A stretch of 64,000 bases of DNA from Euglena gracilis (GCA_039621445.1 CP154954.1:29273411-29337410); one strand, 5' to 3'; positions 1 through 64,000 are shown, numbered from the stretch's first letter. Program-made: numbers and translations. The notes: generated from the letters alone by a model not told the origin.

Positions 1-1017
1 CATTCCGGTTGGATTGTAGCCATACCGTGTTTTGATAAAGGATTAACGGGTGCAAAAATGGCCAAGGAAATGCTTAAGTCCCAATGGAAACCCTTTGGAG
101 TCCCGTCAATAATTTCAAGTGACCAAGGGAGCCATTTTGTCAACACATGGTGGCAAACCATGTGTTCGCTCATGGGAATTCGGCAAGCATTTTCCCAAGC
201 TTACCACCACCAAGCAAATGGGAGGGTGGAGAGAGCCGGCCAACAAATTATGGAAATCCTCCGAAAGTTGTTTGTGGAGGAAAAAATGAATTGGGTGGAA
301 GCACTTCCCCAAGTTTTGGATCGCATTCATGACACCAAGGGGGAGAGTGGTTTTAGTCCTCACGAAATTTTGTTTGGAAGGGATAGACCCATTGGTGGAA
401 TACCCTATCAAACACCGAAGGAGTGTGAGGACGCTCAAAGTTTCTTTCGCCGAATAAAGGAGGTGGATGAGAAAGTTGCTAAGATTCTCAACCACTCACA
501 TTGGGTGCAAGCGAGTTGGGTCAACCAAGGGAGGAGGGAGTTGGTACCCTTAAAATTGGGAACCCAAGTGTGGTATAGGAGACCCGAAGGATCCGGAGAA
601 AAATTGGATTCCAGATGGATTGGACCTGGGATTATTAAAGCCCGGGAGGGGGAGAGGAGTTATATTATTGAAATTAAACCCGGGATGGAAATGAAGGTTC
701 ATCGTAGTTTCCTTAAGGAATACAAATAGCCTGAAGTTCTTGGTGAGGGGGTGCCTTTGTTCTTTTTCAAGAGGACCGAAAAAGAAGAGGAAGCAATGCC
801 TGATGAGTGGGAGGTGGAAAAAATTCTGAACCACCGAAAGAAGGGGGGAACCTGGGAATTCCTCACGAGATGGGTTGGTTACAACGAGGGGGAGGAAACC
901 TGGGAGCCGGTGGGGAATTTCATACACCGATTTAGTGAGGAGTTGGTGAGGTATTGCACGAAGAAAAACCTAGGGGTCGATTTGATGTCCGAATTGAAAA
1001 AATCTTTGAAACCCTAG
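1..1017 (+). pseudogene. Ty3/Gypsy (chromovirus-type) pol 3' end: integrase core plus chromodomain, with one in-frame stop
   Basis: Frame is open from base 1 (HSGWIVAIP). It contains ISSDQGSHF, AYHHQANGRVER, a GPY/F-like WIGPG and the chromodomain EWEVEKILNHR...RWVGY...TWEP. TAG at 727-729 splits two same-frame ORFs (58-729, 751-1017). Confidence 0.93.
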
Positions 1018-2399
1018 TGAGCCGAAAGTTGAAGGCTCGGTTCATTTTGCTTTTTTTTTAATCGGGGAGCCCAAATGTTTGAGGCTCTTGCTTTGAATTG
1101 GGCCAAGTGCTGTTTCGGCAAGTTATTTGTGTGCTTGTGCATTGCTTATGTGCATCATACCTTTTGTTTTTGACTCCATGATTCTCATATGTTTTGATTT
1201 TTCGAGCATGCGATGAATTTGATTTCTCTCTCTCTCTCTCCTTCTCTCTCCATGCATATTTTGTTCTTGCTCTTCTCTTTCGCTTTGCTCTCACAGGTTT
1301 TGAGGACTTGGAGGCTCCAAGCACACCCAAGGGAGCCCCAAGGGAAAAGTGCGAGCGCACCACCGCAGGAAGGAGGCGAGCATCCTACGCAAGCAAGGAG
1401 ACGAGACAAGGAGACGAGACAAGGAGACGAGACAAGGAGATGAGATGAGGAGACGAGACGAGGAGATGAAGCCTTTTTACCCAATCAACCGAATACACCA
1501 CCACCCAACTTGTCCATAGCCCAGCCCCGTTGGGGCTTGCCTCACTATAAACGGCCCCATCACCCGCTACCCGAGCCCCGAACCCCACTGCCTATATTCC
1601 TCACCCCAACCTGACCTCACCTTCCCATACCGTGAATGGAAAGGGGGACCGAAGGATTTGGATTTTTTTTACCAAGGTCGAGCCATAGCCCCTGTGTAGG
1701 AGAGCGGCCCAGAATGTTTGGAGTTTTGATGATTTGTTTGGATTCCGAGCCATTGGTGGATGTTGCAAGGGGGAAGAAGCCTCACCTTCACCGTGGATGC
1801 GCGGGGGGGGGGGGGGGGCTGAATTTTCTCCGATTTTTGGGTGAGCTCCCTCCAAACGGGTTTCGGTCGAGGGGGGGGGGCGCCCATTCCCATGCCCGTG
1901 TCCAAAGGATTGTGGAATGGAGACCGCCTGATTTTTCAGTTGATGTATGATACACCACCGGACGACCGGAAGAGGTGCTTGCAGACTTGCCGAGCAGTCT
2001 GCGAAAACATGGTCAGCACAGGCAACCACAGGTCACCTTGGGTTTGGGCAGGGTTGGTTGCAATGCTCGTCCAGAAAAGGTTCCCTGGGGAAGTTTGTCT
2101 TTGTAGTCTGCTAGTCCATGGTGCGTCTTGGAAATTGCATTGCCTGGTGTCCTGTGAATGGTTATTTTTTGAAGTGAATTTCACCGGATTCATTCATGGA
2201 GGGTTGGTTGCATTTCGGTTGTCCACCAAGATTGTGTAGTGCAAGAGAACGTCCAATCCAAGGATTCGAGTTTTTTGGTGAGCCATGAGAAGGTAACAAG
2301 ACTGGGCAAATTTCACGATTTTTTATTTTTTCAGAAAATTTCAAAATTTTGAATATTTTCAATATTTTCATTGAAAAAATGGGAGAATCCTAATGGGAA

Positions 2400-4840
2400 A
2401 TGCCCAAGCGGCCTATTCATACTTATGGGAACGATTTCGATGTTCTCACAAGGGACAAGCAATTGAAGGCGCTGACTGTAAGATGCAAGCACTGCCCCTG
2501 GGAAAGTGTCTTCAATATTACAAGAATGAAGGAGCACTTGGCATCAAAACACGCAGAGGATGGTCCCAAGACAAAAAAACAATGCACGTTGTTTGCATAC
2601 GCCGACCGATCATTTGGCCCCTCCCAGCAGGAGCGAACAACCAGCCTTCTGGTGATGCTGCAAGTGCACTATGGGCTGTCATTCTCTGCCGTGACCAGTA
2701 TGGAAATGCAGAATCTTCTGAAGTATTTGCGGCCAGAGGTTCACGTGCCGTCCCGAAGGACATTGCAAAGACGAGTGGACGACCCGTACCACAGCCTGAA
2801 GGACAAAGTGTATTCCTTTCTACAACAAGTGGAGAGTGTGTCTTTGATGATCGATGGGTGGGAGGACCACAACAAGTGTGAGTGCATCGCCGTGACTGCC
2901 AAGCCACTGAATCCATCCCTGCATCCTGTGCTGATCCGCTTCCATCGTATGACCACCCGTGCGACAACAGAACAGTTGCATGAATGTTTGGAGGTTTGCC
3001 ATTTGTAATCGGCCCATCCAATTTGTCATCTTTGGTCAGGGCTGTGTACGAGATCTTCTGTCTGCGGGTTGCAAAGTGGTGGCTGCATGTGCTGACAACG
3101 CCCGCAACATCCAAGGAGCTGTGAACACGCTCAACAACAGCCACAGTTGTATTCCACTCAACTGCTGGGCCCACGCAGCAGAGCTGTTGAGCAGGGACCT
3201 GGCCAGCCTGTGGCCAGACTGTTATGAAAAAGCCCACCAGCTGGAGAGATATTTCCATGACCACCATTACCAAAGGTGTGATGAAGGCCGCATGCAGAAT
3301 GTGTTCGATTGCTTCACAGGCAGTGCTACATTGAATAAACGCAGAGGACTGGGGGCACCATCTTGACACATCCGGGCTCGACCCGATGGAGCAGCCAGCA
3401 CAACATGTTGAAAAGTGTTCACAAGAACAGAGCCACCATTGAGAACGTGCTCACCCGTCTCAGAAGGGAGAAGGTCCGTGACCCAGAGTTCATCGCCCTT
3501 GCTTGGGTGTGGAGCAACGCAGTATGGGACGACTGGGAACACCTGCTTCGGCAAGGGCTTCAAATGGAAGTTTTACTTTTTTTGTTTCAATGTATGAAGC
3601 CCTGAATTAGACTGACAGAGCATGTGACCGAGTTCATTGTGTGGCTCCAAGGAGATGATGCCACGTTGGGGGCTGTGATGCAGCGTTACATCGACTTACG
3701 CGGACGGTTATGAGGTGTCTTTGTAGTACGTTTCTGTCTGTGGTGTGCATGGCCCCATCCTTCATCGAGGAACGCGACACGTTCTTCTTTCGGGACTGGA
3801 GCTGCCTGGCGTACATCATGGACCCGAACTACAGAGGTGCCCAGTTGGGTCCTCATCCAGGCACTTCCACATTGTCATCCCCATTGTCCTGAATTTGCAC
3901 TTAAATTTTTTTTGATTTCAGGCAGGGAAGCGGTTTCTGAAGCTGTGTCGTAATTTTTACTCTTTTTGTTTTGCATTCTTTTTGCCTTGCATGACCTCTG
4001 CTGGTCTGCTGTTGGGGGAACCTGAGCCTGACGGCTGAGGGACACATTGGCCTTCTTCCATGCGACGGCCTGGAAGACCGTCATGGGCGACGCCGAAGCG
4101 CCCACTGCTGACGACATGTGCGACTATTTGAAGCTGGATGGAGTTTACTCTGTACCTCCTGGAATGCAGACCAGGGGCTTTCAGTTAACAGTTGACCCCC
4201 TAGCCTCTGCCGTAAAATTTGCAGCCCCCCCCCCCAGCCTCAGCCGTAAAATTTGCAGCCCCCCCCCCCAGCCTCAGCCGTAAAGTTAGCAGCCCCCCCC
4301 CAGCCTCAGGCGTAAAGTTAGCAACCCCCCCCCAGCCTCAGCCGTAAAGTTAGCAGCCCCCCCCCCCCAGCCTCAGCCGTAAAGTTAGCAGCCCCTCCCC
4401 CCCCAGCCTCAGCCGTAAAGTTAGCAGCCCCCCCCCCAGCCTCCGCCTTAAAGTTAGCAGCCCCCCCCCAGCCTCAGCCGTAAAGTTAGCAGCCCCCCCC
4501 CCCCAGCCTCAGCCGTAAAGTTAGCAGCCCCCCCCCCCCAGCCTCAGCCGTAAAGTTAGCATCCCCCCCCCAGCCTCAGCCGTAAAGTTAGCAGCCCCCC
4601 CCCCCAGCCTCAGCCGTAAAGTTAGCAGCCCCCCCCCCATCCTCGGCCATAAACGCTCTGCTGCAGACTGAGGGTTTGTCGGGGTACAAGTGGTGGGGCC
4701 TCTACAAGGACACGAACCTCAGTGCATTTGGCGCACTGCTGTGTGGTATACCGGCATCAGCAGCAGCAGTTGAAAGAGTCTGGTCTGTGGCAGGCCATCA
4801 GGTGGGTGATCGTGAATCGTTGGCAGGCCAGTCAAGGTAG
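2400..4840 (+). pseudogene. hAT-superfamily transposase with BED finger; intron-containing, disrupted
   Basis: Motifs: BED finger CKHC...HLASKH, MIDGWED, ADNARN, CWAH, TRWSS and C-terminal WW...LLCGIPASAAAVERVWS. GT-AG introns 2994-3039 and 3276-3319 join the frames exactly. A TAA follows soon after intron 2, and a MITE interrupts at 4172-4660. Confidence 0.9.
4172..4660. mobile_element. hAT-type MITE filled with a ~30-bp minisatellite (CAGCCTCAGCCGTAAAGTTAGCAGCCCn)
   Basis: Imperfect TIR CAGGGGCTTT / AAACGCTCTG. 8-bp TSD ATGCAGAC (4164-4171) / CTGCAGAC (4661-4668). Removal restores the transposase frame PGMQT|EGLSGYKWW. Confidence 0.8.
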
Positions 4841-6124
4841 GTGGCTCCTCCTATGCCTTTTTTGGGGGGGTATTAACCCCTTCTTTTACGGTAAGGTTTG
4901 CTTTTGGAGTGCCTGGCAAAAGCGTTGGACATTCTGGTGCAACTGGTTTATATTCACGCCAACTCATGATTTTTTTCATTTGCGAGCGGTAACACCCCCT
5001 TCATTTACGGTAATGTTTGGCTTTGACGTGCCTGGCAACAACGTTGGAGAACCTGGTGCAAGAGGTTTTTATTTGCTTTAACTCCAGAGCTCTCCCCCCT
5101 GCTTTCCGTTTGTCGTTCTGAAGGTGTTTGTAAACACCTTCCAGTGGGATTTCCACTTTCACTGACAGTCGCCCAAAGACATGGTTTCGCATTTCCTTTT
5201 CTGCTTTCCCAAAAAGGGGGGGGGCGGCCACATTGGTTCTGCACTTTCCATTCCAGTGGTTCTACATGTATTTTTTCCCTCAAATACAATACACAAGTCC
5301 CAAGCCCTTCTTCAAACCTTAAAGGAAAAGAAAAACTCCTCCTGTGACCGAGAGAAAACACAAATCTTCGTTCCGTGCAATAGGGCCGACGAAGGAAATA
5401 CGTCTTCCATACTGAGGACGAATGAAATTTTTGAAAAAATGCGTGAAATTTTCAACGGCCGGCCATAAATTTCACGATGGAAAATTTTCACGAGCGAATT
5501 GAATGCCCAGTCTTGGAAAGTAAGTCACAAGCACCGGGGGGGGGGGGGGGCTGTCCGAACTCTCCCCAAGCGGTCACGCCGAATGTTCGGGGGGGGGGGG
5601 AGCCAAAAATTTCCCTCCAACATTTTCCCTCCGGGGTGCAAAAAGTCAGAACTCTCCCCACGATTTCTTTTAATCGGGGGGGGGGGGGCGCTAGCTGAAT
5701 TTTCTCACAATTTTGAATGACATTCACAGAGTTTGTGGCAATTTTTTTTCTTGGCATTTTTTTCATGCCCCCAACCTGTGGGGGGGGGCCTGGATTTTTA
5801 AGGGGGACGTTTTCGCTTTTTTTTTGTGTGGAGCCGCTAAGTGGTGCCGTGTGCCTTGTTTTTGTGGCAAGGTAACACCAAGCGAGGGGCATAGGCGTTT
5901 CATCATTCTCTTTCTCAAGACATTATGAAGGATTCTCATTTGCATTCATTTCATTCTAATTTTTTTTCCATGTCTTCGCTTTTTTATTCAAGTTTCATTT
6001 TTTTGAGGGTCCGACTAATGTCGCAAGGGAGGGGGTGTCGACTGTCGGGGGGCGTCCGACAGTCAAAAATGGCAGGGCGGAAGCTTTTGAAAACACGGAA
6101 TTTTTCATTCCGCGCAGAACGCGC

Positions 6125-6218
6125 GATCACGAGATCCTTTGGATCGAGAGATCCGCGTATCCCGCGAGATGCTTAATTCACCCACCCTACCACACAGGTA
6201 CTCAAACTTGAAAGGCAG
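6125..6218 (+). repeat. Split direct repeat A1 (left terminus)
   Basis: GATCACGAGATCC...GCTTAATTCACCCACCCTACCACACAGGTACTCAAACTTGAAAGGCAG recurs at 15907-15982 and 25758-25833. A1 has an 18-bp insert. Confidence 0.9.
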
Positions 6219-6222
6219 AGCA

Positions 6223-9200
6223 ATGGCGACTGGCAGGTTGTCCAAGTGGTTTCCTGGGAGAAGATTTGGATTTATTTACTTCGAGAACGAGAACCGTGAA
6301 GTTTTTGCACATGAGAGTGAGTTCATCTCAAAGGGAGCTGGCCAGCTGCAAGTGTCCGTTGGGACGGAGGTGGAGTGCTACATCATCGAAGGCCCTGATG
6401 GCAAGGACTCCTGCAAGGAAATCAGGCCGTCTGGTGGCGGATATTTCACCAAGGCCGAGGACAACAAAAAGAGGAAGCGAGAGCCAACCGATGAGAGGAG
6501 AGGAGGACCAGGACGAGGACGACGACAAGAGGAGGCGGCGGTAAGCACCCGGCAGCTCGAACAACTGGTTGCGTCTGCGGTGCAGCGGCTCTTGCCGGCC
6601 CCTCCTGGGGTTCTTTTGCCCTCCCCTCCCGGGGGTTTTGTCCCACAATCTGCGCCATCTGTGGCCCACCCCTTTCCCAACCCACCCCCCTGCACCCCCC
6701 AGGGGGTCCACATCCCATGGGACACCCTTATCACACTCATTGCCAACCCGGGGCCGGCAGATCTGGCAGAAAACCCGCCCGACACAACCCCAGGGGACAC
6801 CAGATTTGACATTCCAATGCCAAATGCCCCCCCCATTCCCATCTCCAAAATGGGCCTCTCATCCCCATTTGGGTCCGAGATTTCGGGGGACCATGTCTCC
6901 ACATTTTCCTCCACCACTTTTCGGGCCGCAAAAACCACACAACACTTGGAATCTGTGGCTCGGTTTCATTCGGGACTGAAAAAACTCAGCCCCGACCCCG
7001 CAACATTGTTTTCTCTGAAAATGGCCTGGACCTCCTCTTGGTTGGACTTAATTACCGGCCCCGGCAGTCCGGCCGCCTTCCGGGCCCGCCCCCCGCGGGA
7101 CCACGCTGACCCTGAGACAAAGCAGCGACTGTATGGCCTGTGGAGGTCTTTGTGCATGCTGGGCAGGAGTCCCTTTCTGGGAGGAAAGCGTGGTGCAGGG
7201 TTCTCCAAGACGCTCTTTGGGCTTCTCCTTGCGACTTTGGCCACGGTGGCCGTTGTCGTGCAAGGAATCACCAGCGACAGTCGCCTGGATTGGCACAGGG
7301 CAGGCCTGTGTGCGGCAGACGGGAGATCCTACGGAGGTTGGTAGCCGGCGCGTAGTACCAAGCCGAGTATCGCTCGAGTAGCTTATTCGGTAAGGTGCTG
7401 GGCTCGCACGCGGGAGGTCGTGGGTTCGAGACCCAGGTCCCGCTGTGTGAATCCTGGTCGATACCGTACGGGCAGAGGGCATACCGCGGGGATCGACCGG
7501 CGCGCGTAACTGCGCCCAAGGACGAGACACTGGTTGGCCGGACCTTGGGTGTAGTTCCCCGCCTGAGGGCGTGCCACGGCAAGCAGTATGAGCTGCCCCG
7601 TGGCCGTCCAACGGCGGGTGGTGACAACCAACGTATACATGGTAGCAGAGGGAACCCGTCTAATGCCACACGAACCGGGAAGTCAGAGCCTGACCCCACG
7701 GCGCCCGGAAGGCGGAGGCGGACGCGCCGAGTCTAGGGCGACTGAAACTCCTACACCGTTCCAAAGCCTCAAGCCGATGCTAAGGGGGACGCTCCAAGGC
7801 GGCAGAGCCCGTGGAAGTCGACAACACGTAAACTGCCGGCAATAGCAAACCCGAGCTGCAGGGGTCGGCAGCCTGGTGACGCAGTACTCGTGAGAAGCAC
7901 TCAGCCAACTAGGGCCGTGTGAGGCATAACCCGAGCTGCAGGGGCCACGGCCATAGTGACGCAGTGGGCTAGTGTAGTAAGGCTCTTGGGAGGGGAGTGT
8001 GTGCGGCAGACGGGAGATCCTACGGAGGTTGGTAGCCGGCGCGTAGTACCAAGCCGAGTATCGCTCGAGTAGCTTATTCGGTAAGGTGCTGGGCTCGCAC
8101 GCGGGAGGTCGTGGGTTCGAGACCCAGGTCCCGCTGTGTGAGTCCTGGTCGATCCCGTACGGGCAGAGGGCATACCGCGGGGATCGACCGGCGCGCGTAA
8201 CTGCGCCCAAGGACGAGACACTGGTTGGCCGGACCTTGGGTGTAGTTCCCCGCCTGAGGGCGTGCCACGGCAAGCAGTATGAGCTGCCCCGTGGCCGTCC
8301 AACGGCGGGTGGTGACAACCAACGTATACAGGCCCCCTCCCTCATGACCAACTCCAGATCTGCGCCGCCGGCCAGAAAACTCACGAGGCCCCCCCTGCTC
8401 GACCGACCACCTGCTGCCTCCTCACACACAGAGAACGGAGGCCTCACCTGAGAGAGAAGGACATGGACACGCTCTTCACGACCACACAACACTGGGCAAT
8501 CGGACTATGTTGCCTTCGCATCTCAGGGGATGTCCACCCACATCCGGGTCCTGGGGTACCAGCTGACATCTACATGCTGTTGCCACATCACCTACGCACC
8601 GCTTGCGATGCCTTGCAGCTACCTCTCCCGGCATGGGACCCCTTCGCCTCTCCGCAGAACAACCTGGCCGCTCGTTACTTTTCGATGTCAGACAACGCGT
8701 GTGGGAGGGCGGCTGGCAACAGCAAAAATTAGGAAGAGCAAAGCCTAATTCACAGAAAAAATTACTATTTCACTTTGTAGGTGGCAAAAAGCTGAATACC
8801 TTGTTCAAAACGTCTTGGAAGACTTTGTTTTGACGTCTTGCATTGGGTTTTACTGGTGGAAGTTCCGGCGGAAGGATTACAAAAAAGTGGTATTTTGAAG
8901 CGCTGAAGCCAGAAAATCCAAGTGAATTCCCAGAAAAGAGACATCTCAGAAAACTCAAGGTATTCTGGCTTGCCAAGGCATGTTGTTCAAGTATCAGTGA
9001 ATGTACCATCGAAGAAGGACAATCAGAAGTGAAATGCAGCTGGAGCCAGCAGCAGGAGGAGGAGGAGGAAGAACAACAACCTCCAGAACCTGCAGTAAGC
9101 TGTGGTATGTACTGCTGATGGACACCCTCTTCATGCTGCAGATTGGTGATGTATAATTTGCAGCTGGGTGTTGGATGGTTGAAAAACATTTGGAACAGAT

Positions 9201-12200
9201 TCTGTGACAGTTTTCTGCAGTTTGTGCTTTTGTTTGGGTTGGGAGTCCGTTGCTGGAAAGTTCGGGCCACGTAGCCCCTTTTGCCACACCATTTATGGGT
9301 TGGGAGGCACTTTCCAAAAGCAAATTTGGGCCCAGCAGCCCCAGGACACACCAGGCAAAATGCACATGTCATTTCCAGTCCCAAAGTTCTGTACTGCTGT
9401 GATAGGTTGGGAGGCAAATGCTTTAGCATTTTTGGGCCCAGCAGCCCCTTATGCCACACCACACACTGTGCAACTCAGTTTCAATTGTCCATTTGTGTTG
9501 TAAATCCTTTGGGCAGTCAATGGTACCTGATTCGGCTCGGATCAATGCACACAATTTTGGGCAGAAGAAAGTTCAACATGTCAATGTCAAAAAAGGATTT
9601 GCAGAATCAATTGTCAGAATTTCAATGTCAATTTTGGATTTTTGAAAATGTTGGTTCCTGGCCCTGCCATTTTGTGGGTGCCGCTTCAAGGGGGCCCTGC
9701 CCTGGCATTCACATTTGGCAACCCGAGCCGGCCTGGGCTTCTGGGGGGCCTTCTGGGATAACTTGTGGTTTCTGGGGGGAAACCGCAGGTTCCTCAGATG
9801 GCGTCCCAAATGGGCCCAGGAGTGGGCAAGGGGGGGTCATGGAGGATTTGTGTTGTATTGGCTGGGATTGCTGGCAGCAGCTGCTTTACGCTTAATCGGT
9901 TTTGTTGTACATTACAGCCCCCCCCCCTGTGTGTGGCGGACAGCCTTTTCAAGATCAATCTCCAGAAATCTCTGAATTAGGCATTGCCAGAAAAAAGGGT
10001 TCAGACCAAAATCTTAAGCTGGGAATTCTGTGTTTCATTCTGTATTTCAGTGGCAGCCTATGGCAAACAGTGTATCAGTTTGCTTGGACTTCATTGGCAT
10101 TGGCAAACATCTTCAAGATTTGTTCCCCTGCTGTGCAAAAGATTTTGAAAACTCCAGTGACGCAGTGGGAAAATGCCAGTGGAAAAGCCCAAGTTGGCAG
10201 TAGGAGACTGTCCAGCATTGCACATTACAGGTTGGCCTGGGCCAGAAGTTGGTCACCCCAAGTGTCATTGGACAAGGGCTGTCACAACACACTGAGCCGA
10301 GGACCCACCCTCACACAAACTGATATGAGCTTTGTCCAGTACAAACGATCCTGTTGGGCCACGAAGGGGATTGGCACTCAGATGGTGATCTGGTGGACTG
10401 TCATTACATTATCATTGGTGGACCACTGGCTGCAGCTGATGGCAGTACTTTGCACTGTACATTGCTGCAGATGTCATTGAAGATTGCATGTCATTGTCAT
10501 TGAACTGGATATGGTGATGAGCCGTGAGGCACGTACAACAGAATCGAGCACCGGTGGAGCATCGAGATGAGCCGTGAGGCACGTACTGGAGAAGGAGTTG
10601 GTGGTCATTTGTTGCCCTGGGCAGCCCAGTTGTTGGCATTGCCATGGGTTGTGGGTTAACCGATAAAACCCTCTGCCGTGAAGTTTTGGCATTGATGTAA
10701 TGCTGTCTGCTGGAGGTGTTCTGCGGCATTAGATGTCACGGTTTGATCGTTTTCTCCGTCTTCGTCTTCTGCGTGTTTCTGTCTCTTCTCCATGTTCTGC
10801 GAGGGGCTAAGTGGCTCGTCTGTCCGCTGTGCTGCGAATGTCTGGGCAATTGCGCAGCAATTGTTCAGGAAGGGGTGTGTGTGTGTGGCGGACAGCCTTT
10901 TCAAGATCAATCTCCAGAAATCTCTGAATTAGGCATTGCCAGAAAAAAGGGTTCAGACCAAAATCTTAAGCTGGGAATTCTGTGTTTCATTCTGTATTTC
11001 AGTGGCAGCCTATGGCAAACAGTGTATCAGTTTGCTTGGACTTCATTGGCATTGGCAAACATCTTCAAGATTTGTTGCCCTGCTGTGCAAAAGATTTTGA
11101 AAACTCCAGTGACGCAGTGGGAAAATGCCAGTGGAAAAGCCCAAGTTGGCAGTAGGAGACTGTCCAGCATTGCACATTACAGGTTGGCCTGGGCCAGAAG
11201 TTGGTCACCCCAAGTGTCATTGGACAAGGGCTGTCACAACACACTGAGCCGAGGACCCACCCTCACACCCCCTAAAAAAAAAAACCACCCCCAGACCAAA
11301 ATCCCAGATCAATGCCAGCCGCCCAACTTCGTGGGTTGTCGGCATTGGCCTGGGAGGGGTGTGTGGGAGGGCGGCTGGCAACAGCAAAAATTAGGAAGAG
11401 CAAAGCCTAATTCACAGAAAAAATTGCCATTTCACTTTGTAGGTGGCAAAAAGCTGAATACCTTGTTCAAAACGTCTTGGAAGACTTTGTTTTGATGCCT
11501 TGCATTGGGTTTTACTGGTGGAAGTTCCGGCGGAAGGATTACAAAAAAGTGGTATTTTGAAGCGCTGAAGCCAGAAAATCCAAGTGAATTCCCAGAAAAG
11601 AGACATCTCAGAAAACTCGCGCTCTCACAGCCATGGGAAGAAGGACCACTTCTGTGGGCCAATCCGCCCTTCGAATTAAGACACCAGGCGCTCCAAAAAG
11701 CCCTCGATTCCTCCGTGTGCGTGCTATTCTTATGGCCTCTCTTTAGGCCGGACGACCTCCAGATGATGGCTTCTTTTTCCTCCCGGATTTGGCTCGCCCC
11801 TCCTGTCCCTCTTTTCTCCAGAGGACACGGATTGCCCCCCTTCCCAACCCCGCCGTGGCGCCGCGGGCTCTTCCTCTTGGATTTCCGGAGCCGGGTCACA
11901 GGCTGGATTCATGATTGCTGCCAAGATGGGGATGTGGAGTCCAATCCCGGACCTTCCGCCGGGTCCCTGGCACTCACCGTCTCCTTTCAAGAGTTCCTCG
12001 GACCTTTCCTCACCACCTTCGTAGCTTCAGTCGACAAGACGGAGCTGGCACTCTCCACCATCAACCTGCGGGCCCGCGCTCGCACGTGGCCGTCTGGCTG
12101 GCACTCCCCCTTCTTCCCCACCGATTTCCAAGGCTCCGAGGACGACGTCTTCGGTTCTTTGGCCGCGTACGAGCTGTATGCCAACGCCGTCCTACTCCCA

Positions 12201-12257
12201 CACAACGATGCTTTATGTTGGACGCCGGCCGAACCCCGAACTTCTCGCCCTCCGTAA
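6223..12257 (+). CDS. Reconstructed ORF1 polyprotein (6223-7306 + 8335-8699 + 11622-12257): cold-shock domain, 2A-like motif, N6-adenine MTase, 2A motif; interrupted in this copy
   Basis: CSD motifs MATGRLSKWF...RFGFI...EVFAHESEF. GDVHPHPGP at 8526-8552. MTase WDPFASPQN..RYFS..DNA|LSQPW...WANPPF. GDVESNPGP at 11928-11954. Both junctions are in frame once each insertion plus one TSD copy is removed. Confidence 0.85.
7307..8330 (+). mobile_element. TRIM (non-autonomous LTR element) with tRNA-derived sequence in its 333-bp LTRs
   Basis: LTRs 7307-7639 and 7998-8330 (TGT...ACA). PBS TGGTAGCAGAG at 7640-7650 (initiator tRNA-Met 3' complement). PPT GGGAGGGGAG at 7988-7997. TSD GGCC at 7303-7306 and 8331-8334. 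Confidence 0.92.
7372..7444 (+). promoter_or_regulatory. tRNA-derived Pol III internal promoter (A and B boxes) in the 5' LTR; second copy at 8063-8135
   Basis: A box TAGCTTATTCGG (7379-7390) and B box GGTTCGAGACC (7423-7433) at tRNA spacing. The loop CTCGCAC is Ala-CGC-like. Acceptor and anticodon stems pair poorly. Confidence 0.75.
8700..11617 (+). mobile_element. Non-autonomous LTR element inserted in the MTase domain
   Basis: 256-bp direct repeats at 8700-8955 and 11362-11617 (about 4 differences by eye). TSD CGCG at 8696-8699 and 11618-11621. Purine tract GGGAGGGG precedes the 3' repeat. No credible coding domain. Confidence 0.85.
9928..11267 (+). mobile_element. Second TRIM-like LTR element nested in the previous one
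   Basis: 388-bp TG...CA repeats at 9928-10315 and 10880-11267. AGGAAGGGG precedes the 3' repeat. C runs on both flanks are a possible TSD. Confidence 0.75.
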
Positions 12258-12792
12258 ACGGGTCAAGGAGTTGGAGTTGGCCCGCACCCCGCCAACTCTC
12301 GAGGAACTCGTGGGCGAGTGTTCTCCTCTGACCGTCTCACGACTGCGCCTCCTCCCCTCACTCCCTGGCTGGTCCACAGACTTGCTGACGGCTTTCGAGA
12401 AGCGAGCACACCAAAAATGCTCCGACACTGAATGTTGCGACTCATTATGGGCTGCCACTGTCCGCGCTATTTTTCGACAAAACAGCTCCACGTCTTCCTC
12501 CTCCTCACCGGGCGCAACCTCCGTCTCCCGCTCCGCCACAAGGCGTCCTCTCGAGATGTCCCTCTCCACCCTTAAGGAAAGGGGTGGCCGGGTCGAGACG
12601 GAGGTGGGACCCAACGGGGTCGTCACGTGGGCTTTCCTCGGGGGAAAGAAGTTCTTCCTTTCAAAGAAGGGCGCCTTGTGGGACACATCCGAACCCCCTC
12701 CCGCAGCCTGCTTCACCTGTGGCAACCAGCATTGGTACTGGGAGTGTGAAGCACAGGGGACCAACGCCAACCCAGCCATCTCCCCCCCCTGA
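12178..12792 (+). CDS. Gag-like protein with C-terminal zinc knuckle
   Basis: Coiled-coil-like LLALRKRVKELELAR. CFTCGNQHWYWEC (C-x2-C-x3-H-x4-C) at 12709-12747. Lies just upstream of YR/RT. Confidence 0.7.
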   Translation: MPTPSYSHTTMLYVGRRPNPELLALRKRVKELELARTPPTLEELVGECSPLTVSRLRLLPSLPGWSTDLLTAFEKRAHQKCSDTECCDSLWAATVRAIFRQNSSTSSSSSPGATSVSRSATRRPLEMSLSTLKERGGRVETEVGPNGVVTWAFLGGKKFFLSKKGALWDTSEPPPAACFTCGNQHWYWECEAQGTNANPAISPP

Positions 12793-13950
12793 CGCCCCAG
12801 GCCGGGGGAGAGGGGAAATGAGCAGCACCGCCACCCCTTCCCCACACTCCCCGCAACGGCCGCCAACCCCCTTCCCCCTCCTCCCCTCTGCCCCCTGCGC
12901 TCCGGACACCTCTTCCTCACCAGGGCTGTGCACCGCCGCACCTCAGGCATCATCCCAGATTTCCGCACCGCTCTCACCTGGTCCCTTGCCCCCAGCACCC
13001 TCTCCTCCTACACCTCCCGCATCGCCACCTTTCTCCAATGGTGGGAGGACCACGCCTCGAGTTGGTCTCTACAGCCTGAGCTGGTCGAAAAGTTTCTTCT
13101 CCAACAATTGGTTGCAAGAACCGCGGCCATTACCCTCCGGGTTTTCCTTTCTGCCATCACCTTCCTGCGCTCCATTCGACTGTTCCCTTGGGACATTCCC
13201 CACGCCTGGTGGAGGGTGTCCAATGCAGCATCCAACTTGGCCCTCCGCCCATCCCGTCCCAGGACGTGGTTCTTGCTTCCGGACCTCTGCATCTGTGCCC
13301 GCGCCTGCCACACCACCGAACAAAAACGTTACCTCGCAGTTGTGGTCTTGGCCCTCATCACTGGTCTTCGCTTCAGCGAGGCCTCCCGCATTTGCCCAAA
13401 CGATTTCTCCTTCGACAACGGGTGTACATTCCGTTTCCACTGCGCCAAACGCCGACCCTCCTCTCCTCAATCCACCTCTCGCCCCCTTTCCCCCTGGGGT
13501 GCTGCATGGGCCCGTTACCTCACACTCACAGCTACAGGCCCCCCCGATAAGGCCTTCCTCCCTCCTGCCCAACTCCGGAACGGATTTTCCGAATTCACCA
13601 GGCCCCTGCTCCCACAACGGCACACCTTCCATGCCCTACGCCGGGCCAACGCCTACTACCTCTCCTCCTTGGGCCTTCCCACCGAGCACATCGGCGAATG
13701 GAGCCGATGGCGGTCCCCAGCGCTTGTTCGGCACTATGCCGGGCAACCGGCCGGTGCCTCCACCTCGGAGTTCTATACGGCTCCCTTTCCGCCGCTCGCC
13801 TTGTCCGACCTCTTCCCCGTCCGCTTCCTCGACTCAACCACAGCTTCCCTATGGGGAGCGCACCTCTCAACACCTGAACCGCAACTGCGCCTCCCTCCCG
13901 CACCAAAACCCAACAAACGGCGGCGGCGGTCCCGTGATTCGAATACCTAA
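12793..13950 (+). CDS. Tyrosine recombinase (no in-frame ATG; open from the Gag stop)
   Basis: LAPSTLSSY N-terminal motif. Catalytic set GLRFSE, CAKRR, HALRR, SRWRS, RHY. Confidence 0.92.
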   Translation, partial: RPRPGERGNEQHRHPFPTLPATAANPLPPPPLCPLRSGHLFLTRAVHRRTSGIIPDFRTALTWSLAPSTLSSYTSRIATFLQWWEDHASSWSLQPELVEKFLLQQLVARTAAITLRVFLSAITFLRSIRLFPWDIPHAWWRVSNAASNLALRPSRPRTWFLLPDLCICARACHTTEQKRYLAVVVLALITGLRFSEASRICPNDFSFDNGCTFRFHCAKRRPSSPQSTSRPLSPWGAAWARYLTLTATGPPDKAFLPPAQLRNGFSEFTRPLLPQRHTFHALRRANAYYLSSLGLPTEHIGEWSRWRSPALVRHYAGQPAGASTSEFYTAPFPPLALSDLFPVRFLDSTTASLWGAHLSTPEPQLRLPPAPKPNKRRRRSRDSNT

Positions 13951-15805
13951 TGGATGGTCCCGCGTGCGCTCGGTCATCTGGAACCTCGCCTGGACGATCT
14001 CTCGGAAACGCCTTCCGCGACCCACCACTAGAAACCGCCTCTTCCACGGCCTACGATTACTCCTAGCCGCAGCCTGGCAGCGGGCCGTCCAACTGAGCGA
14101 CCTCGCCGTTTGGCAGCGTGCCCTCCGTACTGTGAGCCTTCTGCCTACTATTCAGCTTCTTGACATTCTTGACTTTGATTACCACCCCTCAGCCCCAACC
14201 GCCCGTACCACCCGTGCCTCCCTGAACATGCCGATGACTTCCAAGGGGCTCGGGTCCCGTGGTTCCTTCCGCATCCCCACTAGCGTTTGGTCCGCCATTG
14301 TGCCCGCCTCTTTGCCCGCTAGTATAAAGGCTGCTGGTGCTGTCGAACCATTCTTGCCACACCCCCCAGATCGCTTTGCCTCAGCCATGCTGCAGCGCCT
14401 ACGAGCTGACGGCTTCCTCTTGGATTGTACGCACCTGCCCCCCAACGCCTCTTGCTTCTTACGCCCCAAATCCAACGAGAAGGCAGCCTTCATCGCTGAC
14501 CTGCGGGGAGTCAACACACTGAGCCCCTCCCCACTCCCACATTTCTCTCTACCCTCACTCCCTGAGGTTGCCACCGTTTTCTCCCGACAACCCTTCCGTT
14601 GGGGAACAGTCGTGGACCTCACCAACTTCTTCTGGTCCCTCCGTCTGCCCCCCTCTGCATCCGACTGCTTCCGGGTCGCGGGCTTGACGTGGGACAGTCT
14701 GCCTTTCGGCTGGAATCTTTCCCCGGCTCTGGCCCAGGCTACCTTGGGGCTCCTCCTGGACCAATTCCTCTTACAAGAGGGCCTCCTCCTCAAGTTCGGC
14801 CATGGCGTTCTCCTGTTCCACTATTATGATGACATCCTCCTTCTCGCCCTTCACCAGCATGAGTGCGCCCACTCCACCGACAGCCTAGTCGCCTTCCTAC
14901 GTCACAACGAACTGCTGGTTTCCCCGAAAAGTACGCTATGCCCCCAGCAGTCTCTAACCTGGCTCGGTAAAACACTCCACCTGCAGGGCGGACGGCTGCC
15001 CCCATCTGTGGCTAACTCCGAAGGCCTGCTCCTCCGCCTCACGGCACTCGCGCTCCTGCTCACATTCTGCCCTCTCACCCCGCGCACCATCGAGCGCATT
15101 ACAGGCTTCGCCATGTGGTGCCACCGCCCCCGACTGGGTGCCACACTCTTCCTCTTCGCCTTCTACCGTCTCCTATACTCCCACAGACGGTTTTGGCAAC
15201 GTTGCCCCCTGGCCGCTGTCCGCGCCTTCGCTGACCTCACCGCTCTTGCCCACCTACCGTGGAGCCCGCCACCGTCCGAGGAACCGGAAACCTGCCCCAC
15301 CACCCACACGATTGCCGGGGACGCCGCCCTTATTCGGGGTGGCTACCGGGTAGGACTCTCCCTTTCCCCCGATCAACACCGCTTGCTCCGCTGCCCCCCA
15401 GAGATCCTCACACAGCAGCAAGCTGAATTGTTCGCCTTGGACGCCGCTACACGTCTCGCGGTCCGTCTCGGTTGGTCCTCCCTCTACTTCCATGGTGACT
15501 ACTGGGGAGCCCTCTGTGCCTTACACACCCTCCGCGCCCCCCTACATTGCCCCCAATACGTGCGGACGCTCCGACGTATCTTCAACCGCCTCCTCTGGTC
15601 AGGCCTATCCGTCCACCTGTTCTGGATCCCCTCGGCTTACCAACCAGGGGACCCCATCAGCCGTATCCACTTCCCCTGTAGCACGGCCCTCCTGCGGAAG
15701 GCCATCTTGTGTGCCCAGCGCCGGTTCACAGATCTCGAGCACAACACATTACCCTCGCCTCCCCTGCCCGTCGGCACAACTTGCATCACCGCCCATCCAC
15801 GCTAG
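12818..15805 (+). CDS. Reverse transcriptase-RNase H (DIRS/YR type); N-terminal third overlaps YR in the +1 frame
   Basis: RT motifs FIADLRGVN, VDLTNFFW, LPFGWNLSP, YYDDILL, WLG. RNase H motifs AGDAA, QQAELFA, HGD, IPSAYQPGDPISR. Confidence 0.93.
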   Translation: MSSTATPSPHSPQRPPTPFPLLPSAPCAPDTSSSPGLCTAAPQASSQISAPLSPGPLPPAPSPPTPPASPPFSNGGRTTPRVGLYSLSWSKSFFSNNWLQEPRPLPSGFSFLPSPSCAPFDCSLGTFPTPGGGCPMQHPTWPSAHPVPGRGSCFRTSASVPAPATPPNKNVTSQLWSWPSSLVFASARPPAFAQTISPSTTGVHSVSTAPNADPPLLNPPLAPFPPGVLHGPVTSHSQLQAPPIRPSSLLPNSGTDFPNSPGPCSHNGTPSMPYAGPTPTTSPPWAFPPSTSANGADGGPQRLFGTMPGNRPVPPPRSSIRLPFRRSPCPTSSPSASSTQPQLPYGERTSQHLNRNCASLPHQNPTNGGGGPVIRIPNGWSRVRSVIWNLAWTISRKRLPRPTTRNRLFHGLRLLLAAAWQRAVQLSDLAVWQRALRTVSLLPTIQLLDILDFDYHPSAPTARTTRASLNMPMTSKGLGSRGSFRIPTSVWSAIVPASLPASIKAAGAVEPFLPHPPDRFASAMLQRLRADGFLLDCTHLPPNASCFLRPKSNEKAAFIADLRGVNTLSPSPLPHFSLPSLPEVATVFSRQPFRWGTVVDLTNFFWSLRLPPSASDCFRVAGLTWDSLPFGWNLSPALAQATLGLLLDQFLLQEGLLLKFGHGVLLFHYYDDILLLALHQHECAHSTDSLVAFLRHNELLVSPKSTLCPQQSLTWLGKTLHLQGGRLPPSVANSEGLLLRLTALALLLTFCPLTPRTIERITGFAMWCHRPRLGATLFLFAFYRLLYSHRRFWQRCPLAAVRAFADLTALAHLPWSPPPSEEPETCPTTHTIAGDAALIRGGYRVGLSLSPDQHRLLRCPPEILTQQQAELFALDAATRLAVRLGWSSLYFHGDYWGALCALHTLRAPLHCPQYVRTLRRIFNRLLWSGLSVHLFWIPSAYQPGDPISRIHFPCSTALLRKAILCAQRRFTDLEHNTLPSPPLPVGTTCITAHPR

Positions 15806-15831
15806 ACGCGTCGGCGCGGCACCGCACCGCG

Positions 15832-16166
15832 GGTCACGTGTGCAGACCTGATGGTTCTGTCTCGCGTCTCGCTTGTGCTTGCATGTAAGGTAACCAAAAA
15901 GTAGCGGATCACGAGATCCAAAGGATCGAGAGATGCTTAATTCACCCACCCTACCACACAGGTACTCAAACTTGAAAGGCAGCCCTCCCACCCGCCCACA
16001 ACACCACCTTACCCTCCAAACTGCCCGCCACACCTGATGTACATCGGCGTTTGAACAGTACCGTATTACATTTTTACTGGTCGTCCAGGTCACGTGTGCA
16101 GACCTGATGGTTCTGTCTCGCGTCTCGCTTGTGCTTGCATGTAAGGTAACCAAAAAGTAGCGGATC
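15832..16166 (+). repeat. Right terminus B1-A2-spacer-B2
   Basis: 79-bp B repeats at 15832-15910 and 16088-16166 flank A2 (15907-15982) and a 105-bp spacer. Confidence 0.92.
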
Positions 16167-17413
16167 TATAGGAAAAGCCTAATTTGAGGCTCCAATTCAG
16201 CACAATTTGCTTCCGCAGACTTTTGTGGGTTTCTTTGTTGCATACAATTGAGAATTGAAGTCCTCAAGAATTATTTCATTGAAGAATTGTCATTTTTGAG
16301 AATTTCAAGTTCAAAGGTCAGGTCCCACCTTTCCTCATTGACGGTGTGTCATTGTTGCCCTTTACCACCATTTCAGTGAACAAAACACCACCCTTATCCA
16401 TTCTCAATGTTTTGCATGCCGGAAGAAAGGGGGAGTGACATGGCCTCATGGGGATCAAAGTTTGGAGAAGCATTTTCATTGGAGCGGAATTTTGATTTTG
16501 TACAAGATTTCCACGAAAAAGCTAATTCGATCCTACGCACCCCCCTCTGGGCGGGGGGTATACCAGTGGGCGAAACGGGGGGTGGCCTGAGCCCTCCACC
16601 ACCCGGAAAAACACTGGGCCCTGGCCAGGGAACGGCAGCCCCAGGGGTGGGTGACGGGCAGGAGTCAGCCGGCCAGGGGGCTGGGGTTTTCTGTCCGACA
16701 CCCGCAGGGGGGGCGCCCGGGGTAGACACACAGAAGGGGGGAAAACAAAAAAAGAAAGTTGAACCAAAGTAAATGAAATTGAAGAAAAAAAGTAAATCCC
16801 AAAACGGAATTTAAGGGAATTTATTTTCAAGGAAAATGTGCAAACAAGGGAAAATTTTTAAAACCATAACGTAAAGCCCCCCCCCCCAATTCTCACCACC
16901 CTTGCAGCCCCACCCCCCCCAAATCTTGACCAACCCATGAAGGCCCCCCAATTTTTTCCAAAAGAAGGGCACACAAAAAAAAACAAATACAATTAGTCAC
17001 CAAAAAAACAAAGAGGGTATCGGGGCGTTGTCGAACCTCGTGCTTCACAAAAGAAAACATTTCCTCAATGGCGTTCAATTTTGAAAAGGGTTTGACGTGC
17101 CACATGCCCCCCCCCCAAATTGAGAACGGCTTTGTCAAACCCTTGTCGTGGAGAATTAGGGGCAATAAACAGATGGCGGTGGCCAAAGGGGGGAGAAGGG
17201 TTTGAAGCCACGGCTGGATAGAGGTAGAGGTAGAGGTGAAAGTCCTCTACCTCTATCTGACCCACCTCTACCTCTACCTATACCTCTATGTCACCTCTAT
17301 GTCCACAATAAGGGCCACAAAAGGCTCCAAATGCCTCAAACTTGGCAAATTAGCGTCTCAACACAGTTTATTTAGGTTCGGAATGAGAAAAAAAAAATGC
17401 AGATGGGTGGCTT

Positions 17414-17829
17414 CTATACACAAATTGTGGCTGAGCCCAGATTTCAGCCTGAAAACGTGTTCAGCCAGGGGGCCCCCGAAGGGGGCCCCCTGAACACGTT
17501 TTCAGGCTGAAATCTGGGCTCAGCCACAATTTGTTTAAAACGTGTTCAGAGCCCGCCAAATGAAATTCGTGGTCATGATTCACGCAAGGGGTCAAAAACG
17601 CGAATTTGTGAAATTCGGACCCAAAAAACGGCGCCCGCACTGAAAACGTGCCTGAACACAGATGCCTTCATTGAAAACGTGTCATTGCCACAAATGCCCT
17701 CACTGAAAACGTGCCTGAACACAGATGCCTTCACTGAAAACGTGTCATTGCCACAAATGCCCTCACTGAAAACGTGTTCATGACCACGAATTTTAGGGCA
17801 GGCATTTGGCGGGCTGAACACGTTTTTAA
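17414..17829 (-). mobile_element. Helentron/DINE-1-like non-autonomous element, family Y (short form; duplicate at 27265-27680)
   Basis: CTATAC end, long hairpin 17420-17534, subterminal inverted repeat TTAAAACGTGTTCAG..CCCGCCAAATG / CATTTGGCGGGCTGAACACGTTTTTAA, and central tandem repeats GCCCTCACTGAAAACGTG. Confidence 0.6.
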
Positions 17830-18547
17830 AAATTGCCATGAGAGATTTGTGACAAGAATGGCCAATTTCTGATTTTTCCCATAAAATTGCCTTCATTTGG
17901 CATAAATTTTCTTTGATAAGCCACTTTCCTTAAAAGTTTCACATTGAGGTGACATATAGTAGAGGTAGAGGTGACCTCTACCTTTACCTGTACCTCTACC
18001 TCTACCTCTACCTCTACCTCTATCGCCGGGATCGACCGGCGCGCGTAACTGCGCCCAAGGACGAGACACTGGTTGGCCGGACCTTGGGTGTAGTTCCCCG
18101 CCTGAGGGCGTGCCACGGCAAGCAGTATGAGCTGCCCCGTGGCCGTCCAACGGCGGGTGGTGACAACCAACGTATACAGGCCCCCTCCCTCATGACCAAC
18201 TCCAGATCTGCGCCGCCGGCCAGAAAACTCACGAGGCCCCCCCTGCTCGACCGACCACCTGCTGCCTCCTCACACACAGAGAACGGAGGCCTCACCTGAG
18301 AGAGAAGGACATGGACACGCTCTTCACGACCACACAACACTGGGCAATCGGACTATGTTGCCTTCGCATCTCAGGGGATGTCCACCCACATCCGGGTCCT
18401 GGGGTACCAGCTGACATCTACATGCTGTTGCCACATCACCTACGCACCGCTTGCGATGCCTTGCAGCTACCTCTCCCGGCATGGGACCCCTTCGCCTCTC
18501 CGCAGAACAACCTGGCCGCTCGTTACTTTTCGATGTCAGACAACGCG

Positions 18548-21464
18548 TGTGGGAGGGCGGCTGGCAACAGCAAAAATTAGGAAGAGCAAAGCCTAATTCA
18601 CAGAAAAAATTACTATTTCACTTTGTAGGTGGCAAAAAGCTGAATACCTTGTTCAAAACGTCTTGGAAGACTTTGTTTTGACGTCTTGCATTGGGTTTTA
18701 CTGGTGGAAGTTCCGGCGGAAGGATTACAAAAAAGTGGTATTTTGAAGCGCTGAAGCCAGAAAATCCAAGTGAATTCCCAGAAAAGAGACATCTCAGAAA
18801 ACTCAAGGTATTCTGGCTTGCCAAGGCATGTTGTTCAAGTATCAGTGAATGTACCATCGAAGAAGGACAATCAGAAGTGAAATGCAGCTGGAGCCAGCAG
18901 CAGGAGGAGGAGGAGGAAGAACAACAACCTCCAGAACCTGCAGTAAGCTGTGGTATGTACTGCTGATGGACACCCTCTTCATGCTGCAGATTGGTGATGT
19001 ATAATTTGCAGCTGGGTGTTGGATGGTTGAAAAACATTTGGAACAGATTCTGTGACAGTTTTCTGCAGTTTGTGCTTTTGTTTGGGTTGGGAGTCCGTTG
19101 CTGGAAAGTTCGGGCCACGTAGCCCCTTTTGCCACACCATTTATGGGTTGGGAGGCACTTTCCAAAAGCAAATTTGGGCCCAGCAGCCCCAGGACACACC
19201 AGGCAAAATGCACATGTCATTTCCAGTCCCAAAGTTCTGTACTGCTGTGATAGGTTGGGAGGCAAATGCTTTAGCATTTTTGGGCCCAGCAGCCCCTTAT
19301 GCCACACCACACACTGTGCAACTCAGTTTCAATTGTCCATTTGTGTTGTAAATCCTTTGGGCAGTCAATGGTACCTGATTCGGCTCGGATCAATGCACAC
19401 AATTTTGGGCAGAAGAAAGTTCAACATGTCAATGTCAAAAAAGGATTTGCAGAATCAATTGTCAGAATTTCAATGTCAATTTTGGATTTTTGAAAATGTT
19501 GGTTCCTGGCCCTGCCATTTTGTGGGTGCCGCTTCAAGGGGGCCCTGCCCTGGCATTCACATTTGGCAACCCGAGCCGGCCTGGGCTTCTGGGGGGCCTT
19601 CTGGGATAACTTGTGGTTTCTGGGGGGAAACCGCAGGTTCCTCAGATGGCGTCCCAAATGGGCCCAGGAGTGGGCAAGGGGGGGTCATGGAGGATTTGTG
19701 TTGTATTGGCTGGGATTGCTGGCAGCAGCTGCTTTACGCTTAATCGGTTTTGTTGTACATTACAGCCCCCCCCCCTGTGTGTGGCGGACAGCCTTTTCAA
19801 GATCAATCTCCAGAAATCTCTGAATTAGGCATTGCCAGAAAAAAGGGTTCAGACCAAAATCTTAAGCTGGGAATTCTGTGTTTTCATTCTGTATTTCAGT
19901 GGCAGCCTATGGCAAACAGTGTATCAGTTTGCTTGGACTTCATTGGCATTGGCAAACATCTTCAAGATTTGTTCCCCTGCTGTGCAAAAGATTTTGAAAA
20001 CTCCAGTGACGCAGTGGGAAAATGCCAGTGGAAAAGCCCAAGTTGGCAGTAGGAGACTGTCCAGCATTGCACATTACAGGTTGGCCTGGGCCAGAAGTTG
20101 GTCACCCCAAGTGTCATTGGACAAGGGCTGTCACAACACACTGAGCCGAGGACCCACCCTCACACAAACTGATATGAGCTTTGTCCAGTACAAACGATCC
20201 TGTTGGGCCACGAAGGGGATTGGCACTCAGATGGTGATCTGGTGGACTGTCATTACATTATCATTGGTGGACCACTGGCTGCAGCTGATGGCAGTACTTT
20301 GCACTGTACATTGCTGCAGATGTCATTGAAGATTGCATGTCATTGTCATTGAACTGGATATGGTGATGAGCCGTGAGGCACGTACAACAGAATCGAGCAC
20401 CGGTGGAGCATCGAGATGAGCCGTGAGGCACGTACTGGAGAAGGAGTTGGTGGTCATTTGTTGCCCTGGGCAGCCCAGTTGTTGGCATTGCCATGGGTTG
20501 TGGGTTAACCGATAAAACCCTCTGCCGTGAAGTTTTGGCATTGATGTAATGCTGTCTGCTGGAGGTGTTCTGCGGCATTAGATGTCACGGTTTGATCGTT
20601 TTCTCCGTCTTCGTCTTCTGCGTGTTTCTGTCTCTTCTCCATGTTCTGCGAGGGGCTAAGTGGCTCGTCTGTCCGCTGTGCTGCGAATGTCTGGGCAATT
20701 GCGCAGCAATTGTTCAGGAAGGGGTGTGTGTGTGGCGGACAGCCTTTTCAAGATCAATCTCCAGAAATCTCTGAATTAGGCATTGCCAGAAAAAAGGGTT
20801 CAGACCAAAATCTTAAGCTGGGAATTCTGTGTTTCATTCTGTATTTCAGTGGCAGCCTATGGCAAACAGTGTATCAGTTTGCTTGGACTTCATTGGCATT
20901 GGCAAACATCTTCAAGATTTGTTGCCCTGCTGTGCAAAAGATTTTGAAAACTCCAGTGACGCAGTGGGAAAATGCCAGTGGAAAAGCCCAAGTTGGCAGT
21001 AGGAGACTGTCCAGCATTGCACATTACAGGTTGGCCTGGGCCAGAAGTTGGTCACCCCAAGTGTCATTGGACAAGGGCTGTCACAACACACTGAGCCGAG
21101 GACCCACCCTCACACCCCCTAAAAAAAAAAACCACCCCCAGACCAAAATCCCAGATCAATGCCAGCCGCCCAACTTCGTGGGTTGTCGGCATTGGCCTGG
21201 GAGGGGTGTGTGGGAGGGCGGCTGGCAACAGCAAAAATTAGGAAGAGCAAAGCCTAATTCACAGAAAAAATTGCCATTTCACTTTGTAGGTGGCAAAAAG
21301 CTGAATACCTTGTTCAAAACGTCTTGGAAGACTTTGTTTTGATGCCTTGCATTGGGTTTTACTGGTGGAAGTTCCGGCGGAAGGATTACAAAAAAGTGGT
21401 ATTTTGAAGCGCTGAAGCCAGAAAATCCAAGTGAATTCCCAGAAAAGAGACATCTCAGAAAACT
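18548..21464 (+). mobile_element. Duplicate of the nested LTR insertion in the MTase
   Basis: Same repeats and CGCG TSD as 8700-11617. Confidence 0.85.
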
Positions 21465-22026
21465 CGCGCTCTCACAGCCATGGGAAGAAGGACCACTTCT
21501 GTGGGCCAATCCGCCCTTCGAATTAAGACACCAGGCGCTCCAAAAAGCCCTCGATTCCTCCGTGTGCGTGCTATTCTTATGGCCTCTCTTTAGGCCGGAC
21601 GACCTCCAGATGATGGCTTCTTTTTCCTCCTCCGGATTTGGCTCGCCCCTCCTGTCCCTCTTTTCTCCAGAGGACACGGATTGCCCCCCTTCCCAACCCC
21701 GCCGTGGCGCCGCGGGCTCTTCCTCTTGGATTTCCGGAGCCGGGTCACAGGCTGGATTCATGATTGCTGCCAAGATGGGGATGTGGAGTCCAATCCCGGA
21801 CCTTCCGCCGGGTCCCTGGCACTCACCGTCTCCTTTCAAGAGTTCCTCGGACCTTTCCTCACCACCTTCGTAGCTTCAGTCGACAAGACGGAGCTGGCAC
21901 TCTCCACCATCAACCTGCGGGCCCGCGCTCGCACGTGGCCGTCTGGCTGGCACTCCCCCTTCTTCCCCACCGATTTCCAAGGCTCCGAGGACGACGTCTT
22001 CGGTTCTTTGGCCGCGTACGAGCTGT

Positions 22027-25000
22027 ATGCCAACGCCGTCCTACTCCCACACAACGATGCTTTATGTTGGACGCCGGCCGAACCCCGAACTTCTCGCCCT
22101 CCGTAAACGGGTCAAGGAGTTGGAGTTGGCCCGCACCCCGCCAACTCTCGAGGAACTCGTGGGCGAGTGTTCTCCTCTGACCGTCTCACGACTGCGCCTC
22201 CTCCCCTCACTCCCTGGCTGGTCCACAGACTTGCTGACGGCTTTCGAGAAGCGAGCACACCAAAAATGCTCCGACACTGAATGTTGCGACTCATTATGGG
22301 CTGCCACTGTCCGCGCTATTTTTCGACAAAACAGCTCCACGTCTTCCTCCTCCTCACCGGGCGCAACCTCCGTCTCCCGCTCCGCCACAAGGCGTCCTCT
22401 CGAGATGTCCCTCTCCACCCTTAAGGAAAGGGGTGGCCGGGTCGAGACGGAGGTGGGACCCAACGGGGTCGTCACGTGGGCTTTCCTCGGGGGAAAGAAG
22501 TTCTTCCTTTCAAAGAAGGGCGCCTTGTGGGACACATCCGAACCCCCTCCCGCAGCCTGCTTCACCTGTGGCAACCAGCATTGGTACTGGGAGTGTGAAG
22601 CACAGGGGACCAACGCCAACCCAGCCATCTCCCCCCCCTGACGCCCCAGGCCGGGGGAGAGGGGAAATGAGCAGCACCGCCACCCCTTCCCCACACTCCC
22701 CGCAACGGCCGCCAACCCCCTTCCCCCTCCTCCCCTCTGCCCCCTGCGCTCCGGACACCTCTTCCTCACCAGGGCTGTGCACCGCCGCACCTCAGGCATC
22801 ATCCCAGATTTCCGCACCGCTCTCACCTGGTCCCTTGCCCCCAGCACCCTCTCCTCCTACACCTCCCGCATCGCCACCTTTCTCCAATGGTGGGAGGACC
22901 ACGCCTCGAGTTGGTCTCTACAGCCTGAGCTGGTCGAAAAGTTTCTTCTCCAACAATTGGTTGCAAGAACCGCGGCCATTACCCTCCGGGTTTTCCTTTC
23001 TGCCATCACCTTCCTGCGCTCCATTCGACTGTTCCCTTGGGACATTCCCCACGCCTGGTGGAGGGTGTCCAATGCAGCATCCAACTTGGCCCTCCGCCCA
23101 TCCCGTCCCAGGACGTGGTTCTTGCTTCCGGACCTCTGCATCTGTGCCCGCGCCTGCCACACCACCGAACAAAAACGTTACCTCGCAGTTGTGGTCTTGG
23201 CCCTCATCACTGGTCTTCGCTTCAGCGAGGCCTCCCGCATTTGCCCAAACGATTTCTCCTTCGACAACGGGTGTACATTCCGTTTCCACTGCGCCAAACG
23301 CCGACCCTCCTCTCCTCAATCCACCTCTCGCCCCCTTTCCCCCTGGGGTGCTGCATGGGCCCGTTACCTCACACTCACAGCTACAGGCCCCCCCGATAAG
23401 GCCTTCCTCCCTCCTGCCCAACTCCGGAACGGATTTTCCGAATTCACCAGGCCCCTGCTCCCACAACGGCACACCTTCCATGCCCTACGCCGGGCCAACG
23501 CCTACTACCTCTCCTCCTTGGGCCTTCCCACCGAGCACATCGGCGAATGGAGCCGATGGCGGTCCCCAGCGCTTGTTCGGCACTATGCCGGGCAACCGGC
23601 CGGTGCCTCCACCTCGGAGTTCTATACGGCTCCCTTTCCGCCGCTCGCCTTGTCCGACCTCTTCCCCGTCCGCCGCTTCCTCGACTCAACCACAGCTTCC
23701 CTATGGGGAGCGCACCTCTCAACACCTGAACCGCAACTGCGCCTCCCTCCCGCACCAAAACCCAACAAACGGCGGCGGCGGTCCCGTGATTCGAATACCT
23801 AATGGATGGTCCCGCGTGCGCTCGGTCATCTGGAACCTCGCCTGGACGATCTCTCGGAAACGCCTTCCGCGACCCACCACTAGAAACCGCCTCTTCCACG
23901 GCCTACGATTACTCCTAGCCGCAGCCTGGCAGCGGGCCGTCCAACTGAGCGACCTCGCCGTTTGGCAGCGTGCCCTCCGTACTGTGAGCCTTCTGCCTAC
24001 TATTCAGCTTCTTGACATTCTTGACTTTGATTACCACCCCTCAGCCCCAACCGCCCGTACCACCCGTGCCTCCCTGAACATGCCGATGACTTCCAAGGGG
24101 CTCGGGTCCCGTGGTTCCTTCCGCATCCCCACTAGCGTTTGGTCCGCCATTGTGCCCGCCTCTTTGCCCGCTAGTATAAAGGCTGCTGGTGCTGTCGAAC
24201 CATTCTTGCCACACCCCCCAGATCGCTTTGCCTCAGCCATGCTGCAGCGCCTACGAGCTGACGGCTTCCTCTTGGATTGTACGCACCTGCCCCCCAACGC
24301 CTCTTGCTTCTTACGCCCCAAATCCAACGAGAAGGCAGCCTTCATCGCTGACCTGCGGGGAGTCAACACACTGAGCCCCTCCCCACTCCCACATTTCTCT
24401 CTACCCTCACTCCCTGAGGTTGCCACCGTTTTCTCCCGACAACCCTTCCGTTGGGGAACAGTCGTGGACCTCACCAACTTCTTCTGGTCCCTCCGTCTGC
24501 CCCCCTCTGCATCCGACTGCTTCCGGGTCGCGGGCTTGACGTGGGACAGTCTGCCTTTCGGCTGGAATCTTTCCCCGGCTCTGGCCCAGGCTACCTTGGG
24601 GCTCCTCCTGGACCAATTCCTCTTACAAGAGGGCCTCCTCCTCAAGTTCGGCCATGGCGTTCTCCTGTTCCACTATTATGATGACATCCTCCTTCTCGCC
24701 CTTCACCAGCATGAGTGCGCCCACTCCACCGACAGCCTAGTCGCCTTCCTACGTCACAACGAACTGCTGGTTTCCCCGAAAAGTACGCTATGCCCCCAGC
24801 AGTCTCTAACCTGGCTCGGTAAAACACTCCACCTGCAGGGCGGACGGCTGCCCCCATCTGTGGCTAACTCCGAAGGCCTGCTCCTCCGCCTCACGGCACT
24901 CGCGCTCCTGCTCACATTCTGCCTCTCACCCCGCGCACCATCGAGCGCATTACAGGCTTCGCCATGTGGTGCCACCGCCCCCGACTGGGTGCCACACTCT

Positions 25001-25656
25001 TCCTCTTCGCCTTCTACCGTCTCCTATACTCCCACAGACGGTTTTGGCAACGTTGCCCCCTGGCCGCTGTCCGCGCCTTCGCTGACCTCACCGCTCTTGC
25101 CCACCTACCGTGGAGCCCGCCACCGTCCGAGGAACCGGAAACCTGCCCCACCACCCACACGATTGCCGGGGACGCCGCCCTTATTCGGGGTGGCTACCAG
25201 GTAGGACTCTCCCTTTCCCCCGATCAACACCGCTTGCTCCGCTGCCCCCCAGAGATCCTCACACAGCAGCAAGCTGAATTGTTCGCCTTGGACGCCGCTA
25301 CACGTCTCGCGGTCCGTCTCGGTTGGTCCTCCCTCTACTTCCATGGTGACTACTGGGGAGCCCTCTGTGCCTTACACACCCTCCGCGCCCCCCTACATTG
25401 CCCCCAATACGTGCGGACGCTCCGACGTATCTTCAACCGCCTCCTCTGGTCAGGCCTATCCGTCCACCTGTTCTGGATCCCCTCGGCTTACCAACCAGGG
25501 GACCCCATCAGCCGTATCCACTTCCCCTGTAGCACGGCCCTCCTGCGGAAGGCCATCTTGTGTGCCCAGCGCCGGTTCACAGATCTCGAGCACAACACAT
25601 TACCCTCGCCTCCCCTGCCCGTCGGCACAACTTGCATCACCGCCCATCCACGCTAG
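22027..25656 (+). pseudogene. Duplicate gag / YR (to 23802) / RT-RNase H, with a 1-bp frameshift near 24920
   Basis: Same motifs as copy 1. RT-RH is split into ORFs 22433-25204 and 24964-25656. The B1-A2-B2 end is at 25683-26017. Confidence 0.9.
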
Positions 25657-27059
25657 ACGCGTCGGCGCGGCACCGCACCGCGGGTCACGTGTGCAGACCT
25701 GATGGTTCTGTCTCGCGTCTCGCTTGTGCTTGCATGTAAGGTAACCAAAAAGTAGCGGATCACGAGATCCAAAGGATCGAGAGATGCTTAATTCACCCAC
25801 CCTACCACACAGGTACTCAAACTTGAAAGGCAGCCCTCCCACCCGCCCACAACACCACCTTACCCTCCAAACTGCCCGCCACACCTGATGTACATCGGCG
25901 TTTGAACAGTACCGTATTACATTTTTACTGGTCGTCCAGGTCACGTGTGCAGACCTGATGGTTCTGTCTCGCGTCTCGCTTGTGCTTGCATGTAAGGTAA
26001 CCAAAAAGTAGCGGATCTATAGGAAAAGCCTAATTTGAGGCTCCAATTCAGCACAATTTGCTTCCGCAGACTTTTGTGGGTTTCTTTGTTGCATACAATT
26101 GAGAATTGAAGTCCTCAAGAATTATTTCATTGAAGAATTGTCATTTTTGAGAATTTCAAGTTCAAAGGTCAGGTCCCACCTTTCCTCATTGACGGTGTGT
26201 CATTGTTGCCCTTTACCACCATTTCAGTGAACAAAACACCACCCTTATCCATTCTCAATGTTTTGCATGCCGGAAGAAAGGGGGAGTGACATGGCCTCAT
26301 GGGGATCAAAGTTTGGAGAAGCATTTTCATTGGAGCGGAATTTTGATTTTGTACAAGATTTCCACGAAAAAGCTAATTCGATCCTACGCACCCCCCTCTG
26401 GGCGGGGGGTATACCAGTGGGCGAAACGGGGGGTGGCCTGAGCCCTCCACCACCCGGAAAAACACTGGGCCCTGGCCAGGGAACGGCAGCCCCAGGGGTG
26501 GGTGACGGGCAGGAGTCAGCCGGCCAGGGGGCTGGGGTTTTCTGTCCGACACCCGCAGGGGGGGCGCCCGGGGTAGACACACAGAAGGGGGGAAAACAAA
26601 AAAAGAAAGTTGAACCAAAGTAAATGAAATTGAAGAAAAAAAAGTAAATCCCAAAACGGAATTTAAGGGAATTTATTTTCAAGGAAAATGTGCAAACAAG
26701 GGAAAATTTTTAAAACCATAACGTAAAGCCCCCCCCCCAATTCTCACCACCCTTGCAGCCCCACCCCCCCCAAATCTTGACCAACCCATGAAGGCCCCCC
26801 AATTTTTTCCAAAAGAAGGGCACACAAAAAAAAACAAATACAATTAGTCACCAAAAAAACAAAGAGGGTATCGGGGCGTTGTCGAACCTCGTGCTTCACA
26901 AAAGAAAACATTTCCTCAATGGCGTTCAATTTTGAAAAGGGTTTGACGTGCCACATGCCCCCCCCCCAAATTGAGAACGGCTTTGTCAAACCCTTGTCGT
27001 GGAGAATTAGGGGCAATAAACAGATGGCGGTGGCCAAAGGGGGGAGAAGGGTTTGAAGC

Positions 27060-27897
27060 CACGGCTGGATAGAGGTAGAGGTAGAGGTGAAAGTCCTCTA
27101 CCTCTATCTGACCCACCTCTACCTCTACCTATACCTCTATGTCACCTCTATGTCCACAATAAGGGCCACAAAAGGCTCCAAATGCCTCAAACTTGGCAAA
27201 TTAGCGTCTCAACACAGTTTATTTAGGTTCGGAATGAGAAAAAAAAAATGCAGATGGGTGGCTTCTATACACAAATTGTGGCTGAGCCCAGATTTCAGCC
27301 TGAAAACGTGTTCAGCCAGGGGGCCCCCGAAGGGGGCCCCCTGAACACGTTTTCAGGCTGAAATCTGGGCTCAGCCACAATTTGTTTAAAACGTGTTCAG
27401 AGCCCGCCAAATGAAATTCGTGGTCATGATTCACGCAAGGGGTCAAAAACGCGAATTTGTGAAATTCGGACCCAAAAAACGGCGCCCGCACTGAAAACGT
27501 GCCTGAACACAGATGCCTTCATTGAAAACGTGTCATTGCCACAAATGCCCTCACTGAAAACGTGCCTGAACACAGATGCCTTCACTGAAAACGTGTCATT
27601 GCCACAAATGCCCTCACTGAAAACGTGTTCATGACCACGAATTTTAGGGCAGGCATTTGGCGGGCTGAACACGTTTTTAAAAATTGCCATGAGAGATTTG
27701 TGACAAGAATGGCCAATTTCTGATTTTTCCCATAAAATTGCCTTCATTTGGCATAAATTTTCTTTGATAAGCCACTTTCCTTAAAAGTTTCACATTGAGG
27801 TGACATATAGTAGAGGTAGAGGTGACCTCTACCTTTACCTGTACCTCTACCTCTACCTCTACCTCTACCTCTATCCCTCTACCTCTATCCAGCCCTG
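27060..27897. mobile_element. TIR MITE with (TAGAGG)n/(CTCTAC)n subterminal repeats; truncated copy at 17209-18024
   Basis: TIR CACGGCTGGATAGAGGTAGAGG / CCTCTACCTCTATCCAGCCCTG. 7-bp TSD TTGAAGC at 27053-27059 and 27898-27904. Confidence 0.85.
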
Positions 27898-28316
27898 TTG
27901 AAGCACAAATGGTCTATGTCCCCGAAGGTTGTCCAGGACAACCAAACAAGGCAACCTTAAATTATGGGGGATGACAGGTATTTTTGAAACCAATCATAAA
28001 AAAAAGTTTTTTTTGAGAATTGAATGCCCAAAATTCCGTTCTCAAAAAAAATGAATTTTTAATTCGAAAAATTTTGTGAAATTTAAAATAAATTGTTCAA
28101 AATTTCAAATTGAAATGCAAAATTATGAAAATTATGAAAATATTTTAATGCATGAAAGGATGCAAAATCCCTTGAGCGATACAAATCTCAATTTTTTTGG
28201 CAAAAAAACAAAATTAAATTGCATTTAATGAAATACCTGTCAATTTTCAAAACGGTGACCAAGTTTTGAATGAAGAAAGCGAATTGGATATTAAGTGGCC
28301 CTTCCAAAAGCTCATA

Positions 28317-28668
28317 GGGGGTGTCTGGGACGCGGGGGCGGACGCGGGGGGGGGGGGACGCGGGGGGGGACGCGGGGGAGACGCCATTTTTGGGACAGTG
28401 AAATTAGGAATTTGCTACGAGAAATTTTTTGCCAAATTAGGATTCTACCACAACAAATTAGGAATCACCAACCCCAAATTAGGAATCACCCACCACAAAT
28501 TGGGAATCACCCACACCAAATTAGGAATCACCAACCTCAAATTTGCCTGAAATTAGGAATCAGCCTCCTAAATTTGGCTGTCTCGAGAACAAATTTTTGG
28601 TTCCAAAGTGGGACGCGGGGGGGACGCGGGGGGGGGGGACGCGGGGGGGACGCGGGGGAGACACCTCC
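28317..28668. mobile_element. PIF/Harbinger-like MITE with internal 21-bp repeats
   Basis: TIR GGGGGTGTCT / AGACACCTCC with 3-bp TSD ATA. Removal restores the transposase frame GLVYY|ELLEG. Confidence 0.75.
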
Positions 28669-31034
28669 ATAATATACCAAGCCGTGGTTGGGGCTCATTG
28701 CGGCAATGAGGGTTAAATTTCTCCCCGCGGTCGAGGCGACGGGACAGCCAATGCGGTTGCCCCGTCGGGATCTCCCGTACCGGGGATGGAGCCACAAATT
28801 GAAGCCGCACTCGTCCACATAAATTGTTTCCCGCCCCTCCAGCATGGCACCGATGAACTGAAAAACAAATGCTTCCCGCCCCTCCAACATGGGAACTGAA
28901 AAACAAATGCTTGACGATTGGCTTTGGTTATGGGGTCATTTCGAACATGCGGGACCTGGCCCGCAACCTGGCGATGTACACATCAGGGGATTTCACACAA
29001 GCTTCAAAAGAAACCTTACGGGTTATTAGTTGGTTCTCCAGGTACCTCGAGATTGTCGAAATCAGAAATCGAAACAAAAACAATTGTAGTCGGTTACGTA
29101 GCATTCCTTGCAACTCGAATAACGTCACCTGAAAGAAAGTCAATTTTTTCCAAATCTACATTACATGCCATACAAAGGGGTTTCGCTCCACTGCTTCGAC
29201 CAAAAAATGCTGTGGCGGTGGCAACTTCGGGGCGGGTGGGGGAGGTCGGTACAAAATTGTTGTTCGGCCTTCTGTAAGAAATCTTTGTACATTTCTTCGA
29301 ATTGTCCGGTCAGACATCCCCAATGCCCGCCCTATAGTTCGGTAGTCCCACTGAGCTTGGAATGCGAACAGCAGGATTTGGAGCTGCGCATTCCGCTCGG
29401 AGACCGAAAATTTGGGCCGTTCTGCGAGGTTTGGCCGATTCGGTTGGCCAGCCGTTATGTCTTTTATAATATGTCCCGTTATGTCCCAGCGGCCACTCCT
29501 AATTCAAACGCTGTACGAAAAGCGGATCTGATTAAGAAAATTTGGATATGACGAACCAACACATCCACGTTCAGGTCGAAGATGTGATCTCCTGACAATC
29601 CTCATTCCTCATCTTCAGAGTGCTGCTTCATATGGAGATTCTTTTGTGACCGGAAATGCTTTGATTGGGCTATTGGTTGGATTCTTCCTGTTGTTCATCG
29701 CCTGGAATGGTGTCTCGCGATTGATGGACATCCAGACCAGTGATCGTCTGGGATCTAAGGACCCCAGGGAAAGCATGCAAAAAATGTGACCTTACCGCCT
29801 TTGTTCTCCCTTCCTTTTGATTAGCAGATGGATGGAAATAAATGTGCAAGTTATTGAAAAAAAAATGACAGAGATGGTCACGCATGTTCCATAGATGTGC
29901 CTTGCCACTTTTTGTTGAAAAAAATGCTGAATGAAGTCCCCAAACAGATGAATGTGGAGGTCTCCTTCCTGACTTCCTTCCTGGCTGACCATATTTTTGG
30001 CCATTTGTGAAAAAGCCTATCACATCTTGTCAAAAACCATTTTACTGGTGAACCGGTTAAAAGGGAGTTTGTTGGGTTCAAGCGTGCAGCAAAACCAAGG
30101 GCTGAGGCTCATCTCGCAGCCAGGTTGCATTGGAGGGTGATGGGGGGTCATTTGGATGGGTCATCAGGGAAAGGCATATTTGCCGTTGGCCGCATTACGA
30201 TCACCAAGGGAGACTAGGCAGGGGGGAGAGGTGGTCCAGGGGGGGTCCAGGAGGGGTCGAAAAGGGGTCTAGCTGGGGCGCCCCCCCTTTTCTAGTTGTT
30301 CGGAACTCGACAGGGGGAGTCCACGAGCCCCCCTGTACATGACCAGTCCAGACCCCGGACCCCCCCTCGAACTCGACCGGTCTGGTTGACAGGGCGGTCC
30401 CGCGGGACCCCCTGTCGGGTACCCCAGGCACCCCTGTGCCTGGGCTCCCAGGGGATGCCCCCCTGGGGGCCCGGACGTGATCCCAAAGAGCAGGCAGGGG
30501 GAAAGAAAGATAAAGCCCGTTGACCTTTTGGGTTCCCAAAGGGGAAAATCCCTTTATATGAAACTGTGTCTGGGCTCCGGCTTCACGCCCAAGCCGGCGT
30601 CTGGGAAAGCCGGTTCAGGCGTGAAGCCGGCATCCAGGGGACCCAAAATAAAAAGTGCCAAAATGTGTCCAAAATGCTTTATAGAGGTATATGGGGGATT
30701 TAGGGAACATAAAGGGGGGGGGTATGGTGGTAATTTCCTTTTAACCAATTTTGGGGGACTTGTCATTTTTGGAGGTAGTGGTCAAGTCGCGAACAAGAGG
30801 CGCCGAGCGAGGGTCCCCCCCCATGTGTACCATGCACCCCCCCCATTATGTACCCCCCATCATGTACCCCCTGGGAGGAGGTACATAAATGGGGGGGGGC
30901 AGCACACACCTAGGAATGCAACTTGCCCGGGTACTTGTTTGTTATCGTACGGCGGACCCCCCCTTTTGGTCATTGGACGGCACCCTTTTTTTGGGTCGTT
31001 TTAGGGTCATTTTAAGGGATAGGGTTAGGCGCTA

Positions 31035-31260
31035 ATGGCCATGTTGCGCCACATGGCCATGTTGCGCTACACAGCCATGCCATGTTGCGCTACGTGGCCG
31101 TGCAGCGCTATATGGCCATGTAGCGCAACACGGCCGTATTTCGCTACACAGCCACGTAGTGCAACATGGCCGTGTAGCGCTACATGGCCACGTTGCGCTA
31201 CACGGCCATGTAGCACAACATGCCCATGTAGCGCAACATGGCCATGTTGCGCAGCATGCA
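31035..31260. repeat. 18-bp minisatellite (ATGGCCATGTTGCGCTAC-like); related tract at 33160-33265
   Basis: Visible 18-bp periodicity that produces CATWP-repeat ORFs. Confidence 0.85.
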
Positions 31261-33388
31261 TGTGCGCACCTAACCCTATCCCTTAAAATAACCCTAATAA
31301 CCCAAAAACAGGGTGTCACACCATAACCAAAAGGGGGGGGTCCGTCGTACGATAACAGACAAGTCCCCTTGCCCGGCCATCCGCAGGCATACCCCCCACA
31401 TTGTGTACCTCCCCCCCATCTCCCCCCCCATTATGTCCCCCCCCCCCAGTTTGGCCTCCCGGGGCATGATGGGCCTGGTTAGGCGCTTCTTTGGGGTGCT
31501 GGTACCCTGTTGGGTCAATTTATGGTACTTGTTCGCTGTATAATAATAACCCAAATATGGGGCACCCCATAATAACCCAAAAATAGGGCGTCGACCATAA
31601 CCAAAAGGGGGGGGGGTCGGTCGAACTATAACAGACAAGCACAGCCTTCACTTCGGAATTTCTCCAAGTCGGTTCTTATGGGGTTACCACCCCCCCCCCC
31701 CCCATATTGTCCCACCGACCTCTCCCCAGGAGGCCCGACGGGACAATATGGGGGGGGGGGGGCAATATGGGGGTACCAAAGGAAATTTCATTGGCTGAGC
31801 CAAAAAACCCCTCGTCGGCCGGGCCGAGGGACAATATGGGGGGGGACAATATGGGGGGGGTGGTATTACAGCCGGCGCCCCTATTTTTTGAAACGTTTTG
31901 ACACATTCTTGAAACGTTTTGACAAAGCTTTTGAAATATTTTGACGGTATTCAGGAAATGTTTTGACAAGGTTTTTGGACGTTGCTGTGCGCAATTTTTG
32001 AAATATTTTGACAAAATTTTTGAAATGTTTTGACAAAACCTTTCAAACAAATTTGACAAAATCTTTGAGACTTTTTGACAAATTTTTGGTGCATTTCCAT
32101 GTCATTGTATGACCAATGTCTGTCCCGCAGGATGCCTCGTCTGAGCGTACCAGGCATTTGCTTAAGGGATTGCAGTACCCCGGGGGGGGGGGGGGCTGGA
32201 CTGCAGCTAGTCCAAATTTGTTTCTAGCAGACCCCCCGGGGGGGGTCTGCTAGCAGGGCTAGCTAGTGGAATTTTTTTTTCCCGTGACCGGCGCGAAGTG
32301 GCGGAAATTTTTTTGGGACCCCCAAAAATGGCCAAAAATGCCCGTTTTTGGCCATTTTTGGGATTTTTTTGGAACAAAACCAGCCAAAACCCTGTTAAAA
32401 CCCTCATTTTTCCAGTCCGGGACCCCGGACCCCCTCCCCCGGGGGAGGGAGGGTCTTGCTAGTCCACCTTTTCCAGTGTCTAGCCGATTGGCTAGCCAGT
32501 CCCCCCCCCCCCCCCGAGTCCTTAAGCAAATACCTGGAGCGTACCTGCCCACATACTCTCCTCATTTGGGGAACTATTTGTTTATTGTCAATGGAGCTAG
32601 GGATTGCTCCCCCTCACTTACCATCCCCCCCAAAAGGTCAATTTTTTTTCCCGGCGCTTCGCACTGAAAAAGTTTAGCATTTTTGACCAAATTTTACCAA
32701 AAAGTGCTTGAAATGGCACTTTCGGTCGATTTGAGTCCCTAAAAATGGCCCTTTTTGACCATTTGTCGCATCTGTAGAAGAGGGAGGAGGCATTCCACTT
32801 TCATCAGTTCCATCCACCATTTCACATTCTTTGTTGGTGTAGTCTATTTTAAGATTAACATCCTGTAGCACAATGAACGTGACTCTTCCTCCCATTCCAC
32901 CAGTGACAAATGTCCCCCCAGAAAAACGCGGATGCCCAAAAATCGCGCCCACAATGGATCAAAGATTGTGTCCAGAACGCTCCAAAGATTTTGTCAAAAT
33001 ATTTCTGGAATTGGTCAAAATCTTCCTAAAATTTTGTCAAAAAATTCCAAAAATCTTGTCAAAAAATTTCAAGAATCGAGTCAAATTCATCTCAAAGATT
33101 TTGTCATTCTTGACTCAAGAATACGGGCGTTAGCTGTAGAAGGAGTAGGGTTAGGTGCTAATGGCCGTGTTGCGCTGCATGGCTATGCAGCGCAACCATG
33201 CAGCGCATGGCTATGTTGCGCCACATGGTTGCGCTGCATAGCCATTTAGCGCAACATGGCCATTGACGCCCAACCCTACTCCTTCTAATAACCCTAAAAA
33301 GTCCGACTTATAAGAAGAATAATTCCGAAGGGAGGTCGTGCAGCGAACAAGTACCCAATTTATCACATTATTGTGCGATGCACACGAC

Positions 33389-33485
33389 CTAACCCAAACC
33401 ATAACCCGAACCCCTAACCCTAACCCCTAACCCTGACCCTAACCCAAAACCCCTAACCCTAACCCCTAACCCAACCCTAACCCTA
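33389..33485. repeat. Degenerate interstitial telomere-like (TAACCC)n; similar tracts at 49160-49360 and 55430-55535
   Basis: Runs of CCCTAA/TTAGGG variants. Confidence 0.8.
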
Positions 33486-33596
33486 TTCCTTCCACTGGCC
33501 CCATAAAACGTCGTTTCCCAAATCAAGGCAACCAATTTGTAAAATTTTGGGCGGGGGTCGAGTGGCGAACAAGTACCCAAAATCCCTTTATGTTAT

Positions 33597-36500
33597 CTAT
33601 ACAAAAATCGACCGACACTAACAGATTCAGCAGGGGCGCCGGGCGCGAGCTAGCGAAGCGAGCCGCCCGGCGCCCCTGCTGAATCTGTTAGTGTCGGTCG
33701 ATTTTTCTAAAACCTATTTTGTCTGGGCCCGACGCCTGTCTTGAAATTCATTCGACCGAACCGCCTGGACGGAAATATGGCCAAAAAAGTGGTTTTTGGC
33801 CCATGCCTGAATGGAAAACGCTAGACATAAACGGGCGCCTGAATGGAAATCGACCGACATAAACGGGCGCCTGAATGGAAATCGACCGACATAAACGGGG
33901 GCCTGAATGGAAATCGACTGACATAAACGGATTCCGATGTCATGGAAATCGACCAACCTTTTGGGCCCTTTTTCTGAATGCTTTTTTGTTCCGTTTTGGG
34001 ACATTTTCAGTTTCAGCCTGAAATACGTTAATGTCGGCCAACCTTTTTTTCTGTGTCAAGAATTGTGTTTAAGCCAAGAGTTAGGGGGAGCCCAGGGGCG
34101 GGGACCGCGGCGCCGAAGGCGCCGCGGTCCCCGCCCCTGGGCCCCCCTAAAACCTTGGCCCAAAACACTGTTCTTGTTTGACACCGTGTTTTGGGCGAAG
34201 ATTTAAGACTTTAAAAGTCTCGAAATCGGCCCAAACACGGTTTCTATACACAAATTGTGGCTGAGCCCAGATTTCAGCCTGAAAACGTGTTCAGCCAGCG
34301 GGCCCCCGAAGTGGGCCCCCTGAACACGTTTTCTATATCGAAAACTGCGTCCCAGACGCCGGTTCGGGCGGGAAACCTGTGCCTGGGACGCCGGTTCGGG
34401 CGGTAGCCCGAACCGGCGTCCCAGGCACAGGTTTCCCGCCCGAACCGGCGTCTGGGACACAGTTTTTGAAACCGTGGCTAGGGGGCTCCGTTTTCATGCC
34501 CGAACCGGCGTCTAGGGAATCACGGCCAATTTCGCCCAAAATACCCATGTTTGGGGCAGTTTTGGGCGATTTTGGCCCAAATGGGCCGCCGGTCAAAAAT
34601 GGCAGATTCCACACTTATGAAGCCATGTTACCCATTAATCGAAAGCTCTTCTCAAGGGCTTTCGACAGATAATCACAGGATTCGGCCATAATGCACGCAG
34701 CGCTTATTTTCAGCGATCGTGTATTCCAAAATTTAACATCCTAATTTGTCAAATCCCACAGTTCAGGTTGCAAATTGCATATCAAACGAAAGGTCTCGCC
34801 AACACCTTTCGCTTGGTACCCACAGAACTCTGCCAGATTGCAAAGCGACCTCAAAATCAGCGATCGCATTTTTCCGCATTTTTCGGACCCCATTTGCATA
34901 TCTGAAATTGCACTTTTCAGCTGCCATGTTACCCATCGATCGAAAGCTCTTCTCAAGGGCTTTCAGCAGATGGCCTTAGATTTCAGCCATGCTGTGTGGT
35001 ATTCTATTTCAGAAAATCTCCAAAATTGGCCAAAAGGAAACTTTTCCTCAAAAACCCCCAATTTTTGGCCCAAGACCACCCAAAAACTGCGCAAATGTGA
35101 TTACCACATGTCTACAAACCCTTTTGGACACTTTTTGGCACTTTTTATTTTGGGTCCCCCAGACGCCGGTTTCCCGCCCGAACCGGCGTCTGGGACGCCG
35201 GTTCGGCGCAGAAATTTCCCGCCCGAACCGGCGTCCCAGACGCCGGTTCGGGCATGAAAACGGAGCCCCCAGACACGGTTTCAGGCTGAAATCTGGGCTC
35301 AGCCACAATTCGTTTAAAAACGTGTTCAGAGCCCGCCAAATGCCTGCCCTGAAATTCGTGGTCATGATTCACGCAAGGGGTCAAAAACGCGAATTTGTGA
35401 AATTCGGACCCAAAAAACGGCGCCCTCATTGAAAACGTGCCTGAACACAGATGCCTTCATTGAAAACGTGTCATTGCCACAAATGCCCTCACTGAAAACG
35501 TGTCATTGCCACAAATGCCCTCACTGAAAACGTGTCACCCCCCCCCTTTTTTTCTTTTTTTCCTTTTTCCCGCAGCCCTGCCAATATGGCCAAACGCACG
35601 GCAAACTTTGTGAATGGTCTTTTGCCACCTCCCCCTAGGACGGAACTGTTCCTGGCTGCTCTCGCGGTATACCAGCAAGATGCCAAGAAGCCGAAGGTTG
35701 ACCCCCTTCATGGCACCTTGCTGGCACAGGGCAACACAAAGAAAAAGTCCGGCTCCGTGGGTGCAGAGCTTGCTGCTGTTGCCAACTGTTTGGAGTTCGC
35801 CAAACTGTGTCAACATCGGCAAGCCTCTTATCCTGAGCTGGATGCTTTCTTTGTTGCCTGGACGGGATGGGAGCTGGAACCCAGCCTGTTGTTCGATGAG
35901 GCGAGCGTCATCGAACAATGTGTGGCTCAACGTGAGCAGCAGTCGGGAACTTTGTTCGTTTCAGGGAATCGTTCGGCAACCTCTTTTCAGACATACGTGA
36001 ATGCCGTCGCTCCGCCTGACCAGTGTTCCCTCTGTCTCTCCCACCGCCGAGCAACGTTCCGCTCCTGCGGTCAGCTCTGTTCCCTCCCCTGACCAACCCC
36101 CTGTGCCTCGTGGTGTGTCCCGACTGCCTATAAAACAGGAGAAATGTGGTTTTTGTGGTGGTGCCATTCCGAAAAATCCAAATTGTGTGGAGCTGAACAA
36201 AGTTGTCTGTGACGCCTGCGGTTTGGCATATCATTTTCATTGCCAAGATTTGCGGCGGCCACCACAGTATGGCTCTTTTTTGTGTAAAGCCTGTCGTGTG
36301 CCGTGATTTTCGCCCCTTCCCTGTCGTTGTGCCAAGGCAACCTAGCCTTCTTGTTGTCGTCTTCTTCGTGTTGTAGAGTGCCCCCGACCGGCCTCACCCG
36401 TTGAGGACCACCCGGCCTCTCAACCGCACGCCGATTTTTCATGATAGCGATTTTCGTTTCTTGCTGGGGGTTGCCACAGATGCCCTCACTGAAAACGTGC

Positions 36501-39500
36501 CTGAACACAGATGCCTTCACTGAAAACGTGTCATTGCCACAAATGCCCTCATTGAAAACGTGCCTGAACACAGATGCCTTCACTGAAACCATGTTTTGGG
36601 CGAAGATTTAAGACTTTCAAAGTCTCGAAATCGGCCCAAACACGGTTTCTATATCGAGAACTGTGTCCCAGACGCCGGTTCGGGCGGGAAACCTGTGCCT
36701 GGGACGCCGGTTCGGGCGGTAGCCCGAACCGGCGTCCCAGGCACAGGTTTCCCGCCCGAACCGGCGTCTGGGACACAGTTTTTAAGCCGGCGTTTGAGAC
36801 GCCGGGCTCAGGACAGAACCGGCGTCCCCCCCCACGGGCTTCCGGACGCCGGTTCTGTCCTAAAGCCCGGCGTTAGGAACGCCGGCTTTGTCCAAAGCCC
36901 GGCGTCCGATTTTCATTCCTAAAAATGTCTAGGGTACCAAGTTACCCCTCGATCGAAAGCTCTTTTCAACAGACGACCAGCGGTGCTCATCAGATCTTTC
37001 CACGCTGCACGGTACTCTATTTCCAAATCTGGGCCAATTTTCACCAAATTTGGATATCCACCCCACTGGTCCCCAGATGGCAAAATTCTGTCCTAGATGG
37101 TTGAAACACTCATACCAGCACCTTAGGGCCACTTTTGGGCACTTTTGGTACGTTGCACGCAGCCCGAGATACGCTCGCGATCGTCGGATCGGCCAGAATC
37201 TGAGTCGAAATTTGTCGCAATCTTCAGTGATTTTTGGTTTAAGATGCTGAATAAACCTTACAGAAACGTTTTTCCTCTTCGAATCAACGACCTGAGGGCC
37301 TTGGGGGGGCACCAGAGTTGTGAAATTAGGATTTCCCAGTGACAGAAAATAAGAGCTCCAGGCGACGTCGCTGAATTTGGTGGTGATCGCCAGTCGTCTG
37401 ATGAAAAGAGCTTTCGATCGAGGGGTGATTTTATACCTGGACGATTGACACAGCCAGAAATACCCTCGCGATCGCCGGAATTTGGTGAAGTGCAAAGTGG
37501 TGTGACATTGCAGATCAGTGGTCGGAGATTGGTCCTGGGAGTGTCCTTTGGCCGAAGGTTGGGGACGCCGGTTCTGTCCTGAGCCCGGCGTCTCTAAAAC
37601 GCCGGCTTAAACAAGAGGTGTCGGACGCCGGTTCTGTCCAAAGCCCGGCGTTCCAAACGCCGGTTCCGTCCTTCGGACGGAACCGGCGTTTGGAACGCCG
37701 GGCTTTGGACAGAACCGGCGTCCGACACCTCTTTTTTGTAGTAGAAACCGTGGCTAGGGGGCTCCGGTTTCATGCCCGAACCGGCGGCTAGGGAATCGCG
37801 GCCAATTTCGCCCAAAATACCCATGTTTGGGGCAGTTTTGGGCGGTTTTGGCCCAAATGGCCGGCCGGTCAAAAATGGCAGATTTCATACTTATGAAGGC
37901 ATGTTACCCATTAATCGAAAGCTCTTTTAAAGGGCTTTCGACAGATGGCCACAGGATTCGGCCATAATGCACGCAGCGCTTATTTTCAGCGATCGTGTAT
38001 TCCAAAATCTGTCATCCTAATTTGTCAAATCCCACAGCTCAGGTTGCATATTGCATATCAAACGAAAGGTCTCGCCAACACCTTTCGCTTGGTACCCACA
38101 GAACTCAGCCAGATTGCAGAGCGCCCTCAAAATCAGCGATCGCATTTTTCCGCATTTTTCGGACCCCATTTGCATATCTGAAATTCCACTTTTCAGCTGC
38201 CATGTTGCCCATCGATCGAAAGCTCTTCTCAAGTGCTTTCTGCAGATGGCCTTAGATTTCTGTCATGCTGCGTGGTATTCTATTTCAGAAATTCTCCAAA
38301 ATTGGCCAAAAGGAAATTGTTGCTCAAAAAACCCCAATTTTTGGCCCAAGACCACCCAAAAACTGCTAAAATACGAATGCCACCTGTCTACAAACCCTTT
38401 TGGACACTTTTTGGCACTTTTTATTTTGGGTCCCCCAGACGCCGGTTTCACGCCCGAACCGGCATCTGGGACGCCGGTTCGGCGCAGAAATTTCCCGCCC
38501 GAACCGGCGTCCCAGACGCCGGTTCGGGCATGAAACCGGAGCCCCCAGACACGGTTTCTGATACGAAAACTGTGTCCAGAACGCCGGTTCGGACCACGGA
38601 ACTGTGTTCCAGAACGCTGGTTCGGGCGGCAGCCCGAACCGGCGTTCTGGAACACAGTTCCATGGTCCGAACCGGCGTTCTGGACACAGTTGTTGAAACC
38701 GTGGATTAGGGGCTCTGGCTTCACGCCCGAACCGGCGTTCAAGGAATCCAGGCCAATTTCGGCCTAAATACCCATTTTTCGAACATTTTGGAGCATTTTT
38801 GGGCTCCTTTGGGCGCATGGCCATATCGACCGGCCGATTGAAGTTTTCAAACGTCTGGTGCCATGTTACCCATCGATCGAAAGCTCTTCTCAAGTGCTTT
38901 TGGCAGATGGCCACAGGATTCAGCAATAATCCACACAGCGCTTATTTTCAGCGATCGTGCATTCCAAAATTTGACATCCTAATTTGTGAAATCCCACACC
39001 TGAGGTGCCATACAGCATATCAATCGAAAGCTCTCGCCAAGGCCTTTCATTTGGTACCCACAGAACTCAGCTACACTGCAGAGCACTCTGAAAATCGGCG
39101 ATCGCATTTTCCGACCCTGTTTGCAAAGTCGAAATTCCTATGTTTCACCATCCATGTTGCCCATCGATCGAAAGCTCTTCTCAGAGGCTTTCAGCAGATG
39201 GCCTTAGATTTCAGCCGTGCTGCATGGTATTCTATTTCAAAAATTCCCTGAATTTGGCCGAATGGAAATTGTTGCACAAAATACCCCAATATCTGGCCAA
39301 TTACCCCCCAAAAACTGCTCAGATGTGATTGCCACATGTCTACTAAGCATTTTGAACACTTTTTGGCACTTTTTATTTTCGGTCCCCTGGACGCCATCTT
39401 CATGCCCGAACCGGCGTTCCAGAACGCCGGTTCGGCGCAAAAAATTCTGCGCTGAACCGGCGTTCTGGAACGCCGGTTCGGGCGTGAAGCCAGAGCCCCA

Positions 39501-39693
39501 ATACACGGTTTCAGTGAAGGCATCTGTGTTCGCCTTCGGCGCCGCGGTCCCCGCCCCTGGGCTCCCCTAACTCTTGGCCCAAACACAGTTCTTGACACAG
39601 AAAACGTGTCATTGCCACAAATGCCCTCATTGAAAACGTGTTCATGACCACAAATTTCAGGGCAGGCATTTGGCGGGCTGAACACGTTTTTAA
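33597..39693. mobile_element. Nested cluster of long-hairpin non-autonomous elements (X from 33597, Y 34244-39693, Z 34333-35281 and further Z-like copies)
   Basis: Near-perfect palindromes at 33603-33706, 34091-34142, 34350-34456, 36660-36780 and 38569-38690. Block 34470-35280 recurs at ~37745-38560 and ~38700-39510. Confidence 0.7.
35586..36306 (+). CDS. PHD-finger cassette in two overlapping frames (35586-36092, then +1 frame to 36306)
   Basis: CGFC...VVCDACGLAYHFHC...FLCKAC is a C4HC3 PHD pattern. A pyrimidine tract plus CAG lies just upstream of the ATG. Confidence 0.7.
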
Positions 39694-42043
39694 CAGGTTT
39701 TAACAGTTGCCACCCCAAATAATCTTAAGTTCCGTCCTTCCGTCCGTTCCATCCAAAATTCAGCCAGTTGTGATGACCTGACCCCCTCCCCCTCCCACCC
39801 CCTCCAAAAAAATTCATCCAAATATGAAGGAAAATGACTCGAAACCCACCCAAATGCCTTCCAGAACCCCCAACCCAACCACCAATGGTCAGTAGCCATG
39901 GCCGCCAACGACTAGTCGCTAGCGACCATGGTCGCTAGGGACCGGTTGCTGCAGAAAACTCCCCCCTCCACCCCCATCCGAGCCTTAAATAACATTAAAT
40001 AACAAAATCCCTTCTGTGCTGGCAACATACTCGGGGGCTAAGCCGTTTTTGTGGCTCACTTTGGCATAGGCGGGGGGGGGGGCTCCCCCCCCCCCCCCCC
40101 CGCACACCCCCCCCTCAAAAAACAAAATCCCTTCTATGTTGGCAACATACCCCCCCCCCATATTGTCCCCCCCCCCCATATTGTCCCTCGGCCCGGCCGA
40201 CGAGGGGGTTTTTTGGCTCGGTCAATGAAATTTCCTTTGGTACCCCCATATTGTCCCCCCCCCCATATTGTCCCGTCGGGCCTCCGGGGGAGAGGTCGGT
40301 GGGACCAGGGAATTTCTTAAGGACCCCCCGGGGGGGGGGGGGGGGTCCGGCCTCCGGCTGGCGAAAAGGCTGCTGGCTGGAGATGAGCTGCTGGCTGGAC
40401 GCCCCCGGGGGGGGGGGGTGGGGGGGGAGGGGGGGATCCGGGGCTGGAGCGGGCTGGGCTGGGCTGGGTTGAGGAAAAACAAAATTTTCTAACACATTTT
40501 TGCCATTTTCGACATTTTGATGGGTGGAGCTAGATCAAGGCTGGGGGGCTGTGATGGAGGGGCTGTGATGAGGGGGGAAGATGCAGGGATAAATGACCTG
40601 GACAGCCCAGTTGGCTGGCCGGCCTGCGGCCGGCTGGGCCGGCCTTCGGCCGGCTGGCCCGGCCTCTGGCCGGGCTGGACCCGACTTTATTTCACTCGAC
40701 CCCCGGGGGGGGGGGGGCTCCCAGCCCGAATTTGGGCTGCTGGCTGGATTTGAGCTGCTGGCTGGCTGGACCCCCCCCCGGGGGGTAGGGTACCCTCCGG
40801 CTTAAGAAATTCCCTGGGTGGGACAATATGGGGGGGGTACTCGGGGGCTAAGTCGTTTTTGTGGCTCACTTTGGCATAGGCGGGGGGGGGGGCTCCGCCC
40901 CCCCCCCCTCAAACAACAAAATCCCTTCTATGTTGGCAATATACTTGGAGGGATAAGTTCTTTTTGTGCAAATTTTGACTTATATATTGAAAATCCAATG
41001 GGGAGAGGTGTTCTTTTGCCAAAAGTGGCCCAAAATGGACATTTCCCCCCCATTTTTTTTGCATATTCACCCCCGATTGGGGGTTCTGGAGCCATTTGGG
41101 TCACTGCCCCCCCCCCCTCCCGTCTCGCCGACTGGCTACCGACCAATTGGTCGGCCGACTACCATGCCCCCCCCCCCCCGAGCTATTCCCATTGGGGGTA
41201 CGGGAATAGCTCACCGTCATAGCACTTTTTATAAAGAACTTCCGAAGAAGGTGGTCAAAAATCGACGTTTTTGGACCATTTTGAAAAATCACCTTTTGGC
41301 AAATGTGCACAAAAATGACCATTTTTTGCGAACATCCAAAAAAAGTTGCCAAAAATGACCCCTTTTGGGTTGCCCGAGGGTCGGGTATGGGAATAGCTCG
41401 GGGGGGGACCTAGGTCCCCCCCCCCGAGCTGTTCCCCCCCCCCCCGTACTGTTCCCATTGGGCCGTAAAGGGTCCCGGGGACGGGAATAGCTCGGGGGGG
41501 GGGGGGCATGGTAGTCGGCCGACCAATTGGGTAGTCGGCCGACTACCCACTACCCCCCCAGTCTACCGTTCGGCACTAATTTACGCCCAGGGACTGTAGA
41601 AACACAGATTTTGACCAAAGCCATGTTGCTATAAACACAGTAATGGCTTCCTGCTCATCAAACAAAAAAACTGCCTGAATGCAGCGACGTCCCCACGCAC
41701 GCAAAAACTCACCAATTGATAAGTATTTCACACCCAGTTGATTGCAAAGATCAACAAATGACAAAAAAACGAGCCAAACTAGCTCGCTGCACGTTCTGAG
41801 AACCAGGCATTTTGGGGGGGGGGAGACGTGAAAAGTGGGCCGTTAACAGGGTCCTCGGGATCTTTTTTTCGCCACAGCAGCAGCTTTTTGTCTCTCAGCC
41901 ACGAAAAACTCCAGGGATGGAGGGGCTTTCAGACTGGCCCCCCACACGAGGTTTTGCCGCTTGGCCATCAAGAACAATCTATGAAAAAATAAAGAATCCA
42001 AATTTCACTTTTCACCTGACCAATTTCATCACATCACTCATTT

Positions 42044-44794
42044 CTATACAAAAATCGACCGACACTAACAGATTCAGCAGGGGCGCCGGGCGCGAGCTAG
42101 CGAAGCGAGCCGCCCGGCGCCCCTGCTGAATCTGTTAGTGTCGGTCGATTTTTCTAAAACCTATTTTGTCTGGGCCCGACGCCTGTCTTGATATTCATTC
42201 GACCGAACCGCCTGAACGGAAATATGGTAAAAAAAAAGTGGTTTTTGGCCCATTAACGGGCGCCTGAATGGAAATCGACTGACATAAACGGCGCCTGAAT
42301 GGAAATCGACCGACATAAACGGGCGCCTGAATGGAAATCGACCGACATAAACGGGCGCCTGAATGGAAATCGACTGACATAAACGGGCGCCTGAATGGAA
42401 ATCGACTGACATAAACGGTTTCCGATGTCTTGGAAATCGACCAACCTTTTGTTTCCTTTTTGAATGCCTTTTTGTTCCGTTTTGGGACATTTTCAGTTTC
42501 AGCCTGAAGCCCGTTAATGTCGACCAACCTTTTGCCTTTTTTTTCGGAATGCTTTTTTCTTTTTTCTATACACAAATTGTGGCTGAGCCCAGATTTCAGC
42601 CTGAAAACGTGTTCAGGGGGCCCCCTTCGGGGGCCCCCTGAACACGTTTTCAGGCTGAAATCTGGGCTCAGCCACAATTTGTTTAAAAATGTGTTCAGAG
42701 CCCGCCAAATGCCTGCCCTGAAATTCGTGGTCATGATTCACGCAAGGGGTCAAAAACGCGAATTTTGTGAAATTCGGACCCAAAGAACGGCGCCCTCATT
42801 GAAAACGTGCCTGAACACAGATGCCTTCATTGAAAACGTGTCATTGCCACAAATGCCCTCACTGAAAACGTGCCTGAGCACAGATGCCTTCACTGAAAAC
42901 GTGTCATTGCCACAAATGCCCTCACTGAAAACGTGTCACCCCCCCCCTTTTTTTCTTTTTTTCCTTTTTCCCGCAGCCCTGCCAATATGGCCAAACGCAC
43001 GGCAAACTTTGTGAATGGTCTTTTGCCACCTCCCCCTAGGACGGAACTGTTCCTGGCTGCTCTCGCGGTATACCAGCAAGATGCCAAGAAGCCGAAGGTT
43101 GACCCCCTTCATGGCACCTTGCTGGCACAGGGCAACACAAAGAAAAAGTCCGGCTCCGTGGGTGCAGAGCTTGCTGCTGTTGCCAACTGTTTGGAGTTCG
43201 CCAAACTGTATCAACATCGGCAAGCCTCTTATCCTGAGCTGGATGCTTTCTTTGTTGCCTGGACGGGATGGGAGCTGGAACCCAGCCTGTTGTTCGATGA
43301 GGCGAGCGTCATCGAACAATGTGTGGCTCAACGTGAGCAGCAGTCGGGAACTTTGTTCGTTTCAGGGAATCGTTCGGCAACCTCTTTTCAGACATACGTG
43401 AATGCCGTCGCTCCGCCTGACCAGTGTTCCCTCTGTCTCTCCCACCGCCGAGCAACGTTCCGCTCCTGCGGTCAGCTCTGTTCCCTCCCCTGACCAACCC
43501 CCTGTGCCTCGTGGTGTGTCCCGATTGCCTATAAAACAGGAGAAATGTGGTTTTTGTGGTGGTGCCATTCCGAAAAATCAAAATTGTGTGGAGCTGAACA
43601 AAGTTGTCTGTGACGCCTGCGGTTTGGCATATCATTTTCATTGCCAAGATTTGCGGCGGCCACCAAAGTATGGCTCTTTTTTGTGTAAAGCCTGTCGTGT
43701 GCCGTGATTTTCGCCCCTTCCCTGTCGTTGTGCCAAGGCAACCTAGCCTTCTTGTTGTCGTCTTCTTCGTGTTGTAGAGTGCCCCCGACCGGCCTCACCC
43801 GTTGAGGACCACCCGGCCTCTCAACCGCACGCCGATTTTTCATGATAGCGATTTTTGTTTCTTGCTGGGGGTTGCCACAGATGCCCTCACTGAAAACGTG
43901 CCTGAACACAGATGCCTTCACTGAAAACGTGTCATTGCCACAAGGTGTCAATGCCCCCATTGAAAACGTGTTCATGACCACGAATTTCAGGGCAGGCATT
44001 TGGCGGGCCGAACACGTTTTTAATCTCTATATCAAGAACAGCGTCTTAAACGCAGACTCTGACCTGAGTCTGCGTTTCGAACCGCAGACTCAAGCCGAAT
44101 AACAGACTGAGCGTTTCGAAACACAGACTCAGGCCAGAGTCTGCGTTTTTTTAGAAACACAGATTTTGACCAAAGCCATGTTGCTATGAACACAGCCTTG
44201 GCCCGAAATCCGATGATGTCAATATAATTGCAATACAGGCGTCAAGCCCAGAAAATAGGTTTGACATTGCCAAATCACTCCTCACCCGAAAGCTTTTCTT
44301 TCAGATGACCAGTGATGACAACTGGTTCAGGACAAATTTGCCGAATGCTTTTTCTGAAGATCCAGAAAATAATATCCTTAAATACCGTCCTTCCGTCTGT
44401 TCCATCCAAAGTTCAGCCAGCTGTGATCACCTGGCCACAAAATTTGGTTTTTGTCTGATCCATAACTCCTCCACAACCCCATAGGACCAAAAATGTCGGA
44501 AAAAAGGGAAATCCAAAATGTCCAAAAAGTCCCTAAAAATTCCCAATCTGACCAGCAACAGATTTCAATGGAATGGAAATCGACCGACATAAACGGGCGC
44601 CTGAATGGAAATCGACCGACATAAACGGGCGCCTGAATGGATATCGACTGACATAAACGGGCGCCTGAATGGAAATCGACCGACATAAACGGGCGCCTGA
44701 ATGGAAATCGACCGACATAAACAATTTCAGCCTGAAATCCGTTAATGTCAGTAGAATTTCAAGACAGGCGTCGGGCCCAGAAAATAGGTTTTAA
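42044..44794 (-). mobile_element. Family X long-hairpin element with 32-bp central repeats, containing a family Y copy (42566-44023)
   Basis: Hairpin at ~42050-42153. Subterminal IR AAACCTATTTTGTCTGGGCCCGACGCCTGTCTTGA / TCAAGACAGGCGTCGGGCCCAGAAAATAGGTTT. Repeats CTGAATGGAAATCGACCGACATAAACGGGCGC. Confidence 0.65.
42987..43707 (+). CDS. Second copy of the PHD-finger cassette
   Basis: Near-identical to 35586-36306, with the same frame break at CCC TGA C (stop 43491-43493). Confidence 0.7.
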
Positions 44795-45084
44795 CATTAA
44801 CGGATTTAGCAAGGGGCGCCGTTACAATGAAACGTTTTTCTGTATGAAAACTGTTAGTGTAGTCAATTTCGCAGGGCCCGCACGCTTGAACAATGTTCGA
44901 CGGCGGGGGGGGGGGGGCGGGGGTTTCGCCAGGGGTAAGCTTTGCTCTTACCCTAAAGGGATAAGAGCTCAGCGACCCCCCCCCAACCCCCCTACCCCCT
45001 AACCACCCCCCCCCCTAACCAGGGTGTGACGTAGAGCTGAGCTCTTTGGGAGACCACCTGACAGGTACAACAGGTACTGGGGGG

Positions 45085-48000
45085 GTACGTACCTATTTAG
45101 ACATGGGCCTTGTCGGCGCCGGTGTGGGGGGGGTACGTACCCCCCCAGGACCTGCGTGTACCCCCCCCCAGGACCTGGACAGGTACAACAGGTGCTGGGG
45201 GGGGTGTACCCCAGGTACGTACCCCCCAGGCCCAGACCGACACCCGACCGGGGCCAGGTTTGGAGGTTTGAGAATGCATTTTCTTGTTTCGTGGGAAACG
45301 CATAATTCTTGTTAAAACTTGGTGGTGGTGCCAGATTTGGAATTTGGCAAAATAATTAGGTTTGGTGACCCTTAATTTGGTCCGTGCTATTTGCCTGCCA
45401 TTCTGAAATTCCTACAGACCCCCCCCCCCAAATTTTTGGTGATTTTGGTGGTTTTTTGAAATGGTGACGAAACCCCCGAAAATCCCCCCCCTCCCAAAAG
45501 AGGACCTGGGAGTGCTTTTGGGGGTTTTTTCCACAACCGTCAGGCAATTATTGCAGATGATCTGAACAAATTTTGGGACATTTTTTTCCCTCTTCATTGA
45601 GCTCGAAAGGTGCATATTTTGCCAGCATCCCACAATTGAAAGAATTTACATTTTTTTTGACCAATTTGGATGGAAAAGTGAGGTTGGCTTGTGCCTGAAA
45701 ATCCCCCCGCCTGATTTTGGACGAAAAACGCGGCCGCAGGGGGGGGGAGCTCTCGATGCGCTACTGTAATTCGAGGTTCAAGCCAAGTGGGACAATTAGG
45801 GCGGGGGGGGGGGGGCTCGAGGACCCCAGCTGACCCATTTTTACCGCACAAAAAAACTGGTGCATCGTTGGACAGCTTTTTCTCATGCAAACTCCAAAAT
45901 CTTTCAAAACAAACACATTTTTGGAGATTTCCTGAGCCTTTTTTGCCGGCTTGTCAAATTTTGCTGGTCTTGCCTTGAGCATACATTTTTTTAAGGTTCT
46001 CCCCCCCCCCCGTGGTTGCAGCCAGCCCTGATTTTGGCCCAGCCCAGCCGCAGCAGCACCCCCTCGGGGGGGGGGGGGGATGCTGCCAGCCCTTCGAGCC
46101 AGCCCCTTTTTGCTGGGTCTATTTTTAGCACTTTTCGCGATTTTTTGGCCATTTTTTTTTGGGGGGCCCCCCGGGGGCCCCCCCCCCCCCCGGCCCCCCC
46201 CAGGGGGTGGGTGGGTGGGGGGGACCCCCCCTCCCCCCCGGTCTTAAAAAACCCCTGTTCGGGTCATGGCCTTTTTTTTTGGTTTCAGCAAAATTTCATT
46301 GGATTTTCGTCGTTTTGGGACCCCCCCCACAACCCGACCGGAGCGGGTAGCAGCCTGGCCATGGGGGGGGGGGTTCTGGGGGAGGTACGTACCTGGTACA
46401 AGGCGCGTACCTGGTACAAGCAGGTACTGGGGGGAGGTACGTACCAGGTACGACCCCCCCACACCGGCGCCGACAAGGCCTATGTCTAAAGAGGTACGTA
46501 CCCCCCCCCAGGACCTGCGTGTACCTGTACAGGTGCAAGCAGGTACACGATAGGTACTGGGGATACGTACCTGGTACGTACCCCCCAGGACCTGCGTGCA
46601 CCTGTACAGGTACACGCAGATACACAACAAAAGGACTTGGTAACACAAGGGATTTTGTTATTTTGGGGCCCTCCAATAGTTGAGCAACAAAAGGGATTTG
46701 CCCACCAAAACGACTTGGAAACACAAGGGATTTTGTTATTTTGGGGCCCTCCAACAGTTGAGCAACAAAGGGGATTTGCCCCCCAAAACGACTTGGCAAC
46801 AGAAGGGATTTTCCCACCAAAATGATTCGGAAACACAAGGGATTTTGTTATTTTGGGATCTCCAATAATTGTGTATCCCCCCCAGGACCTTCGTGTACCT
46901 GTGCAGGTACAACAGGTACTGAGGGGGGTATGTACCTCCCCCCCCCCCCCAAGCCCAATGAACACCCTTGCCCAATGAACAGGGGGTGTTCGGACCGTCT
47001 AGATTGTCACCATATACCTTATCTACACAGAAACCGTACCCCAAGCCCAATGAACACCCCCCGTTCGAACCGTCTAGATTGTCACCTTAGTGTTCATTGG
47101 GCTTGGGGGGGGAGGTACCTATTTAGACATGGGCCTTGTCGGCGCCGGTGTGGGGGGGTACGTACCCCCCCCAGGACCTGTGTGTCCCCCCCCCCCCCGG
47201 ACCTGGACAGGTACAACAGGTGCTGGGGGGGTTGTACCCCAGGTACGTACCCCCCAGAACCCCCCCAGGTCCAGACCGACACCCGACCGGGGCCAGGTTT
47301 TTGGAGATTTGAGAATGCATTTTCTTGTTTCGTGGGAAACGCATAATTTTTGTTAAAACTTGGTGGTGGTGCCAGATTTGGAATTTGGCGAAATAATTAG
47401 GTTTGGTGACCCTTAATTTGGTCCGTGCTATTTGCCTGCCATTCTGACATTCCTACAGACCCCCAAAATTTCTGGTGATTTTGGTGGTTTTTTGAAATGG
47501 TGACGAAACCCCCGAAAATCCCACCCCCCCCTCAAAAGAGGACCTGAGAGCGCTTTTGGGGGTTTTTTCCACAACCGTCAGGCAATTATTGCAGATGATC
47601 TGAACAAATTTTGGGACATTTATTTCCCTCAATCATTGAGCTCGAAAGGTGCATATTTTGCCAGCATCCCACAATTGAAAGAATTTACAATTTTTTGATC
47701 AATTTTGATGGAAAAGCGCGGTTGGTTTGTGCCTGAAAATCCCCCCGCCTGATTTTGGACGAAAAACGCGGCCGCATGGGGGGGGAGCTCTCGATGCGCT
47801 ACTGTAATTCGAGGTTCAAGCCAACTGGGACAATTAGGGCGAGGGGGAGGGGGCTCGAGGACCCCAGCTGACCCATTTTTACCGCACAAAAAACTGGTGC
47901 ATCGTTGGACAGCTTTTTCTCATGCAAACTCCAAAATCTTTCAAAACAAACACATTTTTGGAGATTTCCTGAGCCTTTTTTGCCGGCTTGTCAAATTTAT

Positions 48001-48150
48001 CTGGTCTTGTCTTGAGCATACATTTTTTTAAGGTCCCCCCCCCCCCGTGGTTGCAGCCAGCCCTGATTTTGGCCCAGCCCAGCCGCAGCAGCACCCCCTC
48101 GGGGGGGGGGGGGTGCTGCCAGCCCTTCGAGCCAGCCCCTTTTTGCTGGG
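45085..48150. repeat. Diverged direct repeat of a ~1-kb non-coding block (~45085-46115 and ~47112-48150)
   Basis: Shared sequence from TACCTATTTAGACATGGGCC to CCAGCCCCTTTTTGCTGGGTC. Confidence 0.85.
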
Positions 48151-49598
48151 TCCAGCCCAAAATTTTTTGGCAACTGTAAAAAAAATGGAGAAACTGTTCA
48201 AAAGTGGCCAAAAATGGTGTTTCGGGGTTGTTCTTGTCAGATGCTCATTTTTTCTGTATCGAGAATTGTGTCGCAGCTGTTGGTTTGGGTGTCAGCCCAA
48301 ACTGGCGTCCCAGCGCTCATCACCACATGTCAGGGGATGGGGAAATAACGCAACTTACATATTGGCATTTTTTTTGCAAATGAAAATTTTGTGAAAAAGT
48401 CGCATTTATTTTATTTTTTGCATATTTTGCTTTTCCAGTTTTGTTCAAGCATTTGCACAGGCAAATTGCTCCACAGACAACTGGAGTTTGCGGCCCCGGT
48501 CGGAAAATTGCGGATGACCAAATTGCGGGTCGGCCCGACCATGGTCTGGCCGACCACCTGGTCGGCCCGACCATTGTGGGTCGGCCCGACCTGGTCGGTA
48601 GGAAACGCAATTATCCGCACCCCCCCCTTCAGCCCCCTCCCCCCCTGCTAGACGACCAAGGGCGCCAAAGGCGCCCTCCGTCGTCTGGGCGTCTGATTGC
48701 GCATGCTCACCAAACGTGTCCGGCAGCGAAGGGATTTTGTTATTGGGAGCTGGGGGGGGGGCAGGGGGGGCGGCACCCCCCCCCCCACTGGACGACCAAG
48801 GGCGCCAAAGGCGCCCTCTGACAATGGGCGTCTGATTGCGCATGCTCACAAAACGGTCCGGCAGCGAAGGGATTTTGTTATTGCGGGCGGGCGGGGGTGC
48901 GGCGGGGGGGGGGGGGGGGAGCCCCCCCCCCTGTTAGACGACCAAGGGCGCCGAAGGCGACAATGGGTGTCTGATTGGTTAATACACATGGGGGGGGGAC
49001 CCTCGCTTGGCGCCTCGCTCGGGTCCCCCCACGTTTTTAACCCTAGTTGGGCGGCTCTTTGGGGTAGCTGGTACCTTGGAGGGGCCAATTTATCACGTTT
49101 CTGAACAGCCGGCTGTAGTCCTCAAAATTGAAATTTTTCTCAGCCAGTTAATGAAGGAGTAGGGTTTGGGTCAGGGTTTGGGTTAGGGTTCGGATTAGGG
49201 TTAGGTTTGCCCCCCCCCCCAATAACATCCCTTCACTGCCGGACCGTTTGGTGAGCCTAACCCTAACCTTAAACGTAACCCGAACCCTAACCCGAAACCC
49301 TAACCCAAACCTCAAACGAAACCCGAACCCTGACCCCAACCCTAACCCTAACCCAAACCCCCCCCCCCTCCGCTGGACGACCAAGGGCGCCGAAGGCGCC
49401 CTCCGACAATGGGTGTCTGATTGCGCATGCTCACAAAACGGTCCGGCAGCGAAGGGATTTTGTTATTGCGGGCGGGCGGGGGGTGCGGCGGGGCGGGGGG
49501 TTGAACAGAAACCAAATCTCCGTGTTTTTTCCAATGCTCTGCCCTTTTGTCGGTTCTGCCATGTCCGTAGCTCAGGGGTGCCTGTTGCTTTTGGATAC

Positions 49599-52500
49599 AG
49601 TCATTTCTGCGATCATTCCATCACGGTGTGAACTGGACTTATTCTCTCAGGATCTCACCGGGGGGGGGGGGGGGTAGTGCGGAATATTGCGGGTCGGCCC
49701 GACCAGGTCGGCCTGACCTGCAATTTGGTCATCCACAATTTTCCACACAGAGCCGGAGTCTGCATTTTTCACGTTTTTGGTCTAATTTCACTTAAGCAGT
49801 AGTTGCATAATGCAATACAAGTGGATGCAACGAGGTCAACCATATCGCTTCACCAGTTTGCACCACAGTTACTTTTTATGTTGCATTTTAGGGCAGGTGA
49901 AACTTTTCGACGTCCTCTCCAGTGGAAAGGTGCACACCCGGGGAGCCCCTAAAGGAATTCATCCACAACTTGCAATTTTTTTTTGTATTTTCCCCTTTTT
50001 GAATTTTTTTTTGCTTTTTTTGCGTTGCATACCATGCCCGCCACCCCCCCATGCGCTCCCCGCCCTGCCCCCCCATAGTGCCTCGCTCGGGATACCTAGA
50101 AATGACCCCAAGCGCGGGCCCCAACACCCAAGGCGCATCCTCCCGGCCCAGACCCCCCCCCCAGCAGTTCCATGCGGCGTGCGCCCCCGGTCTGGGAAGA
50201 GCCGGCATTCCCCCCGGGCTCGGCCCCCGATGGGAACGCATTGGCGGCGACGATGTAATGGAGTGCACTGGCGGGGCTAGTGGGCCAATGGCGGAGCATG
50301 CCGCCTCCTACGCCCGCGAAGGTGGCCCGCCACCCCCCCCCCCCGCACCGTGGCCGCTTCCCTGAAGGCCCCGGACCTGGGGGCCCCCCCCAGCCCGTCC
50401 GCACAAGGGGGGACCCCCCACTGCCCCATTGGGGGGCACCAAGCGGGGTGCTAGTTGAACTGGGGCTGCCCTTACAGGGCCCCGAGAGAGCAGGGGCACA
50501 CGGCCCGGCAGGGAGGCCCCTTTCTGCGGCCCGACACACGCTTCATGACCAGGAACCAAGGCCGAGCAAGTCATGATCCTGAACTCCCAGCGCTGGGACC
50601 GACCGTTGCCGGTTAGGGGGGTTGGACGACTTCCCCAAGGCCGCACAAACGTCCTCCGAAAGGGAGGGGCGCCCAAAGGTAATGAGACGCGTCGCACTTT
50701 TGTGAAAAGACCCCTTTTTGCACCAACGACCATGGGGTTGCATTGCCCCGCCCGCGTCACCCCCCCACCCGATAGTGTCCCCTAGCCAGCGTTGGGCCTG
50801 GATAATCGGGGGGGGTGGGGCATGTGTACTTTGTGGCCAAGAGGCATACTCCCCCCTTGCATACGTTCAAAAAAAGACAAAAAAACCCGATTTTCAAGAT
50901 ACCAGAAAATGAAGAGAAAAGGACCATGAAAGGACTTTGGAGGGTTGTAATGTTTTTGCCAACAGAACAACAAAAGAATTGAGAACAAGGGCGTTCGCTT
51001 TGTCCCTTTGTCATTCTCTCTCAAGACAATCCATCTGACCACTGTTTGCCACCTTGCACCTTTTTCTGCATTTTGGAACATTGTTGAGTGACCCAGTGTT
51101 GACTCGGCATTTTTTTCGTTTGGCACCCCCCCCCCCCAATGCCCTCCAAAAAAGACCAGCACAAAAAAACTGGTTTCTGTAGGGTTTGCAGTCAAATAAA
51201 AAGGGAAGTGAATTATTTTCTCCGGCGCTTCGCGCCTGAGTTTTTCGTGATTTTCTGCCATTGACCTGATGAAAAACACAATGTGCTGCTTGAGCTTTCA
51301 CCCGGACCGCGCCACCTGGGGGGTTTCCCCCCCCACAAACCCTCCCTCCTGGCACGCAGGGGGTCCGGACACCTCGGGCTCCGCACTTTGCCCTTGCGAG
51401 GCCATGCGCTGCGGTTCGCTGTGCGACACCTCGGGCTCCGCACTTTGCCATTGTGAGGCCATGCCTTGCTCGCCGGCGGTTTGTTGTGATTGTTTTGGTG
51501 TGCTGGGTTAGAAGGTCCCGCTTAGTGCCTTTTTTCGCCGGAGTTGGCTGATTCCTAAATTGCCCTTCGACACCCAGAAGAAAGGAAAAGAGTTCACGAA
51601 CGAAGAAGAACCAAGAAAAGAAGTCAATATCAATTCAATATCCAGAAGGACACGAACCAGACGAATATCAAATCAAAAGTCAATTATCAAATTTCAAATT
51701 TGACTTCAATGAACAATGCAGTTGAGAAGAAATTGGAATTTCACGGCCGCGGACGTCCTGGAGCAGATGCCGCAGCAGCTGGAGAACTTGGAGATGCGGT
51801 CATCACGTGGCAAACCGTGGTCGTTCTTCCCACCCAGCCCCCCACCCCAGAAATTTCCCAGCCCAAAACCCCCCCCAGTGACGGCCACGGTCCTTGGACC
51901 ACAGTGGCCAGAAGGCCCAGAAGACAGAAGCCAGCACCAGCCCTTTGTGGGCAAAGAATGGGCCATGGGGGCCCAAAATGCTTCAAATGCAAAATGCTTG
52001 GCCAATCAAAGCCCACACATCAGGGGCATCTCCCCCAAAGGCGCCCAGCAGCCTGGGCACAAATTGGCCAGAAGATGGGGAGATGGAATCAAGGCCAAGG
52101 AGGTCAACACCACAGGGGCCATGGGGGCCAGTTTTTCAAGCAAATCCCCTCAGGAAGGGGCAGAAAAGGTCTGTCCAACCCCCCCAATTCATCTATCACA
52201 ACAGCCCCTCTCAAGGGGACAAGGGGGGGCCACAGCAGCCCCCCCAGATTTCCAATGGGGTTGGAGGCCAAGAAGAAATCAAGGCCTGGAAGACCACAAG
52301 ATGGATTATGGAAAAAATTTATACATGGAAACCTTGGAGACCAGCAGGGTGGACCCACAGTGGCCACCAAGAAGCTAAAGCACCAGCAGGGTGGACCCAC
52401 AGTGGCCACCAAGAAGCTAAGGCAGCTGCTGGAGAAATCCCCCGAGGGACCCACAGAGGCCCTCTGCCAAAAATGGGGGAAAAAGGGACCCACAGTGGCC

Positions 52501-55161
52501 CTTTCATTGACCCAGCCCCAGGAGGAAAAGGGACCCACAGTGGCCCTTATGGAGGGAGGGGCAGGAACCCCTCCAACAATTATTCCTCAATCCCAATGAT
52601 TCAATCAAGGGGGGGACCCACAGAGGCCCCCCTATGGTATGTGAACCAACCACATCAACCTGGAGAAGACCAGATAGGCCAAACAGGGGCATTAAGCCCT
52701 ATGGTATGTCTTCCAACAACAAGATCATCCAGAGAGGTGAGCAGAGAGGGAGAGAGTGCATGCACATCCCCCCAGAAAAAATTTCTTTTTCCAAGGGCCC
52801 AAGCCCTAGGGGACCTAGGGGTGCAATGTCCAACACCCCCAACCCAGCCCCCCCAGAATCATCTTATCCAGAAAATAAATTCAATGGGGGAAAGAGGGGG
52901 AGACACCCCCCTCCATCAAAGGTTACAAAAAAGCCTAAAATGTCCAACACCCCCAGCCCAGCCCCCCCAAAATCATCTGATCCAAGAAATAAATTCCATG
53001 GAGGAAAAATGGGGAGACACCCCCCTCCATCAAAGGCTGCAAAACAGCCTAAAATGGTGGACAAAAAATGCCCCCCCAACAACATGTCAACTCATCAGGG
53101 ATGGCATTCAACCCCCCTGGGTCAGCCCACCAAAATTGTCCACCCACCCAAAACCCAGAGCCAACCTGGACCTGAACCAGGCAGAAAAAATCCTGTTGGA
53201 TTACGAAAAAACTGGGTCAATAAAACGAGTTTGGGATTCAGAAACCCAGCATTTAATCCCATGGTTTCTAATTTCGAAACCAGAAGGGGGAACAACCAAA
53301 TGGAGAATGATCAGCGACTGCAGAGAATTAAATCAGCAGTTTCAAGTGAAACCTTTCAAGCTGGATCACATCCAGCACATTTTTCCAGTTTTGGAAAAGG
53401 GCCACTGGGCAGCCAAAATAGACCTGAAAGATGCCTATTTTCATATTCCAGTAAGTCCAGGCCTAAGGCCATTTTTAAGGCATCAGGTGGGGGGGCAGAC
53501 CTGGGAATTCCAGGCAGGCTGTTTTGGCCTGAATGTAATGCCCCAAATTTTCATGTCAGTCATGAAAACATTCGAAAAGCTGTGGCGGAAAAGGGGCATC
53601 CAGGTATTTATTTACCTGGACGACATTTTGCTGGTGGCCCCAACACAAATCATCTTACAAAATCACCTGAACACAGTGGTCAGGGATTTAATCAAATCAG
53701 GATTCAAAATCAATGTGAAAAAGTCCACCCTGCAGCCCACCCAAATCGTAAATCATCTTGGATTCCAGCTAAACTTCGAAGAGGGAAAATTACAGGTGCC
53801 CCCCAGAAAATAAAAACCGTAAAAAAGGAGCTGGGAAAAATGGTGAAAAAAGATTACATGTCAAAAAGGCAACTGGCTGCCATTTTGGGCCAAATCAGAT
53901 GCAATCTAATGGCCCTGCCCTTTCTAAGGGCCTTTACGGATGCCCTGGCAATTTTTTTGGTGAAACATTCCACAGCCCCCTGGGACTCAAAACATCCCAT
54001 TTCCCAAAGAATAAAGGACCAATTAAAGGAATTAAAAATTCTGCTGGACACCTGGGGGGCAGTCATTTCTGCGATCATTCCATCACGGTGTGAACTGGAC
54101 TTATTCTCTCAGGATCTCACCGGGGGGGGGGGTAGTGCGGAATATTGCGGGTCGGCCCGACCAGGTCGGCCTGACCTGCAATTTGGTCATCCACAATTTT
54201 CCACACAGAGCCGGAGTCTGCATTTTTCACGTTTTTGGTCTAATTTCACTTAAGCAGTAGTTGCATAATGCAATACAAGTGGATGCAACGAGGTCAACCA
54301 TATCGCTTCACCAGTTTGCACCACAGTTACTTTTTATGTTGCATTTTAGGGCAGGTGAAACTTTTCGACGTCCTCTCCAGTGGAAAGGTGCACACCCGGG
54401 GAGCCCCTAAAGGAATTCATCCACAACTTGCAATTTTTTTTGTATTTTCCCCTTTTTGAATTTTTTTTGCTTTTTTTGCGTTGCATACCATGCCCCCCCC
54501 CCCCCGATAGTGTCCCATACCCGCCTGCCGTTGGGCCGGCACTATCGGGGGGGGGGCATGGTACTTTGAGGAGCCAAGGAGGCATACTCCCCCCTTGCAT
54601 ACGTTCAAAAAAAGACAAAAAAACCCGATTTTCAAGATACCAGAAAATGAAGAGAAAAGGACCATGAAAGGACTTTGGAGGGTTGTAATGTTTTTGCCAA
54701 CAGAACAACAAAAGAATTGAGAACAAGGGCGTTCGCTTTGTCCCTTTGTCATTCTCTCTCAAGACAATCCATCTGACCACTGTTTGCCACCTTGCACCTT
54801 TTTCTGCATTTTGGAACATTGTTGAGTGACCCAGTGTTGACTCGGCATTTTTTTCGTTTGGCACCCCCCCCCAATGCCCTCCAAAAAAGACCAGCACAAA
54901 AAAACTGGTTTCTGTAGGGTTTGCAGTCAAATAAAAAGGGAAGTGAATTATTTTCTCCGGCGCTTCGCGCCTGAGTTTTTCGTGATTTTCTGCCATTGAC
55001 CTGATGAAAAACACAATGTGCTGCTTGAGCTTTCACCCGGACCGCGCCACCTGGGGGGTTTTCCCCCCCCACACACCCTCCCTCCTGGCACGCAGGGGGT
55101 CCGGACACCTCGGGCTCCGCACTTTGCCCTTGCGAGGCCATGCGCTGCGGTTCGCTGTGCG
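49599..55161. repeat. Direct repeat ~49599-51426 and ~54060-55161; the first copy has an extra ~700-bp insert
   Basis: Both begin AGTCATTTCTGCGATCATTCC and end GGTTCGCTGTGCGA. The second copy truncates the DIRS pol at 54060. Confidence 0.85.
51451..54060 (+). mobile_element. DIRS-class retroelement 5' part: terminal repeat, degenerate gag, RT (to 53813), frameshift, truncation
   Basis: RT motifs FLISKP..KWRMISDCRELN, KIDLKDAYFHIPV, CFGLNVMP, YLDDILL, HLGF. The connection region ALPFLRAF...LDTWG is in the next frame. Confidence 0.88.
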
Positions 55162-55894
55162 ATTGTTCGCTTCGAACAGCTTCGTACTCCCTAAAGGAAA
55201 ACCGAAAAGGGAGGAAGGGTCACCGAGGGCGAAGCACAAAAACCTTGTGAGGCCATGCCTTGCTCGCCGGCGGTGCTGGTTGGATTGCTCTTGTTCGCTG
55301 GGTTAGGAGGTCCCGCTTATTGCCGCCTCGCCAGAGTTGGCTGACGATGCTGCTCCGACTGGGCGACGTGGCTTCTTGCCCCTGGGGCCCAGCAAAAAAC
55401 GATATTTGTTTGCTCCCCGCCTACGACCCCCACCTAACCCTTACCCTGATCCCAACCCTGGCCCAAACCCTAAAGTGAATTGGGTTTGGGTTAGGGTTTG
55501 GGTTTATTGTTAGGGTTAGGGTTAGGGTCAGGGTTGACGTTTTTTTTCAAAAAAAACAAGAATATATTTGTTTGAAAAACAAAATTGGAGCTTTTTCCTT
55601 CGAAATGGCCATTTTTTTGAGGAAAAAGTTTGAAAGTCATTTTTGGGTCATCAAAAAGTGACGTCTCCCAGTTTTTCCAGACCCTTCATAAAAACATGTG
55701 GTTGGCAAGGTGACACAGTTGTGAATGCCAGCACCTTTTGCAGACTACGAAGGATGCAGAGATGAAAAATCACTGCTTTGTTAAAAAAAGAAAAGCACTT
55801 TTCGCAAACCCCTCTCCCCCCCCCCTGGCCCCCACTCTCTGACCGAGGGCTCTTGAACACAAATTTTCTTTTACGGGTAGAGGGGGTCGGGCTC

Positions 55895-57406
55895 ACAAGG
55901 TCTTTGTGCTTCGGCCTCGGTGTCCCTTCCTCCCTTCTCGGTTTTCCTCGAGGGAGTACGAGACAGATTGTGCACTGAAATTAGGGGGGCCAGGGCATTT
56001 TCCAGGGCACCTTGGGCACCAAGTCGTTGATAGTGGGCTGCAAAAGCCTCCACCCCCTTCCACGGGCCAATTTCACAAACTTCTTGGGCAGAAAGTCCCA
56101 ATTTTTTGAGTAAACCAACTCCTGCCCCTCCGGTGGAGTGGGCCCCCCACACCTGGGGGGTACACCATGTTTGGCCAAAAAATCTTTTGTGATGGAAGAA
56201 ATGGTGCCTGCACTGATGGCCCTGAAGGGGGGTTTTAATGAAATTAGGAGGGGGCCACCAGGTCCACAGGCCTTTGAAAATTGGAAGAATTGAATTAAAG
56301 CGTCAGCCACTTGGTCTGTGGTGGCTTCAGGGGGGGGGGGCTGTGTTCTAAAATTACCCACAGAAGTGCAAAAGCACTCTGACAACGTTTTAAGCTTGGG
56401 TTTCTCCCCAGGGAATCGTTAATGGTCTCAACCTGAATTTGTTTCCCCTCCAAAATTTGCCTGAGCAAATCATGCAAGCCAGGGGCCACCTGGGGGGTGG
56501 CATTTGCTCCCCCCTGCAGTTGGTGAACATGCCCCTGTGGGGGTGAGTTTCAGGCAGGGGGTCCCTGGAACTTTCATTTTTATTAATTTGGGCCACCGTG
56601 TGGCTGAATCCCAGTTGGGGGTGACCATGAAAACTTTGGTCTGGTTAAACATTTTCAACCTGGGTAGAAATTGTTGAATTATTGACCGGAGGGGGTTTGC
56701 ATAAAGATCCCCCATGTTGTCCAGTGGACATTGTAATGCATTTATTTACTGCTGTGGCTTCCCAATGGGGCCACCTGGCCACAAAATTGGGCAGTTTTTG
56801 TTGCCTGGGAGGCAAATAAATCTGTTTCCAGACTTATGAAATTTGTGAATTGCTTGCTGAGCCATTGAAAAAGTTTGGGGTCTAAAGAATAATACCCCCT
56901 GTCCATTTTCTATCTGCTGATGGGGGTCTGCTAGGCAGTCTTTTTAAGGTACCCAGTTGCCTTGGAGGTTTACTTGGTGCTCCATGCAACACTTGAAAAA
57001 TGGTCTCAGCATTTTGTTGAAGGGGTCCTTTCTGCCCCAACCTTTTGTTAGGTAAAAGTAAATTACCTGGTTGTCCACTGACAAGGAAACGGTTTCTCCA
57101 GGTTTGCTCAAACTTTTCACAGTGTTGATTGCTGCACTGAGCTCCTTTACATTGATGTGCAAAAAGGAGTTTTTTCTCCAAAATTCCTGCACAATCTCTC
57201 CTGTGTTGATGTCCAGCCCCCCCCCCAGGCATGCGTGCTGCTGTCTGAGAGCAACACTCTGGATGCATTTTGGGGGAAGGGTCTTCCCCCCCAGGTGTCC
57301 AGCAGAATTTTTATTTCCTTTAATTGGGCCTTGATTTCCTGGGAAATGGGGTGTTTTGAGTCCCAGGGGGATGTGGACTCCGCCACCAAAAAAATTGCCA
57401 GGGTGT
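55895..57406 (-). pseudogene. DIRS-class 3' part of the same family: degenerate RNase H, adenine MTase, YR
   Basis: PWDSKHPISQ..LDTWGG (shared with ~53975-54060), LSDSSTHAWGG, HINVKELSAA, VDNQ, TDLFASQ, LYANPL, WGAHSTGG..IGPWK...AAHY. Multiple frameshifts. Confidence 0.85.
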
Positions 57407-57408
57407 GT

Positions 57409-59029
57409 TGTAACCGTGGTGCCTGTCCCTGAGTTTCCATTCCCTCGGGGCCGGCACCACTTTGCGTAGGATCTTTTTCCCTGCCCAGGGTGTTTTCAAT
57501 TCCCCTCGCGGCTTGTTTTAAAAAATGCATTTTCTTTTGTTTTCTTTTGTTTTGCGGGTTTTTTTGGGGTGAAAAAAGGTTGGTTGTTTGGCTCACACCT
57601 GTCCTTTGATAAAAAATCCACAAGCAATCAGCAAATCCACCAGCACAATACAAGCAAACCACAAAGTGAGAGTACCAAAGTCCAAACCAAGGGTAAGAGA
57701 ACGATAGGTTCCAGATAATTCACCAGATAATTCTTGAACCACAAACTGACAGTGTGACAGAGAGACAGAGCCCTGCACAGGGACAGATGGAGTCAGTAAC
57801 TTATAATTCCTAATAAGATTTTCCTAATCCTAACTGCAGAGTCATCAGGTTGGGTAGTGTTAAGGTATGATGTTTTGGGCACTCAGCACCCCTGACTCAC
57901 ACTCCCCTTCCCGAAGGAGTTGTTTACAACTCTTCACGACTCCAACAGGAAGGGGTGCGGAGTGCACTCGTTGTGAGGAGGGGGCGAGCAAGGGGACCGT
58001 TGTTCAGGGTCCCCCCCCCTCAGGGGGCTGTGCCGTTCAGGTTCGTTTTCTGACCAGGGGGCTGAGTCAAATGTTCTCCTTTGGCAGTTGGGTCTGTGCG
58101 GGGTCTGGTGTGTTGTCCCCCCCCCAGCCCGCCTAGCGCTGTTTGGCGTTGGGGGGGGGGGCAGGCGCCGTTGTGAACCAAGCGCCAGCCACGGTCAAAA
58201 TTTTGAGGAAATTTTTATTCCCAGGCCAGGTGAGTTGTTTTGTCACGGTCAGGCTCCTAGACAGCCGTTTTCGGTTCGGTTTGCCAATACGGTGTCTGGG
58301 GTTGCTGTCCGTTCGGTGGGGGGTGGGTCCAGCTGGGGTCTTCCAGCCCCCCCAGGCCAAGTGGCCAGGCTCCGGCCGGGGACGAATTTTTATAAAAATC
58401 AGGTGAAGGCTGGTTTTCGGTTAAAAATCAGGCTGGGTCAAGGACAATGTTTTTTTTTGTATTTTTGTATTTTTTTCTGGGGGGTAGACTGGTGTGTGTA
58501 GGTGCTGTGGAGGGTCCTCCCCCCCCCCAGGCCGGTGGCCCGGGGTCGGTCAGGTCTGCGTTTTTGTGTCAAAATCAGATTCCCCTTCCACGGTTTGCCC
58601 AGTTTTTGCTGGCTGTTACGGTTGGGGTTGGGGGCTGTGTTTTGTTGTTGTTTTTTTTTTTGTATGCTGGCCAAGTTCAGGGGTAGGTTCGTTCTCCACC
58701 CAACCCACAACAACAACGATGAAGATTTGAAGAATGGATTGATTGGCAGAAGAGTGGCACTTGAGGTCAGTGAATTCGGGTCGGGTCGGGTCTTGTTCAG
58801 GTCTGTTGGGCTGGTTCGAGTTGAGCTGGCCAGCGGTTCAGGTTCAGGTGGGCTGGCCGGGTGGGCTGCCCAGGCCCGTTTTGTCGTTTTGAGTCAGGCA
58901 GGTTTTGCCAGAGGTGTGCAAGTTCAAGTCAGTCGAGGTCGGTATGGGTGGTAGGGTTGGGGTTGGCTTTAGGGTCGTTCGGGGTGTCGACGTGACGGTG
59001 TCTGTGAGGGGGCCCAGGGGTATGTGACA
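57409..59029 (-). repeat. Probable 3' LTR of the Gypsy element
   Basis: Minus strand begins TGTCAC just after the purine-rich end of the chromodomain ORF and ends GTTACA where DIRS homology resumes. No second LTR in the window to confirm. Confidence 0.5.
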
Positions 59030-59033
59030 TGTG

Positions 59034-59487
59034 TCACTCCATCCCATCAAGCAACTCTCTCACATCCACGGCCAAGCCTCGTTCTTTGCAGTATTGGACC
59101 ACATCTTTGTTTGTCCGGAGGAAGAAGTGGTTCAGGGGTTCCCACTGAGTATCATATGGGTCCCAGTTTTTCCACAGAATAAACAATTTAAGTTTTCCGT
59201 CTTTTCTACGGTGGTTAAGCACCTTTTCAACCTCCCACTCGTCAGGTCCGACCTCCAACTGTTGTGCCTTGCCCGACCAAAAGTAGAGGGGGACAGGAGT
59301 TGTGTTGTAGAGGTCCTCCACGTGGGGTTTGAGTTGTGAACGGTGGGCAGGTTGTCGGTTTCCCGGTTGAAGTTCCAGCACGGAAGAGGGCTGTCGTAGC
59401 CTTTCCAACACCACAGCAGGTCCTTTCCACTTCGGTTCGAGTTTGTCGGTACCAGGTTGTCTTTCGGGTTGCTACCACCACTTTGAT

Positions 59488-59538
<51 letters not shown>

Positions 59539-62500
59539 TGGGGGGGTCTGGGTCTTTTGGGGGGGGGGGGGGGGGGGGTTCTTTTTTTTTTTTTTTTTTT
59601 TTTTTTGGGGGGAACCAGGGCAGGTGGTTCTCTGCGTTTTTGGTTCACCGTTTCATCCCGTTCACGCTGTTTTTTGTTCAGGACCAGACTCACCCACTGG
59701 TCTTGTTGCTTCATCCTTTCCAAGAACGCTGGGGCCCCTTCCGCTTCCCACGGTGGTTGGTATGGCAATCCCGCCAACGGTCTGTGCCTGGCAAACACAA
59801 TTTCGTACTGTGACAAACCGGTTTCACCTGGGACGTCGTGTAGGGCCCTCAAGGCTTTCGGTAGGAGTTCGACCCAGGGTACCCCTTTTTCAGCAGCCAG
59901 TTTTGCCAGTTTTCGGAGGACTTGTTGTACCAGCAACCTCAGCCCGTCCGTTGGCTTGGTGGTGGTATGCCTGCCCTTATGCCACACGAACCCCGTGGGC
60001 AGCACACAGTGTTTTCCACCAACCGGCTGTGAGGTGGGAGCCCCGGTCGGAGCTCACCACCGATGGTATCCCAAAAAGTCCCCACTGTTTGTACATTTCC
60101 TTTCCAACCTTTTCTGCTGTGAGTCCCTTGGCCAGGTGGGGGGTTGCAACCATCCACCCACTCAGCCTGTCCACACAACGCCAACGTGTCGTATTTTTTC
60201 CCTTCAAAGGTCGTTTCAGGAAGTGAGAGAACAAGTCGATGGCAGCACTGTCCATCAGGTATGCCGGAATCGGTGTCGGTTCAATGGGGCGCTTGTATGG
60301 TAGGTGGCTGGGTTCTGTTGCTTGGTAGGTTTCACACATGGTCATCATTTCGCCTGTCAGTTTTTTTGCATCCTGGTGGTCCGCAAACGCAAACCACCTT
60401 CCCATCTGGTCCCACAGTCGGGCTGACCCTGGGTGCCCGGCTGTTTTGTGATGTTCCCGAATTACGTTTCCAGTCAACCCAGTTTGGTACACACAGGAGA
60501 CCGTTTTTGTACTGCATGCCGTTGTCGAATCGGTACCCGCCAGGCCCGATTTTGAACCCCGTTTCCTTCAGGTTCTTGAGCACAGGTCCCCACCTTGGCC
60601 ACCTTTCGTACTCGTTCTTCCATTCCCTGTCATCACCCCTTTCGATTCCCCCTGTTGAAGCTCCGGGGCGTGCACTCCCCTTGATGGAGGTACAACGGGT
60701 GTCCCCGTTGAGGATGACGCACCTTGCGCGTCCTGGTGTTTTGTTGAGTTTTTTGTTGTCAGGGGTTCCACAGGGGTTCTCTTCCAGGGGTCTTCGCCTT
60801 GGTGGGTCTTCCTCAGTGGATGGTCCCTCGGCCGTGTTTGGATTTTCTGGGGTTTTGTTTTTTGGTTGGTCTGGTCGGATCAGGTTTCCCGCCTCATCCG
60901 TGGTCTCCCTTGGGGTTGCCTCAGCCAGTTTTTTGCTTGGTTCCACCACAGTCGTTTCCTTCACAACCCATTTCTTTGTCGTTTTTGCAGGTTTTTGAGG
61001 TGTTTTTGATTTTTTGAGGGGTGTCACCATTTTTCCGTCGAACCATGCACTGTGGGCGTATCTTCACCCGTTTTGGCTCCCCCCCTTGTTGTGACGGCAA
61101 CAGTGACGGGTTCCTGAAGCTGTTTTAGTGCCTGTGCCAGGTCTGCACGTTGATCACCATACAAGTTTTCTGTTCCTTTTCCTCCTGTTTGATGATTTCT
61201 TTCATGAGTCGGTCGTCCTCCTCACTCCCGTGGATACTGACGTCGGCGAATGCCTGTGAGGCGGGGTAGGCCCACCTACTCAAGGCATCAGCGACCGTGT
61301 TGTCTTTGCCAGGTACGTATGCTACGGTTATGTCGAACCGCGAAAGCAGTTCGTGTCACCTAGCCCTACGTCCAGCTGGTCCACTGGGGGTGTCCAGCGC
61401 CTCCGTTGCCCATGCCTCAATGGACTTGTGGTCTGTCAACACCAGTACCGGTTGCATTCCTATCCAGGAAGCCCATTTTTGCAGGGCCAGGATCACTGCG
61501 TAGGTCTCCTTCTCCCTAGGAGACCACGAGCGGACCTGCCCAGGTGTCAGTTTTGTGAACAGAAAGCTACGGGTACTGTTTTTTTGGTCATGGCTGTTGT
61601 TGGGTCTGGTTTTTCTGCAGTGTCCTCCGCAAATTGTTCCAGAGCCGCACCTACGGCTCTGCCACTTGAATCCACCCTGAGTATGAACGGTTTGTCTGGG
61701 TTCACCGTTTGCAGTTTCAGGCTTCCGAGCAGTTTTTCTTTGATGGTCTGGAAGGCTGTTCTTTTTTTTTTTCACCGAAAAACACATGTGTCAGGCTCCC
61801 TTCTTTCCTTGTCCCTTTTTCACTTTCAGTTTTTCCATTAGGTCTGCAGCCAATTCCGCATTCCCTGGGACGTATGAGGCGTAGTAGTTTGTGAATCCCA
61901 GGAATGCCCGCAGGGCTGTGACCGTTTTGGGTTCCTCCCATTTTTCCAAGGCCATCAGTTTCCCAGGTGCAGGTTTTCGTTGTCCACCACCGAGCACGTG
62001 TCCACAGAATTCCACATCTTTCACGAAAAATTTGCATTTCTTGATGTCTGCCACGTGCTGCTGTTTTTTTCAGTGCCTCCATCACCCTTCTGATGTCCTT
62101 GTCGTGTTGTTTGAGGGTTTTGTCTTCAGTTCCCTGCCACATGGTTCCTACGATGATGTCGTCCACGTAGGGGTTTGCAATATCATGTACCTCCTCCAGG
62201 CTGTACTCGATCACCCTCTGGAAGATCGGTACACCGTTTTTCATTCCCATGACCACCACTCTCCACTGTTTTGTTCCCTTAGGTGTGCAGGTGTATGGTC
62301 TGGACTCCGTTCTCAGTGGCACCTGGTGGAAGGCGTCTTTTAGGTCCAGTACACTGTACATGGCCCGTTGTCCTTGTTGAACTAGGATGTCTTCTTTCCT
62401 AGGGAGTGGATGGGCGTCTGTGATTGTTGCCTCGTTCAGTGCTCTGAAATCCACCACCCCTCTCCATTTTTCACCTTTTTTGGCCACCACAAATGTGGGG

Positions 62501-64000
62501 CTGGACCAGTCACTACTTCCGTCTTCCACTTTCAGGTCCCTAACCCATTCGTCCACCATGTCGATGAGTGCTTGTCGGCGTTGTCCTGTCATGTGGATGG
62601 GTCTTTGCTTTTTCGCAACTGTTCCAGGTTTCAGTTCGATTTTCCCATAACCCAGTGGTCCGCGTTCTGGGGGGTCTGGGAAGATTTTGTCTCGCAAAAC
62701 CACTCCTTCATAATCCTGCTGCAGTTTTTTCACCAGTTCAGCCACCTTTTCGCCTTGTGTTTCCTGTCCTTCTGGCACCACCACAACACGGTGGACCCTG
62801 TCAGATTTCTTTTCCGATTTCTGAAATTGTTTTGCCAGTGTTTCGGGCGTTTTTTCGTCTTCGAACAGTTTTTCCTCCTCCTGGTCCGCTTCAGCAGGAA
62901 CCTGCAAATTCATTGCTCGAACCTCTGAAATGTTTTTCTGAAGTTGGTGTACTTTCCGTTCCCTGTGTTTTTGTTCCTTCAGCTGGTGCCAACTGGACAA
63001 CAGCCGCAGTGATTCACCTATGAGGGCCAATGATTGTAGGTGTGGGAAAACCCCCAGTTGGTGTTGTTCCATCCACATCCACGGATACCCGAGGATGGCA
63101 TCCACTTGGATGGCGGCGTCATGGAATGTTCCAATGGTGGACCATTCCTTGTTCTGTCCGTGTTGTGCACCCGTGATGAAAACTGCAGTTCCAGTGCGAC
63201 TTCGTGTAGTCCTTCTTCCATCCTTGTTCCGTCCGCTGTGATCAGGGCCAAGGGTTTTTGTGAACGTCTGAGATTTTGTTGTGGAATCAGGTTCCTTTTC
63301 ACCAGGTTTGCATGTGCTCCCGTGTCAATCAGGGCCTGTAGGAACATTTTTTTACCGTCCGGCAACACAGCACGGACTTCAATGAGGAGTTGTTTTGCTT
63401 TCTTTCTGCTGATGACCTGCCCCAGCAGGAGTTTGGACACCGGTTCACACAGTCGTTTTGGAAGCCGAATGTTTTGGTCTGGATCTGTTTTGTCAGTTGA
63501 ATCTGGGTTTGGCTGTTGACCTGCCAGTTTTGGGCTGGGCTGTGAGAGCATGTTTTGTCGTGCCGTCTGGGCAGGGCTGGGCTGCTGCAGCGGTTGTTGC
63601 TGTGCGGCCTGGGCTTGGCTGGTTTGCCGTAGCCGTTCGTGGAACCCCGCCAGGTCCTGAATCAGTTGTTCTGGGATCCTGAATTTTTTGAAGGCTGGAA
63701 TGTTGTGTTTGTTGCTGAGTTTTACCAGGTGACCACCACTGTTTGGGTCCAGGTTCTTGCACGTTTTCCCGTCACACCGTTTTGCTGGTACCTGCAGGAT
63801 GTCAGGGCTGCCCCAGATTCGTGTGGGTTTTTTGTAACCCCAGTCTGTGTATTGACAGTAATCCACGTCAATGTACGGGTACGGTTTCATGTAATCTTGT
63901 TTTCCCAGGTATCCATACCTTGGGTTTTCCAACCACCATTTCTGCGGCTGCAGAAAATCCACAATTTCCAGGGCTTTCTTTGCAAGACTGTTTCCCTTTT
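59034..64000 (-). mobile_element. Ty3/Gypsy chromovirus-type pol (frameshifted): C5-MTase-like domain, protease, RT, RNase H, integrase, chromodomain
   Basis: WWLENP..VDYCQY..GYKKPTRIW. Protease LIDTGA. RT WRGVVDFRALN, LDLKDAFHQ, YVDDII. RNase H EKETYA, LTDHKS. Integrase GHPG, SDRGSH. Chromodomain EWEVEKVLNHR. Confidence 0.92.

Follow-up and report, generated by a model that had tools for sequence, protein, structure and literature searches.

A Dam-like methyltransferase bordered by 2A-type motifs in the first ORF of a tyrosine recombinase retrotransposon of Euglena gracilis

Results

Architecture of the element

The window (the whole 64,000-nt stretch of E. gracilis DNA that was analysed) harbours a tyrosine recombinase (YR) retrotransposon whose first ORF (ORF1) is split into three pieces by two nested insertions. 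The features are as follows:

6125-16166, plus strand: whole YR retrotransposon; its length is 10,042 nt as it stands and 6,092 nt once both nested insertions are subtracted
6125-6218, plus strand: terminal repeat A1, a direct copy of A2, with 4 GATC sites at its start (repeat families D14 and D5)
6223-7306, plus strand: ORF1 piece A, starting with ATG 6223; cold-shock domain (CSD), basic Arg/Gly-rich stretch, conserved N-terminal region and hydrophobic run
7307-8334, plus strand: nested insertion 1, a 1,023-nt miniature LTR element (7307-8329) plus one AGGCC copy
8335-8699, plus strand: ORF1 piece B; linker, degenerate first 2A and the first third of the Dam-like domain, which contains the DPFAS motif
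8700-11621, plus strand: nested insertion 2, a 2.9-kb non-autonomous LTR element (8700-11618) plus one copy of the target duplication
11622-12257, plus strand: ORF1 piece C; remaining Dam-like domain, canonical 2A, start of the Gag-like protein and stop TAA (12255-12257)
12228-12240, plus strand: frameshift zone of the window copy, where the ORF1 and Gag-like frames part and relatives run straight through
12238-12792, plus strand: rest of the Gag-like protein; coiled-coil-like stretch, CX2CX3HX4C knuckle (12709-12747) and TGA (12790-12792)
12793-13950, plus strand: YR ORF, in the gag frame directly after the TGA, with zero Met codons
12818-15805, plus strand: pol ORF; reverse transcriptase (RT) at about 14510-14974, then the RNase H region; it overlaps the entire YR ORF in another frame
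15832-16166, plus strand: 3' terminal repeats B1 (15832-15910), A2 (15907-15982), a spacer and B2 (16088-16166)
18021-27875, plus strand: tandem second copy of 8173-18024, repeating piece B, insertion 2, piece C and gag-YR-pol

Empty-site joints, running from 6124/6125 to 16165-16180, were present in contigs of the runs X1, X10 and X15 and in a few reads of the RNA run X23. Repeat A1 directly precedes the ORF1 ATG and B1-A2-B2 lies at the 3' end; B1 and B2 (79 nt) are 100% alike (repeat search, family D4, and reading of the sequence). The termini are therefore split direct repeats (A1 = A2, B1 = B2), as in PAT-like (PAT, TOC, kangaroo) and Ngaro elements, where the published scheme is A1 ... 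B1-A2 ... B2. They differ from the termini of DIRS1-like elements, which are inverted repeats accompanied by an internal complementary region; the sole inverted pair near the ends of the window element is 31 nt long and lies inside the GATC-rich repeat A. GATC is not raised over the element as a whole (16 observed vs 20.5 expected), and its clustering in the terminal repeats alone stands out.

RT and YR occupy neighbouring ORFs of a single joint-bounded block, in DIRS order. YR precedes RT, in contrast to the usual PAT-like gene order. The YR ORF matched Phage_integrase (E 2.5e-6) and Phage_int_SAM_1 (E 6.8e-4) in Pfam, and the sole Pfam match of pol was RVT_1 (E 3.4e-11). Together with the split direct repeats, these matches bear out the classification as a YR retrotransposon that had been proposed in a previous sequence-only reading of this DNA. 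The YR/pol overlap region is conserved in the relatives P0046 and P0048. In Pfam (E≤1), the six ORF pieces that were translated matched no DDE integrase or aspartic protease, an absence that is weak evidence. Within the window there were 0 Rfam matches and 0 tRNAs (ARAGORN).

The pol ORF was also searched for a Dam domain behind RNase H. Pfam returned RVT_1 alone for 13901-15802 of the window pol, Dam was found in 0/7 close pol relatives (41-49% identical) at E≤0.1, and an eighth, weak pol relative carries RVT_1 alone among its precomputed domains. In agreement with the sequence-only reading, the methyltransferase is not behind RNase H here.

Nested insertions and the joined ORF1

When 7307-8334 and 8700-11621 are left out of the sequence, pieces A, B and C (1084 + 365 + 636 = 2085 nt, 694 codons plus stop) fuse in one frame, and the excision coordinates proposed by the sequence-only reading were exact. 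The LTRs of insertion 1 (7307-7639 and 7998-8330) are 99.4% alike and its target-site duplication is AGGCC (7302-7306 and 8330-8334). The LTRs of insertion 2 (8699-8956 and 11361-11618) are 98.4% alike, with (C)GCG flanking both sides. Insertion 2 interrupts the methyltransferase domain and is transcribed in X23. In the same RNA run, of which about 5/100 was read, depth was zero on bins from 6251-7303, 8357-8707 and 11867-15727.

The search for uninterrupted copies that had been suggested along with the excision was positive. DNA contigs of the public runs X1 and X10 (one contig per run for each joint) pass from 7300 to 8329, an exact 1028-nt skip, and from 8695 to 11618, an exact 2922-nt skip. 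As the contigs of these runs skip both blocks, copies without the insertions exist, and the joined ORF is supported as the ancestral state.

The tandem duplication of 8173-18024 does not figure in the sequence-only reading. The two copies are 99.86% identical over 9,859 nt (blastn), with 14 differing alignment columns that include a 2-nt indel in the methyltransferase region of copy 2.

Cold-shock domain

ORF1 starts with a CSD, as previously proposed: residues 8-62 of piece A (nt 6244-6408) scored 29.3 bits with Pfam CSD PF00313, above the gathering cut-off of 27, and four solved cold-shock proteins matched the same domain (E 0.002-0.01), with the RNP-type motifs FGFI and VFAH aligned to them. 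Residues 30-321 of piece A align to residues 2-324 of P0016 (E 3.8e-10), the single relative found for the CSD region; word-based homologue searches among longer sequences, with piece A and with piece C, gave none. Piece A also contains the hydrophobic run TLFGLLLATLATVAVVV. In one X1 contig and one X10 contig, 63 nt of the CSD are swapped for 22 other letters. A candidate third 2A at 6745 (LITLIANPGP) was rejected and treated as chance or decay, because it is off-motif and NPGP is absent ahead of the Dam domain in P0016.

Dam-like methyltransferase

Residues 56-121 of piece B align to residues 82-159 of the relative P0001, and residues 1-202 of piece C to its residues 160-356 (E 2e-35). The two pieces abut on 6/6 relatives that align to both, the junction in P0001 falling between residues 159 and 160. 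The catalytic motif NPPF lies at 11661-11672. Because the insertion splits the domain, Pfam searches with pieces B and C and with two sub-stretches returned no family at E up to 10, and the Dam membership of the window copy therefore rests on its relatives. A HMMER search with piece C against 1.84 billion representatives gave 44 relatives at E≤1e-3. All ten long relatives scanned matched Dam PF05869 (E≤5.8e-4), four of them above its cut-off of 28.1 bits (29.6-37.0 bits). A family HMM from which the window was excluded scored 42.9 bits with piece B (positions 19-89), 175.0 bits with piece C (positions 91-290) and 227 bits with B-X-C, as one domain (positions 21-290). Judged through these relatives, the assignment of the methyltransferase to the Dam PF05869 family in the sequence-only reading is supported.

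WxNPP[FWY] is present in 18 relatives. The predicted model of one relative, P0013 (pLDDT 82.9), best matched the adenosine-N6 methyltransferase 6irx_A (Z 10.3, rmsd 2.9, 126 residues), and also T4 Dam (1q0s_A; Z 8.9, rmsd 2.6, 106 residues) and Escherichia coli Dam (2ore_D; Z 8.7, rmsd 2.9, 109 residues). The family thus combines the catalytic (D/N)PP(Y/F/W) signature, here NPPF, with a class I methyltransferase fold in the P0013 model. Foldseek searches of the PDB with both models gave no match at E≤1e-3 (best 3.2e-3), the weak rows being nearly all SAM methyltransferases. The family profile found chance matches alone among PDB sequences (E 0.28 and 0.91), and the ESM Atlas had no usable match for P0001. 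Metagenome contigs yielded one related 1,779-nt contig and viral contigs three loci matching the 2A region alone, with no genomic context gained from either. We infer that the relatives are associated with YR/RT, and all of them could stem from few genomes.

2A motifs

GDVHPHPGP, NPPF, GDVESNPGP and the hydrophobic run are all located where the sequence-only reading placed them. Of the two 2A motifs that it recognised, the second, GDVESNPGP (11928-11954), fits the canonical D(V/I)ExNPGP. The first, GDVHPHPGP (8526-8552), is off the canonical motif, with H replacing both E and N at conserved positions; it is homologous to a true 2A and has decayed. D[VI]xxNPGP occurs 82-104 residues downstream of WxNPP[FWY] in 18/18 relatives, and half of these (9/18) also carry an upstream D[VI]xxNPGP; P0016 has no upstream NPGP. 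In a 32-row alignment, G-D-x-E-x-N-P-G-P contains the sole columns conserved at ≥90%, and the family 2A consensus is WxxxLxxDGDVExNPGP. The motif region of piece C also matched the picorna-like polyprotein P0025. In the relative P0040, three 2A sites are present and NPPF is missing.

Gag-like continuation of ORF1

The 694-codon frame ends at 12257 because the window copy is frameshifted near 12228-12240. ORF1 continues past 12257 into the Gag-like ORF, a continuation missed by the sequence-only reading. Piece C aligns to the relatives up to its residues 202-208, and the Gag-like frame-1 ORF from its own residues 70-72 on. The latter is 45% identical to residues 361-536 of P0001 (E 7e-49) and could be aligned to another 15 relatives. 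A single ORF holds 2A, Dam, 2A and the Gag-like protein in relatives. All contigs covering 12255 read C, not T, so the stop is private to the window copy; in the gag frame this T>C change is synonymous. Compared with the window, an X10 contig spanning 12170-12818 has two indels, which amount to a net difference of two letters. In a small pre-selected sample among the differences listed (343 more exist), 6/12 differences were synonymous in ORF1 vs 8/11 in pol behind the YR overlap (14342-15500).

Discussion

Proposed working of the element

We consider it probable that 6125-16166 is a DIRS-order retrotransposon with Dam inside its first ORF, and that this ORF would give three products through 2A skipping. 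In the intact form, translation would run from ATG 6223 through about 870 codons. The first predicted product, the N-terminal one, has about 433 aa and comprises the cold-shock (OB-fold) domain and the basic Arg/Gly-rich stretch. The second is the Dam-like methyltransferase on its own (about 160 aa), and the third is the Gag-like protein (about 280 aa), which contains a zinc-knuckle-like motif. Co-translational StopGo/2A skipping between the G and the last P of D(V/I)ExNPGP would part them. One ORF would in this way give rise to several distinct proteins, and no protease domain was detected in the element. YR would follow in the gag frame after the single TGA, with pol (RT/RNase H) overlapping it in another frame. 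The enzyme may methylate adenine, perhaps on element cDNA or genomic copies, and the CSD protein may bind element RNA or single-stranded cDNA. A single-strand-binding CSD would, by analogy, suit the intermediate of DIRS-1, which amplifies via linear single-stranded cDNA (PMC7192593, in excerpt). The copy in the window is dead: it carries two LTR insertions in ORF1, a frameshift that severs gag, and a first 2A decayed to GDVHPHPGP.

Alternative explanations

The region is rich in nested repeats and holds a 9.85-kb tandem duplication, circumstances in which the joined ORF could be a chimera, with an ORF1 from another element adjoining a DIRS-like element, or an assembly artefact. We regard this as extremely improbable, given that the empty-site contigs of three runs delete 6125-16166 as a single block, that repeat A flanks the start of ORF1 and recurs at the 3' end, that word depth is even over ORF1 and pol (CSD part vs pol, 29-44 vs 17-44 in X10 and 1338-3103 vs 1033-3365 in X1), and that relatives fuse the methyltransferase to the same Gag that precedes YR here. 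The sequence-only reading had placed CSD, 2A-like motif, methyltransferase and 2A in a separate 5' accessory ORF ending at 12257, with gag as a distinct second ORF; the window frame does stop at 12255-12257, and there are Met codons in the Gag-like frame upstream of its conserved part. However, eight of the long relatives read run through methyltransferase, 2A and Gag to the zinc knuckle, the alignment to relatives switches frame at 12228-12240 with no residues lost, and both the C at 12255, which abolishes the stop in all covering contigs, and the two indels of the X10 contig speak against a separate ORF, which is accordingly very unlikely. As relatives carry methyltransferase, 2A and Gag as one ORF, and the frameshift is specific to the window copy, what had been taken for a 5' accessory ORF is the beginning of the gag ORF.

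With the single gag ORF retained, its NPGP motifs might be relics or linkers without skipping, leaving ORF1 as one fusion protein or one cut by a host protease. The two H residues in the first motif of the window copy agree with this, as does a 2026 survey, in the excerpt of which many retrotransposon 2A-like peptides lower protein abundance rather than skip (PMC13405545). We find the explanation improbable, because the motif is the lone block that hardly varies among relatives whose identity elsewhere is 26-46%, it always lies at domain borders, in low-confidence parts of the predicted models, and D(V/I)ExNPGP was active in all eukaryotic systems tested (PMC12846837, in excerpt). Less easily dismissed, and in our view doubtful rather than remote, is that the Dam-like domain is not a DNA adenine methylator and acts on RNA or RNA:DNA hybrids, or has a structural role alone. 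The top structural matches are RNA adenosine-N6 methyltransferases (PCIF1/CAPAM, Z 10.3), followed by Erm and KsgA/Dim1 (Z about 9), and eukaryotic DAMs expressed in dam- E. coli gave no rise in 6mA according to the excerpted preprint 10.64898/2026.05.21.726589. Against it stand the sequence family, which is Dam PF05869, the closeness of T4 Dam and E. coli Dam to the best match, which they trail by no more than about 1.5 Z, and the conservation of NPP[FW] and D-x-F-A. Rows at Z 8.7-9.3 are tied, and the fold search therefore cannot settle the substrate.

Relation to known elements

The window element shares with DIRS1-like elements (Dictyostelium DIRS-1 type) the gag-YR-pol order with a large YR/pol overlap, and the set of RT, RNase H, tyrosine recombinase and Dam-like methyltransferase (PMC3266345, in excerpt). 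Apart from the termini, it differs from them in the place of the methyltransferase, which is behind RNase H in DIRS1-like elements and in the gag ORF between 2A sites here, and in the addition of the CSD protein. Its 6.1 kb are slightly over the under-6-kb figure given for DIRS1-like elements in the same excerpt. Split direct repeats delimit PAT elements, and, termini aside, PAT-like elements are constructed like DIRS1 (PMC3266345, in excerpt); their methyltransferase therefore belongs to pol, whereas in the window element it is in ORF1 and YR precedes RT. Ngaro/VIPER are described without a methyltransferase in that excerpt, in contrast to the Dam-like domain in ORF1 here.

D(V/I)ExNPGP at protein borders is shared with RNA viruses and with APE-type non-LTR elements (L1Tc, Ingi, CR1, L2 and others), and the piece C search reached a picorna-like polyprotein and an APE-domain protein via the 2A motif alone. 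Unlike in these systems, two tandem sites here bracket an enzyme in the gag ORF of a YR retrotransposon. The retroelements for which the excerpted literature describes 2A are nearly all non-LTR elements, with a single Ty3-like case besides. No DIRS or tyrosine recombinase element joined with 2A was found in the main texts, whose supplements may list DIRS-associated 2A peptides or domain architectures, and the excerpts of the 2A literature likewise do not mention a methyltransferase. The DAM-carrying retrotransposons of the preprint 10.64898/2026.05.21.726589 have the same Dam PF05869-type domain and Asn-Pro-Pro pocket, with DIRS-like carriers. In that preprint, 46% of DAM proteins are without transposon domains and are treated as fragments, whereas the Dam of the window forms a module of the gag ORF bordered by 2A sites; its main text makes no mention of NPGP, self-cleavage, CSD or gag. 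We could not find a published description of a CSD/Dam/Gag-like layout with 2A separators, in agreement, as far as main texts go, with the sequence-only reading, which knew of no such YR element.

Significance

The chances seem to us evenly balanced that the element represents an undescribed YR lineage, in which tandem StopGo/2A frees a Dam-like methyltransferase and, in some members, a CSD binder from the gag ORF. If so, YR retroelements would gain their first known case of polyprotein processing without a protease. The slot between the 2A sites would then serve as a modular cargo site (compare P0040, with three 2A sites and no NPPF), and the family would be a source of many natural 2A variants. 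In a DIRS-like element, 2A would give the gag ORF its organisation, a route to extra separate accessory proteins. As yet, no role has been assigned to the DIRS methyltransferase (PMC3266345, in excerpt), and the predicted free 160-aa methyltransferase would be a clean object for activity tests. A free methyltransferase would also give a reason why many eukaryotic Dam-like proteins have no transposon domain in their ORF and, if the lineage is real, would account for part of the "orphan" DAM-only proteins in eukaryotic surveys.

Two nested insertions interrupt ORF1

ORF1 of the tyrosine-recombinase (YR) retrotransposon is split into three pieces, delimited by sequence and frame inspection, by two insertions:

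Piece A, 6223-7306: opens at ATG 6223
Insertion 1, block 7307-8334: nested, LTR-type; 333-nt LTRs 99.4% alike; AGGCC target duplication on either side
Piece B, 8335-8699: in frame with piece A after excision of 7307-8334
Insertion 2, block 8700-11621: nested, LTR-type; 258-nt LTRs 98.4% alike; (C)GCG target duplication on either side
Piece C, 11622-12257: in frame with piece B after excision of 8700-11621; closes with TAA

As the sequence-only reading had proposed, excision of both insertions fused the pieces in frame into 2085 nt (694 codons plus TAA). Contigs from public reads provided the strongest check on this joined ORF1, as they contained the uninterrupted forms: in each of the DNA runs X1 and X10, one contig jumped from 7300 to 8329 (1028 nt, the form without insertion 1) and one from 8695 to 11618 (2922 nt, the form without insertion 2).

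Insertion 1 (7307-8329) is a miniature LTR element of 1,023 nt, whose word depth in X1 was 185,000-292,000, versus 1,000-3,400 for the YR element. A tRNA-like stretch lies within the LTR of insertion 1, and ARAGORN and Rfam called nothing there. Insertion 2 (8700-11618; about 2.9 kb) is also an LTR element; it does not code for protein and has a 389-nt direct repeat in its interior. In the raw reads of RNA run X23, of which about 5 in 100 were sampled, insertion 2 was well covered and transcribed from both strands (depth up to ~715). Depth was zero in that run on the element's own bins (6251-7303, 8357-8707 and 11867-15727).

Pieces B and C form a Dam-like methyltransferase

The proposed Dam assignment (PF05869) held in the relatives but not in the window's own separate halves: 10 of the 10 long relatives scanned matched it at E≤5.8e-4 (four above the 28.1-bit cut-off), whereas pieces B and C, searched separately at E up to 10, matched no Pfam model. 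The relatives were obtained with piece C alone as query against 1.84 billion representative proteins (44 matches at E≤1e-3, including 12 at E≤1e-10). Piece B, which was not in the query, aligned immediately upstream of the piece C alignment, and the two abutted in all six relatives in which both reach the break (159|160 in the relative P0001). A family HMM derived from an alignment of 22 relatives, with the window rows left out, scored 42.9 bits with piece B (positions 19-89), 175.0 bits with piece C (91-290) and 227 bits as a single domain when both were joined with X at the break (21-290). The window keeps NPPF and DPFAS intact; WxNPP[FWY] was present in 18 of the 44 matches.

The AlphaFold model of the relative P0013 (pLDDT 82.9, pTM 0.75) retrieved nothing at E≤1e-3 with Foldseek, the top match being PCIF1/CAPAM (E 3.2e-3). 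In exhaustive structure alignment, adenine-N6 methyltransferases ranked highest:

PCIF1 (6irx_A): Z 10.3, rmsd 2.9, 126 residues
T4 Dam (1q0s_A): Z 8.9, rmsd 2.6, 106 residues
E. coli Dam (2ore_D): Z 8.7, rmsd 2.9, 109 residues

Structures at Z 8.7-9.3 are mutually tied, and PCIF1 is higher by only ~1 to 1.5. The predicted fold is that of a class I methyltransferase, a match that does not settle the substrate.

2A sites and continuation of ORF1 into gag

In the relatives, a single ORF leads from a variable N-terminal part through 2A, Dam and another 2A to a Gag-like protein, which bears a CX2CX3-4HX4C knuckle. D[VI]xxNPGP was located 82-104 residues downstream of WxNPP[FWY] in all 18 relatives with the latter, and also upstream in nine (68-89 residues before the motif in eight, 170 in one); the other nine are mostly N-terminally truncated. 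In a 32-row alignment, conservation reached ≥90% solely at the G, D, E, N, P, G and P columns belonging to the second 2A. The P0001 model is confident for the two domains (pLDDT above 90) and not for the 2A stretch that links them (~55). Part of the 44 matches were found via the 2A motif alone, among them P0025, a picorna-like polyprotein, and P0020, a protein with an APE-type endonuclease, which illustrates the virus-like character of the motif.

Two 2A motifs had been proposed in the window. The second, GDVESNPGP (piece C), is canonical, but the first, GDVHPHPGP (piece B), departs from the consensus: in its alignment to GDIEQNPGP of P0001, E and N are each replaced by H. By analogy, the first site may keep residual skipping activity, since N16H in FMDV 2A impaired in vitro cleavage by 60-70% yet was viable (PMC5733566) and, among changes at the conserved D12, E14 and N16 of P2A, E14H is described as the sole one tolerated (preprint 10.64898/2026.09.24.754024). 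An extra NPGP in ORF1 (6745-6756, LITLIANPGP) is off the 2A consensus. In the relative P0040 (997 aa), three D(V/I)ExNPGP sites precede the same Gag-like domain and NPP[FWY] is absent; some lineages may use the slot between 2A sites for other cargo.

From its residue 72, the window frame-1 ORF (12025-12789) aligned with residues 361-536 of P0001 (45% identical, E 7e-49), and the piece C alignment reached residue 356. The same hand-over was found in other relatives, indicating a frameshift in the window copy at ~12228-12240; its TAA at 12255 is secondary. Position 12255 was C in all covering contigs (four in X1, one in X10), a change that is silent in the gag frame. One X10 contig, spanning 12170-12818, had two indels versus the window (net +2 letters), which fits an open ORF1-gag frame, short of proof. 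If read through (X at the breaks), the predicted products would be a cold-shock domain (CSD) protein of ~433 aa, a methyltransferase of ~160 aa and a Gag-like protein of ~280 aa. A separate 5' accessory ORF had been suggested; instead, the relatives have Dam-2A-Gag in one ORF and the module makes up the first part of gag, so the layout is less exotic in this one respect.

Cold-shock domain

ORF1 does begin with a CSD, as first read: PF00313 matched at 29.3 bits versus a cut-off of 27, and four cold-shock proteins (E 0.002-0.01) were retrieved when solved structures were searched with the single sequence. Residues 30-321 of piece A aligned with residues 2-324 of P0016 (27.6% identical, E 3.8e-10), the sole relative found for the N-terminal part of ORF1; word-based searches for such relatives were empty. 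P0016 goes on into Dam, 2A and Gag, and the upstream NPGP is absent from it. Word depth was equal in the CSD part and pol, indicating that the CSD part belongs to the element family in the Euglena gracilis host. In one contig each of X1 and X10, 63 nt of the CSD part were swapped for 22 other letters.

Element boundaries and gene order

Empty-site joints (6124/6125 to 16165-16180) in contigs of X1, X10 and X15 and in a few X23 RNA reads delimit one single element, which is 10,042 nt long as it stands and 6,092 nt once the insertions are removed:

Terminal repeat A (split direct repeat): A1 6125-6218, recurring as A2 15907-15982
Tyrosine recombinase, 12793-13947: Pfam Phage_integrase, E 2.5e-6
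Reverse transcriptase, 13901-15802: Pfam RVT_1, E 3.4e-11
Terminal repeat B (split direct repeat): B1 15832-15910, recurring 100% as B2 16088-16166

B1 abuts A2 without a gap, which is the junction expected of a circular or tandem form. The genes follow one another as gag, YR and pol. The YR ORF is overlapped by pol along its entire length, and the overlapping part of pol is conserved in the pol relatives P0046 and P0048. Gene order and YR/pol overlap resemble DIRS1, and the split direct repeats resemble the PAT group, as both are described in PMC3266345.

The YR ORF (12793-13950) has no Met codons and lies in the gag frame right after a single TGA (12790-12792), followed by C, which suggests stop-codon readthrough to a Gag-YR fusion or another unusual start. 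In the pol relative P0047 (968 aa), one ORF matched the window YR frame (residues 41-263) and then the pol frame (353-930); the two frames are fused there, through either a real difference or damage. GATC is not elevated in the element (16 observed versus 20.5 expected); 8 of the 16 sites lie in the terminal repeats (6125-6153, 15907-15927 and 16163; start of A1 and A2, end of B2), and this cluster may be coincidental or may serve the Dam-like enzyme as a target.

Of the listed copy differences, 6 of 12 were synonymous within ORF1 and 8 of 11 within the part of pol that lies beyond the YR overlap (14342-15500), in a small, tool-chosen sample.

The assembled sequence contains an apparent 9.85-kb tandem duplication, either real or an assembly effect (8173-18024 and 18021-27875, 99.86% alike; 14 alignment columns differ, mainly by small indels). 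It extends from within the downstream (3') LTR of insertion 1 to ~1.85 kb past the element, so the broken element is mostly present twice. Other retroelement remains lie at 1-729, 51882-53810 and 61720-63324 (-) (integrase core domain rve, E 2.9e-8; two further reverse transcriptases, RVT_1, E 2.4e-22 and 1.9e-19); transposons are nested throughout the window. Short tandem arrays (period ~32-35 nt) are located at 4196-4653, 33773-34005 and 42261-42493, and further repeated blocks are common to 33-36 kb and 42-44 kb.

The methyltransferase is absent from pol

Dam-like domains are established in DIRS, behind RNase H (PMC3266345). The window pol region matched RVT_1 only in Pfam. Eight pol relatives were found, seven of them 41-49% identical; their precomputed annotation had no PF05869, and these seven had no Dam at E≤0.1. 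The absence of Dam from both window pol and these relatives marks the relocation of the methyltransferase as a lineage trait and not damage of the window copy.

Dam-like domains have been extended to LTR elements, and 46% of eukaryotic DAM proteins are without transposon domains (preprint 10.64898/2026.05.21.726589, whose main text nowhere has NPGP, self-cleav, cold, CSD or gag). As excerpted, 2A surveys cover non-LTR elements and one Ty3-like case and mention neither DIRS nor methyltransferase (PMC12338488, PMC13405545, PMC12846837, bioRxiv 2026.09.24.754024), nor, in the first two, tyrosine recombinase. Full-text literature searches retrieved no paper pairing tyrosine recombinase with ribosomal skipping or NPGP, or DIRS with 2A-like sequences, and among the papers listed by wider searches none had DIRS alongside a 2A term. 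For a cold shock domain with retrotransposon gag/ORF1, the papers listed concerned host factors only.

At the functional level, 2A skipping at the ORF1 sites, methylation by the Dam-like domain and the binding of nucleic acids through the CSD are all inferred. The original observation is real, and broader than claimed: the layout is that of a family, not a quirk of one copy.
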